A DNA stretch of 63,185 nt, filler included, from Rhabdomonas costata (lineage: Eukaryota): assembly GCA_019059605.1 (NCBI GenBank). It is 46 parts of 46 records of this genome, joined end to end, with 100 filler letters (N's around TTAATTAATTAA, not from the genome) between each part and the next. Parts side by side here need not be neighbours in the genome. Positions count along the whole stretch, not along the records: positions 15,139 to 16,414 come from JAHMHO010020972.1; positions 16,515 to 17,790 come from JAHMHO010020973.1; positions 17,891 to 19,166 come from JAHMHO010020974.1; 43 more parts are not named here. One strand, given 5' to 3'. Of this stretch, positions 1 to 63,185 are shown one piece after another. The notes below the pieces were generated by a model. The model saw only the letters and a list, made by a program, of their open reading frames with translations. It did not search any database and was not told the origin of the DNA. A program made the position numbers and the translations under genes. Position 1 is the stretch's first letter, and every line of letters begins with the position of its first letter.

Positions 1-226
1 TTTTGTTGTGGATGCTCATGGAGTTAATTGCTTTGATGAGCCCTCCTAGCACTTTCTCAGTGTGTTCGTCCAGGAGTCGGTCTGACTAGGGGTGTTAGGC
101 CAGAGTTGTGGTTTGCATGGGTCTGTTATTTCTTTTTTGAATTCCAAGGTTAGCATGCGTTTGGGCACGTATTTCTGTCTGAAGGGAGGCAACTGTGTGT
201 GCGGGATGTGTGTGGGGCTACTCCAG

Positions 227-1184
227 CGGGCTGAGCTGAAGCTTCTAGCGGCGCAGCTGCACGCCAGTGAAGCCGAGGTGGCCTCCCTGCGGGCCCAGCA
301 GCAGAGCGCCGGGGGTTCCACCACAGCGGTGGTGCGGCAGCTGCAACTGGACGGCCAGGCCACGCAGCACTGCCTCCGCGAGGAGGTGCTAGCGTTGACC
401 TCCGTGAAGGGGGGAACTGAAACGGGCAGCGGGCAGCAGGGGCTCACACAGAACACACCGATTGAGAATTCCTTTTCTTCCCCGAGAATGACCCCCTCGC
501 CGTGGTGTCATTGGAAATCAACCAGTTTCCGCTGACTCTCTTTGTCAATTGCGATCTTGAGGAAACGGCAAACATCCGACCTATTTTTTTTTCGAGGGTC
601 ATCTGTGATGCCTTTGCCACGGATGGGGGGGGGCACAGCGGGAACGTAGCCAGGCTTTGGCCGCGAAAGTGGCTGCCCTGGATCAGAGATGGGAGGAGAG
701 CCAGTCCCAGCTGCGGTCCGCGCAGACCCAGCTCGTCTCCTCGGTCTCCGTGGTTGCGCAGAAGGTGCGCAACGCTGCCCCCAGTGCCTCCTCTTTTGCT
801 TTCTGTCGGATGGGGCCCGTTTAGCCCTGGAGGGAAAGCCCTGTCTCCCAAGTTGTTTCCATTACATCACTGCACGCAGCCAAAATTCAGCAACTGAAAT
901 GGCACCAATAGCCAGAACCCAACACATTTTCTTTTGCAAGTGTGTCGAATTCTGTCGATATGCTTCCCCATGTTGTATCCTCGTCGTCGCAGGAAGGGGA
1001 CCTGGCCTCCCTTCAGAGGGAGTTCCTGGAGTACAAGGCCAGAGCCACCCGGCTCTTGCAGGACAAGGACCGCTGCCTCAGCTCGGCGCAGCAGCAGCTT
1101 TTGCTGCAGCCCCCGGGCGGGGAGTCCTATCGCTCACCAGGGGCGGAGGAGGGCCGCGGCTCAGGGGCAGTGATTGAAGAGGAG
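227..1184 (+). CDS. Golgin-like coiled-coil protein, 3 internal exons
   Basis: Exons 227-385, 639-764 and 993-~1184 join in frame through GT-AG introns: ...QHCLREE|RERSQALAAKV...VVAQK|EGDLASLQREFLEYKARATRLLQDKD. The E-x-x-x-YK-x-[KR]A-x-x-x-LQ-x-K motif recalls golgin-84 and GRIP golgins. Confidence 0.6.
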
Positions 1185-1276
1185 GTCGTGGCCCTGCACA
1201 CTGCTGCATTCGCAGGAACGCTCGCGTTCACGCAGATGCCGCCTCGATTGAGTTCTCCCGCAGGATACCACACAAA

Positions 1277-1376
1277 NNNNNNNNNNNNNNNNNNNNNNNN
1301 NNNNNNNNNNNNNNNNNNNNTTAATTAATTAANNNNNNNNNNNNNNNNNNNNNNNNNNNNNNNNNNNNNNNNNNNN
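1277..1376. other. Artificial contig-joining spacer (first of 45, recurring about every 1,376 bp)
   Basis: 44 N + TTAATTAATTAA (stops in all six frames) + 44 N, identical at every junction. Flanking contigs are about 1,272-1,277 bp and unrelated. Confidence 0.99.
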
Positions 1377-2171
1377 GTGGGGGTGAAAACAGAGAAAAGT
1401 GGAGAATAGAAGAAAAGGGGAAAAGGGGAAAGGGGGCTAAAAGAGAAGGCGATAAAAGATGATAAAAGATGATTTGCAAGAAGGAAGAGCGCCAGACCCT
1501 ATTTTTCGGGAATATGGTGTTGCAATAAAATGCGAGCTTAAAAAAAAGAGATTGCTGAATAGTAGAGTATAAAGGGGGCGGAGGGGAGAGCATCGCCCGC
1601 GTCACCTCGGAGGCATCTGCAACCGGAACAGGTGTTTCACGGGCATGCGAGGCAACTGACTGCAGCTCCCGCACGGGCCCAATCATTGACTCCTGGTCTC
1701 CTTCAGGGTGTGCCCTTAAGCGGCACCAGGAGAGTAGTCTGGATACTGCCGCAGTTGCCTTGCGGGCAAGTAGGGGCAGGAGGTAGCCCCCCAGCCTATG
1801 CCGCAGTAAGGGGGGAAAAATATAACGGATTGCCACGCAAACGCAGCTGATCAAATTACTGACGCATCACAGGCGTCAGCCTGAGTGTGAGAAGAGAAAT
1901 GACCCACAGATCCCCTAACATCACTTTAATATCTATGTACTTCGGAATCGACAACGCATAGTTGGACAAAAGGACAACATCCATTGCCAGAGATGATGAG
2001 ATGATGAGATGAGATGACATGGCCAAGGGAGGGCTCCCAAGCCAAACCTGGCTACCAAATGCAATGGGCAGCGCAGGAATCGATATATTGAAAGAGAGGG
2101 TGTCACATACGTAAACACGCCACACACACATGCACACACACACACACCATAACATAGCCCACCCTGGGGCT

Positions 2172-2315
2172 CGGAACAAAAACGAGGGCACGCTGGTTGA
2201 CGGAGTGCGCAGCCTGGCCATCCCGCGGAGGGTCGTCCCGTACCACACCAGCATCCACGCCACAAACACCGCAGCGGCGCAGACCCTGCCGGCATACCAG
2301 CAGGCGGAAATTGAG
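2172..2315 (+). CDS. Probable exon, unknown protein
   Basis: GC3-rich open stretch GTLVDGVRSLAIPRRVVPYHTSIHATNTAAAQTLPAYQQAEIE between low-complexity flanks. Boundaries uncertain. Confidence 0.4.
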
Positions 2316-3158
2316 AGACAGTTTCCTTTTCTTAGACGGCATTCACGCCACCCAAGAAAAAGCAGAAATACAACAAAGCTTCGTCAGGGTATCAAACCGA
2401 AAAAAATGATTACACTCAGTAATGCTGTCATCATTGTATTAATTAAGGGAAGAGAAATGGGGAAGGTCTATGCAGCTTTGAAAGTAGCACAAATGGAATG
2501 GTGCAAGGGTGAGCAATACAGAGCTGAAAGCCAATCCAGGTGCAGAATCACGCAAGAAAGCTAATGGAGCTAGTGACACAGCAGCTGGATTGGCTTTCAG
2601 CTCTGTATTGCTCACCCTTGCACCATTCCATTTGTGCTACTTTCAAAACCACANNNNNNNNNNNNNNNNNNNNNNNNNNNNNNNNNNNNNNNNNNNNTTA
2701 ATTAATTAANNNNNNNNNNNNNNNNNNNNNNNNNNNNNNNNNNNNNNNNNNNNGTCCACTTTCTTGCAGCAAAACGGGCGGGATTTCATGAATCATCTAA
2801 CGTGAAATCACAATTGCTCAACTACAAAGAACTACAAAGGATGGACTCTCACGGAAACCCATTACTTTTAGTTTACAAACACTCTCTATTCGCACACCGC
2901 GGGCTTTAGAGGAACGCCCGCAGAGCGGCAAAAATGGACAGGCCTACAGAATTCCAAAACCAGTCCTACGGTCAGTGCAAAGGGAAGCAAATGAGAGACC
3001 CGTGTTGATGTGGAAGCTGTTATTTACCAGGTGAGGACCGAGGCCAAGGGTGAAGGTTCCTATGCTGAGGTGCAAAAGAGAGAGAAAGAGAAACCCATGG
3101 GGAGCAACCAAAGGGAGACAGGTCACACTTGACCCGTGATGCAGGGGAAGCGATTCAG

Positions 3159-3940
3159 ATGAGCAAAAGGGGAACCGAAGCCAAGCTAAACGGAGCCTGG
3201 GGTGCGGCTTTCGTAATGGCTTGGTCGACAACAGACGACGGCTTCTGCATGGCTGGTACACTGAACATATCGTGGAACTTTCATCGGAAATATGGTATGG
3301 GAAAACGGTCCGGCTGACAGGCATCAAGAGAGAAAACCGTGCGGCTTGTGGGGTGACCGAGCCCGGGAGAGGGGGACTATGGGGGAGTTCTTTCCTTCTG
3401 AGGCGTAGGGGTGAGGGAGAGATCAAAGAAAAAGGAAAAAAAAACCCAAATGCATCTGGAGGGAGCAAAACTAACGCGACCTTAAAAAATTCTCTTTTAG
3501 ATTGCTTGCACAAATCCACAAGATGCTCTTTGAAGAATCGGTAAAGGAGGGTAATTGTGTGAACCCGTGATACAAAATAGCTATGCAGCATCAAGAGGCA
3601 AAATCTTCCCTACCACACGAGAGGTAGACAATTTTCAGCATCGGAGAGACTATGCCCACTGCTCAGTGACAAATCCTCTCATAGTGGGAACAGGGCGAGA
3701 GTTTTCGGTTCAATCGTTTGGCAAGTGGAAAATGGGCGCTTGGTTCACTTTGGCTGACGGTGAGGGGGCTGTGGTATTGGCAGGCGGTGCAAACTTTTTT
3801 AAGGGGAATCGGTGTGCTGGCGCCCTGCCTGTGTGACGGGTAGGAAGGGACCCTGTGGATGAGATAAGATCCTGAGGACGTGGCTAGCCATTGGTGTGGC
3901 TTGGGCAGCGAGCAGTACTGTCGGAAAGTCGTGTTTGGAG
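3159..3940 (+). CDS. Hypothetical protein, 3 candidate exons
   Basis: Exons 3159-3294, 3667-3759 and 3869-3940 are phase-compatible with donors GTATGG, GTGAGG and GTAACC. No family recognised. Confidence 0.35.
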
Positions 3941-4277
3941 GTAACCGAGGTAGAGTGGGTGGGCTGGTGGGTCGAAGGTATCGGAGCGCGCCTTTTATCA
4001 CCGTGGTGGGAGTTCAAATTTCCCCACCACNNNNNNNNNNNNNNNNNNNNNNNNNNNNNNNNNNNNNNNNNNNNTTAATTAATTAANNNNNNNNNNNNNN
4101 NNNNNNNNNNNNNNNNNNNNNNNNNNNNNNGTTGGTGTGTGATAGGCTTTTGATTTGGATGCTCGCCAGTCGAGGGACAAAGTGGTGCAGCATGTAACGG
4201 CACTGTGTGTCTGGGATGTCCTATGCAAGTTTAGTCTGGGTATGGATGTGAATGGGAGAGTGTGTACGCATCCGTAG

Positions 4278-5346
4278 GGAACACCTCAGCCATCGGCGCC
4301 GAAATTGCGAAGATGCAGGCCGCTCTGCGGCCTCTCGAGGCCTACCCCCCAGAGCACGCGAAGTACAGTGCCGCAGTGAGTCAGGTTCTGCGGGATTTCA
4401 CAGTCCGGAAGGAGAAGGATGAAGGGTTTTGTGGTGCGCCTACAACCTTAAGCAGGTATGCCACCGAGGTTCAAACAGAAACTTGGCTGTTGGCACACTG
4501 TGAAGTTGAGCAGGTGGGCGGAAAGGAAAACTCGAGCAGGAGACCAGCAGTCAACGATTGTCATCTGTGTACCCTTGTTTTTTTTGTTTTCGCATCCACG
4601 TAGTGTCGGTGCTTTTGTCCTTGTGAGCCCAATTGGTTTTGCACAGTTTGAGACACGATTGGTGCAGTTGATTGAAGTGGACTGCCTGGACGCTCTCAGC
4701 AAGCGTGAGGTGAGCAGCTTTTTTCCACGAAACTTTCCAGAAAGATCCAGCTGTGTGCGGTGTGTGTGTGTGGGGGGGGGATGAATTTGCGTTGGGCTCA
4801 GGGTATGTTGTGTAAGGTGATGATGGAATTGTTCTCCCAGCTCTTTGGAAGACCGCCGAAAAAAGGTCTCCTATGAGAGTCTTCAATCTCGGCATACATT
4901 TTTAGTGTTCGCCACCCAGAATTGCGCTTTGAATTGAACCGAAAAAAAATTGAACTCTGACCTGCCCTACGTTGAACTTTGCTCACACTGAACTTTTACC
5001 TTTGGCACTTTTGTTTTTGCCACGGTCGAAACACTGAACTTTGAAAAACGAAAGTGATTACATGGAACCTTGAACTTTTGTAATTGAATTGAATTGAGCT
5101 TTGAGGCTGGTGCAACTCCGCTCCACCTCCTCCACCACCTCCCCGTTCTCAACACCCCTGTCCACCGCAAAGGTGGCCCTGGCGCAGCGGCACTTGGCCA
5201 CACTGCAGGCCATCGGGCGGGCCCATGGAGTGGTGGCGCAGTTCCTGGGGCGGTGCTTGGGCCCTGTGGTGGCGGTGTGGCAGAGCTACGAGCACCGCAG
5301 GGAGGAGCTGACCTTCCCGGCCTGGCTACCCACCTTCTTCGCCGAG
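4278..5346 (+). CDS. COG7: Conserved oligomeric Golgi complex subunit 7, partial (3 exons)
   Basis: Exons 4278-4384, 4647-4709 and 5173-~5346 give GNTSAIGAEIAKMQAALRPL...AVSQ|FETRLVQLIEVDCLDALSKRE|VALAQRHLATLQAIGR...LGPVVAVWQSYE...FPAWLPTFFAE. This is colinear with the COG7 N-terminal region as I recall it (LEDRL...L-x-DAL...V-x-x-AQ...IGR...W...WL-x-SFY-x-E). Confidence 0.75.
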
Positions 5347-5728
5347 ATTCAGGAACCTACACCGCCCAACACCCCACCCCTCCCTTGATACACAGCCACA
5401 CAAACANNNNNNNNNNNNNNNNNNNNNNNNNNNNNNNNNNNNNNNNNNNNTTAATTAATTAANNNNNNNNNNNNNNNNNNNNNNNNNNNNNNNNNNNNNN
5501 NNNNNNGGGGTGGGGTGAGAAGAGGGAGGTAATTCACAGGTAAGGGCAAGGGAAAGACGTCTGAAGGGTAAAGACTGCAGATGTAACGATGTGCGATGTA
5601 CACTGTTGCAAGTGCGCGTCCACAGTAAACAAGAGTGTGGAGGATAGAAAGAGTTCCCTTTCCTAGCATCAATTCCTATGTGTCATATACATATACACGC
5701 ATTAATGTGTGCAAATGGTTTGCCCAGG

Positions 5729-6446
5729 ATGTATCCCACGGACATGAGCGACGAAGTTTTGAAGTGGGAGGAGTATTTCGATGAAGTTCTGGGCCCTCCG
5801 CTTCGACAGTTCGGCTATACCTTCCTACTGCTTCCCAACAATGTCAGTATGTTCGATTTCCTTCCCTGCTCCCAGACGCTGCCTCCACCATTACTGGCCG
5901 GTTCAAGCATTTGTGCCATCTGGCTCCAACTACGTTTTCGGGACTTTTCCGAATTGCAACCCAAACCAAAGTTAACCAAACCAAACCAAACCAAACCAAA
6001 GTTATGGGATTCGCATGGAACAGTGAGAAACCTACCAGACCCACCAGCCGGTGTCCGTTTAGCAGCTTAAATGGATTCCTTGAATTAAAATGGATTCCTT
6101 GAATTATCTGACCTGTGACCCAGCCGCCAACCCAACAGGAACCAACAACAACACTCGTCATTTGCAGGGTTTTTTTTCGACTGAAGAGCAACTACCACGG
6201 AAAAAGCAACCCACCAGCACCTCATATCTTCGCCTTTGTTTTCAGGAAAATACTTGGGGTGGTTGACTTGGAAGAACAGCTGGATCGAGTGGCTCTTGAT
6301 GTTTTTCCTTCTGGAGCAGATCGCAAAGAAGATGAAGCGCGCGATGAAAATAAGCCTGGAGACTGTACCGACTGTTTTGAAGGACATCCGGGACGTCTGG
6401 ACGAAGGTTGAGGAGCAGCTAAAGGACGGCCGTCCCTACCTGCTGG
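5729..6446 (+). CDS. Glutathione S-transferase family protein, C-terminal domain, partial
   Basis: Exons 5729-5846 and 6246-6446 (phase 1, GTATGT..TTTCAG): EVLKWEEYFDEVLGPPLRQFGYTFLL...IRDVWTKVEEQLKDGRPYLLG. Matches the GST-C pattern E-x-x-FD-x-x-LGP and L-x-DGR-x-YL-x-G. Confidence 0.75.
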
Positions 6447-7689
6447 GTTGTACTCGCGTTCCGCTCCTGTTAGATCTCAGTCTGCAATGTGATCTTCTAG
6501 TCACATGGGAGGAAAGAAGCATTAATTTCAAGAAGAAACAAACAAGCATTAATTTTTCAATTTTTTTCTTGGGGCTTGACAGCTCGTGACATTGTCCAGT
6601 GTTCAAAGTCCGGCACACAACATCAGCACAGTTCAAAAAATTTTTTCACACATCCAACACTCACAGCTTCACAGGGGACAGCGTGTTGGTGCGCTGGCTG
6701 ATGTCAGGTGAGGAAGGTGAAAAAAGTAGCAGAGGGAGGACGCAGAGGAATAGGTGCACGAAACAGTAACCACCCCAACACANNNNNNNNNNNNNNNNNN
6801 NNNNNNNNNNNNNNNNNNNNNNNNNNTTAATTAATTAANNNNNNNNNNNNNNNNNNNNNNNNNNNNNNNNNNNNNNNNNNNNTTGTGGGGGGGTTTTATG
6901 AGTTCAGTACCTTCCCTTTCCCCTCCCTGCTCCTCCTCTACCATCTTGTAGAGTTCTGTTTCCCATTCTTGTGTTGTTACGTGTTACGTAACGTAGTGCA
7001 CCTCACCACCTCGCTTTCCTTCACTGGATGTTCGCCTCCATATGCTCATTTCCACTCACTGTACGTCCGTTTTCCCTCGTTGGACTTGAACCTTGCATAG
7101 TAAATGTGGCACAGCAGAATATCATCCCTCGGATAGACAAAAAGGCGGCCATTCGAGCGTCCTCGTTTCCTCCACCTCTGCCAAGGCGTACACATCTCCG
7201 CGGGACGCACAGACGCGGATCTTTCCTTTGGTCAAGGTTTCACCGAGGGAATGAGAAACTTTTTTCTCTGAATGCTCCCTTCTTTTGTCCTCATGGATTA
7301 GCTTGGAACTCGAGAACAGACAAAACTACAAGCAGTTTTACAGACAAACCCTCGGTCCTCTCACCTGATCCTACACCCTCCCACTGATTTTGCTGCATTT
7401 CCGTGGTTCCGGTTTGTGCGTGTGCGGATGCGCTCTTTTGTGCAGCTCGATACGTCTTTCGACGGGGAGGTTTTCCACTTCTTGTTGTGCTCCTCCTTTG
7501 TTTTTTTCTTCACTCCTTTCCTGCGCATACTCGTTTTCCTTCTCCCCCTTCCTTCCGTTCCAGCGGGGTAAGACAGCTTTTTTCGCTTGTTAGTGAACTT
7601 GTAGTGGTACATGTTGTTGTAGTTGCACTTACTCAGGCTTGTCCGTCTCTGTCGCTGGATACGTTGCGTGCTTTTTTCGCGGGCAGCCC

Positions 7690-7810
7690 TTCAATTCGGT
7701 CGCACATGTTCTGAGCTGATCCTAAGAAAGCAACGCCAAATTCGGCACAAACACATAGATCAAAACCGGTCCAAGTGTCGCGGAGCCCATCGGTGTACAT
7801 TCTGATCCAG
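7690..7810 (-). mobile_element. Possible degenerate RNase H1-like fragment (retroelement relic)
   Basis: WIRMYTDG...AEFGVAFLGSAQNMCDRIEG resembles YTDGS...AG-x-GV-x-F...N-x-S-x-x-L-x-G. The downstream N-x-AE motif is absent. Confidence 0.25.
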
Positions 7811-9826
7811 TGTCGCAGTAGATAAGAAGTATCCTTCCACAAGAAGTGTCTTTCCAAGCCCGCCCGAAGACCTGGGAAAGATTATGCAAGAACCCCCACT
7901 GAGGCCGCCACCCAAACTGTTTCTGAAAGGAGACGGGACACGGTGACCCCAAGAAGGTCTTGTTTAGTTGGAAGCTCAATTCTTTGAAGAAAGAGCGATG
8001 GTTGGACGATAGTTGGCGATGTGTTTATGTCCCTCCCTCAGTCTGCTTGGTGTTGAGAAGTGCCATATAATTTTCCCTGCCGATTGCTCGATTTTTATGG
8101 CTCGGCTTTCAGGGCTTCTCTTTGCCATTAGGTTTGCTGTGGAGCACTCCCCACACCCCNNNNNNNNNNNNNNNNNNNNNNNNNNNNNNNNNNNNNNNNN
8201 NNNTTAATTAATTAANNNNNNNNNNNNNNNNNNNNNNNNNNNNNNNNNNNNNNNNNNNNCGTTGGGCGCTTTTGTGCGCGCCGCGTGCCTTTTCAATACT
8301 CTGGGGTTGAAAGGATTCTGCGGTTGTGGCGGTGCTTTTCTCGAGTAACTGAAAGTGTGCGTTGGCGTTCGCTGGGTGGATGAGGCTAGAATCAAGAAAG
8401 GTTTGCATTTTGAAGGGGAACACTGTTTTTCTTCGTCCGCTTTGTTTTCTATTTTCCTTTTTCTGGGGAATGTGTTTGTTGTTTATTTTTTCACTGTGGA
8501 AACATTAGCATTACAGTTTAAAAGGACTGCTGCTTCTGCGTTTATTTCCACTGCTACATTGTGGAGATTCTCTTTCACCAGGTTCATGTTGCTCATAGGC
8601 TGTGTTTGGATGACGATGATGAATGGGGAAGTGATATGTAAGCATTGCGAAACGGCGTCACACGGACGTCGCACGTGAGATCGATTCAGCTCTGTAAAAT
8701 TTGGGCCCCAACGTTGTTGCGAAAGACGATACACCGGATGGCTCTGGTGACATCCTTGTGGAAAGCAAAGTATTTTACTTTTTTTTATTAAATGAATGTG
8801 TTCGCCATTGAAGTTGCAGCAGCCTTGGCAGCAGGAGTTGACACCTTTCAGCGGCATACGAGGTCGAGCCGGTGCCCGCACCATGGGGGTGGAGGCCACC
8901 AGTCACTTTTCATGTCGCGTGGTTGGTTTTGCTGTGGACGGATGGGGCGGTGTTCAAAGATCCACGTTTGCCATTTGACTCCCTTTATTTTCGACTTAAA
9001 AGCTTTTCGGATCAAACCTTTCTGTCCGGTCCATTTAACACGGTTTTACTATAATTTCCTACATTCTTAATGCAAAACCACCCAAAAGGATCGGTTATTT
9101 TGACTTAGCGTTGGTTTGAACCTGGTATGCAACTGGTATGTAATCATCCTTTGCCTGCCAGTTCCGACTCTCAGGACACGCTGCATGCTCCCCATCGTGC
9201 GTACTCCCGTAAGAACCAATCACCCTTCCTTGGTGGCTCCAAAAACACATCAACAACCCGATATGTCCTCATCTGAAGCTCTTCATTCTGCACTGGCAGC
9301 CCCCGAGTTGTTTTTCTTTCTGAGTTGTTTTCTTGTTTTTCGTTTTTGCTTTTTCACTTTTTACGTTTTTCCGCTGAAAATGACCGACAGTGTCTCCGAG
9401 GTCAGTGCTCCCGCGAGCTCCACTTCCAGGCAAGGGGGTATGATCTTTGGCGTTGCTCCACACTTGTAGCGCGCAACCATTTTGCGGACCATTTTCATAT
9501 TCAGACGTATATAACATTATCTGTGCCCCACAAAANNNNNNNNNNNNNNNNNNNNNNNNNNNNNNNNNNNNNNNNNNNNTTAATTAATTAANNNNNNNNN
9601 NNNNNNNNNNNNNNNNNNNNNNNNNNNNNNNNNNNGTTGGTTGTTCTCCTTTGGATTTGGTTAAAAACCTAGATTTAAAATCTCCGCTTTCGAAACGAAT
9701 CAGACAGATGGAAGATGGGAGATGCAGTCGAAAGCAGAGATTTTAAATCTAGGTTTTTAACCAAATCCAAAGGAGAAAAAGCAAGCCAAAGGACAGCACA
9801 CCGCAGGCTAGAAAACGAACACATAC

Positions 9827-10824
9827 CGAAGCAGCCCGAGAGGGTGAAAGTTCCGTAAGTGGAGCTGCAGCTCACCCTCACGCTGCCAGAGTAGCCCGAG
9901 GCACAGCTCAGACCCGTGCAGCTCGAGGCACTGACGTACCCCGAACCACACCCACTGCCGCTGTATAAGTAGCCCGAGGGCAGCGATGAGGGCAGCGAGC
10001 ATGTAACCGTGGCGACAGAAGTGGCTTATGCAACGGAAAACAAGGACAAGGCTCAAGTCAACGTACACAAGCCACCTTTGCGGTAATAGAGAATATAGTA
10101 CCTTGTGGAATGACTTCCAATGATGCGATGCCGGTTGCCAAACGTTTTGCTCACCTGGAAGAAGCGTACTTATCCCTATGACACTTTGCAGGGCCACTGT
10201 GGAGGAGAGTAAAGTCTTCGAATTCCCGGACCGGATGTGAACACCCGTTTACCAACTGATACACGCTTTCAACTGGTCAGTCTGTTCCGTCGGACAGAGA
10301 TTCACAGAGATTCAAGGAGAAAACCCACCGCTAACTCCAGAGTTGATCTCGTGCCACGACGCGACCTCGAAACCTCTCGACAGCAAAAAAGAAAAAAAAA
10401 CAGCAGCCCTAAGCCCAAAATAAGCCATTCGTGCGAACGAGAAGATGGATGCAGTCTGCCCGCGCCCACACACGGCGAGCCCAGCCGCCCTTTATGTCGC
10501 AGAGTGCAATGGACAACTTCCTGAGGTAGCAAAAAACCTTTCCTTGCCCAGGGTTGCCCAACATGGCCAGATCTTTGTCCATAAACTGCGAATAAAGAAC
10601 TAATACATATATTGTCAAGTTACTTGCCACAGGGCCTCACATACCGAAGCAGCCGTAGGGCACAAATGTCCCCGAAGGAGAGCCACAGCTCAAACTCACA
10701 CTGCCAGTGTAGCCCGAGGCACACGACAGCCCCCTGCAGCTCGCGGCAGTCACGTACCCACTGCAGCCACTGCCGCTGTAGGTGTACGCCGAGGGCAGCG
10801 AGGAGGGCAGGGTGCACGTCATAG
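9827..10824 (-). CDS. Cys/Ser/Gly-rich repeat protein, one module per exon
   Basis: Exon 10824-10645 (MTCTLPSSLPSAYTYSGSGCSGYVTAASCRGLSCASGYTGSVSLSCGSPSGTFVPYGCF) and exon 10024-9827 (VTCSLPSSLPSGYLYSGSGCGSGYVSASSCTGLSCASGYSGSVRVSCSSTYGTFTLSGCF). Both are phase 1-1 with GTATGT donors. Confidence 0.8.
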
Positions 10825-11298
10825 CTGCGAAGAGTAGGCCAACACAAGTACTATGCACGGGAAATTGGCGTTCTGGCAATCTGAAGCAGGCTTGCGGTTT
10901 CACCCACAACNNNNNNNNNNNNNNNNNNNNNNNNNNNNNNNNNNNNNNNNNNNNTTAATTAATTAANNNNNNNNNNNNNNNNNNNNNNNNNNNNNNNNNN
11001 NNNNNNNNNNGGGGTGGTGTACCGTGTGGTCTGGTCTTTGGCGGTGGAGTGTGCTCTACCTTATGGAAAGGGCATTGCGCATTCTTGCCTCTAAAGCGAC
11101 ATTATCTCTGGTTCATTGTATTGGGGTGTCCTTTTCCTCCCTCTCCCTCCCCCTTTCCGCTCGTATCCCCGCATTCTTGCTCGCTCAGTTGAACAAACCT
11201 CTGGGCATTGTTGCAGTCAGTGCCGCACTCATCCCCCAAGTTGCAACTGAGCCGGATGTAGCTACCTATTGGTGCGAGTTTGTGGGTATGGGGTTTAG

Positions 11299-11618
11299 AG
11301 CTGCAAATCACCCCCCGAGACGTGGCCTGCGTGGAGCTGGCCGGACTGGCCCACGACCTAGGCCACGGGCCCTTCTCGCACACGTTTGAGAAGGTCGTGA
11401 ACTTCGAGCGGGAGCAGCGGTGGGAGCGCGGGGGGCGGGTCGGCCCCCGCCCCCCGCTGTGGCACCATGAGGCGGCCTCCGCGCAGCTGCTTCGGCACCT
11501 CTTTGACGAGCACATCCCCAGGGAGAGGGCGGAATTTCTGGGGCTGGAGATCCCCGAGGACCTGACCTTCGTTGAAGCCCTGATCCAGGGCCTGCCCGAC
11601 AGCAAGCCCGTCCCCGAA
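11299..11618 (+). CDS. SAMHD1: SAMHD1-like HD-domain dNTP triphosphohydrolase, internal exon
   Basis: ELQITPRDVACVELAGLAHDLGHGPFSHTFE...WHHEAASAQLL...EDLTFVEALIQG: HDLGHGPFSH and W-x-HE motifs of the SAMHD1 family. AG acceptor at 11297-11298. The 3' boundary is approximate. Confidence 0.88.
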
Positions 11619-12386
11619 GTATTTGGCTTCAGACCCCTCATGGAGGCCCTTCGCTCTTTGATCTCCAAATCGTTTCTCTTGTGGAAAGGGAAATTTGGTT
11701 GCCCTGGTTTTCTTGATCTCGGTATGCCATTGCTCTTCGCTAAGGACCAAAGGACCCTGGGGGTGGAGTAGCGGTCTTCAATGGTTTCGGGAAATGCCTA
11801 ACAGTTGTGCTTTGTTAACCAGATAAGGTGACATTCTTGCTGTGCTCTGCAGATTCGTTTGTTATCGTGGGGGGAGGGGGTTCAAGGGGCTACCCACAAA
11901 TAATGTTGGATGGGAATTGAAATGAAGTTGGGCATTGACGTTTGACGAGCCTGTGTAATTGGTTAAGTTTTGAAGGAGACCAGTGTCTGGCCGCTGCCGG
12001 GGCGCGCGGCTCAGGCGGCTGGATACGTTGAGAGGGTCTGTGTCTGTGATGCCGTGATTGTATTCGCTTCTATTCAAGGGAATTTCAAAGTTCTCAGCAC
12101 CATCAAAAGAATCCATGTTTAAACAAAAACGCACTGTGGGGAAGTGTGGGTGGATAGTCCATCGATGTGTTGCAGTGCCTTTTTGTTTAAACATGGATTC
12201 TTTTGATGGTGCTGAGAACTTTGAAATTCCCTTGAATAGAAGCGAATACAATCACGGCATCACAGACAAAGACCCTCCCAACCAACNNNNNNNNNNNNNN
12301 NNNNNNNNNNNNNNNNNNNNNNNNNNNNNNTTAATTAATTAANNNNNNNNNNNNNNNNNNNNNNNNNNNNNNNNNNNNNNNNNNNN

Positions 12387-12512
12387 ATTGATGAGGAGCG
12401 GTGCGTGACGGACGGCAGGCTTGTGACGGCACAGATTCCTGATGACCTTCCAGCGTACATGTGCGCCATCTTGAAGGAGGCGAGCGGCATCTGCGGAACC
12501 TGCTGCCACTAA
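12387..12512 (+). CDS. DJ-1/PfpI family protein, C-terminal end with stop (copy 1)
   Basis: IDEERCVTDGRLVTAQIPDDLPAYMCAILKEASGICGTCCH*, matching the PfpI C-terminus V-x-DG-x-LVT-x-x-x-P-x-DLPA. Absent from the ORF track. Confidence 0.85.
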   Translation: MDEERCVTDGRLVTAQIPDDLPAYMCAILKEASGICGTCCH

Positions 12513-13431
12513 TACAGGGCCGGGGTGGGGGGAAGTTACATCGCTGCTTTTTGAGGGCTGTCTTGTTATGTTAAGTATTACAGGAGTTATTACTTCTGGT
12601 TCTTACCATTGATATGCCTTTTGTGCTGCACCTTTGGTATGCAGCCTCACTTTTGAGGAGCTGATTGCCTGTGATGTCGTGTTTTTCGCTCTGATATGTT
12701 CTGCCACAATGTTATAAAGCAGTTTTTGTGGGCATCCTGTCCCTTTTACACACAACCTGGTTTATATTTGTGTGGGTGCATCATGCACGATTCTTCATTA
12801 AATGATTCGATTGATGCGATTATGACTTAGTCCTTATTTTCAAAGTGAGTGAGGGTGTACTGTGTTCTCGGAATTGTCGTTGTTCTTCTTGTGCTCTTGG
12901 AAGTGTAGACAGCACCACGGTGGGCTCTTGGGGCATATTGCTGAGCTTTTGTACCGTCTCTAACTTCCACAGGATTCCCATTTTAGTGTTTGGTTTACTC
13001 CCAGGGCGTTGAGCACAAACCCGCACTGTCGAGCCCGCAAAATGTAATGACGTAAATGCAACAAAAACATGAAGGGAATTAAACCCGTCCCCCATCCCCC
13101 ATAGTTAACAATCCACTTCCCGTGTTCAAATTACGTTCAGAATGGCAAAAAAGAAGGATTCTCAGAGGAATGGAGTTGCTTTGTACTACCAACATATTGC
13201 ACTCTGGTACACCACGGCGAGTATTTTACCCAGGGCGACGACTTTTAGCTTCCTCTGCGTCACAAATTCGTCTTCCTCCAGTTTCGCTGCGGCTACCTCG
13301 GAATTCACGAGGACGGTGATGATTGTTGCATGATTAAACCATACCCTGGCTCTTCCAAGGATCAGGTCCATGCATGCTCGTGCTTCTTCGCACACCGGTC
13401 TCTGGAAAAGGCCTTTAGCTTTCTGCAAAGA

Positions 13432-13596
13432 ATGTCCTCGAAGGGCCTGGCGGTAGTGTTCGTGGAGGAGGGCTACGAGACCCTGGAGTTCCACTACCCG
13501 CGGCTGCGGCTTCAGGAGGCAGGATACCACGTGGAGGTGGTGAGCCCGGAGAAGGGCAAGACGTACAAGGCCAAGGATGGCCAGTACCCTGCTAAG
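13432..13596 (+). CDS. DJ-1/PfpI family protein, first exon (copy 2)
   Basis: MSSKGLAVVFVEEGYETLEFHYPRLRLQEAGYHVEVVSPEKGKTYKAKDGQYPAK, then a GT donor. Matches the PfpI N-terminus E-x-x-E-x-x-YP-x-x-RL-x-EAG. Confidence 0.88.
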
Positions 13597-13855
13597 GTTC
13601 CCTCACTGTGTGGGTGCGGTGGCTTTTTTGTTTTTTCATTTTGGCAAAGAAACTACTGTTTGNNNNNNNNNNNNNNNNNNNNNNNNNNNNNNNNNNNNNN
13701 NNNNNNTTAATTAATTAANNNNNNNNNNNNNNNNNNNNNNNNNNNNNNNNNNNNNNNNNNNNCCAACTTTGCGTTGTTGTGTTCGTTTCGGTTTCTTCGG
13801 CCATCGCCACTTGACCGTTTATGAAGTCTGATGTCGCCTGCTTTGGTTCCCACAG

Positions 13856-14539
13856 GGGCACGTACAATGAACGCCTCAACCTGGTCAACGCGTCGCAGTG
13901 CTCGCCATGCTCTCCGGGGATGTACTGTATGGGCAGCAACAACACCGCCCCCACCGGAAGCTGCCTGCAGGGTGTGCACATTGGGAAAAACCACAGCCCT
14001 TTGTCTTGGAATGAGTTGAGCTCCATCCGAGCAAGACAAATTTGGCTCAGTTCAGCAGCTTCAGTTGTTGCCTGTTGTGTTATCGCGTATGAAAACGCAG
14101 CATTCTTCGATTCTTGAAGAAGAAATGAAGAAATTCTCTCTCTCGCCCTCGCGAAATTCAGGATATTATTGCGAGCAAGGCTGTGACGACCCCCGGTGCA
14201 CCCTCGCGACCACGGGCTCGTCCTCGTTCAGCATTGGCGGGCAGTGTACAAGCGGTCATTACTGCCCCAATGGTGTGACTCGAGAGTCTTGGTTTGGACT
14301 CATAACGTGTCGCGTTTCATAATTTTTAGGCACACAGTCTTGTCGTGCGATGAATTATTTCGGTTTAATGTGAAGGCAGTAACCGAAGAGCTGGGTTCTC
14401 AGCGACTGTAGACTGCACGTAGTACGTAGCGCGTGCCACGTGTGCTTTCCAGGGACTGCCACGCCGTACCCATGCCCTGCGGGAACTTTCACACCCATTG
14501 CCGGGAATATTGCGCTTACGGAGTGCCAGGCCTGCCCAG
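13856..14539 (+). CDS. Cys-rich GCC2_GCC3 / ephrin-receptor-like repeat protein, 3 exons
   Basis: Exons 13856-13971, 14162-14272 and 14453-14539 (phase-1 introns): GTYN...CSPCSPGMYC...TGSCLQG|YYCEQG...GGQCTSGHYCPNG|TATPYPCPAGTF...ECQACP. Confidence 0.85.
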
Positions 14540-15773
14540 GTCTGCGGCCTCGCTCTCTGTGGAGATGCTTTTGGATATCTGCATCCTGGATTTGGCTGCA
14601 ATGGGGCCTTTAACCATCGAAACTCCCATTTGCTGTATTTGCCTTGAACGTTTGAACGTTATGGGTTTTACGTGAGAGTTTTTTATCCACTGTGGCTGCG
14701 TCGATGTTGAGGAAGGTGGATTTTATTGACTTCTGAGCGAATCGTTCAGAAATGCAAACCCAACAGTTCCCGCTCATAAACACAGAAACAGTACATGTTG
14801 GCAAGTCACACGACAAGGAAAGCAATAGTGCTCACAGGGTTTCGATCAAGCAGGGCTGCGTGTGTGTGCATTGTTTAACAATGTGAAGATGTAAACAAAT
14901 GGCAGGGGTGAGGATAAAAAACTCTCACGTAAAACCCATAACGTTCAAACGTTCAAGGCAAATACAGCAAATGGGAGTTTCGATGGTTAAAGGCCCCATT
15001 GCAGCCAAATCCAGGATGCAGATATCCAAAACCCACCCNNNNNNNNNNNNNNNNNNNNNNNNNNNNNNNNNNNNNNNNNNNNTTAATTAATTAANNNNNN
15101 NNNNNNNNNNNNNNNNNNNNNNNNNNNNNNNNNNNNNNGGGTGTGGAATTACAAAAGCCGAAAATGCGCAAAAGTACGCAGAAAAGAGAAGAAAAGAGAA
15201 GCGCAGCGATCATCATCTTCCTCCCCCATCTTCCCAGATCAAAAGATGATGATCGCTGCGCTCCCCTTTTCTTCCCTTTTCTGCGTACTTTTGCGCATTT
15301 TCGGCTTTTGATCTGGGAAGATGGGGGAGGAAGATGAAAACATTTCCGCCCGAGTTTAAGTAAAACTATGAGGGCTTTGCACCTTGGTGTGTGGGGGTAG
15401 GCGTGCTCGTTGTCATAACCTCTGGGATGTCGGCGCAAAAGAAGCGTGGGGGCTAAATGTCACCCATTTAGTCTAGTCGCAGGCCTGACATCTTCGTGTG
15501 TGCTTGTGGGTGAGGGACTGGGCTGCCTGTGGTGCGGTTTTCTGGTAACCTTTCAGGATTTTGTTGAGTGACTTGTGGTCTAGTGCCAGCACCCATATGC
15601 TTCAGGCGTCTTAGGCGAGGGATAGCTTTTCTTTCATTCATCGGTTCCATGCTTTCAACGCACAGACATATTCCGACGCGAATAAACAGACACAACTGTG
15701 TCCCTGAGTCAGAACGAGGCAAGTGCGTTGCAACCCCTCACCCCTTTCTCTGTTCTGTTTCTTTCCGGCGCAG

Positions 15774-15992
15774 GTCCTCCCAAAAGCCACCAACCGCGGC
15801 GGTGACGAGGACCCCCTCCATAGCTTCGAGTTTGCACTGGCGCAGCCTGGGGAGCTGCTGCGCTCGGACGCACGCGAGGGCTCCCTGAGGGCCTTCCTGG
15901 CAATGGTGACCTCCCCGGCGCACCACCGATGCTTTGGTGGGCTGCTGGAGACTGTGAGGACCGGCAAGCCGGCGTCCCATACTGCCCTCTGG
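15774..15992 (+). CDS. SAM-dependent O-methyltransferase (Methyltransf_2-like), internal exon
   Basis: FALAQPGELLRSDAREGSLRAFLAM...FGGLLETVRTGKPA fits F-x-L-x-x-x-x-ELLRSD...SLR...L-x-E-x-VRTG-x-PA of class II OMTs. CAG acceptor, GTGGGG donor. Confidence 0.7.
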
Positions 15993-16635
15993 GTGGGGGT
16001 GGGGGTCTGGTATCACCCAGCGGAAGGCGTGAGCTGAATGCGGGTGTTCCAACAGGAACCGTCTCCATCCCGATAGTGATAGTAAAGAGGACCAGGCCAG
16101 TGGCGACCGGGTGGAGCCTGGGCGTTGCCTGGGAATCGTCTGTCCCCAACCCCCAACCCAAAAAACATATACGAGCGCAGTTCCAGGCAGGCATCTGCTT
16201 TGGGTGGGTGAATGACTGGAGTTTGACTTAAATTTCTAATTTTGTGCGGTTTTAATACCTCAAGGCGCGTATCTCATTGTTTGTGGTGGGGGAAGAGGTC
16301 CCTACCGCTGTCAGTCATCCCGTTTGCGTTCTGTTCACCGTGGACAGTTCAGGTTGGCAAATAGCTTATTTGGGAACGCACTCCACCACCTCTGAGCGGC
16401 ATCAAACCCCACAANNNNNNNNNNNNNNNNNNNNNNNNNNNNNNNNNNNNNNNNNNNNTTAATTAATTAANNNNNNNNNNNNNNNNNNNNNNNNNNNNNN
16501 NNNNNNNNNNNNNNGGTGTGGTGTGATCTTTCTTAATTTCATAAATTTATTATTTAACTCATATTTATTATCTTCTTTTTTAAATCAATTACATTATCAA
16601 TTGTTCTTATTTTACTATATACTGACAAAATAAAA

Positions 16636-17352
16636 ATGAAAAAATATATAACATTCTTAGAAACATGTAATGAGAGATTACGTATTGACAGATTATCAAA
16701 TAAAAACATGATCATACCATTTAAAAGTGTTAATGATAGTAAAATAATAAATACAAAAAATAATAAAAGAATGTTATTATTGGAAGAAAAACGTGAATTA
16801 ACAGATCAAGATAAGATATATTTAAAGTCAGTATTTAGTAAAATAAGAACAATTGATAATGTAATTGATTTAAAAAAGAAGATAATAAATATGAGTTAAA
16901 TAATAAATTTATGAAATTAAGAAAGATCATACCATCGTTAAAAGAACTAAAGAATATGATAGGATTAACAGAAATAAAAAAATGAGATTTTTGAACATAT
17001 ATGTTATTTTGTACAAGATTTAAATAATAACAATGAACGTATGCACATTGTTATAACTGGTTCGCCTGGTGTAGGAAAAACAGAACTTGCTAAAATTATC
17101 GGTAAAATTTATTTAAATTTGGGATTTTTAACATTTGATAAATTTATTATCGCCAAACGATCTGATTTAATAGGTGAATTTTTAGGAACAACAGCAACAA
17201 AACCACAAAAAGTAATAGATAATGCACAAAATGGAGTATTATTTATCTATCTGTGAAATTTATTCATTGGGCAATAATGAAAAGAGAGATTCATATGCAA
17301 AAGAATGTATAGATACAATAAACCAAAATTTAACAGAAAATAGAGGTAAATT
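16636..17352 (+). pseudogene. Disrupted CbxX/CfxQ/SpoVK-type AAA+ ATPase of giant-virus (Imitervirales-like) type
   Basis: Read across 3 frameshifts: KLRKIIPSLKELKNMIGLTEIK/NEIFEHICYFVQDLNNNNERMHIVITGSPGVGKTELAKIIGKIY...KRSDLIGEFLGTTA...NGVLFI/CEIYSLGNNEKRDSYAKECIDTINQNLTENRGKF. Intronless and extremely AT-rich. Walker A intact, Walker B broken by a TATC duplication. Confidence 0.8.
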
Positions 17353-17460
17353 TTCATCTTGATTCATATTATATGTAAGTATACATGTTTGAATAGCTTT
17401 ATATACAATAGCAACTAAAGATGAAATTGCAATTAGAAATGCTCCTGATTCTAATAGCAT
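17353..17460 (-). CDS. Short AT-rich ORF start with a hydrophobic N-terminus, truncated at the junction with the ATPase
   Basis: MLLESGAFLIAISSLVAIVYKAIQTCILTYNMNQD, with the same AT-rich composition. It collides head-on with the truncated ATPase. Confidence 0.35.
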
Positions 17461-17529
17461 ATAAGATATTCATTCATATAATTATTACTAGTATGGATGT
17501 CATTTAGATATAAGTTCAAATAATTGTAA

Positions 17530-17537
17530 AAAATTGA
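17530..17537 (+). promoter_or_regulatory. AAAATTGA motif, identical to the Mimiviridae early promoter
   Basis: Exact octamer in AT-rich intergenic DNA of the virus-like segment. It could arise by chance at this AT content. Confidence 0.35.
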
Positions 17538-18015
17538 ACTTTTATTTTATTACATCTTATATATTTGTATTGAATCACTTCGTCTCAGTGGTTGTTTTTC
17601 TTTGCTACTTTTGCAATCCATCACTGATCAAATGCAACGGCTTCCATTCAATTCTGGTGTTGATTTGCTTCATTCTTCTTCCCCTGCCTACAACAAATGG
17701 TCCCCATGACGAGTTTGACTCCCAGGGATGAACATCCAGGAGTTGAACTCGTCATGGGGACCATTTGTTGTAGGCAGGGGAACAAAAAACNNNNNNNNNN
17801 NNNNNNNNNNNNNNNNNNNNNNNNNNNNNNNNNNTTAATTAATTAANNNNNNNNNNNNNNNNNNNNNNNNNNNNNNNNNNNNNNNNNNNNGTTGTGGGGT
17901 GCTCTTCGACGTTTGCGTTGCTTTTGCCGAAGAAAGGAATGGTTTCTTGCTTGCTTGCACTGGCCCACCATATGTTTCGCTTCTTGCCCTCGTGACTCGT
18001 GACTTGTGGGGGCAG

Positions 18016-19019
18016 GTACTTCGTGCTGGATGCTCATGTGCTCCACGAGAGCTCCGAGGGTGAGTGCCAGCGCGCCTTCGCCGCCGAGCTGGAGTTTATT
18101 CGCCCGCGGCTGGCCTTGGTTCTGCGTGCTTTTCTCACTTTGCTCCGCACCGCAGCAAATGTCAAACTCTCATTTGAATACCTCCAGATTTATGCCCACA
18201 CTAAGTCAGTATCGCGTATTTCCAATTTGCCCCGTTGCCTTTATACGTAAGACCTACATGCTACATGGAGTTTGTTTGTCCAACTTTCTTCGGCGACAGC
18301 TTTTTTTTGCTGCAACAACGCTCCACCTGGCTAAACAAGGCAGGCATGATCTCCAGTCCACAACCTGGTCCTGCCTAGTTGCACCGGTACCGTTCATGGG
18401 TGGTTTTTTCTCGTTGCGCTGTGGACGCTCTCGTCCAGAAGCGGCGCAAAAGGGATTCCAAAGAGACGCCAAAGGGCACCACAACCGCTGAGTGGGTGAA
18501 AGGCCGAGAAACGCCTAACCCCATGGACCGGCTACGCAGCTGTTTTAGATGCCCGCTGTGTGTGCAGAGACCCCTGGCCCGCTTCGGCTTAGAGATGCAT
18601 GATTGTACCAGTCATTTAATGCTCAATATTTTGCCACCCTTTTTTCACTTCTTCCCTGTTATGGTGAACCGAGCACACAGTTGCTGTTCTTGTGTGTTTC
18701 TCCCATCCTCATCAACCGCTCTCTCTCTCTCTCTTGCTGTTTGTCTCTCGTTTGAGCGGTTTAGTTGTTTTTTGTATGGCGGTAGGGGGTGCAGTGGAGT
18801 GGGGTGGGGGTTCAGGCCCCGAACAACGAGTCCCCTTACCCCCATCTGCTGGCAGTCCTGCGCGGGGTGGAAGCCGTGCTGGGGGGCCAGTCCCCATCTC
18901 CAGCCAGTGAGGTGGAGGGGCTCCTACAGCAGCTCACCAGCGCGCATCCATACTGCGTCCCCGCTCTGGGGGCTCTGGAACAGCTGCACGAGTACCTCGC
19001 TGAGAAATCCACGGACCAG
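18016..19019 (+). CDS. FNTA: Protein farnesyl/geranylgeranyltransferase alpha subunit, 2 exons
   Basis: Exons 18016-18118 and 18816-19019: (R)YFVL...AELEFIRPRLAL|APNNESPYPHLLAVL, matching the PPTA repeat pattern RYFV...E-x-x-F...AP-x-NES. Confidence 0.62.
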
Positions 19020-19276
19020 GTAAGCCGTACCGCATATGCACGTAGGCAAGCTTCTCTTGATCGCTAGACCCTGGGAGGATGCACTGTTTTGTATGCCACT
19101 ACCCTGGCCAGCTACCCTGCACGTCACCAAACCTCAACAGCCGATGCCATTTCAAGACCAGCAATGNNNNNNNNNNNNNNNNNNNNNNNNNNNNNNNNNN
19201 NNNNNNNNNNTTAATTAATTAANNNNNNNNNNNNNNNNNNNNNNNNNNNNNNNNNNNNNNNNNNNNGGGGGTTTTT

Positions 19277-20530
19277 GTCGAGCGCCTGGCGAGCCAACCC
19301 TTCGATCTGGAACAAGGGCCCCTGTTGCGGGTCAGCCTGCTGAAGCTTGCCGACGACGACCACGTGCTGGTGGTCGCCATGCACCACATCGTCTCGGACG
19401 GTTGGTCGGTGCCAATCATGATCGAAGAACTGATCGCCCTCTATCAGGCCCATGTGAATGGAACCGAGGCCAACCTGCCGGCTCTCTCCGTTCAATACGC
19501 CGATTACGCCGCGTGGCAGCGCCAATGGATGGAGGCCGGCGAACAAGAACGTCAACTCGGCTACTGGAAAGACCAACTGGGCACCGAGCAACCGGTACTG
19601 CAATTACCCGCAGACCGCCCGCGCTCGGCGGTGCAAAGCCAGGCAGGTGCCGACTGCGAAATCCTCGTCGAACCAGCACTGGCCAGGCAGCTCAAACAAC
19701 TGGCAGCGCAGCACAATTGCACGCTGTTCATGGTGCTGCTCGCCTCGTTTCAAGCGCTGCTGCACCGCTACAGTGGCCAGGCGCAGATTCGCGTCGGGGT
19801 ACCGGTGGCCAACCGTACCCGCGCTGAAGCAGAACGCCTGATCGGCTTCTTCGTCAACACCCAAGTGCTTCAGGCAGAGATGAACAGCCAGACGCGCTTC
19901 AGTGATTTACTGGCGCACGTCAAGGACGCGGCCCTTGGCGCCCAAGCTCATCAGGACCTGCCATTCGAGCAACTGGTGGAAGCCCTGCAACCGGAACGCA
20001 GCCTGAGCCACAGCCCGCTGTTCCAGGTCATGCTCAACCACCAATACGAAGACGCCGGCGTTGCTCCGGCGATTGCGGGCCTGAAGGTCAAGAACCTGAG
20101 CTGGGAACGCCGCACTGCCCAATATGAATTGACCCTCAACACCATCGAAAACGAGCAGGGCCTGAGCGCCACCCTGAGTTACGCCACCGACCTGTTCGAT
20201 CGGACAACCGTCGAACGGATCACCGGCCACTGGCTGAACGTGCTGCAGGCTGTGTGCCGTGACCCCGCCCGCCCCATCGGTGAATTGCCGTTGCTCAGCG
20301 CCGCAGAGAAGCAGGTGCTGCTGCAGGACTTCAACCGCAGCCACTACCACGGCGGCCACCTTGAATGCGTTCATCAATCCTTCGAAGCCCAGGCCGCCCG
20401 TACCCCGGACGCCGTGGCACTGCTGTTTGGCGAGCACACCCTGAGTTTTGGCGAACTCAATCGCCGGGCCAATCGCCTGGCGCACAAACTGGTGGAGCTG
20501 GGGGTCAAGCCCGAGGTATTGGTGGGCATT
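19277..20530 (+). CDS. Bacterial non-ribosomal peptide synthetase fragment (LCL condensation domain + start of A domain), Pseudomonas pyoverdine-synthetase-like
   Basis: The whole contig is open and intronless. Motifs: PFDLEQGPLLRV, MHHIVSDGWS (HHxxxDG), QYADYAAWQRQW, IGFFVNTQVL, HQDLPFEQLVEALQPERSLSH, and A1 core LSFGELNRRANRLA. Confidence 0.95.
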
Positions 20531-20964
20531 GACCCCCCACCCNNNNNNNNNNNNNNNNNNNNNNNNNNNNNNNNNNNNNNNNNNNNTTAATTAATTAANN
20601 NNNNNNNNNNNNNNNNNNNNNNNNNNNNNNNNNNNNNNNNNNGTTGGTGTGTTTGGTGTGGTTGTTAATTAGAAGAAGTTGAAAACCCCCAGTTGATGGT
20701 CTTTGGATCCTAAGTTGACATCTCCTTGAGAGTCAGCGTGTGACAGTTGCATAAGATTTTGAAGTAATTTTCCGAGTCTGAAAAATGCACAGAGTTTTGC
20801 GAGTGGAGCGTAAAAGCAGACGAGTTTTCAGATGAGTCTTTGGATGATTTGTCAGGGACAGCTTTGATCACCATTGCCATTCCAGATAGACTTGATAGAG
20901 AGGTTTGGGTTCTTGGGAGAGTTTCCAGACCCTCCACCCATCAACCACTAATGTTCTTGCCGTT

Positions 20965-21279
20965 ATGATTTGGAACACCCAAGTTAGGGCGTTATTGTAT
21001 TTCGGAGCTTCAGATTCGTTTATTATTCAGGAGTTGGTCCATAGATTCCGTTTGCATAAATACCAGTTGCAGCAGAATTTTACAGTGATGGTTGCAAGGG
21101 AAGGACTTCCAGTGACGTACTTCGTCCGAGTTGTCGGGAAAAGTGTTGGGTACCATGCCAATCAAATTGTTTTGAGAGTGATAAAGACGGCAATCCCAGT
21201 AGTGCTGGGCTATCCATTTTTACAAGGATGCAACAGCATTTTAATTGGAAGAGCACAAATGTCAAGGTATGGATGGTGA
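20965..21279 (+). mobile_element. Degenerate Ty3/gypsy-type aspartic protease (LTR retrotransposon relic)
   Basis: QVRALLYFGASDSFI (from A-L-L-D-S-G-A-S-x-x-F-I, catalytic Asp lost)...FTVMVA...VVLGYPFL. Flanks contain stops. Confidence 0.7.
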
Positions 21280-21703
21280 AGAATGTAAGACATCCAGAGC
21301 TTCAAGCGGTGGATTCATTTCAAGTCACATGCTCCACCACATGAACGTTGGAGGCTGAGCAAGTGGAAGCCCCGGTTAACACGTTGAATGCTCCACGATC
21401 GTTCCCCCCAGCCCAAAATAGCAGTGGAGGTGGAGGCTACGTTCAGAGTGTTGGAGTCTTGTTGGAGACCATTGCGAGCTGTGCGAAAACAAATCCAAAG
21501 TCACATCCACATGGTTTACGTACTAGAGGTGGAAGAGATTGTGCCATTCAAGCAAGACGAAGGGAAAAGGTGGGAGAAGGGATACAATGATGAAAGCAAG
21601 CATTACAGCGCCTTTGTTCTCCTCTGAAAATTCTTTAGTTGTTGGAGTGGAGTTGCTCTTGTGGTTGAGAAGTACACTTTGCCTCCATGTTGTTTTTTGT
21701 CAG

Positions 21704-21806
21704 GGAAGAAAGACAAACTCGCGAAAAACTCCGCCACGACCAGGAAAGGGAATACGAGGAAACTCAGCGTAAAGACATGGAACGGCTGGAAGCCCGCCGC
21801 AAGCAG
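21704..21806 (+). CDS. Coiled-coil exon, FAF1/FAF2 (UAS-UBX)-like
   Basis: TTTTTTGTCAG acceptor and CAG|GT donor. EERQTREKLRHDQEREYEETQRKDMERLEARRKQ resembles the LR-x-x-Q-[DE]-x-x-Y-x-x-[ST]-x-x-x-D helix of UBX proteins. Confidence 0.5.
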
Positions 21807-22049
21807 GTCCATGTCAAATTTTATACTTTCTATTTTCCTTTTACTCCTTTCTTTTCAGTCCCTCCCTGTTTGTTTCTTTCTTTATTTCTTTCTTTATTTA
21901 TTTTCAACCCCCACACCCNNNNNNNNNNNNNNNNNNNNNNNNNNNNNNNNNNNNNNNNNNNNTTAATTAATTAANNNNNNNNNNNNNNNNNNNNNNNNNN
22001 NNNNNNNNNNNNNNNNNNTGCCAATAAACATCTGCTGGGTCGCTGTTGC

Positions 22050-23294
22050 ATGCATGTCGACCTTGAGGCGACCTCATCCCAGTCAGACTCTACCCGATTC
22101 CCCTGCGTTTCTGCGGAGCCTCTTGCCCTGTCCACCTCCATAATCAGACCTGGGCAAAGCTCGCCTCATCTGCCCACGGATACTTCGGAACCTTGCTTCG
22201 CTTTCCGGCAATCGCGAGTGCCTTCACAACGCGGAGGTGACCCGTCAATGCGCTCCACTGCGGGATCGCCTCGCATTCCTGCTCCAGTGGCTGCATGGAG
22301 CAGGTCCGTCGCAGTGCCCTCGCCTGCCTGCCGGGTCCCGATGCTGGTGGTCTTCACCGTGCCCACCTTGGTGGTGTTCGCTGCGGTATTCGTTTTCGCA
22401 TATTACCTCATCGTGGGTACGGCCACCAACTCTATACGTGACACGGTTGTTCTACTCAACAATATCTCCGCGGCGAATATCAAGCGGGCTGCGGATGGGT
22501 TTCTGCTCAGCAAAATGGTGATGCTAGGGTCTCTTCAGCCCGTGGCAGGCGTGGTGAAACGTTCTGCGTTGACCACCGTGATGTCGACGACACTGCTGGA
22601 CGACAACAGTTTGAAAAGCCTAACAGTGGTTTACTCGTGTGGGTCGACTGTTATGGTTACTCGTGCCAACCTCAGCGGGAACCTCAGCGGGAACCTCAGC
22701 GGGAACCTCAGCGGGAACCTGAGCGGCAGCTCTCCGCTGTTGGTGGGAACGAGTCCATGCAATGGCACGACGATGGCCTTTCGACAAGTTCGGTCAGATG
22801 GTTCGATTGCGGAACCCGTTGTTGCGACGCAGGCATTCGCGGCGGGTTCTCAGCCATGGTATGAGGCTGCGCAGCAGCTGTCGGATGGCCGCTTTGCCCT
22901 GACAGGTCCATGGGTTGACCCCCTTACAAACCGGGAAGAGTTTTTCCTGAGCTGTCCCCCCGATTTTGACGAACCCAGCATTGTGCCCACGATTCTTGGT
23001 GTGAGTTTTGGGGTGGAGTCGCTGTTTGCAACTGTGAAGGAGGCCTACGAGATGCTGCACACGACGGGGGTACTTCTTCTGATGGATGACTCGAAAAACG
23101 TGCTACTTTCATCATCAGCGAAGGTGCCTGCAGCCGCGGACATAGCGCAGGTCAGCCTTACGACGACAAGCGCTGATGTGCATGTTGCCACCTTGCCGAG
23201 TTTTGGGAAACCCTTCATCCTTGTCGTGGCCATCAATGGGCAAGGCATGGTATCACCTGGCACCGGGCTGTATGCCGTAGTTATCGTTCCACAA
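22050..23294 (+). CDS. Membrane receptor N-terminus: transmembrane helix + dCache-like sensor domain (3' truncated)
   Basis: Intronless ORF over 410 aa with TM MLVVFTVPTLVVFAAVFVFAYYLIV. Cache hallmarks: SQPWYEAA, TGPWVDPLT, ILGVSFGVESL, VLLLMDDSKNVL. Confidence 0.75.
22668..22727 (+). repeat. In-frame 12-bp tandem repeat x5 encoding (NLSG)5
   Basis: AACCTCAGCGGG x4 + AACCTGAGCGGC. Confidence 0.97.
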
Positions 23295-23577
23295 NNNNNN
23301 NNNNNNNNNNNNNNNNNNNNNNNNNNNNNNNNNNNNNNTTAATTAATTAANNNNNNNNNNNNNNNNNNNNNNNNNNNNNNNNNNNNNNNNNNNNTGTGGG
23401 GGCACTCAATCCGGATTGAGTGGATGAGTGAACTGGTCCTTGAAATGCATCTTCGACCAATTCAGTTTCAATACCGGCGTGCCAAAGGCGTCTTTTCGTC
23501 CAGGCTGGTCATCCAGGGAGAAAACTTTTATCCGAATAACAGCACATGCATCACTCCAAGAATCACAGAATGCAGAC

Positions 23578-24484
23578 CTTCTCCTGGTGCCGCCCACAGA
23601 TGGCCATCCCATGAGCCTCCAGCCTGCGCCTCAGAATGTCCAGCCCCAGCCCAGCACCCCCGCACTGGTCCTCCTGCAAAGTGAACACCAGCCTGCGCGA
23701 GGACTGTCCCTTCAAGGGGTACCGCTTCGGAAGCCTCTGAAACAGGAACCGCCCCTGGCAGTTCCATGTCGTGGCCTCGTCGCAAAGGAAGCAGTGATGC
23801 ACCCGCGGGCACAGGCTCATCAGCCGACACGCCAGATTGACAGGCTCACCCAGAATGTCAAAGGCCTTGCGGGAGTCCGAGCCCACAATGCCGCAGAAGG
23901 TATCCCCCGTGGCCACCCCTGAGAACATGGCGCACACTAGTACTCAGCTGGCAAAGATAATGTGGTGCGACAACCAATAAAACCCAACCCAAGCCGCCTG
24001 TCCCTTGTGCGCCGCCACAGCGGTGTCCTCAAGAAAGCCAGAACAGTGACTTTTTGAGTGAGACGAAAGAACAACTATCAAAGAAAAATACTGCGACATT
24101 TTCACACTGACTGCATGACGATTGTCGAGAAGCGTTCCACTTCTTTCGACAATGGGCGATTAATTCCAGGGGGGTGAGGGTGGAAGATCATCGGCGGAGA
24201 GTGATCACACCTCAACAGCGAAACAGGAGCAGTACTGGAGCTTTTTCTAACGTTCCAGTACGGTTTTGTGAGCAGTTGTGTGCATCAGAGTAATCAGATT
24301 AATCACGAATACGGGCATGCAGTACGTGCTCGTCGAAAGAGAGAGGCGAACCGATTTGGCACTGCAGAGTGGAGTTGATGTGGGGGCAGGCCAACATCTC
24401 CATTGCCGCAGTGACCGCGGGGATGGAGGGCTGCTCCGTGGTCTGCACCCCAAACACGGCCACGAGATGCAGGCCCTTGTCGTC
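23578..24484 (-). CDS. Soluble-type (ADCY10-like) class III adenylyl cyclase, second catalytic domain, 2 exons
   Basis: Exons 24484-24352 and 23918-23578 (phase 1): DDKGLHLVAVFG...LQCQI|GVATGDTFCGIVGSDSRKAFDILGEPVNLACRLM...CDEAT...LKG...ICGRHQEK. Confidence 0.88.
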
Positions 24485-25142
24485 CTGAAACCACGCAGGG
24501 CAGCAACTTCCTCGCACAGAAAACGAGACAGGGAATAGGGCTCTGGGGCATCTATGGTGCCGAAGCAAAGGAGGATGTGCGAGGCTTGCCACGACACTCA
24601 CCAAGCTGAAATTATGAGACAAGGCGCACATACAGAAAAGCCCAAACCAAAAGCCTCGCTCAACCCCACCNNNNNNNNNNNNNNNNNNNNNNNNNNNNNN
24701 NNNNNNNNNNNNNNTTAATTAATTAANNNNNNNNNNNNNNNNNNNNNNNNNNNNNNNNNNNNNNNNNNNNGTTGTTTTTGTTCGATGCTGGTCCTGATTC
24801 AGATTTTTTGAAGCTTTTGAAGCACGTCAGTAATGTTATGGATGAGATAGCAAGGTTGGTGTGGTGTTGCGCACATGACATTTTCATTTGTCTGAAGGTG
24901 TGCTATTGCCAGGTTTTCGCCGTCGTACGTGCTTATTTTCTGAGTTTCTGTGGTGGGCACCCCGCAGCATCGGACAAAAATAAAGCAGTATAAATCCCGG
25001 CATGAATTTTCATTCGACACGAAGAAAAATTCCGCGGATGCCACAACTTCATGGAACCCAACTAAACAGCTGTAAGAAAGCAGCTGTTGCGGGTGCACAA
25101 AAACATACATCTGCAAACACGGAAAACACATACACACTCACG

Positions 25143-26030
25143 CGGACAGAGAGAGACGGGTTTGCAACCATCAAGTGGCACCACGGGTCCCAGCAAAAGA
25201 CTGGTGACCGCGCACCATTGGCATTCGCCTCGCCCTACAAAAGAAAACGAGCGAACTTCAGCATTACCCCAACCTGAGAAGCAAGGCCCACAGTTCGGTT
25301 GAATAACCTCAGTAGTGAAGACACAGTGATGGATGGATGGGCCCGCAAACGCATGTGGGAAAACACTGCCAGTTTCCAAACCGCAAGCCATGGGCATGGA
25401 CCCCACCTCTCACTTTTTACCACTCAGCCAACTAAAAGACTTGTCTGTAATGAAAACAGCGTTTTGGGTGAAGGTGGCACAGGTTTCAGGCGTTTTTCAG
25501 TTCTTGGACCAATTGCATGAGTGAGAGAAACCCAAATTTTGGACAGAAGCCAGCGCGGTGGTGGCATTCACCCGGCATTCAAGCACACCTCCTCCAAACT
25601 CCATATGAGATGACCGCAGGCAAGCCCCCTCAACTTCGGCGGCGAAGGTCGAAGGAAGCACACATCTGCAGAAAAACAAATTCTAAACAGAAAATGTTCT
25701 AGAACGAAAGCTGATATACACCACAACCCTCACAGGGTCAGAAGGGCCCCACCGGTTTATGCAACGGCCCAGTTGTGTTTGTACTTTCGGATGAACTAAA
25801 TCCGAGTAGGATTCTGCATTTTGCATAATCTCTTCCCCAAAGAGCGGGCAACTGACGTGAAACAGGTATGGAAAGAAGTCGGTTTGGAGTGCGGGGGGGG
25901 GAGACGGTGACACACTGGAGGACATCCAGAATGGCTCCAGCGGCGGATGCTTCGACAGTTAGGTTCAGTTGCAGCCGGAAGGACAACCCGGTGTCCAGCT
26001 CGTAAGTAAAGCGAGACCCTGTCGGCAACC
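25143..26030 (-). CDS. Hypothetical protein, several candidate exons
   Basis: Open blocks PTGSRFTYELDTGLSFRLQLNLTV, CVLPSTFAAEVEGACL..SCNW (after TTCTGCAG) and RGECQWCAV..LCP (TTTGTAG..GTGAGT). No family recognised. Confidence 0.3.
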
Positions 26031-26560
26031 CCCCACCCAGGATGCANNNNNNNNNNNNNNNNNNNNNNNNNNNNNNNNNNNNNNNNNNNNTTAATTAATT
26101 AANNNNNNNNNNNNNNNNNNNNNNNNNNNNNNNNNNNNNNNNNNNNGGGGTTTGGGTGTCACGTGCTGCGTTTCCTGCCCGTCCTGCTGCCGCTGTCAAT
26201 ACAGTGAAGAATGATAAAGAAAGGCTTCAGGGGGCACACCTGCCGAACCTGCCGAGGCTGAAAGGACTTGACCCGGCCCTGAAACTTTTTGGGTGGCTTT
26301 CTGCGCGCGCGATATTTCTGTCATTTTTCAAAAATATACCTGCATCGTCTACAATCAAGGTTACCGTCATCAGCAAGGGAACGAGCAATGCGGCCTCTAT
26401 TTCCGCTCGCAAATAGCTAACTCACAACATCACAAAATAGTCGCGGGCTACGGAAAAGGAAAGGGTCCAATGGGGGACGGGGGTGTCTCGAACAACAAAA
26501 AGGGCAAGCTACGCAGCCTCAAAGAAGCAGACCAACATAAGGAACAAACAAGCAAATGTC

Positions 26561-26720
26561 CTGGCACACCGCCGTGCAGCTAGGCGGACGATGTGCCAGC
26601 CTACAGTTCTTTCTCTTGTCAAAAACCAAACCCGATGAAAAACAAGCGTTTTTTTCAAAAAAAAACCCTTCCAAGCCTGCACAAAGGCAAAAGGAGCTCA
26701 AAACGCCCAAAAACGTCCAG
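26561..26720 (+). repeat. Dispersed repeat, copy 1 (hairpin-terminated)
   Basis: 26561-26621 matches the reverse complement of 34525-34585 at 55/61 nt. A second block near 26672-26718 matches near 34450-34498. Confidence 0.85.
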
Positions 26721-29230
26721 TCCGGTCCGGGAGTGACTGGAAAGAGAATGGGGGCCTTTACTGGTCCATCACATCCGGGAACTGTTGACCCCCACGAGAT
26801 CCTGGCCTGTGAATAAGCTGCTCTGCTTTGCAGAGCGCGACTGTGGCTCTGCCAGCACTCTTCATGAAGTTGGCTTGGAAACCATCGTTTCTCTGTCGCT
26901 CTCGAAACGAAATAATACCGGTTCTCTTTGGGGTGCACTGAATTCAGGGATGGGGAGTTTAGCAATATACATTTTTCCTGTGAACCACGCCGCAGTTACA
27001 CAAAAAACCCGAAGAACGCCACAATACACCAAACTGGCCCCGTTCGGAGTGGGTTTGTTTTGTGTAAATATGTTGTGGGTGCTGTCGTAAACCTTCCGCT
27101 GCGTGGGGCAAGGAGCGGCACAAAAGGGATACCAAAGAGCCGCCCAAGGGAGCCACAACAGGCCGTGGGTGAAAGATCAGAAAATTCTGACCTTAAGGAC
27201 GGGCCACGCGTTTCGGGAGACCTGTTGTATACAAAACACCCCAGGCTGCTTCGCTTAGCCCTCTTTGTTCGGTGGGAAACAGGTTTAACTTTTAACCTTT
27301 AATGATTTAATGATTGATTTAATGACATGCACAAATTCCTGGGGACGTTGTCGTGAAAGATGCGAAAGGGTCACAACCCGTTCCCGTGGGATTACTCGTT
27401 GCCTTCAACTGCAAACACCCACNNNNNNNNNNNNNNNNNNNNNNNNNNNNNNNNNNNNNNNNNNNNTTAATTAATTAANNNNNNNNNNNNNNNNNNNNNN
27501 NNNNNNNNNNNNNNNNNNNNNNGCACAGGAAGAAAGACAAGAGAAAGGATAACCACCTGTTGTGTCGGTGCGCGTTTAAGAGGAAAAAAAGTGCGGAGGC
27601 TGGAGCTGAATCACTCCAATGCGAGAGTGAAGACGGAGGATAGGCTGCTTTGGGCAGAGGCAGATGGGTTCGGAATTGGAGCGCACATGACCATGCTCAT
27701 GGCCTATTGCCGTTCCTAGGCGCATCTAGATCAAGATGATTACTCGGTAATAAATAACCCAAGTGAAGAAAATAGAAAAGGCCCGGAGGGGAGTCACCAC
27801 CTCAATGGTGGGCCCTAATTTGTGAAAAAAATATTTTTCGGGTGCCTCCACCACCTATCCTACCGGAATTAAAGTATTCTGCACTCGCCGTTCCGACGGT
27901 AGGCCGGGTGGTGTCAAAATTTGGAATCAAAACTACGGTAAGAGCCGTTCAAGAGCAAATTCCTATTAGCACAGACACACGCAATGAGCAAAAACACACT
28001 GGCACAGCGCTCGATATTATATGATGATATGATGCGCCTGAATAGCCCAGGAGGAGACTTCAGTGGCAAACCAGGGCTTCATGCTTCAATTTCCCGGTTG
28101 CACGACCCTTGAATCAGAAGATTCCGGAGATTTCAGGTTTCAGAAGATTCATTTCCCTTCAAAAAGAACGTCTTAGGTAGGTTGGGATTATGTACATTTT
28201 GATTTCATTTTGATGTTGGTTCTAGCGTTTGCAGAGTCGTCTGGGCGGGTCATTTACCCTTTGTTATTTGGTGGAGCGTCCTGATTTTCATCAAGGGCAA
28301 CACAAGCAGCACGAGGAGCCATTTGCAGAAGACATTTTTGGGAGAGAAATTCCACAAGTATATCATCATGGACATCAGTTCAGCACAGCAGAAGGACTTC
28401 CGCGAAGATTTAGATTTTGCAGATTTCAACATTTCCCTGCCCGTAACCTAACACAACCCAAAGCCTGAAGTAGGAGCCCGGCCCCGAATTCAGATGAAAA
28501 CCACGAGGGCAACTATTCAGTAAGCCACAACTACACCAGAAGAGGCCCATGAAGGTAAAAGGCTTCCGGCATGCAGACACGCAGTTGCCAGAAGAAGTGC
28601 ACATACACATACACATACGTGTGACAAGGCAGCTGTGGAAAGAAAAAGAATAGCGCCCAGATATGGCTCTTCCGCAGAGAAGGAGAGAACGATAAAACGA
28701 CGAAAGAAAAAAGAGCAAATAATATCACATAATATCTGCTCGGTTTCATGGGCTTTCCCGACTACTAACGAACCACAGCTGCGGAAATAAACCACAAANN
28801 NNNNNNNNNNNNNNNNNNNNNNNNNNNNNNNNNNNNNNNNNNTTAATTAATTAANNNNNNNNNNNNNNNNNNNNNNNNNNNNNNNNNNNNNNNNNNNNAG
28901 AGAGAAAACGACAGAGAACACCCCCCCCCCCAAGCTTACTTCGTGGAGGAGTACACTGCGTTAGCATCAACCAGTTCCCACGCCATGAATGAGACTCAAT
29001 GACGTAAACCGCGCTAATGTCAGGTTCGACCACTCCAAATGCAACATTAGGCGGTATAGCAATGTAACAACGGGGTGACACCGTTTAGACCGCCACCACC
29101 CACCCACTCGCAAACACCAAATGCCACGGACCCGAAGTTGAATGGAAAGTGTTTGATTCAATAAGCTGTGCGCTGCAGCAGTGCTGTCTGTCATGTTTCC
29201 GCCTGGGGATCCAAATCTGAACAGCCCATA

Positions 29231-29323
29231 CCGTTGGAGTGGTAGACCACTCCAACGCGAGAAGGTCTTCGCAAGGAACGAGAAGTAGCACGACCACCAG
29301 CCACCGGGCCGGCAGGGCCTGCA
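29231..29323 (-). CDS. Candidate first exon encoding a signal peptide
   Basis: MQALPARWLVVVLLLVPCEDLLALEWSTTPT followed by a GTATGG donor. Confidence 0.4.
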
Positions 29324-32300
29324 TTTTAGGAGGGGGGGGGTGGCACGATGGTGGCGTATTTTTTCTCTTTTTGAAAAAAGCAAATAAGAGAAGTGGACTT
29401 GGGCGCTGTTCGCGGCGAAGGTGGTGACCGAGAGGAAGGGTGATAGCGCAAATAAAAGGCCAAAGCAAAGAGGCACCTTCAAAAGAATGACAGCACAAGA
29501 CAAACACAAAAGCAAAGCGCAGCGGTCCGCAAAAGATGTCTAGAGACAGAACTTCGTTGGCACCAAAATCCGGCAAAATCAATGTCGATGTGGAGTGTCC
29601 AAGGATCCAGGTCTAACCCGGGTATGGGATCAATGCGGGCATCTCTGACAGTAAGCGCAGCCACGGCTATCCTTGACACTTTCCTACCTCCCCCAAACCT
29701 TATCCATTAAAAGGCAAAACCATTGTCCACAACACGTTGCTTTGTACTTTTTCATCACAGTGCGTGGAAAGCCCACCGAGAAAAAGGAGTGAGAGATCGG
29801 GCGGATCAAAAACCACTGCTGAGGAGTTGGACGACGGGGGCTCGCAGACAACAGGCAGGCTGGGGACAACAGGCAGACGCAGTTATTGAGGAAGTGGTGA
29901 TGGTCTGAGCTGGAAAAAAAAGCGCACAAAAACGGCGCAAAGTGGAAGATAACAACGCAAATTCCATTTCTCTGCTTCCTGCCGCCCCTCCACTGGCCAG
30001 CTCTCTTCAGGAAACAGGACGTGTACGAGGTGGGGGGACTCTTATTCTGGAGGGCGAAGAACGTATGGGAGAGAGGAGGGAAGGGGGCAAGGTGGTGCAG
30101 GATGAAGGCAGAAGACAGGGCGGCGGCGGCGGCGGCGGCGCCCTGTCTTCTGCCTTCATCCTGCACCTCCCCCNNNNNNNNNNNNNNNNNNNNNNNNNNN
30201 NNNNNNNNNNNNNNNNNTTAATTAATTAANNNNNNNNNNNNNNNNNNNNNNNNNNNNNNNNNNNNNNNNNNNNGGGGTTTTGGGTTTACTGTGAATGGGA
30301 GCCAGTTTCAAATGGATTTATGTGCCTTGCATTCACGTGCCTTTGCAAAGGGAAATTTGAGAGCCTCCTGACAAACGCAGAAAGGCGCTGGGCAAGAACA
30401 TCCCGAGTTCCACAACGGCGTGATATGAATGACGACGTCAAACGTATACAACCCGGTACTACTGCACTGAAGTTATATGAGGATGATTCCCTCTCCTTCG
30501 TTGGGAACACCAGGTTGGGTGAACTCGCCCAGATATCTTGGGTGGAGTTCGTTATGGATCAGATTGGGTTGAGATTGTTTTCAAAAGGAATTTGAAGGAA
30601 GCCATTGACTTCCGCAGAAGCGGTAGTGTGCAACAATGGATTTAACAAGCACAAGAACAACGGCAGAAGCAGCAGACATATGACGCCGTTATATGCGCAC
30701 GCCGCTGTTGAGCAGATAACTCGACCCCCAAAAAAAACTTACCCCTCAGATATCTACATCACCAAACAGTGTGCAAGTGCAAGATGAGCGTCGATTCTTG
30801 CAAGATTATTTCCAAAAGTCCAAGGCAAAAGGCAGACGCAGCACCGACCTGGGCGGGAACAACTTCATTGGATGTAGCACAGCCCATTCGTCGTGACCCA
30901 CGTAGCAAATGAGATCAAAAAAAGTGAGAATGAATTGCAGAAAGCAAAAGAATCACACAGGCATGTTCTGTACCAGAAACCAAATGTGGGGAAAGGAGAC
31001 GCAAAATCAGACCAAGGCCAAATCAACCCAGAAACTGGGGACAACTGGAGAACCTGAGTCCCGCTCAGATCACTTTCTTTCTCTGATCTTCCTCTGATTA
31101 TGGACGCTTCCCTTATCTCCGGAAGAGTGCGGTTTCCGTTTTTTCGCCTCCAACACGCCGGCAGTGCTGAAAGATAGTTCCAATTCCGCAGTGATGCAGG
31201 ATAAAACAGGATGGTATGACGGTCCGATGCATTTTTTGGGGGTAATGACGTTTAACAGCTTGCTTAGGTTAAACCGCTAACGGCTTGGTACGAGACACCA
31301 GACATTTGCATTGGGGTATTTTTTTCCTCGGTATTTCAGGTAATTTGGAGCGCTGACTTCGGTGGCTTTGCTCGGGAAGACGACGAACGGTTCCCAGGAG
31401 ATAAAGGAACAGAGTTGTTTTAGTGACGAAGGAGAGCGCGGGAACGTTGCCCAGGGGTACATCCATTAGCATCAAAACCGACCCTTGTGCAAAGGACACA
31501 CTATGCCGACACTATGCAAGTTTGGTTCCAGACTCCAAATCAACGCTAANNNNNNNNNNNNNNNNNNNNNNNNNNNNNNNNNNNNNNNNNNNNTTAATTA
31601 ATTAANNNNNNNNNNNNNNNNNNNNNNNNNNNNNNNNNNNNNNNNNNNNGTTTGTGGGGAACCTAGAGGCAAAAAAACGCGCTTCGGGGCTTAACTCGAT
31701 CATTGTGGGATGCTCTCATTTCAGACCTGGTCAGTGATCAATTTTTGCGTTGAATAAACTGCTGTCTTCGGTTCGACGGAGAACAATTTGACGTGCGGTA
31801 GTTGGTTTTTAGCACCAGTTTTTCGATCAACGCGGGCGCATATTGCCTGCCCCATCACATATTGCCTGCCCCATCCCCTTTCACCACTTTGTCCTTATCT
31901 CTCCACACTCCGCAGGATTTCAATTCTTTTAAGCGAGAATGGAAACAGAAGAATCGTAAAAAGAAAGGATTTCAAGTTCCCATGATTACGGGGGCAAAAT
32001 TTGCAGGGAGGTCCGGTTGAGGAGAGGTATGAACGCCCCCTTCCCCAAAACGATTTGCCCAGTCTTTTTCTTTCCGTCACACATCTCGGTTTTATCAATT
32101 ATGCATTTGCTCAGCCCTTCTCTTCTTTTCTCCCCTTGCGTTCAGCTTCTGTTTTTATCATTTGCCTCTACTTCTCGCCACACCTTTTTTTTACATTGCT
32201 ATATAGCCAGTTTCAGCCATTCTGGAGTGTAAAACTTGGCGTATCAAAACACGCCTGAAAGGCAATGTGCATCTGGTACAATTTACACCTGGAAAATTTG

Positions 32301-32519
32301 TTCCATACATCACTGATAGGATATTGTCACTCGTGGGGGACGGCCGTCAGGTGTTTCTGTGCCGTCTTGAGGTACACCACACCGCATCCTTCTGTCCTCG
32401 CAGCAATTTGCTATTCTTCTGCCAGTCTTATCCTTTCGTGGGAATTTCTTTCAAAGGAAATGGCTTTGCTCTGCAGCTGCCCTTCTCTGCAATTCCACTG
32501 TCCTCCGCGCCCACACTTT

Positions 32520-32750
32520 CCCCTCCCCTCCTTCTGATGGGCCTGTCCACAATTTCTGTGGTTCTGATTGGGACAGTGACTTTCCGGCTGACGATGGTGT
32601 GGGGCGTGAACACCGTCAAGCCTATCGCGGAAGAGTACCGCGAGCTTGCCTGCAACATAGTGCAGGATGAGGCGGTGGGCTTCATGTGGCAGCTGATAGA
32701 CAGCACTCGGCAGCTGTCGATGTACGCCGGGAACCCGGAAAATGGTCCAG
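32520..32750 (+). CDS. Exon with a transmembrane helix and stalk, receptor-like
   Basis: GC3-rich LLLMGLSTISVVLIGTVTFRLTMVWGVNTVKPIAEEYRELACNIVQDEAVGFM, ending CAG|GT. Same TM + long-helix layout as the 22050 ORF. Confidence 0.45.
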
Positions 32751-33053
32751 GTTTGTTCCCATTCATAAGAGGCTCAAAGGCCAAAGTGACGAATTGGGGT
32801 GGATGTGCAGCTCGTTGTGCGCTCACTTTTTGGATTAATTTTTGACAAAATCATTACGATCACTCTGCGACTTAATCGTGAATCTTAACACCTCCCACCT
32901 CCTCCCAATTGCGGCGATAGTCTTTNNNNNNNNNNNNNNNNNNNNNNNNNNNNNNNNNNNNNNNNNNNNTTAATTAATTAANNNNNNNNNNNNNNNNNNN
33001 NNNNNNNNNNNNNNNNNNNNNNNNNTGTGGGGTGGTGTGCGGTGGGGTTTCAG

Positions 33054-34283
33054 GAAGAGTCCGAGGCACAGCGGATCTCGCTGCAGAAAAAGAAGAAGAG
33101 CAAGGAGGATGAGATCCTGGAGTTCACGAACCAGCTCTCCAAGCTTCAGGTGTCTTCAGGAGGGAACAGGAGTCACAAATGGGAACCCTCTGCACGATAT
33201 TAGAAGAGCGAGTTGAGTACTGCTCCTGTCTTACTCGAGAGAGTGTCCCGAACACGTACACTCCATGACGTTGGCGTCCCGATGAGCAGGCGCAGTTGAG
33301 TACATCCTCACTTCATGTCCTTGGGCGTATAACGCAGGAGATGGAGAACCAGCTCGCAGAATAACTGTGTGAGGGACTCTGCACTCTTGTGAAGGAGGTA
33401 TTAATTGACCTTGGAGCAAAATGGATTCGCCATTTGTTGTTGCTGGACAGGTGCAACTGGGGTGATTATGAGCCACCTCAAAACTGCAGTTAGCGTGAAG
33501 GTGGTTTCGGCACTGGCAGCAAGGGCAATGCCAACAAACCCTGTCGGTTGTCAAAACACGCACAACACACGATACAGGCCCGCACGCACACATGGCCTCT
33601 CCATCAGGATGTTCTGGAGCAAACCCACAAGGCCACCGTGCAGGCCCAGGACGATATCGAGAGCAACGTGGAGAACAAGTGCAACACTACGAAGACCATT
33701 GGGCAGATCCGGATGGCCACCCAGAACCTCTACGACCGCTGCATGGAGGTCAACAAGCAGCACAAGAAGGTGCGTGTGGGAGGTGTCCATTTGCGTCAGT
33801 CTCCAACCTTTTGGTTGGGTCTCCCTCTTGATCAGAGCTAGCAATCAAGCGAGCAACCCAGACGAAGGGGAGGCAAAGGGAGGTTCGGCCATACCTCGGT
33901 GCTTGTTGGCCGCCAGGGACAGCCCCACCGCTATTGATCAGGACGGCTACAACCCGCGGACCTTGCGAAGCAGCAAGGGCACAGCGAGCTCATAAAGTGG
34001 CTGCGGGAATGCCAGCAGGACGCTGCTGCTAAAAGCCCCTCCCCCCGTGGGTCAAGATGCACCTCGCAGTTTACAGCCACTGGAGGCTCCACTGACTCTC
34101 TCTCTCTCTCTCCTGGGCGCGCACGCATCGCAGGGTGTGAAGCTGGCCACCGACGAGCAGAGCGGGGATATCCTGTTCCAGCTGCACTTCGTCGGGGACT
34201 GCCTCTCCGACTACATCTACATACTGGACAAGGAGAGGGAGCGCCAGCGCGCGGCCCGAATGGCCGCTGCGGCCGCCCAGTAA
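33054..34283 (+). CDS. CCDC42/CFAP73-family flagellar coiled-coil protein, C-terminal exons
   Basis: Exons 33054-33149, 33608-33769 and 34134-34283(stop): KEDEILEFTNQLSKLQ|...TKTIGQIRMATQNLYDRC...|...DILFQLHFVGDCLSDY. The GQI-x-MA-x-x-NL motif is characteristic. Confidence 0.75.
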
Positions 34284-34449
34284 CTGGGAAACACAACCCA
34301 CNNNNNNNNNNNNNNNNNNNNNNNNNNNNNNNNNNNNNNNNNNNNTTAATTAATTAANNNNNNNNNNNNNNNNNNNNNNNNNNNNNNNNNNNNNNNNNNN
34401 NGGTGTGGTGGAAGGCTTCGGTTTAGAGCCACGCTAGAGGCCATTTCAG

Positions 34450-34585
34450 GGCCCTTTTGGGGTGTTTTCGGGCCCCTTTTGCCTTTTCACAGGCTTGCAA
34501 GGGCCGTTTTGCAGGCCTGCATACTGATAAGAGAAAGAACTGTAGGCTGGCACACCGTCCGCCCATCTGCACGCCAGTGTGCCAG
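34450..34585 (-). repeat. Dispersed repeat, copy 2
   Basis: Reverse-complement match to 26561-26720. Confidence 0.85.
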
Positions 34586-35047
34586 CAACAATTTTCGTGT
34601 ATTGTTATTACCCTCTTCACGGTCATGATTTTCTCGAAGTGCTCAACTTCTGCGGGCACTCCGCTTGCACGCTCGCGGAACTTCCAGGCGTACTCGCGGA
34701 TGTGTCTCGAAACTTGTTGTGGGTGCTGGCCATGCGTTTTGGGGCTAGGACAGCTCCAACAATGCGGCAAGAAGGCTGGAAGACGGAAAGCTGAACTGAA
34801 ATTCAAGGGAGAGAGAGGCTGCATCATTGAAAACCTCATCGAGTTGATCTTTTTGGCCATTGTAGCGGAGTCCCTTGGAAGTGCTGGAAAAAGGTCGTCA
34901 CCCTATGTGCCCTTTTTTCTCATGGATTGGCTTCTGCCTGCTATTACCTCTGGAAAAGGCGAGCTGTGTATTGGTGTGCTGGCATATGAAACTGAAGAAC
35001 GCTGAAGTGCTGCTGTGAAATTCTTCCTTATGCTTGCTCCCGGGCAG

Positions 35048-35338
35048 GTGCGACCTACCTTGGTTGCTTCGCTGAGAATCTTAACCAGGAATTGAAGGAG
35101 TTTCCTTACCAGTCCGACCTCCAGTACACCCCGCAGACCTGCGTCGCGCTTTGCCGCGGGCTGGGCTACCGCTACGCCGGGCTGCAGAACGTCTACTACC
35201 AACAGGGCGCGTGCTACTGCGGCAACAGCTACGGGAAGTGGGGGCCCTCGAACCGCTGCAATGTCCCATGCGTCGCGGACTCCACTCAGATTTGTGGCGG
35301 CTACGGTGCCAACAGCATTTACTCCATCAACGCTACCG
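35048..35338 (+). CDS. WSC carbohydrate-binding domain encoded by a single phase 1-1 exon
   Basis: YLGCF...TPQTCVALCRGLGYRYAGLQ...CYCGNSYG...CNVPCVADSTQICGGYGANSIY, the full 8-Cys WSC pattern. Confidence 0.93.
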
Positions 35339-35612
35339 GTGTGCATCTGTTGCCTTGGGTCAGTGCAGACGTTGAGGAACCCTTCCAACTCTTCGAGCAA
35401 ATTGTCTTTTGCACCCGGGGGTGAAACCTATTCCTATACATTCACGCACACGCAGGGGGAAGGGAACCAGAATTGAAGCTGCATGAATGAGCGGAGCTCA
35501 CAAATAAAGCAATTTACAGCGAAAACACAGGACCAAGTGACTTGCAGGGGGATTGTGAATGTTGAAAAGGCCGAGAACGGGAGGGGAAGGAAAAAAACGA
35601 AGGAAAAAAAGG

Positions 35613-35671
35613 CAGGAGGACAAGAGGACAGGAGGACAAGAGGACAGGAGGACAAGAGGACAGGAGGACAA
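35613..35671 (+). repeat. 16-bp minisatellite x3.7
   Basis: CAGGAGGACAAGAGGA in tandem. Confidence 0.95.
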
Positions 35672-38600
35672 CAAAACNNNNNNNNNNNNNNNNNNNNNNN
35701 NNNNNNNNNNNNNNNNNNNNNTTAATTAATTAANNNNNNNNNNNNNNNNNNNNNNNNNNNNNNNNNNNNNNNNNNNNGGGTTTTGGGGTGAATGGTCGAT
35801 TCCGCGAAAAGGTCAGTGTGTGTTTTGCACGGGTGAGTGCGTGTCTGCGGGTTGCAGAGGAGGGGACGCCATACAGAGGTCTCCCCCCACTCTCTTCCCA
35901 CTGTTACCCCACTTCCCATAGCTAATAGGTCTCTGCCTTGGCAATTCCTCATGGAACCACTGGCCCTCGGGTTTGGATTTCCCCACCGCGGGCCATGGCT
36001 TCGCCGCAGCCGCCTCGTGTCTGCGTGCGCGCATCGCGTGATTGTGCATTTTGGAAACGTTCCCTGTGGTGTGAAGAGGGAAGAAGGCCCCCTCTCCCCT
36101 ACTTAGCCATCCCTCCTCACCGGCATTGTAACCTCTGCCGTTGTGTCTGCTTACTGCTTGCTCTCGCTTGTTGCAAGCGTTTCGTGCACACCTCTCTCTC
36201 CCCCTCTGAGACGTCTGCACGCAAAACGGAGTGTCCACGCCCGCACGCATTGTACTTTTTGCTAAGTTTTTTCTTTGCCACCTTGAGAAAGAGGGTGCGG
36301 AGTTGAATTGCATTGCAGATAACGTATGTTAACTGTAAATGTGCGAACTCAAACATAAAGGAGGTTGCACCGTGAAGAAAGAACCTATGCTTTTAGGGTA
36401 ATGACAGGTTATCCCACGCAAAAGGCCAGCGTTCGAAATTTTATGAAAAACATCATACTGGAATTCATTGCACACTATTCTCTTGCTTTTGGGTGTTGCT
36501 TGCATTTTGCAGACCACACTTTCAATGGAGAGTTTACAACCTTGGACACTTTTGAGAAGGGATCGTTCATGTGCATGTGCTGCCAAAATGCAGAAGCATA
36601 TATGCAGGCCAAAAAGACTTCGGTTCGAAATACTGCGGGTTCTCGGTTTCGGAATTTCAGCTGGCATTGCATTTTTACCCAGCAGCACTTTTGCAAATTA
36701 GGCGCAAAAAAATACAGCATGCCTTCCTGTGCACGAGGTGTGCCTTCACCTTTCCATATTTGTTGGCTGCGCAATGTGCTAGGGGACTTTCTATCAGCAG
36801 AAGCTTTTTTACCTGACCTATTCTCATCCATGCTTTGGGTAGAAATTTCACATTGGTCAACAATAAATTAGTCCGAATGTCTCAAAACCACTTCACGAGA
36901 ACAAAAGAAGCTCCATGACGAAACAAGCTTATGAGTATGAAAGAGAGTGTGTTTGCGGAAACGATGTCGGCAGCAAGGCACATTGTATTCTTGAAGAATG
37001 GTGGCTGAATCTTCTTTTTTATTTTTACGTCCTTGTCGTCAGCCACAAACAACNNNNNNNNNNNNNNNNNNNNNNNNNNNNNNNNNNNNNNNNNNNNTTA
37101 ATTAATTAANNNNNNNNNNNNNNNNNNNNNNNNNNNNNNNNNNNNNNNNNNNNGGTGGTGGGGCTCCACCTGTGGTTTACAGAGGCTCCTTGAGTTGATT
37201 GCGACATAACTGCATTTTGTCGTCCACTGCCCAATCGAGTGGTCCTTCCAGTAGAAATAGAAGCGTGAGGGATCTTCCGCTGCCGCAGTGATGTTTGATT
37301 CGACTGAGTTGCCGCGATAGTTGGCTCTTTTACCTCACCAGGGGAACTGTGACCCCACAATACCCCTGCAAAGGGTGCCAAGGGTGCAAAGCTACATCTG
37401 ATCAAGCTCTTCATCTAATCAAGGGTCCGGTCTATAGGGGGAAGGGCGTTAAACGGTATAACGGTGTTATACGACGAGGGACGAAACTAAATCTTCGGTT
37501 TGAAGTGTATCGCCACGAACTATTGAAATCTAATCCCTGGGAACGTCCCCGCCTCAGCCGCCCGCTCCGGCCGCGCCGCGGGCTATATTCAGCCAATAAA
37601 CTAATCGAATCCCAATAGCCCAGCAAGGAATGAGTTCCTACCACCAGTGTACGGGCCAACGCAAAAGACATCGGAATGGCCAAAAATTGCTTTTTCATAT
37701 ACCGCCCCATGACCGGCGTTATACCGTGTAAAGGCATTATATAGTAGGCTCCACCGTAAACTGAGACTTTCGTCGAAGCCGTTCAAGCACTGGGTTTAAG
37801 GCTGAGCGGCACTAAATCATGACAGTCAGTGTGTCGGCTGATGTTTGACGTTGAAGGTGCACGCCGTCCACCCGAAACACGGCACCCCATGGTAAGGCTG
37901 AGGGAGGAATGGCCCAGAAAACGTGGTGCTGCCGTGTGGAGCACCACGGAAAGATTAAGATAAAGGGCAGTCAAGCCCTTTGGGGGGGGGGGAGTTCTAA
38001 CGCTAGTCGCAAAGGGCACAAAGAGCACAGGAGGTCGAGAAAGAACCAGTTGCCGAGGCGGCGTCCATGACTTGGACAGCCAAAAGGAGAATCTGGCGCT
38101 GGACGGGCCAGTCCCAGCTGCGGATAAAAAGAACGACCTCCTTTCCAAACCAAGTTGCGGGGAAGGCAATATACTGGAAAATGCAAGACAGACAGCGGAG
38201 ACAGACCGTGAGTAATTTATTGCCGTAATAAACCATGAATGACAATTGTTCAAGGTGTTACCAACTTGCATCACATCAGACCCAGCAAATGTATCGCCTT
38301 GAATACGACAGTAAACCTCCCTCGCTCCATGCGGCACCAACACACTGCAAAAGAAAGCTAAGGAACCCGTAAGACCGCTGTTAAATGACATTCACAACTG
38401 TGGCCACAAACACCAAACACACCCACCACNNNNNNNNNNNNNNNNNNNNNNNNNNNNNNNNNNNNNNNNNNNNTTAATTAATTAANNNNNNNNNNNNNNN
38501 NNNNNNNNNNNNNNNNNNNNNNNNNNNNNGGTTTGGTTGCGGACTTCTTTCCGTTTGATTATCGAGAGGCTTCAGAGCTGGAGGGGCATGCAGTCTCCTA

Positions 38601-38873
38601 TAACCCCCAACGCCCTCCCCTCACACCCGTTATTCATGTAAACTGCCGGTGGGTTGAAAATGTGGACTTGACACCAGCTTCTTTTTCCGCTTTCGATGTG
38701 TGGTACCTAAACTTGAGAGAGACCCACCTGACTAACGATGTGGTTGTGGTGTTGGGCTGCGAGTGCCTTTAACTCTTTGCCGCTTATTGGAGGTTGCACG
38801 CTGGTGGTGGCACGCGTTCCACCTGACTAGGGTTTCAGGTTTTTCTACCAAAAGTCCGACTTCCCGTCTTCAG

Positions 38874-38991
38874 GTACGATCTGCAAGGCTGGGCGCGATA
38901 CCGGGCCTGGGAGCAATTCCACGGGTTGGATCAGGAGACCGCAATGAATGAGTACATCAAAACTGTTAAGAGCTTCAACTACTCTTGGTGA
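38874..38991 (+). CDS. ACBP: Acyl-CoA-binding protein domain, last exon
   Basis: YDLQGWARYRAWEQFHGLDQETAMNEYIKTVKSFNYSW* matches D-x-x-G-x-AKW-x-AW...G...AM-x-x-YI-x-x-V. CTTCAG acceptor. Absent from the ORF track. Confidence 0.85.
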
Positions 38992-41900
38992 GGCTGTGGG
39001 CTGCAGGCCATCAGTGCAGTGCGTCCCTCCTCGCGGAACGTCTTCGGCGTCCCGCGAGCTGCTCCTGCCTCCCCGTCCACCCGCTGCCTAAGCTTCCTTG
39101 TTGTTTGTTGTTTTAGCACTGCCGTTTTGCTTTGGTGTTGTTGAAACCGTTTATATCTCTGGCGCGGCAGCAACATATATGGCCAGTGATTACTGTTCGC
39201 TGTCCTTGAATCGTGACCCGCTTGTTTGCTTTTCTCCTTGGGATGTATGGCTTGGCTTATTGGACAAAAACGATGAACAGTGTCCGCGCAATCGCGCGAT
39301 TCTAACAATGGTTGTTTGCGGGCAACGAAACCGCGGGGGGAAATCCAGCCCAACGCTCATTGAGTGGGTGGTTATCTTGGCACCAAAGTTCCATTTTAAA
39401 GACATGGAAAGGAATGAAAAAGTTCACTTTTATAAAAAAGATAGTAGAATATTTATAATCTTTTTTGTGTAAAAGCAGGTTCTTCATGCACTGAGCACTG
39501 TTTTGTTGGACTAATCGTGCACCTATGAGCTTCTAATGCTCCTGCCATGCATTTTAATCGATTTCTCGAAAAAGTGCAAGATTTCTTAAACTTAGATCGA
39601 TAGATTCGCCATTCCACCATCTATCAACTGGCAGGATATTAAGGCAGTTGTAAGCTTAAGGTTGAAATGCTGCGATACTGAGTTTAATCGCGTAATTGGA
39701 TTGTTCCGTTCACTGTCACGGATGCTTGAGTAGATTTGCTGATGTAATTTCTTGCTGTCAAATGGAAGGCGCCTCGCCAGAGATATAAACGGTTTCAACC
39801 ACAACNNNNNNNNNNNNNNNNNNNNNNNNNNNNNNNNNNNNNNNNNNNNTTAATTAATTAANNNNNNNNNNNNNNNNNNNNNNNNNNNNNNNNNNNNNNN
39901 NNNNNGTGGTGGGTGTGTTTGGTGGGTGTGTGTGTGTGTGTGTGTGGACAAGAGGCTTCCCCATTTTCTGTTGTGTTTTTGTATGTGCTGGGCGCGCTGC
40001 TCTTTCAGTCGACACTACAATGGAGGACAGGTCGAGGGAGAGAGGAAATCTTCTGGCATCCGCAGCACCGACACAGCGTAACAGGCACACTCACCGTACG
40101 GGGAAGGGGAACAAGAAGCGCGTATGTTCTTGGGGAGAACAAACAGACCATACGCACACAATAGGGCCCTGAGGAATGCGGATTATTGCACAAGTCGAAA
40201 TCCCCCCCGAATGTACTTTCTCGGCTCGAGTGAAGAAAAATCACGCAAAGCACAGCTCACATTGCAGCCCGTTCCAACTGCAGGTAACCCCCTCCACGAA
40301 CACATGGACAAAGCCTCTTGCCTATTGCCTTTGCCTTTCCAAAATTTCAGGGCAAAAAGGTGCCGCCAAAAAGTCAGGATTGGGACTTACAGGGGAGGGG
40401 GGGGTGTTGAGGAATACACAAAGAAGGTCTTCGTCGTTAATTACACACGCACCGCTGCTTCTTGTGCCTTTGAGGCGCCCGATTTCCAATTTATTTGCTC
40501 CTCGTGTGCGACGTCTTTCTCTAACGTTCTCGAGGCATGTGCGGCTGCAGTTTTTTTTTCCACTTTCACTTTTGTCATGACACGAGCCATTTGCACGAAG
40601 GTGGACAAAGGGAAGCTGGAGGGGTCATCTGAGCTGACCCAAGCGGAGCTATAAAATGGGCCTGAGCGGAGAAACAGGCCTTCAGGGGCTAGCTTGCACT
40701 CAAAATAAATACTGATGACCGCAATTGACTGACAAGTCCAGGCGCAGTACGCATAAGGGTAAGGGGGGTGGGGAGACCGGATTTCCCAGATGTCCTTGAG
40801 GAAGACATGCTTGGTCTCGGCGGAATTCATACGCAAGCACCACCCGAACGAAATTTCTTCAGGTCGCAGTCGGAGCACAGTGCCACAAAGCGAGCCTGAA
40901 CAAACGCACCCCAAGCACAGGTAGCGTGGATCGCCCTCCAACACCCCTTAAAGTCTTCTTCTGAACGGAAAAAACAGGGAAGTATCGGTCGAGAATAACA
41001 GAAGATACGTGCGTTTCCCTCCAACCCGATGAAGACCCCTTCCCGACACCTTTTGGACATTCATCCTCGTATACGACCTGTTGATGGCGAGTAGGCACTA
41101 TCCAAGCCAAGTGTGTGTGTGTGTGTTGGCTGTTGCCTGGTTGCCTGGTTGCTTGGTTGTTGGTGACCACTCTGGACTGACNNNNNNNNNNNNNNNNNNN
41201 NNNNNNNNNNNNNNNNNNNNNNNNNTTAATTAATTAANNNNNNNNNNNNNNNNNNNNNNNNNNNNNNNNNNNNNNNNNNNNTTTCTTTAACTTGGTCGCC
41301 CTTTCTGCGTGGGTCCATTGGTTGTCGGCTTCGGGTTCGGCTTCGCAGGGTTTATAGGGCGAGGCAGTCTCCAATGGAACTTTGCCCAAAGAACTTGCGC
41401 TCCACAACCATTTCAGTGCTCAGCACAAAGCAATCCCTCGGGGGAAACTTTCTGGCGAGGAGCCATACCAGTGCGACCTGGGGCACCCCAGGCTCACGGG
41501 AAGCCCCAGCAGGGCCTCCCTCACCGCTCCCACCCGCGGGTCCGTCGCCCGGTCAGTGGCGAGATATACCGCACCACATCGCCAGCGCCCCACAAAGTCC
41601 CCGACCTGTGAGCCCAGGCTCTTCCCAGAGACGGCCAGGAACCGCAGCCTCAGGTGAATCGCACATACAACCTGCCACAAGCCCCACACAAATGTTTGAG
41701 GAACAGTTGAAGGAAAGGAAATTTTGGCGTAGGTGCTTTTTGAGGACCCCACCCCACCCCATTAACGTGCTTTTTACGGACACAAGGTGTGGACGAGACA
41801 TTCAGCCTGTGGGGTCCATAAATGCACCGTAAATGGGGAGGGAGTCCCCATAACGCAGCGCTGATTTAATTTAGGGGGTTTTTTTTTCTTTTCTTATTGT

Positions 41901-42716
41901 AAGCTCGCTTGAATCAAACGCAGCCCTTAATCACTGCGAGTTCCCTGCGTTTTTTCAGTTTTTGCAGTGGAGATAGAGACTTCCCTGGGCGGGTTCCCCA
42001 TTACTTGTTTGTTCTTTTGTTCACCACGGTATCCGAAACACGAAGAAGCAGGAGGAGAATTCCCGGTCTACTCCTGGGCAAGGAGGGAAATTGTGACCAC
42101 GAGGGGGATGGTGGGCACAAAATAAAGAAGAGTTGAAAGAAAGGAGAGTACCTGGAAACGTTCCCTTTCGGTGGTGTACTGGTTCGTTTGTACAAACCCT
42201 CGAAGACAGACATAAACAACCGGATGCGCGCTAATCAGCTATTTGGATTTTAATCTCCTTGTCTTTACTCACAGCCCTGGTGTGTTTCGGTTGATGTCAT
42301 GCAGTGTACTCCAAGGTGCTTGGATATTCCAGAGGGCAGACGCCCCACAAGCCGGCACATGCACAGAAAAGGACACCCCGCCTTTGGGCTGGTTTTTTGG
42401 CAATTAAAAGAGAGCAGAACCCAACCTCTTATTTTTTGAAAGCCCGTTGTCTCTCGTCTGCCCTGTCCCGCTGAGTTGAAAATCCCCCCTACGCATCAAG
42501 CATACCTGCATACACACTCCCTAGATGAAGTCGACCTGCCTCGTTTACCACAACCCCNNNNNNNNNNNNNNNNNNNNNNNNNNNNNNNNNNNNNNNNNNN
42601 NTTAATTAATTAANNNNNNNNNNNNNNNNNNNNNNNNNNNNNNNNNNNNNNNNNNNNGTGGGTGGTTCCATTGCCCCCTCCCTGCAGAACAGGTGCGTAA
42701 TCATGCTCTTGTCGAC

Positions 42717-43448
42717 CTTCCTTCGAATAATAACGAACCTGTTCTGAAGGGAGGGGGCAATGGAGCCCCCCTCCGCCATCGTCGCGACGACCGTAAAGCT
42801 GGGGCCCATCTTCAGCATCCTGCCCTCCAGCAGAAGCCTGGGGTTCTTCTCGTACAGGTTATTCGTGCCCTCGATCGCACTGGCAGGGGGCAGGTGGAGG
42901 TTCTTCAGCAGCAGAGTCTTTCCATTGGTGTAAGCCCTGGTGGCGGGGCCATCGACCCACGAAAAGCCTCCCGTGGGGGACGGCAGGACTGCCCCCAGGA
43001 GGTGGTCAGTGTCGGTCTCTGGGGTGAGCTGGACATACTCCAGCTTCCCCGGGTCATTACCCATGTACTCCCAAAAGGCCAGTAGGAGCTCTGTCTTGCC
43101 CGACCCCGGGGGCCCAACTACCAGCGCGGGTTGCCCACAGCGCTGACACTGCAGCAGCACCTTCCACGCCTCTTCGATGGCCTTGGTAATGACAAAGGTT
43201 CGACGATTTTCACCAGCGCAAAGCTCAGCTTTACGGGAGGCCTTGTTGTCGTCTGGTCGGACGAACACGAAGTTGGAGGTGCAGAAAGGGGTGCCCTTAT
43301 GCGGCAGGTCAGCAGCCTGCGTCGCACTGCTGGGCACCTCGCTTGTCACGGGGCACTTTTCTCGGGCTGTGCTCTTTTTGTTCTTTTCCATCTTCTTATC
43401 CTCGATCAGCTTTCTGGCTTGTTCGCGTGCCTCTGGCTCGGAGAAGAC
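42717..43448 (-). CDS. Midasin/dynein-related AAA_5 ATPase module, one long exon
   Basis: FVIT...PALVVGPPGSGKT (Walker A)...QLTPETDTDHLLG...FSWVDGPATRAYTNGKTLLLKNLHL...FTVVATM...SLQNRF. Walker B reads KN instead of DE. Confidence 0.8.
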
Positions 43449-46400
43449 CTGGGAGATGAGGGCATAAACGGGTGGTGAAAAAAAGAGCACAGGGCCTGAA
43501 GCCGAAGCCACTTTGGGAGGACTTTCTTATACAATAAGGCTATGCCTCGGCCTCGCTTCTCACCGGTCACTGAAACATCCGCCTATTGTGATGTCTTGTG
43601 CGAGAAAAAGACAGTGCAGAAGTGCGCTCGGGGCAACGCTAAAGCTGGTGGAGTAAATATTGGGGTCAAGCGCGAATGTGATTGCTATTTCTACCCCCTC
43701 CCTCCTTGCCTCTCTCTTTGCGCTTTGACCTCGATACCTCGCATAAAAAGCCACTTCAATCTGGAATGAGGGCTGCTCTGGCCCGTTGATGCACACGCGA
43801 TACATACGTGCATCTGCTCACACACCTGCAAACACCCCTCGGTTGAGAGAGATACAAACCCCCAGTTCCGAAGAGCACACCGGAGGGAGAACCAGGTGGG
43901 CAGCCTGGACGTGTTCCAGGCTGCCCACCCCCCNNNNNNNNNNNNNNNNNNNNNNNNNNNNNNNNNNNNNNNNNNNNTTAATTAATTAANNNNNNNNNNN
44001 NNNNNNNNNNNNNNNNNNNNNNNNNNNNNNNNNGGGTTTGTGGCGTATGCGAGAAACCGTTTTCACTGTGCTCTGGATTGCAGTCCCCGCAGCGTGGGTT
44101 TTCCTCGGGATCTGGCTCGCGGCCGGGTACCCCTCCCCCGCTGCCCGCGACTGTCCGCTCTGACTCTCGGCCCACCACCCCGTCCCGGACCGCCACACGT
44201 CCACCCCCCGAACCCGAGCCCGCGGCGGACGGGGAGGAGGATGACCGTGAGGAGTGAGGGGCTGTCCCTCTCTTTTCTCAGGCGTCATGTACAGTCCTTC
44301 GCGTTGCGTGCTGCAGTGCAACTTCAACCGCACCCAAGGGCTATCGTAGCATTGCGGCTGAAATTCGGCTTTGTTTGCCTTAGACGTCTTTTGCCCATGA
44401 AGCTGTTGTAGAGCGATTGGGATTCCTTCCTATTGCAGCTATCAGAGGAGAAGCTGAATACATGCCACCTGAAAAGTAGTTGTTATATAGCCTTCGAAAA
44501 GGAGCGTTTATGTCCAAGTGGAATATCACTGTGCAGTGCCTGCTGTCTTGCTGCCTTTGAACAAAGTGATCTTTGTTATGGTGTGATGAGTAGGAAAACT
44601 TTGCGAGCAATAACTTTGTGCAATGTCAGGGTGTTCAGCGACATGAAGCTAAAAGCATTCGCAGGAGCAAAAGACAGGACGAAAGGCAATCAATTGAAAT
44701 GATTGCTGCTTGCGAGTATGCGCCCTGTCGGCGAAAAGGGACACCCTCGCAGAACCTGATATGGAAACCACGTGAGATTGCATTCAAAAACGATCGTTTG
44801 TAAAAAAAAATGTTGCCTCAGCGACAGCCGGTATCCGAGCAATCGTAAGGAGGAAATTTCCACGTTACGGGTTCTCAGCCGTATTCAAGCATCTGGAACA
44901 TATGTATGGCGGGGGAGAACCTCTCTAATGTTGTTGGTGTGTCATTCCCTTCGTGGGGAGATGGCAAAAGCTCGGTAAGCTCCCTTTGTGCCTGCCTCTG
45001 AAGATTTGGAAGTACATTTCCATTTGCTCGGGTCGCACGGATGCACCACAAGTCCGGCTTCAGATCACTGTTATACTGTGATCCGTTCCTTCTCCTTATT
45101 TTTTTCCTCGTTTGGGCAACACCAGCATCGCCGCAGAGGCCCGGGCCAGGGCGAGACTGAGCTGACCCCAGAACGAGGAAGAAACCACCGCAGTTTTGAC
45201 TCCAGTGGCCCGCGCCTGTTTACGGATCAGGGTGCTTATGAAACCTTGAGCTTTGTGACGCCAAGCGCCTGTGGTCTCGGCCACCAGCAGTACGAAGTCC
45301 CAAACCACANNNNNNNNNNNNNNNNNNNNNNNNNNNNNNNNNNNNNNNNNNNNTTAATTAATTAANNNNNNNNNNNNNNNNNNNNNNNNNNNNNNNNNNN
45401 NNNNNNNNNTTCGCTTGCGCGTGAGCGTTTGACTGGAAACGCGAGAGTAACCACCACTCTAAACATAAAGGACTGCAAAGGCAAATCAACAGACAGAGTA
45501 ACGACAGAGCAAACGAGTAACGTAAAAGCCAATCGAGCATGAGGAGCGACAGCCTGTTCGTGGAACAGCCAGGACCAGGAAAGGGTGGGTGAGTATGTAA
45601 AAATTCCAAGAGCAAAAAAAGGATTCCTTTACGCAAAGGTTGGGTTGGTGGTTGCTAGGGAGAGAGAAGAGGAAGCGCACGGCATACGCTCGAAGATCCA
45701 CAAGAGTAAGCTCATGGACTGGAATTCGGGCATGTCGCTTGCCCATTTAATCCATCGACAAAAAAAGGAAGTTAGAAATCAGAAGAAACAGCCGACTTGG
45801 CTGCCTGCGGGGAATCGAAAGGTTCAAAACTGATGTACAATGAGGGGAAGTGAGGGGAGGGAGACGCATCATTCAGGTGGTGACTCCCTTGTAGGTGTTC
45901 CATTTCGCTTGCAATAGAGTCCCTCTTTTCGTACTCACAACACAGAAAAGATGAAGAACTCCGTCAGAGGATAACGTGCTCCAAAGACACGGGCGATACC
46001 GAGTCGTGATTGAAGGTCCGAATACGACGGGGTGCCCCAGTCACCCCGCTGTCAAAACACAGCACGTGCATTCATCATACAACTCAAGATTTCCTTCACT
46101 CCTCGCTCACACGGAGGTCGACCCCATTTGCATGTGTGTTTTCGCTTTATGGGTGCGCCTCCAGCCATCGCAGTGGTCTTTTCCCTTCCGGCGCCCACGT
46201 TTATGTTGTGCTTTCGTTTCTTGTCTGTGTTATTGGGTGCGGAAATAGAGACCGCCTTGGCGGGATCCTCTCCTTGCCCGGTTCTGGTACGGTTAATTCG
46301 TTTTCAACGAGCTCGCAGTGATCAAGCAGTGATCAAGGGGTGCGACGACCTAAAGCGAGCTTTTTTTTTACAGCAAACCCACAAAAAACGGTAAGCCGCC

Positions 46401-47699
46401 GATAAAAAAGGGTGCAAATACGCCCAAGAGGATCACTGTAGACAGGTGGTGAATTATAAACCATTGATCACCATAGAGCAAATCAACTAACGGAATGAAT
46501 GTATCTTCCCCACTTAGGTTATCACCAACAAATCGAAATCGAAAACGCTAAAAAGAAAAGGAATGTCCCCAATGGGAAAATTTCTTCGCCGATCACACAA
46601 TTTAAGCGAAGCTGTCGCGAAGCGAGCAAAACGCTTCAAAGGTCCAGAAACTGGAGTGCGGGGACATCTCTGCCTGCAACAACCCNNNNNNNNNNNNNNN
46701 NNNNNNNNNNNNNNNNNNNNNNNNNNNNNTTAATTAATTAANNNNNNNNNNNNNNNNNNNNNNNNNNNNNNNNNNNNNNNNNNNNGTGTAACAGCTGATG
46801 GAACTGGCGAGAAAGAAAGATTTTGGGGGGGGCACGGGGGCCGGCCTGTGTGTCCTGAAACTTTCACGATGCCATGGGCTCAGCGGCCCAAGATCGTAGG
46901 TGCTTCCGTGAGTTTACTCAGATCCTCTGTAGGGGTCGCTTATCATAGTGAGAGGTGGGATCACTTACCATCGCTATGCCGAGCAAAGACTGCTCCCAAT
47001 GCAGAAGCCTGATAAAAATCTATTTGAAAAATCCGCACAGCTTATGTGTGTGCCTTGCATCAGCACGGGAGCTAAAAGAAAAGCAGGGTAAAAGTCGGGC
47101 ACCTAATCATGTGACCCATAATTACGGAATTTCCGAAAAGGATTCACGGCGTGCCCCAAAAGTGATCGATGACAGGGGATGACAGAGAGATACGGCAGCC
47201 CAACGATCTTGACCGTAGATGGGCGTTAACCGTCTGGAAGCGCTTCGGCTCTTTTCTGACTCCTCAGAATCATGTGCGTCTAGGGGGCGGAAAAACAGTA
47301 AACCTGAGCCTACTTTCCATTTGGAGAAAATACACTTTTCCCGACCCCAGTACCATCGTCAAAAAAAAAAGTCAGGGGATTCAGACTGTCAATATTGAGC
47401 GCCCCCCCCCCGGAGAAAAAACTTCAATGACAGTCACGCCCAATTACCACACTGCGATACCCAATGAATATGTCCCACTGTCCCACACCATAACAACATC
47501 ATAGCACACATACCATTACAGAGAACACGCACACGTAAGAAGAAGAATACACGTGCGAGAGGAAGCATCCGAATTGAACAGCAGAACTTGGAGATATGCT
47601 TCGATAAACTTCGAAGTGCAGTGCCAGAACCGAGGAAGCAGATGGAGACGCAATAGAAGAGAAGGCCAAAAAATGTTCCCCAAGTTACTAATATTCACA

Positions 47700-47975
47700 T
47701 GATGAAAGGTTTCACACAGAGTTCATGCCTCAGACTGAGCCCTAGCACCGCCCCGGGACGCATCCCGCAGAGCGTGCTAAGCAGGGGGAGGCCCGCCTCC
47801 CTGGGGCTGAGCTCGTAGTGCAGGTGGACTTCCTGAAGCTGCTCACACCCCGCCAAAGTTGCCGCCAACCGGCTCAGGCTCTGCCCAAAGAACCTCCGGA
47901 AGCTCAGCCGCACGGTTACCGCCCGCTCCGGCGGAAACACAGAGAGGAGGGGGAGGCTGGCAAGGCACAGCCGCA
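47700..47975 (-). CDS. Probable exon, leucine-rich (RNI-like LRR?)
   Basis: GC3-rich SLSRLAATLAGCEQLQEVHLHY...LLSTL. Confidence 0.35.
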
Positions 47976-49674
47976 AATGACAACCGTTTCAATAGACTTT
48001 GTGCGCGTTAGCTAATTTGGTATAAAGCACAAAGCACCAGCAAAAAAAATGTGTCAAGTTTNNNNNNNNNNNNNNNNNNNNNNNNNNNNNNNNNNNNNNN
48101 NNNNNTTAATTAATTAANNNNNNNNNNNNNNNNNNNNNNNNNNNNNNNNNNNNNNNNNNNNGCAAGAAAGGGAGGGAGAACAAAATTCACGAAATGCCCA
48201 TTCTCCGTCAGCTTACATCGGCAGTGGGCAGCTGCAGCACTTTCTGCACTACATCGGGACGAAATTCCAGTGGCAGTGGGAGATTCGGCAACAGTGGTTT
48301 TATGGCAAACGATCACAACCTGGAAATTCTGATTTTGCCGCCCCGGCAACTCGTACGGCGGAAATTCCTTCACGGTGGTTGTAAAACCCTAAAAAAAAAC
48401 GTTTGCCGTGAGAAAGTACCAGCGTTGCATCGGCCTCAAAATTAAATGTGGGGACGTTCAATGTTCAAATCAATTCAATGCCAACAGTTCAAAGTTCGAT
48501 GTGATCAGTCGAAAGTTCAATTCAAAGTTAAATATCGTCCGCAACAGAAACATCAAGAATCCTTCAAAACCGGGCCAAAATCTAACGACGAATTTAACGA
48601 CTTTCATAGTTCAAAGTTCAATGTTGTTCAAAAGTTCAATTGCTCAAAGTTTATTATGGTTCAACTTCGAGGAAGGTTATATTTGAAAGACGGAAATTCC
48701 TCTTTAAACGATGGAGGAGAAAGACGCGGTGATCCACTTTTCAAGTCCATTATTTTTCTGCATGAAAAACGTGTGGGTGCCCACCAGTCTATAGTGACTC
48801 GGAAGTTTCTTTTGTCTCTTGAGTTTCTACTTGGCTCTGGCTTTCAGGCGTAGTGTTCTATTTCTTTTTTTGCTTGCCCCGCGGTCTGCCCCGCTCTCCC
48901 CTTGGATGCATGCTTGCAAGAATTTCACACTCGTTCAGGTATGAGTGTGATCCCTGGGCCACCATTCGAATCCGCAGTTTTTTCCTCAGGACTGGAATTG
49001 GAACTGCTGATTATAGCCCAACAGATTTTTTGTTGGAGGTTGAACCATTAATTAAGACCCATTATTTTCTTTTTTTCGCTACCCAAGTGATTCCACCATG
49101 TCGATTGGATCAGCCTACATGCGGAAACAGCGCTGAACCCGAAAAAACTTCCAGCGAAAAAGTATTACCCATTAACACCCAAATGTCCCCTGCTCAATAC
49201 CGTCTCCGAAGTGCCCAAGTGTCCACGACTAGCTTGGGCGCACGTTTGCGGTAATGCATGTATCCTAAGTATTTTATTTTTACTGCTTTGGTCGAGAGTG
49301 CAACGATGAGGGTAATGGAGTTGTGCAAAAGCCTTAAAAACAGCAGTATGCATAATTGCAATTAATGTTCTAAAATTCAACATTGGAGAATGACGATGAG
49401 CTGTGACTGGCCCACCCCCACCAAACACACCCATCACNNNNNNNNNNNNNNNNNNNNNNNNNNNNNNNNNNNNNNNNNNNNTTAATTAATTAANNNNNNN
49501 NNNNNNNNNNNNNNNNNNNNNNNNNNNNNNNNNNNNNGGGTGGGGGGGGAAGGATTGTATTTCCGCAATCATCTTGTGGGTGTCCCCTTCGCCGCCTCCG
49601 TCTGCCGTCTTCGGCGCGTTCAGCATAAATCTGTAACGGGCCCCGAATGATGTTCTCGAATTTTTCGACTTTAG

Positions 49675-49840
49675 GTCTATATTGATCCCCGTGAATGAGC
49701 ACTCCCACTGGAAGGTGGTGCTGGTGTACAACCTGCCCGCTCTGGCACACGCCCTGGGGCAAGCGGAAGGGGGCCCCACAGAAGGGAAGGGCAAGGGCCA
49801 CACTGAGACCTCCACCCCGGAGCCCACCCCCAAGAAGCGA
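49675..49840 (+). CDS. Ulp1/SENP (peptidase C48) protease exon containing the catalytic His
   Basis: SILIPVNEHSHWKVVLVYN matches I-x-IP-[IV]-N-x-x-x-HW-x-L. TTTAG acceptor, GTATGG donor. Confidence 0.75.
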
Positions 49841-50959
49841 GTATGGCTTTGTATCCAGCCTTTGAGGGGAGTAGTTTTGCCTCTTTCTAGATTCGTTTGT
49901 TTTCATGGGTTTGTTTTTCAGTTATTTTTTCTTTGTCTTTTTCTTTGCACTGGGTGCTGCTTTGCAGCATGTTTTCATGCTTATCTTGGGGTGGTCTTCA
50001 AGACTAGCCAAAGTTTTTTGTGAAAAAACCGTGAAAAGACGAAATTGAAATCGTGACATCGTGAATAGAGCTTCCGCTGCCACTAACCTACTGCTGGCCA
50101 AATGTTAATTGCTTGATCATTTGGGTCCAGAATGTTGTTAAAAGCTAAGTGTTTTGCTGAATGGAAGGTGGAAGTCTTGACAATGTCACCCACGGTCATG
50201 CTCAGCTGGTATGGAACGGTTTCATCGGAGTGGAGTGCAGATTGCGAAACCACTCTCTTGCGCAATGGGATGCATGGAACTTCGCTGCGTTCGTTTCGAT
50301 TAAACGAAGGACTTCGTATTTTTGTTGTCAGCAGCCTCTGGGTGAGTGATGGGGGGGGGGCAGCGATTGCTACCAGCAGCGCTCAGCCAGGAGTCCTTCG
50401 TGGTCCCTGCACCATCGCCTCCAACACCTAAGCTGAAAGCGGAGGCGAACGCGACTGGCAATGGTGAGTGCGCCTTTTTCTGTAGTTGCATTGATTCATT
50501 GGTAATCCGTTTTTTCTCTTCTTGTTGTTCAAGTGGTCAATGGTGGTTACAAGTGGATCCAATGGGTAATTAAGTTTTCTTCAATTTTGTTTGCACTTTT
50601 TTGCGCTTGCTGATTATCTCCTATTATTTGCTTTTATGCGAATTCATACTCATTGTGCTGCCACTGTACCCCCGGGCTGGCATATATCTGTGCGTGATTG
50701 CATTGGGATTGCCCTTATTTTCGGTGTGCAGGGGAGTGCTGCATTTACCTCATGAACTCCGTGTATAGTGTGGACCGCACCTGCGTGAAGACAATAAAAA
50801 GGTACACCCGTCCNNNNNNNNNNNNNNNNNNNNNNNNNNNNNNNNNNNNNNNNNNNNTTAATTAATTAANNNNNNNNNNNNNNNNNNNNNNNNNNNNNNN
50901 NNNNNNNNNNNNNGGGTTGGGTACAATCCCTCCCCGTGGTCGTCCACTTCCCACCTCCG

Positions 50960-51196
50960 ATGTGGCACTGGTACAGCCCCACCGATGGGTTCTGGCATCT
51001 CTACGGGCCGGTGACCCAGGCCCGGCTCTCCACGGCCGCGCTGCGGGGGAAGCTCCGGGTTGCGGTCGACCCCAGCGAGGGCCCAAGGGCCGTGGTGGAC
51101 CTCACGGACTGGGTGCAGGTTCCCGGGGGATCCACCGCCGTCGGCCCCTCGACCCCGGGGGATGCCCCCCGGGTCCCATCCATTCGGGTGCGGAGG
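50960..51196 (+). CDS. WWE-domain exon
   Basis: WHWYSPTDGFWHLYGPVTQARLSTAALRG...VVDLTDWVQ...IRVRR: W-x-W, W-x-x-Y, VDL-x-x-x-x-Q and terminal VRR are hallmarks. The third signature residue E is replaced. Confidence 0.7.
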
Positions 51197-54100
51197 GTGT
51201 CCGGGTCGTTCTGGGCCCCGCGGCTATGCAGCTGCGGGTGCGCTGGGCCCCGAAGGCGCTCCCGACGGCGAAGCCCTGGTGTGCACTCTGCTGCACATCT
51301 GGCCAAACATTCTTAGCAGGAAGCAGAAGGAAAGGAAAGGGAGTGATGCAATGGATTCCAAAAAGGCCGGCTCCTCTCCCTTGCGTAACTTTTTTTTGTG
51401 TAAGTGCGCCATGCAGTGAGATTTCCTGTGGACCTTCCTACAACAGATGAGGATGGGAGAGCCATTTTCTCGTAAAGCAGCGGCCATGAAGTTGGGGGAA
51501 TATATCAGAAGCTCGTGTGGAGGAGAACTGCAAACGAAGTTGCGCTTTTTTGCCAACATTACGTGTGTCATGGTCGGTCAAGTGAAAGAGGTGAGGGGGG
51601 AGACGGCGACCTGATCACCCGTCACACTCTTGTAAAAGTGATGGGAGCACCACGGGCTAGGTTGCGGAAGTCGGGGACTCCCACAGTCAGCGTGGGTGAG
51701 AGGGCGCAAGCGACAACAGGACAAACCGGACAAACGCTTCCAAACGACGCTTGAGCACTTCATGGGAAGAAGCCCGGGATTCGGATCCGTAAAAGGATGC
51801 ATCATCACATCTTCCCCTCTCGACCCTCTCCTCTCGAAAACGAAAAGCACAGTCACATACATATTTACGTGGACTGCAGTAATCTCTTTCACCTTTTTGG
51901 CTCCCTAGGGCCCAATGGAAGGTTTTTCGGGGCGGGGGGTGGTAACGGTTATCATTTCCCAATCTGCAAATCGCCCAGATCACCGTTCAGTTAAAAGGGA
52001 GTTAAATGGAATTTCCGACACCGGTCAAAGATACCTTTACCTTAGGGACACCTCCGTGCGGCTAAGGCGGCCACAGCGGTTTGGGTTGGTTTCCTGTAAT
52101 CTCTGGGGGGCCTCTTTTTCAAAACGATTCCTGTGTGTGGCCCTCTCAGGAAGCCAGGCCCAGCTCCAAGACGGGGACCCCACCCCCCNNNNNNNNNNNN
52201 NNNNNNNNNNNNNNNNNNNNNNNNNNNNNNNNTTAATTAATTAANNNNNNNNNNNNNNNNNNNNNNNNNNNNNNNNNNNNNNNNNNNNCTCTCCCTTCCC
52301 TTCCCATTCGCTCAAGTCGTACCACATTGGGCTGCCCAAATGGAAAGTATCCCGGTGCCCGCGCCAACGTCCAGCACCACTCGGCCGCTCAGGCATCCTG
52401 AAGCCATCCCCATTCAAAAACAAAGCAGAGGCCTGTGGTGATGGAGTTGGCCCGAGCACCCAGTAACCCCGGCCTCCTGTTTTACACACTGGTGCGTCAG
52501 GCACATGGTGTTCGGACGATGTGCGCACATCTCTGTGGTGTGACTGCGCCTTCACACAAGTTCCGCCCGCTCGCTCACAGGCACTCAATGAATTGCACAA
52601 GTAGTACCAGTGTCCTGAAGCCTGCGAAAAGTCTTCCAGTAGGCCTCCATTCGAGGTCTGAGTAAAAAGTGAAACGATCGGGGGGCTAAAATTCCTTTTT
52701 TTGGGTGGGTGGGGGGAACATGTTATGTTGGCAAAAGTTAAAATGGGTCATGTCGCATTTTGGCGAAAGACCGGAACAGCTTCACTTAAGGGGTTGGGTA
52801 GCCGAGGCGGGAAAGTGGCCTGGGCAGGGTAGCTTTTTCTATTTCGCCATGATGCACCTGAAAGAGGTGGAGGCTCTCAACCTAGTCACGAAGACCGTAT
52901 ACCAACAATATACGGCACGCCAACGATATACCGAATACCGTAACTGCTCAATCCCACAAAGACCCTGCCCCTACCGAACCAAACCGCGGGAGCGTACTTG
53001 TCTTGAAGCATCGTGCGGTGAACGGTGAGGTCGTTGTATGCCTCAAAGTAGCTGAAAACAAAAGAAGCACAGCTTTTCCTTCATCTTATGCAGCCACTCT
53101 CTCGCTCTCATGGAGCTTGCAATCCGCTTTTCCAGCTGTGACAAATAAATCCATGCGCCAAACCAACCATAAAATGTGATTCCTTTATGTTCGGGCCCAT
53201 GAAAACTATTTGCACTCTGGACTGCCTGCTCGCAGAGAACGTCCCGCGGAAAGAGTAGCGATGCCTTACCTGAGGTCGTCCTCCCCCACTTCGCCCGAAG
53301 GCCCGACGACGGGCTCCCCATCTCCCTCCTCACTTTGCATCGACCGCTCCCCGCGTCTGAGGAAAACTCACAAAGGGAGAGCCTGGAGTGCCCTTGAAAC
53401 GAAAACCTCAAGAAAGCAATGCAGTTGAAGAGCAAAGAAGCCCCAATATCCTGTGCATATCGACATGAACATGATCATTTCACCCACCAAGAAAATGGTC
53501 AATAATCGTCGCTTGCCATGGTTTCCAACTGCCGTGGCTTCTCACGGACAGAACACCAAAACANNNNNNNNNNNNNNNNNNNNNNNNNNNNNNNNNNNNN
53601 NNNNNNNTTAATTAATTAANNNNNNNNNNNNNNNNNNNNNNNNNNNNNNNNNNNNNNNNNNNNTGGAACATCGGATTAGCTTTATTCTTGGATTGCAAGG
53701 AAACGTGCTTTCAAACCCAAAACCAGTACTTTATTTTCCGGCCATCATTTGGTGACTGCCCTTTCCGGGCGTTGCTTTTTTTGTCACCAGCACTGAGCCA
53801 GGGCGAGTCTCTCTCTATTCTGAAAGGGAAGAAGTGTGGTTTATTTTGGAGTTTCATTTTTGAGTAGTGAACTGTGATTTGATTTTGAACCTTGACAAGA
53901 ATCAGAACTGATTGAATTGATGGAAACATCCCGAAGAGAAGAGAAGCAGTTCATTTTCCAAGGATAACCCAAGAAGGCAAGCAACTACAGTGACAGTGAC
54001 AGAGGCAAACTCAGGAAGAAACCGGCACCCAAAAACAAACTCAAACGCGCCATTAGGACAATGGATTCGGCTTTGCCCCGAGGTTATTTCAAAGTGCCAT

Positions 54101-55119
54101 TCACGACTGGTTTGACTTCCGATTTTTTTTAATTTACAGGAAGAACACAATGTCTGGGTTGTATTCTGGAAAGCAGCTTCATTTACCGCTTGAATGTCGG
54201 GCCTGTTGTGTGAGATGGGCCCCGGTTGACGCTGCGTCCTCAGAAGTTCTCGTTGTGGCCTCTTCGGAACCAGTTCCTGAGAACAAGTATTCACTGACTT
54301 TGGTGGGCGTGCAAAAGGAGTCTCCCGTTTCCACAGGTTCTCCTTTTCTCTTTGTTCTTCGTTTTTGGGTGGCCAAGTTGGCCCAGCTGGAAGCAGATGG
54401 TGCTGGGAGCTGAATGTGCTGGATGTCAAGCTCAACAAGCAAGCTTCCAATATCCATTTCTTCACAGTGACAATAACCGTCCTTTTTACCTAGTTGTAGA
54501 CAAGATATTTGATGCCACTAATCAATGGCTGACATTGGTGCACTATTTTCATAAGTTTGAGATTTTCTCAGCAAACACTCATCGTCGAGAAACAACTGAA
54601 CTAAATACTCTAAGTGTTTGTACTGCTGCTTTTCATGGGGTGCACCTGCGCATTCTTATGGTTGCGCTCCTTCAGGTGGCGCCCAGATAGACCCCAACAG
54701 CCGCGGCACACCCTTGTCTGTCCTGGGCGGTGGATCTCTTGAAAGCGGCCCTGCATCGGATCTTCATGCTTTTCGGACAGCCCCAAGCCGCTGCCTTTTT
54801 GTCATCGGAACAGGCGCAGCCCTGCTATCTGTTGTCCAGGCTGACTTTGAAGGTCCTGCTTCGACTTGGGGGAGGGGCCACGTGAGCAAGCGCTCTTATT
54901 TCATCTGTTTCACTGTAACGAGATTGTTGACGCACGTGNNNNNNNNNNNNNNNNNNNNNNNNNNNNNNNNNNNNNNNNNNNNTTAATTAATTAANNNNNN
55001 NNNNNNNNNNNNNNNNNNNNNNNNNNNNNNNNNNNNNNAACCTGCCTTGTGCATGCGTTTTGCTTGCACAAGCATTTGTTCCTGCGCAGGAAGATATGCT
55101 TGTGACTGTGTGTACACAG

Positions 55120-55226
55120 GGACTGCAGTGGGTGATGGTGGTGGCCACGAAGAGGAATGTGTTGATGGCGGGCATCAACTCCAGCATCCCTCTGACAATC
55201 GGCCTTGTGGTGGGCTGCGGTGCTGG
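55120..55226 (+). CDS. Exon encoding the end of a Cache-type sensor + second transmembrane helix
   Basis: GLQWVMVVATKRNVLMAGINSSIPLTIGLVVGCGA resembles the GL-x-W-x-x-VV..TM junction of dCache receptors. CAG acceptor, GTATGT donor. Confidence 0.55.
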
Positions 55227-57116
55227 GTATGTGCGATTCGGCGGATTTACCATGTTGCCACCATAAAAGTGAACCCTGTCCGTTCCCCGTGCTGGGCTTC
55301 TATTGCAAATCGTCGGAGCCTTGACTCGGCGTCAACTTCGTGCTATACAAGAAAATGATTTTCAGGAGCGTTTGAGAGAAAAGTTGGAAGGGGCCAGGCC
55401 GGTCCAAAAGTTTCGCGACCTATCCACTGTAACCTGGGGTGGTTCAAAACCACACACGAAAATTGTCCTGTTTTCCGGATACGAAATCCTACGCTTAACT
55501 ACGTTTGTACCACATTTTGTTTCGTTTCGGGAACACACACACGTGCACCACTAAGTAATGGCGCTGCGCCGCCAAAAGTCCTGCAACGAAGCGAGGGCCT
55601 GCAGGCCAATAGCGTTGTACGAGCTCGTAGAGTTTGGCGCCGAGGAGGAGTACTCCCGGAGTTCCCCAGGCCCCCCAGCGTGAGACAAACTTTGCGATCA
55701 TTTCTCATATTTACCGTTTTCATGTCGTTTTCAAGTCAAATGGAGGGCATATTGGGAAATGGAATCAAAGGGGTCAACGTATTGGTGAAAAACCGGTGAT
55801 CACAGAGATTTTGGCACACGTTGTATTCAAGAACTGCTCATGGTGTGTATTGAAAATGGTAGGGACGGAATGATTTAATGTAATGCAGAGCATAAACTGC
55901 CTGCACTTTTGCCTAGGATGAACACGTGTATGCCGAGAATGTTCGAAGTGACCAAATTTGGGGGGCGAATAGCCTTAAAAATTGCACTGGAAAGGGTGAA
56001 AATGTGTCCTACTGGCCTGTTTTGCCCTACAGTGGGGTTGGGGGTGCCTAAATCACCTAATAATCACTTGCTCGGGGCTTCTTGCAATTTATTGTTCACC
56101 GCAACCCTGGAGAACTACAGTTCTAAAATACTTCGTTGTGAGCTCTGCAAATTGTCTGCGAACTGCATAAAGCGGGGGTAACAACTCAAGTTTTCATGTT
56201 CTTGTCTCACATTTCCAACACCGGGAAATGCCGCCTGGAGAATCCAATGTCGCCACCTGCCCATCGCCCTAAAATTAACGCCCACTTCGGGGAGAAGGGG
56301 GACCCCCAAAACANNNNNNNNNNNNNNNNNNNNNNNNNNNNNNNNNNNNNNNNNNNNTTAATTAATTAANNNNNNNNNNNNNNNNNNNNNNNNNNNNNNN
56401 NNNNNNNNNNNNNAAAGAAGCGAATGTGGGAGGCCTCTTTTTGTTTTTTATATGTGTGGGGGTCCCATGATCACCGCAACTTTCCGGTTGTTTGTCAACA
56501 GCTTGTGTTCGGTTCCCGTTTCGGGCTTGAAAAGGGCATCGCTGATAGGCTATTTTTGACGGAATGCTTTCGCAAACATTGCGAGAGGTGGGCCCGCGTC
56601 TCTCTCTCTCTCTCTACAGGATTGGATGAACCGTCTCCCAAGTTGTTAACTGCTTTAACTGAAGTTCCGATTCCGGTAAGACCCACATCGCGTACACCCC
56701 CCGCCTGGGGACGCACACAGACACATGCACTCCCTAACTCCCTCACTCTAACTCACCAGCCTTTGGGAAGACCTGCCTTTTTGCAATAATCCCGAAGCAG
56801 CCATAATCGAAAATGCTGATTGCCCAACTCGGCTTCCCACATTCAGCGGATGTATCCAGGTGGTCGTCCAAGCTAATGGTAAAAACGCCAGAAGCCACTG
56901 ATAATACTGGTGATAGAAAGCCGTTGTCAGAGTTCATGCCATCGTTAGCATACCCACCCACGCAAACAACCAAACGGGGGACGAGGGGGGTGGGTCAGAC
57001 CCATCGTGAAGGGGCCAAGATCTGGGCGCCCTTAGTAGGCGAGCCGGTGGTGCCAATCCCCTCGGAGCTCTCCAGGGGGGACGCACCCATACGGCTCCCA
57101 GGATCCACCCCCGTCA

Positions 57117-57297
57117 CCCCTGAAGTGGGCTTCGCTCCTGGCCCAGGCACGGGCTTCTGCGGGGCAGGGGGCTGGGGCAAGGGCTGGGGCTGCAGGTGAG
57201 GCTGCAGCGAGGGTTGCTGCAGGCCCCACCACTGCAGCTCCCGGGCCCGGCGCTGCTGGAGGTCATCAGAATGGGCCTCCATGGTAGCCTGGAGGTC
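57117..57297 (-). CDS. Probable Pro/Gln-rich exon, unknown protein
   Basis: CACAG acceptor, then DLQATMEAHSDDLQQRRARELQWWGLQQPSLQPHLQPQPLPQPP. GC3-rich. Confidence 0.4.
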
Positions 57298-57794
57298 CTG
57301 TGGTTCCCCCGGGCGCTTTGCGGTGGCCGAGAAAATGAGATGTGCATATTTACTGAAATAATTACCAACATAACCTCACACGCAGCCCATCGTCATCGTC
57401 ACAGCTCGCTTCTGCAACGTGGAAAGACTAGTCAAAAAGACAATCATGCGAAATGGGAGCGGGCGATGAGCGGGGGCGGGCGGAAAGGTGCGGGATAGGC
57501 TTGGAAGACCTGGTTCGTCCTGTCCAGGGGAATCTTGGCGGGCTCCGGCATGCGTTGGCCCCCCAACGCGCTGCCGTGGTTGGTGTGCCCTGGCCCTCCC
57601 AGGGAGCCCTTGCGCTTCTCTGGGAACGCGCTCGCCCGAAAAAGCTCCACACCCGAGCCATCCCGCACCTTTCCGCCCACACCCCNNNNNNNNNNNNNNN
57701 NNNNNNNNNNNNNNNNNNNNNNNNNNNNNTTAATTAATTAANNNNNNNNNNNNNNNNNNNNNNNNNNNNNNNNNNNNNNNNNNNNGGGGTGGGG

Positions 57795-57993
57795 TACCCA
57801 GACTGTGAACGCCGTGGTGCTGCTTCCTGTGCCGGCAAAGGTGGGTGATACTGACAAGATCTCCCTGGACCCCACCTCCACGGGCTCGCGGTGGGTTTCT
57901 CTGCCGGAGCTACGGCGGGACCCTGAGGTGTACCTATGGCGCAACGCAGAGCTTGCGCTGGCGTTCCTCGGGGCCCACCCCATTCTGGAGTGA
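57795..57993 (+). CDS. Probable NUDIX hydrolase C-terminus, last exon
   Basis: TQTVNAVVLL...ISLDPTSTGSRWVSLPEL...ILE*, resembling H-x-V...I-x-LD...RW of NUDIX C-terminal halves. The Nudix box itself is not in the contig. Confidence 0.5.
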
Positions 57994-59176
57994 GGCAGTG
58001 AGGCCCCTGCCCTAGACGGCTGGCTTTCTCTCTGTTTTCTGTTTTTTTTTGTTCTGCTCCAGTTGCTGCTGTCTGTTCTGTTTTTATCCCGTTTCGTGTT
58101 TCTAGATTTTGTCTAGAGGACAGTAGAGTCAGTGGCACTGTGTCGCCTTCCCAACGCATTTTGCATTTCTGTCATGGGGCGGTCCTCACCGCCATCCTTG
58201 CCCCCATCTTTGGCAATTGACTTTTCGCCGTTCCGAAAACTCGTGGCCACCGCTACAGCATCAATTTCCATTGATATTCTGCAACGCCACGGGCAGGGGG
58301 AATAGTTTAAAGAATTAAAATGTCGATGAGAACTGGTCAGTTTATTTTGAAAAGTTGTCAGTTTAAGGTGTGACAAATCCTCCCTGAATGCTGTTTTTCA
58401 GTGAAGGGGCCCCCCTAAAAAGGTGGTGGCTGAAGCTTGGTTTCGTCAGATCGACTCGTTTTTGAGGTGGAGGCGTGCGCCAAGGAAACAGGAGAGGCCA
58501 GTCCGGTGGGTGAGGACGGCAACGGTAGCCGCGTTGTCTCGGGAACTGTGGTGTTGTTGTGATATGCCCCATATCATTATCCTTTGCCACTGATAACCGA
58601 ACCCCCAAGTCAGAACCATTAATTCCTCGGGCCTGTTTTGGTGGGATTAAGAGGGCGCTTCTGAACGACCGGCACGTAGCCTTCCCCTCAAATGAGCGAA
58701 TTTTGGGCCGCAACGGTAAGTATCTCCGGTCACCGCTCATCAACATCTTATGGAGGAGCTCGATGTGTTCCGAGAGGTTCGGTATTCCACATTATGATTT
58801 TCGAGGTGCAACTAGCCACAGAGTAACCCACCGGGTGGTTTTGTGCTTTAAATTAAGCAATCACATTTAAGTGCAGCGGGAGCTTTCTCGGTGGGTTCTC
58901 CGCAACATGGAGGGAGGAGTGTCCAAGATGCACTATTCGCGTAAATTTATATTGGAATCTGGCACGACGGCTTTGCCCATCCTCTCGCTCCCTCTTTCCT
59001 CCACACAGGTTGTCTTGATTCTTCGGCCTCTCTCTCTGCGCGTACGGGTGTACTCAAAAANNNNNNNNNNNNNNNNNNNNNNNNNNNNNNNNNNNNNNNN
59101 NNNNTTAATTAATTAANNNNNNNNNNNNNNNNNNNNNNNNNNNNNNNNNNNNNNNNNNNNGGGTGTGTGGGTTCAG

Positions 59177-59713
59177 GTCATTTGAGCAGCGGGTGCGGAT
59201 CCGCCCCAAGATGGACCACCCGTGCCAGTTTGCAGACCTGGATCTGACCTACGCCGACCTCCTGCGCAGGGGCCGCGCCCGGCAGTTCTACCTCACCAGC
59301 TTCAACCCCGGAAGGGCAACGTACTGCTACACTGTGAAGGTTGTGAAAGTTTCTTCTCACTTGCCCTGTGCTGAATTGGATGTGTAGCGCGCACCTCTTC
59401 AGGGTAATGCTCTGAGACAATCGTATGGGGGGGGGGGAGCATGAAGGAATAATAATGCACCCGGACTTTGCCACATACGGAAATTCTGAAATAGTTAGAG
59501 AAACCTGTCGAACTGTGCCGAAAGTGGGAGCTCTGTTTATGGACCCGACGCCCCGAAATTTCCCATCCCTCTCTGGCGGTGCTGGTGGGTTTCCCTCAAG
59601 GTGGAGCACGACCCGCTGACCTCAGAGATGAGAATCACCCTCCGCCACGGCTGCTATATCAAGAGTTTCTTGGGAGTGCCGGTGAAGCTGAGGATGTTTT
59701 CCACAGAATCTGG
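59177..59713 (+). CDS. Two-exon fragment, possibly VPS13-like beta repeat
   Basis: Exons 59177-59339 and 59601-59713 join in frame: ...TYCYTVK|VEHDPLTSEMRITLRHGCYIKSFLGVPVKLRMF. The exon structure is solid, the family call is weak. Confidence 0.4.
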
Positions 59714-61544
59714 GTAGGAGCTCCGCCTCCACCCCCACCCCCTCATGGAGAATATCATTGTCTGAAAGATTTGCTGCACCCCAGGCTGAACTAATTGCAT
59801 CCCGTAGCCAGTCCAAGCGTGAATACAGGATTGGCCATCAAACCCTGCAAGTAAAAAGGGTTCATGAAGGGTAAGGGTTTTTCGGTCAAAGGCGATGACA
59901 AGTTATACTCACTATTTTCAAGTGTCTTCTGCGTTCAAGGTACAAAACCCACCCTTGCGGCACCCCAAGGCTGGGGTGTTGCATCTGTAGTGCCTTGCAA
60001 ATTGGCGCACTCGAATCGCGGGTCATTGCGATTCACCAGAGCCAAATAGGTGGTATTATTGGGCTGATTCCGAACCGGCTGCGTTTACACGCGGTCCGTG
60101 ACGACCAGGAGTTGGCCCCAAATCCATTTCACCATACAAATTCAAATCTGCATCTATCTGGCAACAGCTTCCATCTTGCACACTTCAAGCAAAACATGAA
60201 CACGACAACAAGCGCCGCAGTGTAAAGGAATGCAAATGGGGGAACTCGCAGACTCAGCCGAACTCACGTCACCGCGGATCACGTCACGAACTCACGTCAT
60301 CACGGAGCCCAGAAGCAACTAAAGCGTTAAGCAGCGCTGGAGGAAGCCATTGGGGGAATCGATGATCGCATTGGCAGTAACCCCTTCATAAATCGTGAGA
60401 TCTGGAGGTATCCCTCGATAGAAGAGGCGGGATCTNNNNNNNNNNNNNNNNNNNNNNNNNNNNNNNNNNNNNNNNNNNNTTAATTAATTAANNNNNNNNN
60501 NNNNNNNNNNNNNNNNNNNNNNNNNNNNNNNNNNNGTGGTGGGTGTGTTTGGGGGTGTGGGGAGAGGGCCACTTAGTCATCAAGGTGAGCCGCATCTACG
60601 CTTCCGGTTCGGGTAGTGTGGTGGTAGGGATTGGCGAAGGGATATTCTTTTCAGGAGCGTGGGTGACAACTTTTGCAGTCGACTTTCGAATAGCTGTGAG
60701 ATACTTATTTGGATGATGTTCAGTGGTGCATATGAACAATTTAGAAATTAGAAGTGAAACCAACCATGCAAACGGAAACCACATGTGAACGGGGACTGTG
60801 TTAAAGGTAAAATTAAAATCGGGTTTTCCGCTGGGGAAGCGAGTCTCTATCGCTTTACCTGGCTTCTTGCCAGAGCCCAAAAGAAGAGAATTCAGCCGAG
60901 GACATGGTGCATAAATCGTCCAACTCATGGCGTCGTGTTCTCTGTCAAAAACGCGGATAGAGGGCACAACCACACGGCAAAGTTCGAATTTTCAAGTCCA
61001 TTACACCGGCGAGGCTCGGTAAAAACCACACGGTGGCAAGGAGGCGGATGGCGCGCAGGCTTCCAATTCTTTACTCTATGTCTTGTTGGTATTGTCCCAC
61101 GTTGTCGGTGGAATTGGAAAGCGAAATGCGGTGCAAAACGAAGCTGAAGGTTCTTTTTTTTAACCATTGATATCCGACGATTGGCGTTAAGCGCCCACCT
61201 CTAATGTCTCAGTGGGAGCACTGTCATTCTATTTTAAGGTGGTGAGAAGTGTATGTATTTTATGCATTGCCCGAGAGTTGGGGCTACTTGGAGCGTGGGA
61301 GAGGGGTTGGGAGATATCCGCTCTGTGTGGCGGAGAGCGTGCACGCAGTGCACGTGCTCCCAAAGACAGGTTAAAAGAGAGGTTTTGCAGGGGGCCAGGA
61401 ATTCGTGCAGGGAAGAGGTTATGGTTATGGGGCTTGGAACCCACGCGAATCTCCTTCTTTTCTCTTCACAGCCTTCGTATACTCGCTGACGAAAGAGAGA
61501 TAATATCGTCATTTCCACACATTGGTTTGCACTTTTCGGTTTCT

Positions 61545-61758
61545 GGGGCTAATGCAGCTATGCATGCGGCTAACTTGCAGAAGATTTCGAGAGCTAATTG
61601 ATGAGAATATCGTTCCTGAGTGGAAGGTTGTGCTCCGCCTCCCGAATGCCCTCAAAGACGTCACAGGTAAGCAAAGCAGGGCTCAGAGCTTGCGTCTGGC
61701 TTGCTCCGCGGCCGTGATTTCTGTGAAAAACAAGACCATCTTGAAACACTTGCTTGAG
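61545..61758 (+). CDS. Probable exon, possibly F-box protein
   Basis: MRLTCRRFRELID resembles the F-box C-terminal motif. Open to a GAG|GTGGGT donor. Confidence 0.3.
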
Positions 61759-62044
61759 GTGGGTGCGGAAATGGCTGCTCACTCCGCCACCTGCTTGTTC
61801 CCCAACCACCCNNNNNNNNNNNNNNNNNNNNNNNNNNNNNNNNNNNNNNNNNNNNTTAATTAATTAANNNNNNNNNNNNNNNNNNNNNNNNNNNNNNNNN
61901 NNNNNNNNNNNGTTGTGTTTGCAGTCCACCAGCCGAAAGAGGGCCAGCATCACTGTGGACTGCAATCACAAACAAATGGGAACGAAGCCTTTTATTTTTT
62001 GCGCCTCCCCACTAACCGACCCCCAAACAACAGCATACAAGTTA

Positions 62045-63184
<1,140 letters not shown>

Positions 63185-63185
63185 A

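What the first reader, a model, noticed from the sequence alone, without database searches (positions are those of the whole stretch)
16515..17790. Decayed giant-virus-type AAA ATPase joined to host-like DNA: candidate endogenous NCLDV relic
Seen: 16515-~17575 is far more AT-rich than any other contig and has no introns. It encodes a CbxX/CfxQ-type ATPase broken by two A-run frameshifts (~16872, ~16975) and a 4-bp TATC duplication (~17244-17251) that also leaves C in place of the Walker B Asp. It carries AAAATTGA at 17530, then switches abruptly to host-like composition. The fold-back copy at 16524-16617 has the same frameshifting A6 run, so that lesion predates the fold-back. Known: ATPases with L-x-x-MIG, MH-x-VI-x-G-x-PGVGKT, RSDLIG-x-x-LG and YSLG..RDS..KECID-x-x-NQ-x-L-x-E occur in Mimiviridae-related viruses, and AAAATTGA is their early promoter. 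Inference: lesions outside homopolymers suggest a pseudogenised integrated viral fragment rather than a live co-amplified virus.
Basis: partly seen in the sequence, partly recalled or inferred. Interest (0 to 1): 0.75.

Follow-up and report, generated by a model that had tools for sequence, protein, structure and literature searches.

The report
Broken giant-virus ATPase in chimeric amplicon
A 1.3-kb contig holds just over half of a giant-virus-type ATPase gene, broken in three places and joined to host-like DNA, but the whole contig is one rearranged whole-genome-amplification product, so integration into the host genome is plausible and not shown.

Summary
Contig 16515-17790 is the only AT-rich contig of 46 (GC 0.26 against 0.44-0.62). 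Bases 16627-17357 are colinear with about 57% of a SpoVK/CbbX/EccA-class AAA+ ATPase. This fragment is 72-78% identical to proteins on long AT-rich metagenome contigs, and 35 of 79 IMG/VR relatives are named GVMAG. The relatives place AAAATTGA 31-60 nt upstream of ORFs. The gene has three frame breaks (A6 run, A7 run, 7 nt in place of the Walker B Asp codon); 0 of 158 environmental copies are split. GC jumps from 0.22 to 0.45 at 17576.

The single AAAATTGA at 17530 is no more than chance. New here: 31 of 46 contig starts and 32 of 46 ends carry G/T-only primer remnants of a degenerate-primer PCR amplification. The target contig has them at both ends, so it is one amplicon. It also has a chimeric fold-back at each end. 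Junctions and lesions lie 100-270 bp apart, which also fits a patchwork of template switches.

Verdict: giant-virus origin is secure. Decay is probable. Integration is unproven: endogenous relic about 0.45, amplification artefact on free viral DNA about 0.35. Reads could not be mapped. Interest is low to moderate.

The parts
16515..16525 (+). G/T-only run at the contig's 5' end, read as the remnant of the K10 part of a degenerate amplification primer
   Evidence: 31 of 46 contigs start with a G/T-only run of 8 or more nt, against 73 of 1748 interior 30-mers. Primer 5'-TGTGTTGGGTGTGTTTGGKKKKKKKKKKNN-3' is quoted in the Methods passage of PMC10781638.
16519..16626 (-). Outer arm of the left fold-back, an inverted copy of 16827-16934
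   Evidence: 108 nt, 106 identical. One mismatch lies in the primer-derived end. Both arms carry the same A6/T6 run.
16627..17357 (+). Internal fragment (about residues 35-272 of about 412) of a giant-virus-type SpoVK/CbbX/EccA-class AAA+ ATPase gene, read in four frame pieces
   Evidence: Profile match to positions 60-304. Pieces P0004, P0001, P0002 and P0003 align colinearly with P0005-P0016. blastn identity to relatives is 68-76%, and every match ends at or before contig base 843, which is window 17357.
16872..16877 (+). Frame break 1: A6 run, reading frame shifts from +1 to 0
   Evidence: (one-base gap against 5 relatives).
16976..16982 (+). Frame break 2: A7 run, reading frame shifts from 0 to +1
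   Evidence: (one extra base against 5 relatives).
17059..17082 (+). Walker A (P-loop) GSPGVGKT, intact
   Evidence: Columns G176 to T183 are invariant in A2.
17248..17254 (+). Frame break 3: seven bases stand where the Walker B Asp codon is expected (net +4); the Asp is lost
   Evidence: four extra bases and at least 2 substitutions in the block that reads AT[TA]GATGAA in all 5 aligned relatives. D239 is invariant in A2.
17358..17575 (.). AT-rich stretch (GC 0.211) of unknown origin. It is viral-like in composition and has no homology to the ATPase or to 161 related loci. It holds AAAATTGA at 17530-17537.
   Evidence: no profile or tblastx match; no 215-nt window of the other 45 contigs is below GC 0.326; motif at chance level.
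17576..17790 (.). GC 0.451 tail with host-like composition. No coding signal and no match to other contigs or to IMG/VR.
   Evidence: Only 0.075% of 215-nt windows in the 15 closest viral loci reach GC 0.451, whereas 13% of windows in the other contigs lie at or below that value. Searches found no match.
17673..17788 (.). Right-end fold-back: arms 17673-17722 and 17739-17788 with a 16-nt loop. The outer arm ends in an A/C-only run (17781-17790), the complement of the primer's K10 part.

Best explanation
The contig carries a dead internal fragment, about 57%, of a giant-virus (Imitervirales/Mimiviridae-like) AAA+ ATPase gene. In its intact relatives the protein is about 410-450 residues. It has an N-terminal long helix, a small helical bundle, a CbbX-like AAA+ core and a lid. 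By inference it works as a hexameric ATP-driven protein remodeller; its viral role is unknown.

The copy here cannot work. It lacks both gene ends, its frame is broken three times, and the Walker B Asp that holds Mg2+ for ATP hydrolysis is gone.

The most likely origin is a decaying piece of giant-virus DNA resident in the genome of the amplified eukaryote, that is, an endogenous viral relic. On that reading the switch to GC 0.45 DNA at 17576 may be its border.

What is shown: viral family membership, the lesions, the composition switch, and the two artificial fold-backs. What is inferred: that the lesions predate amplification, and that the 17575/17576 joint exists in the cell.
For: - Family: the 91-aa core piece is 72-78% identical to P0005-P0011, which lie on contigs up to 490 kb. 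Of 79 IMG/VR loci with relatives, 35 are named GVMAG.
- In the relatives' loci, 193 of 1649 ORFs have AAAATTGA in sense within 150 nt upstream, and 130 of these 193 lie at -60 to -31. This motif is a Mimiviridae hallmark according to a passage of PMC6163669.
- Neighbouring genes include asparagine synthase (8 of 78 ORFs), kinesin, myosin and HSP70, and an intein-bearing ribonucleotide reductase.
- In the tree the window nests inside the family, next to P0009, P0011 and P0005.
- Decay: there are three frame breaks and no Walker B Asp, while 0 of 158 environmental loci have the gene split over frames.
- Three other contigs of the same assembly carry open frames of 425, 425 and 380 codons with no break.
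- The window violates 3 of 30 columns that are at least 95% conserved; only 6.2% of 242 intact members violate as many.
- Both fold-back arms share the A6 state.
- Flank: the tail's GC 0.451 is reached by 0.075% of windows in the closest viral loci but is ordinary for the other contigs.
- A neighbouring contig encodes a midasin-like protein, so a eukaryote is present.
Against: - The contig is a single primer-to-primer amplicon with two certain chimeric fold-backs, so further joints may be artificial.
- The seven events (joints at 16626/7, 17357/8, 17575/6 and about 17722-17738; lesions at 16872, 16976 and 17248) lie 100-270 bp apart. That spacing would suit a patchwork stitched from short heat-made fragments. 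Out-of-register re-annealing in A runs and at microhomologies could then produce exactly these lesions (inference).
- Two of the three breaks are in A runs, and they affect 2 of the 4 runs of 6 or more in the fragment.
- Substitutional decay is weak. There is no in-frame nonsense codon. The end branch is 0.86 against a median of 0.44, which is not an outlier.
- PCR-type amplification makes about 10 times more errors than MDA (passages of PMC4138190).
- The tail is called 'host' on composition alone. It matches no other contig.
- Bacterial-like DNA is also present in the assembly (an NRPS open frame).
- No reads or whole assembly could be examined.
Confidence: 0.45

Rival explanations
1. Free giant-virus DNA (infecting, attached or ingested) was co-amplified with the cell. 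Degenerate-primer PCR amplification on heat-fragmented, multi-copy AT-rich template stitched short pieces together. Homologous but out-of-register switches made the three lesions, and non-homologous switches made the fold-backs, the break at 17357 and the joint to unrelated DNA at 17575.
For: - Primer remnants lie at both ends of this contig and at 31 of 46 starts and 32 of 46 ends overall. The primer and the heat-fragmentation protocol are quoted from a Methods passage of PMC10781638.
- Terminal fold-backs occur in 8 of 46 contigs by a strict rule, and in more by a loose rule. This contig has two.
- Events are spaced 100-270 bp apart.
- Two of the three breaks lie in A runs.
- Amino-acid conservation is close to that of intact members.
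- The inverted-chimera mechanism with 2-21 nt microhomology was described for strand-displacement amplification (abstract of PMC1855051).
Against: - Three frame errors plus an altered catalytic codon in 731 bp is far above the reported error levels.
- 3.7 kb of open frames in other single-amplicon contigs show no break.
- Joints between different molecules are the minority class in the one study read, though that study concerned MDA, not this chemistry.
- The stitching origin of the indels is my inference. No call tested it.
Confidence: 0.35
2. The lesions are real but lie in a viral genome (a decaying paralogue or a defective virus), not in the host chromosome. Only the joint to GC 0.45 DNA is an amplification chimera.
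For: - The lesions look real by the arguments given above.
- The contig is demonstrably chimeric.
- One relative locus (L011) holds a second, partial copy of the gene, so extra copies do occur.
Against: - None of the 158 loci shows a frame-split copy.
- The gene looks single-copy in each locus examined. Only 20-kb flanks were seen.
Confidence: 0.15
3. The gene is cellular: a bacterial SpoVK/CfxQ, a plastid or nucleomorph CbbX, or a mycobacterial-type EccA.
For: - The nearest named families are SpoVK, EccA and CbbX.
- The best fold match of an intact relative is CbbX, with TM 0.71-0.74 normalised to the target.
Against: - Scores of 59-70 bits for the fragment and 112-164 bits for full-length relatives fall far below the cut-offs of 423-467.
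- Identity to CbbX is about 26%, against 72-78% to the viral-type family.
- A motif scan of 185,579 prokaryote species found one relative, at 32% identity.
- The N-terminal helical region is shared only with the viral-type family.
Confidence: 0.02

Closest known systems
Unnamed SpoVK-like AAA+ ATPase family of metagenomic giant viruses (P0005-P0013; loci L003-L161, 35 of 79 IMG/VR loci named GVMAG)
   Same: - 72-78% identity over the AAA core, and 55-62% over all 228 aligned columns.
- The same N-terminal helical region and the same motifs: MIG, MHIVITGxPGVGKT, RSDLIGxxLG, YSLGN..RDS..KECIDTxNQNLTE.
- The same low GC.
   Different: - The window copy lacks about 35 N-terminal and about 140 C-terminal codons.
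- It has three frame breaks and no Walker B Asp.
- All 158 environmental copies lie in one frame.
CbbX, red-type Rubisco activase (PDB 3SYL, 3SYK, 3ZUH)
   Same: Best structural match of the intact relative P0005: Foldseek E 2e-16, TM 0.71-0.74 normalised to the target. Sequence E-value 2e-25. Classical AAA+ core plus lid.
   Different: - About 26% identity.
- 112-122 bits against a cut-off of 459.
- The viral family has an extra 140-residue N-terminal coiled-coil and helical region.
- No Rubisco context.
EccA1 (type VII secretion AAA ATPase, PDB 9LUR) and SpoVK (TIGR02881)
   Same: Best sequence hits among solved structures and NCBIfam models: EccA1 at 5.5e-33, and SpoVK at 149-164 bits for full-length relatives.
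   Different: All scores are far under the equivalog cut-offs. The family has no TPR N-domain of the EccA type and no secretion or sporulation context.
Endogenous giant-virus elements in protist and plant genomes
   Same: A viral-type gene with inactivating lesions next to DNA of host-like composition, as described for endogenised giant viruses (PMC10120064, PMC4083422, PMC12210455; only the search listing and the start of each abstract were seen).
   Different: Published cases rest on long contigs or long reads that tie viral DNA to host DNA. Here the link is one 1.3-kb chimeric amplicon.
Whole-genome-amplification chimeras
   Same: Inverted fold-backs with a short loop at amplicon ends, as in the inverted-chimera model of Lasken and Stockwell (abstract of PMC1855051).
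   Different: That study concerned phi29 MDA. The primer remnants here point to degenerate-primer PCR amplification, for which I read no chimera statistics.

Membership tests
Giant-virus (Imitervirales-type) SpoVK-like AAA ATPase family | High identity and colinearity over the N-terminal helical region and the AAA core | tested here: met
   72-78% identity over 91 aa. The four pieces align colinearly. Profile positions 60-304 are matched. The window nests in the family in the tree.
Giant-virus (Imitervirales-type) SpoVK-like AAA ATPase family | Giant-virus genomic context | tested here: inconclusive
   Met for the relatives: GVMAG names (35 of 79), AAAATTGA at promoter position, and typical neighbouring genes. 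No capsid or polymerase marker was looked for successfully (records not held). The window contig is too short to carry any context.
Giant-virus (Imitervirales-type) SpoVK-like AAA ATPase family | Single open reading frame of about 410-450 codons | tested here: not met
   Three frame breaks and both gene ends missing. In relatives the median is 442 codons and 0 of 158 are split.
AAA+ ATPase (Pfam PF00004) | Score over the gathering threshold; Walker A present | tested here: met
   28.2 bits against a cut-off of 21.2 for piece P0002. GSPGVGKT at 17059-17082.
AAA+ ATPase (Pfam PF00004) | Walker B hhhhDE with the catalytic Asp | tested here: not met
   Seven bases replace the Asp codon at 17248-17254. 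D239 is invariant in A2.
CbbX / CfxQ (TIGR02880) | Score over the equivalog cut-off of 459 bits | tested here: not met
   58.6 bits for the fragment. Intact relatives score 112-122 bits.
SpoVK (TIGR02881) | Score over the equivalog cut-off of 423 bits | tested here: not met
   70.3 bits for the fragment. Intact relatives score 149-164 bits.
EccA (TIGR03922) | Score over the equivalog cut-off of 467 bits | tested here: not met
   61.2 bits for the fragment. Intact relatives score 131-145 bits.
Endogenous viral element | Virus-derived sequence with signs of decay | tested here: met
   Caveat: an amplification origin of the lesions is not excluded.
Endogenous viral element | Physical continuity with host chromosome, confirmed independently of one amplicon | not testable with these tools
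No genome is held. The contig is one amplicon.
Endogenous viral element | Flank identifiable as host DNA | tested here: inconclusive
   Composition fits the other contigs. There is no sequence match to any of them and none in IMG/VR.
Amplification chimera | Primer remnants at both ends and inverted fold-back joints | tested here: met
Amplification chimera | The joints at 17357 and 17575 are absent from the native DNA | not testable with these tools
   This needs reads, a second amplification or unamplified DNA.

The most novel reading that the evidence does not exclude
The fragment is a true endogenous relic of a marine Mimiviridae-like (Imitervirales) virus in the nuclear genome of an uncultured eukaryote, and 17575/17576 is the real virus-host border. 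That would give a direct record of a past infection, and so a virus-host link, for a viral clade known almost only from metagenomes.
Probability: 0.4. Interest if true: 0.4.

Novelty: new member of a known kind. Interest (0 to 1): 0.25.

Why it matters
If the relic is real, it ties one clade of marine giant viruses, known mainly from metagenome bins, to a particular eukaryotic host lineage. It also adds one more case to the growing list of giant-virus endogenisations.

The practical lesson is of more immediate use. The contigs of this assembly still carry amplification-primer remnants, and many end in chimeric fold-backs. Any virus-host or gene-fusion claim drawn from a single contig of this assembly therefore needs independent support.

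Tried and rejected
- Whole-assembly screen for giant-virus markers: no genome is held. Within the window, only the target contig matches the 161 viral loci by tblastx.
- Capsid search in the long IMG/VR records: the records are not held. I used Pfam on flanking ORFs instead. The top-25 list showed no capsid or polymerase family. The remaining 72 of 97 families were not displayed.
- The search of protein representatives: the list was swamped by multi-domain AAA proteins. It was only useful for showing that just P0009 exceeds 52% identity among the 150 listed.
- A tree against named SpoVK and CbbX sequences: no named cellular sequences could be obtained. The only outgroup was three AAA domains of one Planctomycete protein, so placement against SpoVK and CbbX rests on scores and identities.
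- Origin of 17358-17575: there is no match by profile, blastn or tblastx to the ATPase or to the flanks of relatives. I looked for an inverted copy of a nearby gene part and found none.
- The G/T-only 12-mer at 17588-17599, just after the composition switch, was considered as an internal primer scar. I rejected it as evidence: 0.30 such runs are expected per 215 nt, and no constant primer part lies upstream.
- AAAATTGA as evidence in the window: rejected. In addition, only 9 of 139 relatives' ATPase genes have the motif upstream.
- Alternative genetic codes and programmed frameshifting were considered on reading the sequence. I dropped them because relatives read in one frame under the standard code.
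- My earlier working label of 'phi29 MDA' was replaced.
- Paper searches for SpoVK with giant virus and CbbX with Mimiviridae found 0 papers, so I found no printed description of this viral family in the held library.
- The search of earlier findings returned nothing.
Full report
**What the window is.** The 63,185 bases are 46 separate contigs of 1272-1277 bp, joined by runs of N around TTAATTAATTAA. The finding covers one whole contig, 16515-17790. Its GC is 0.259; the other 45 have 0.44-0.621.

**Anatomy of the contig.** The parts, from left to right, are:
- 16515-16525: a G/T-only run.
- 16519-16626: the reverse complement of 16827-16934, 106 of 108 identical.
- 16627-17357: the ATPase fragment, GC 0.226.
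- 17358-17575: an AT-rich stretch of unknown origin, GC 0.211.
- 17576-17790: a tail of GC 0.451.
- Within the tail, a second fold-back with arms 17673-17722 and 17739-17788.
- 17781-17790: an A/C-only run at the very end.

A change-point scan puts the composition switch at 17576 with z = 7.0, the largest in the window. Other contigs show switches of z = 5-6.6.

**The gene.** The fragment reads in four pieces: frame +1 16636-16875, frame 0 16878-16979, frame +1 16984-17247 and frame +2 17255-17353. A profile built from 13 relatives matches positions 60-304 across these frames and nothing beyond 17353.
- The core piece passes Pfam AAA, 28.2 bits against a cut-off of 21.2.
- Its best NCBIfam matches are SpoVK (70 bits), EccA (61 bits) and CbbX (59 bits), all far under their cut-offs of 423-467.
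- A DNA alignment with five relatives shows one base too few in the A6 run at 16872-16877 and one base too many in the A7 run at 16976-16982.
- It also shows four extra bases plus at least two substitutions in the block that reads AT[TA]GATGAA in all five relatives. This block encodes the Walker B Ile-Asp-Glu.
The Asp is lost either way.
- Homology stops at about 17353-17357, where relatives continue with LCIIAGYK.
- The copy therefore covers about residues 35-272 of about 412. It has an intact Walker A. It has no Walker B Asp and none of the C-terminal 140 residues. The terms Walker A, Walker B and arginine finger are used from general knowledge.

**Whose gene it is.**
- The 91-aa core is 78, 75 and 72% identical to P0005, P0006 and P0007. 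In all, 147 proteins scored E <= 0.001 among 206 candidates. Most of the 120 listed are about 300-450 residues long, and some lie on contigs up to 490 kb.
- An IMG/VR scan gave 79 loci with relatives, 35 of them on contigs named GVMAG. That name stands for giant-virus metagenome-assembled genomes according to the abstract start of PMC13524828 in a search listing.
- A metagenome scan found relatives in 566 of 594 motif-matched stretches.
- A motif scan of one genome from each of 185,579 prokaryote species found a single relative, at 32% identity.
- In the 161 fetched loci, AAAATTGA stands in sense within 150 nt upstream of 193 of 1649 ORFs. Of those 193, 130 lie at -60 to -31. Density is 0.78 per kb upstream against 0.11 per kb in coding sequence. 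A high prevalence of this motif in early promoters is listed as a hallmark of Mimiviridae (one passage of PMC6163669).
- Flanking ORFs include asparagine synthase (8 of 78), kinesin (3), myosin (2), HSP70 and topoisomerase, and an intein-bearing ribonucleotide reductase and an XRN-type exonuclease next to the closest JGI locus.
- For the FastTree tree, 279 rows were collected. Twelve were dropped for less than 70% fill, and the rest were thinned at 85% identity to 199. Three bacterial AAA domains were added as outgroup, giving 202 rows. The window sits inside the family beside P0009, P0011 and P0005, in a starred set of 95 rows.
- Giant-virus origin is secure. A cellular SpoVK or CbbX origin is excluded for practical purposes.

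**What the intact protein looks like.** An AlphaFold model of P0005, built with a 13-row alignment, has mean pLDDT 83. It shows a long N-terminal helix (4-58), a small helical bundle (88-140), an AAA+ core (146-303) and a lid (309-401). Its best solved match is CbbX, with Foldseek E 2e-16 and TM 0.71-0.74 normalised to the target. Vps4, FtsH and proteasome-type AAA proteins follow. By sequence the best solved relatives are EccA1 and CbbX. I infer a ring-forming, ATP-driven protein remodeller. Its target in the viral cycle is unknown. I found no paper on it (0 papers each).

**Is the damage unusual?**
- All matches in 158 of 161 environmental loci lie in one stop-free piece. The single locus with two pieces (L011) has a second partial copy on the other strand, not a frameshift. 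So 0 of 158 are split.
- In the same assembly, open frames of 425, 425 and 380 codons run through three other contigs without a break.
- Against that, substitutional decay is slight. The window violates 1 of 21 columns conserved at 98% or more, and 3 of 30 conserved at 95% or more. As many violations are seen in 6.2% of 242 intact members.
- There is no in-frame nonsense codon.
- The end branch is 0.86 against a median of 0.44, within the range of its clade.
- Two of the three breaks hit two of the four A runs of six or more in the fragment.

**The new point: one amplicon.**
- 31 of 46 contigs start, and 32 of 46 end (read in reverse complement), with a G/T-only run of at least 8 nt, usually 10-11 nt. 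The background is 73 of 1748 interior 30-mers.
- Several contig ends keep the constant part ...GGGTGTGTTTGG before that run.
[quoted passage not shown] A related primer appears in a passage of PMC10168098.
- The commercial kit names I associate with this primer are recalled and come from no call.
- The target contig has such runs at both ends, so the whole contig is one primer-to-primer product.
- The mismatches near the outer ends of fold-back arms are positions where the primer's G/T letters replaced template bases.
- Terminal fold-backs occur in 8 of 46 contigs by a strict rule, and in a few more by a looser rule. Only the target contig and one other have two.
- Their form, arm-loop-arm with the outer arm ending in the primer, fits the inverted-chimera model of strand-displacement synthesis (abstract of PMC1855051).
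- PCR-type amplification was measured at about ten times the error rate of MDA (passages of PMC4138190).

**Weighing.**

*For a real relic:*
- The lesions are many for any reported error rate.
- Both fold-back arms share the A6 state.
- The gene is never broken in free-virus assemblies.
- The tail's GC is reached by only 0.075% of 215-nt windows in the 15 closest viral loci, yet is ordinary for the other contigs (13% lie at or below it; none lies below 0.326).
- A eukaryote is present, shown by a midasin-like frame on contig 42658-43933.

*For an artefact:*
- Every feature rests on one amplicon with two certain artificial joints.
- The seven events are 100-270 bp apart, as if the product had been stitched from short fragments.
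- With a multi-copy viral template, out-of-register re-annealing in A runs or at microhomologies could make such lesions. This is my inference and is untested.
- The shared A6 state shows only that the lesion predates the fold-back, not that it predates amplification.

My odds are:
- endogenous relic, 0.45;
- free viral DNA with amplification-made lesions and joints, 0.35;
- real viral pseudogene with a chimeric joint, 0.15;
- cellular gene, 0.02.

**AAAATTGA in the window.** The motif is present at 17530-17537. However, there are 5 copies in the window against 4.4 expected. No ATG follows at 31-60 nt, and only 9 of 139 relatives' ATPase genes carry the motif upstream. It carries no weight.

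**Novelty.** Endogenous giant-virus fragments in eukaryotic genomes are well described (PMC10120064, PMC4083422, PMC12210455; search listings only). At best this is a new member of a known kind, and it is not yet shown to be one. Supplementary files of papers were not consulted and do not bear on these claims.

Noticed in passing
window, ends of most contigs (for example 39906-39935, 60536-60562, 20643-20666, 63164-63185): Contig ends keep untrimmed amplification-primer sequence: the constant part ...GGGTGTGTTTGG followed by about 10 G/T-only bases. This affects 31 of 46 starts and 32 of 46 ends, so the terminal 10-30 bases of many contigs are not genomic.
   Followed up: yes
window 2477-2647, 9637-9784, 12027-12282, 15152-15310, 30091-30170, 42660-42771: Terminal arm-loop-arm fold-backs lie at contig ends in 8 of 46 contigs by a strict rule. 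These are amplification chimeras, and they would mimic inverted repeats or hairpins to a reader.
   Followed up: partly
window 19268-20542 (+): One open frame of 425 codons spans a whole GC 0.62 contig. It encodes a non-ribosomal peptide synthetase condensation domain followed by the start of an adenylation domain. This is bacterial-like DNA, or a eukaryotic NRPS, in the same assembly.
   Followed up: partly
window 42660-43526 (-): A 289-codon frame with a dynein-type AAA_5 domain is 29-32% identical to animal midasins. It marks eukaryotic nuclear DNA of a lineage far from animals.
   Followed up: partly
window 22020-23294 (+): A second 425-codon open frame spans a whole contig and has no Pfam match.
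   Followed up: no
L082-L131 flanks (for example L082:211-3537, L082:5439-7808): In the giant-virus relatives the ATPase often lies near an asparagine synthase (8 of 78 flanking ORFs). Kinesin and myosin motor genes, HSP70 and an intein-bearing ribonucleotide reductase occur in the flanks.
   Followed up: partly
L011, first 250 bases, minus strand: One giant-virus locus carries a second, partial copy of the ATPase's C-terminal part at the locus edge. The family can therefore be duplicated within a genome.
   Followed up: no
L162 / G001:C704: The only prokaryote relative found is a 1132-residue Planctomycete protein with three tandem SpoVK-like AAA domains.
   Followed up: no
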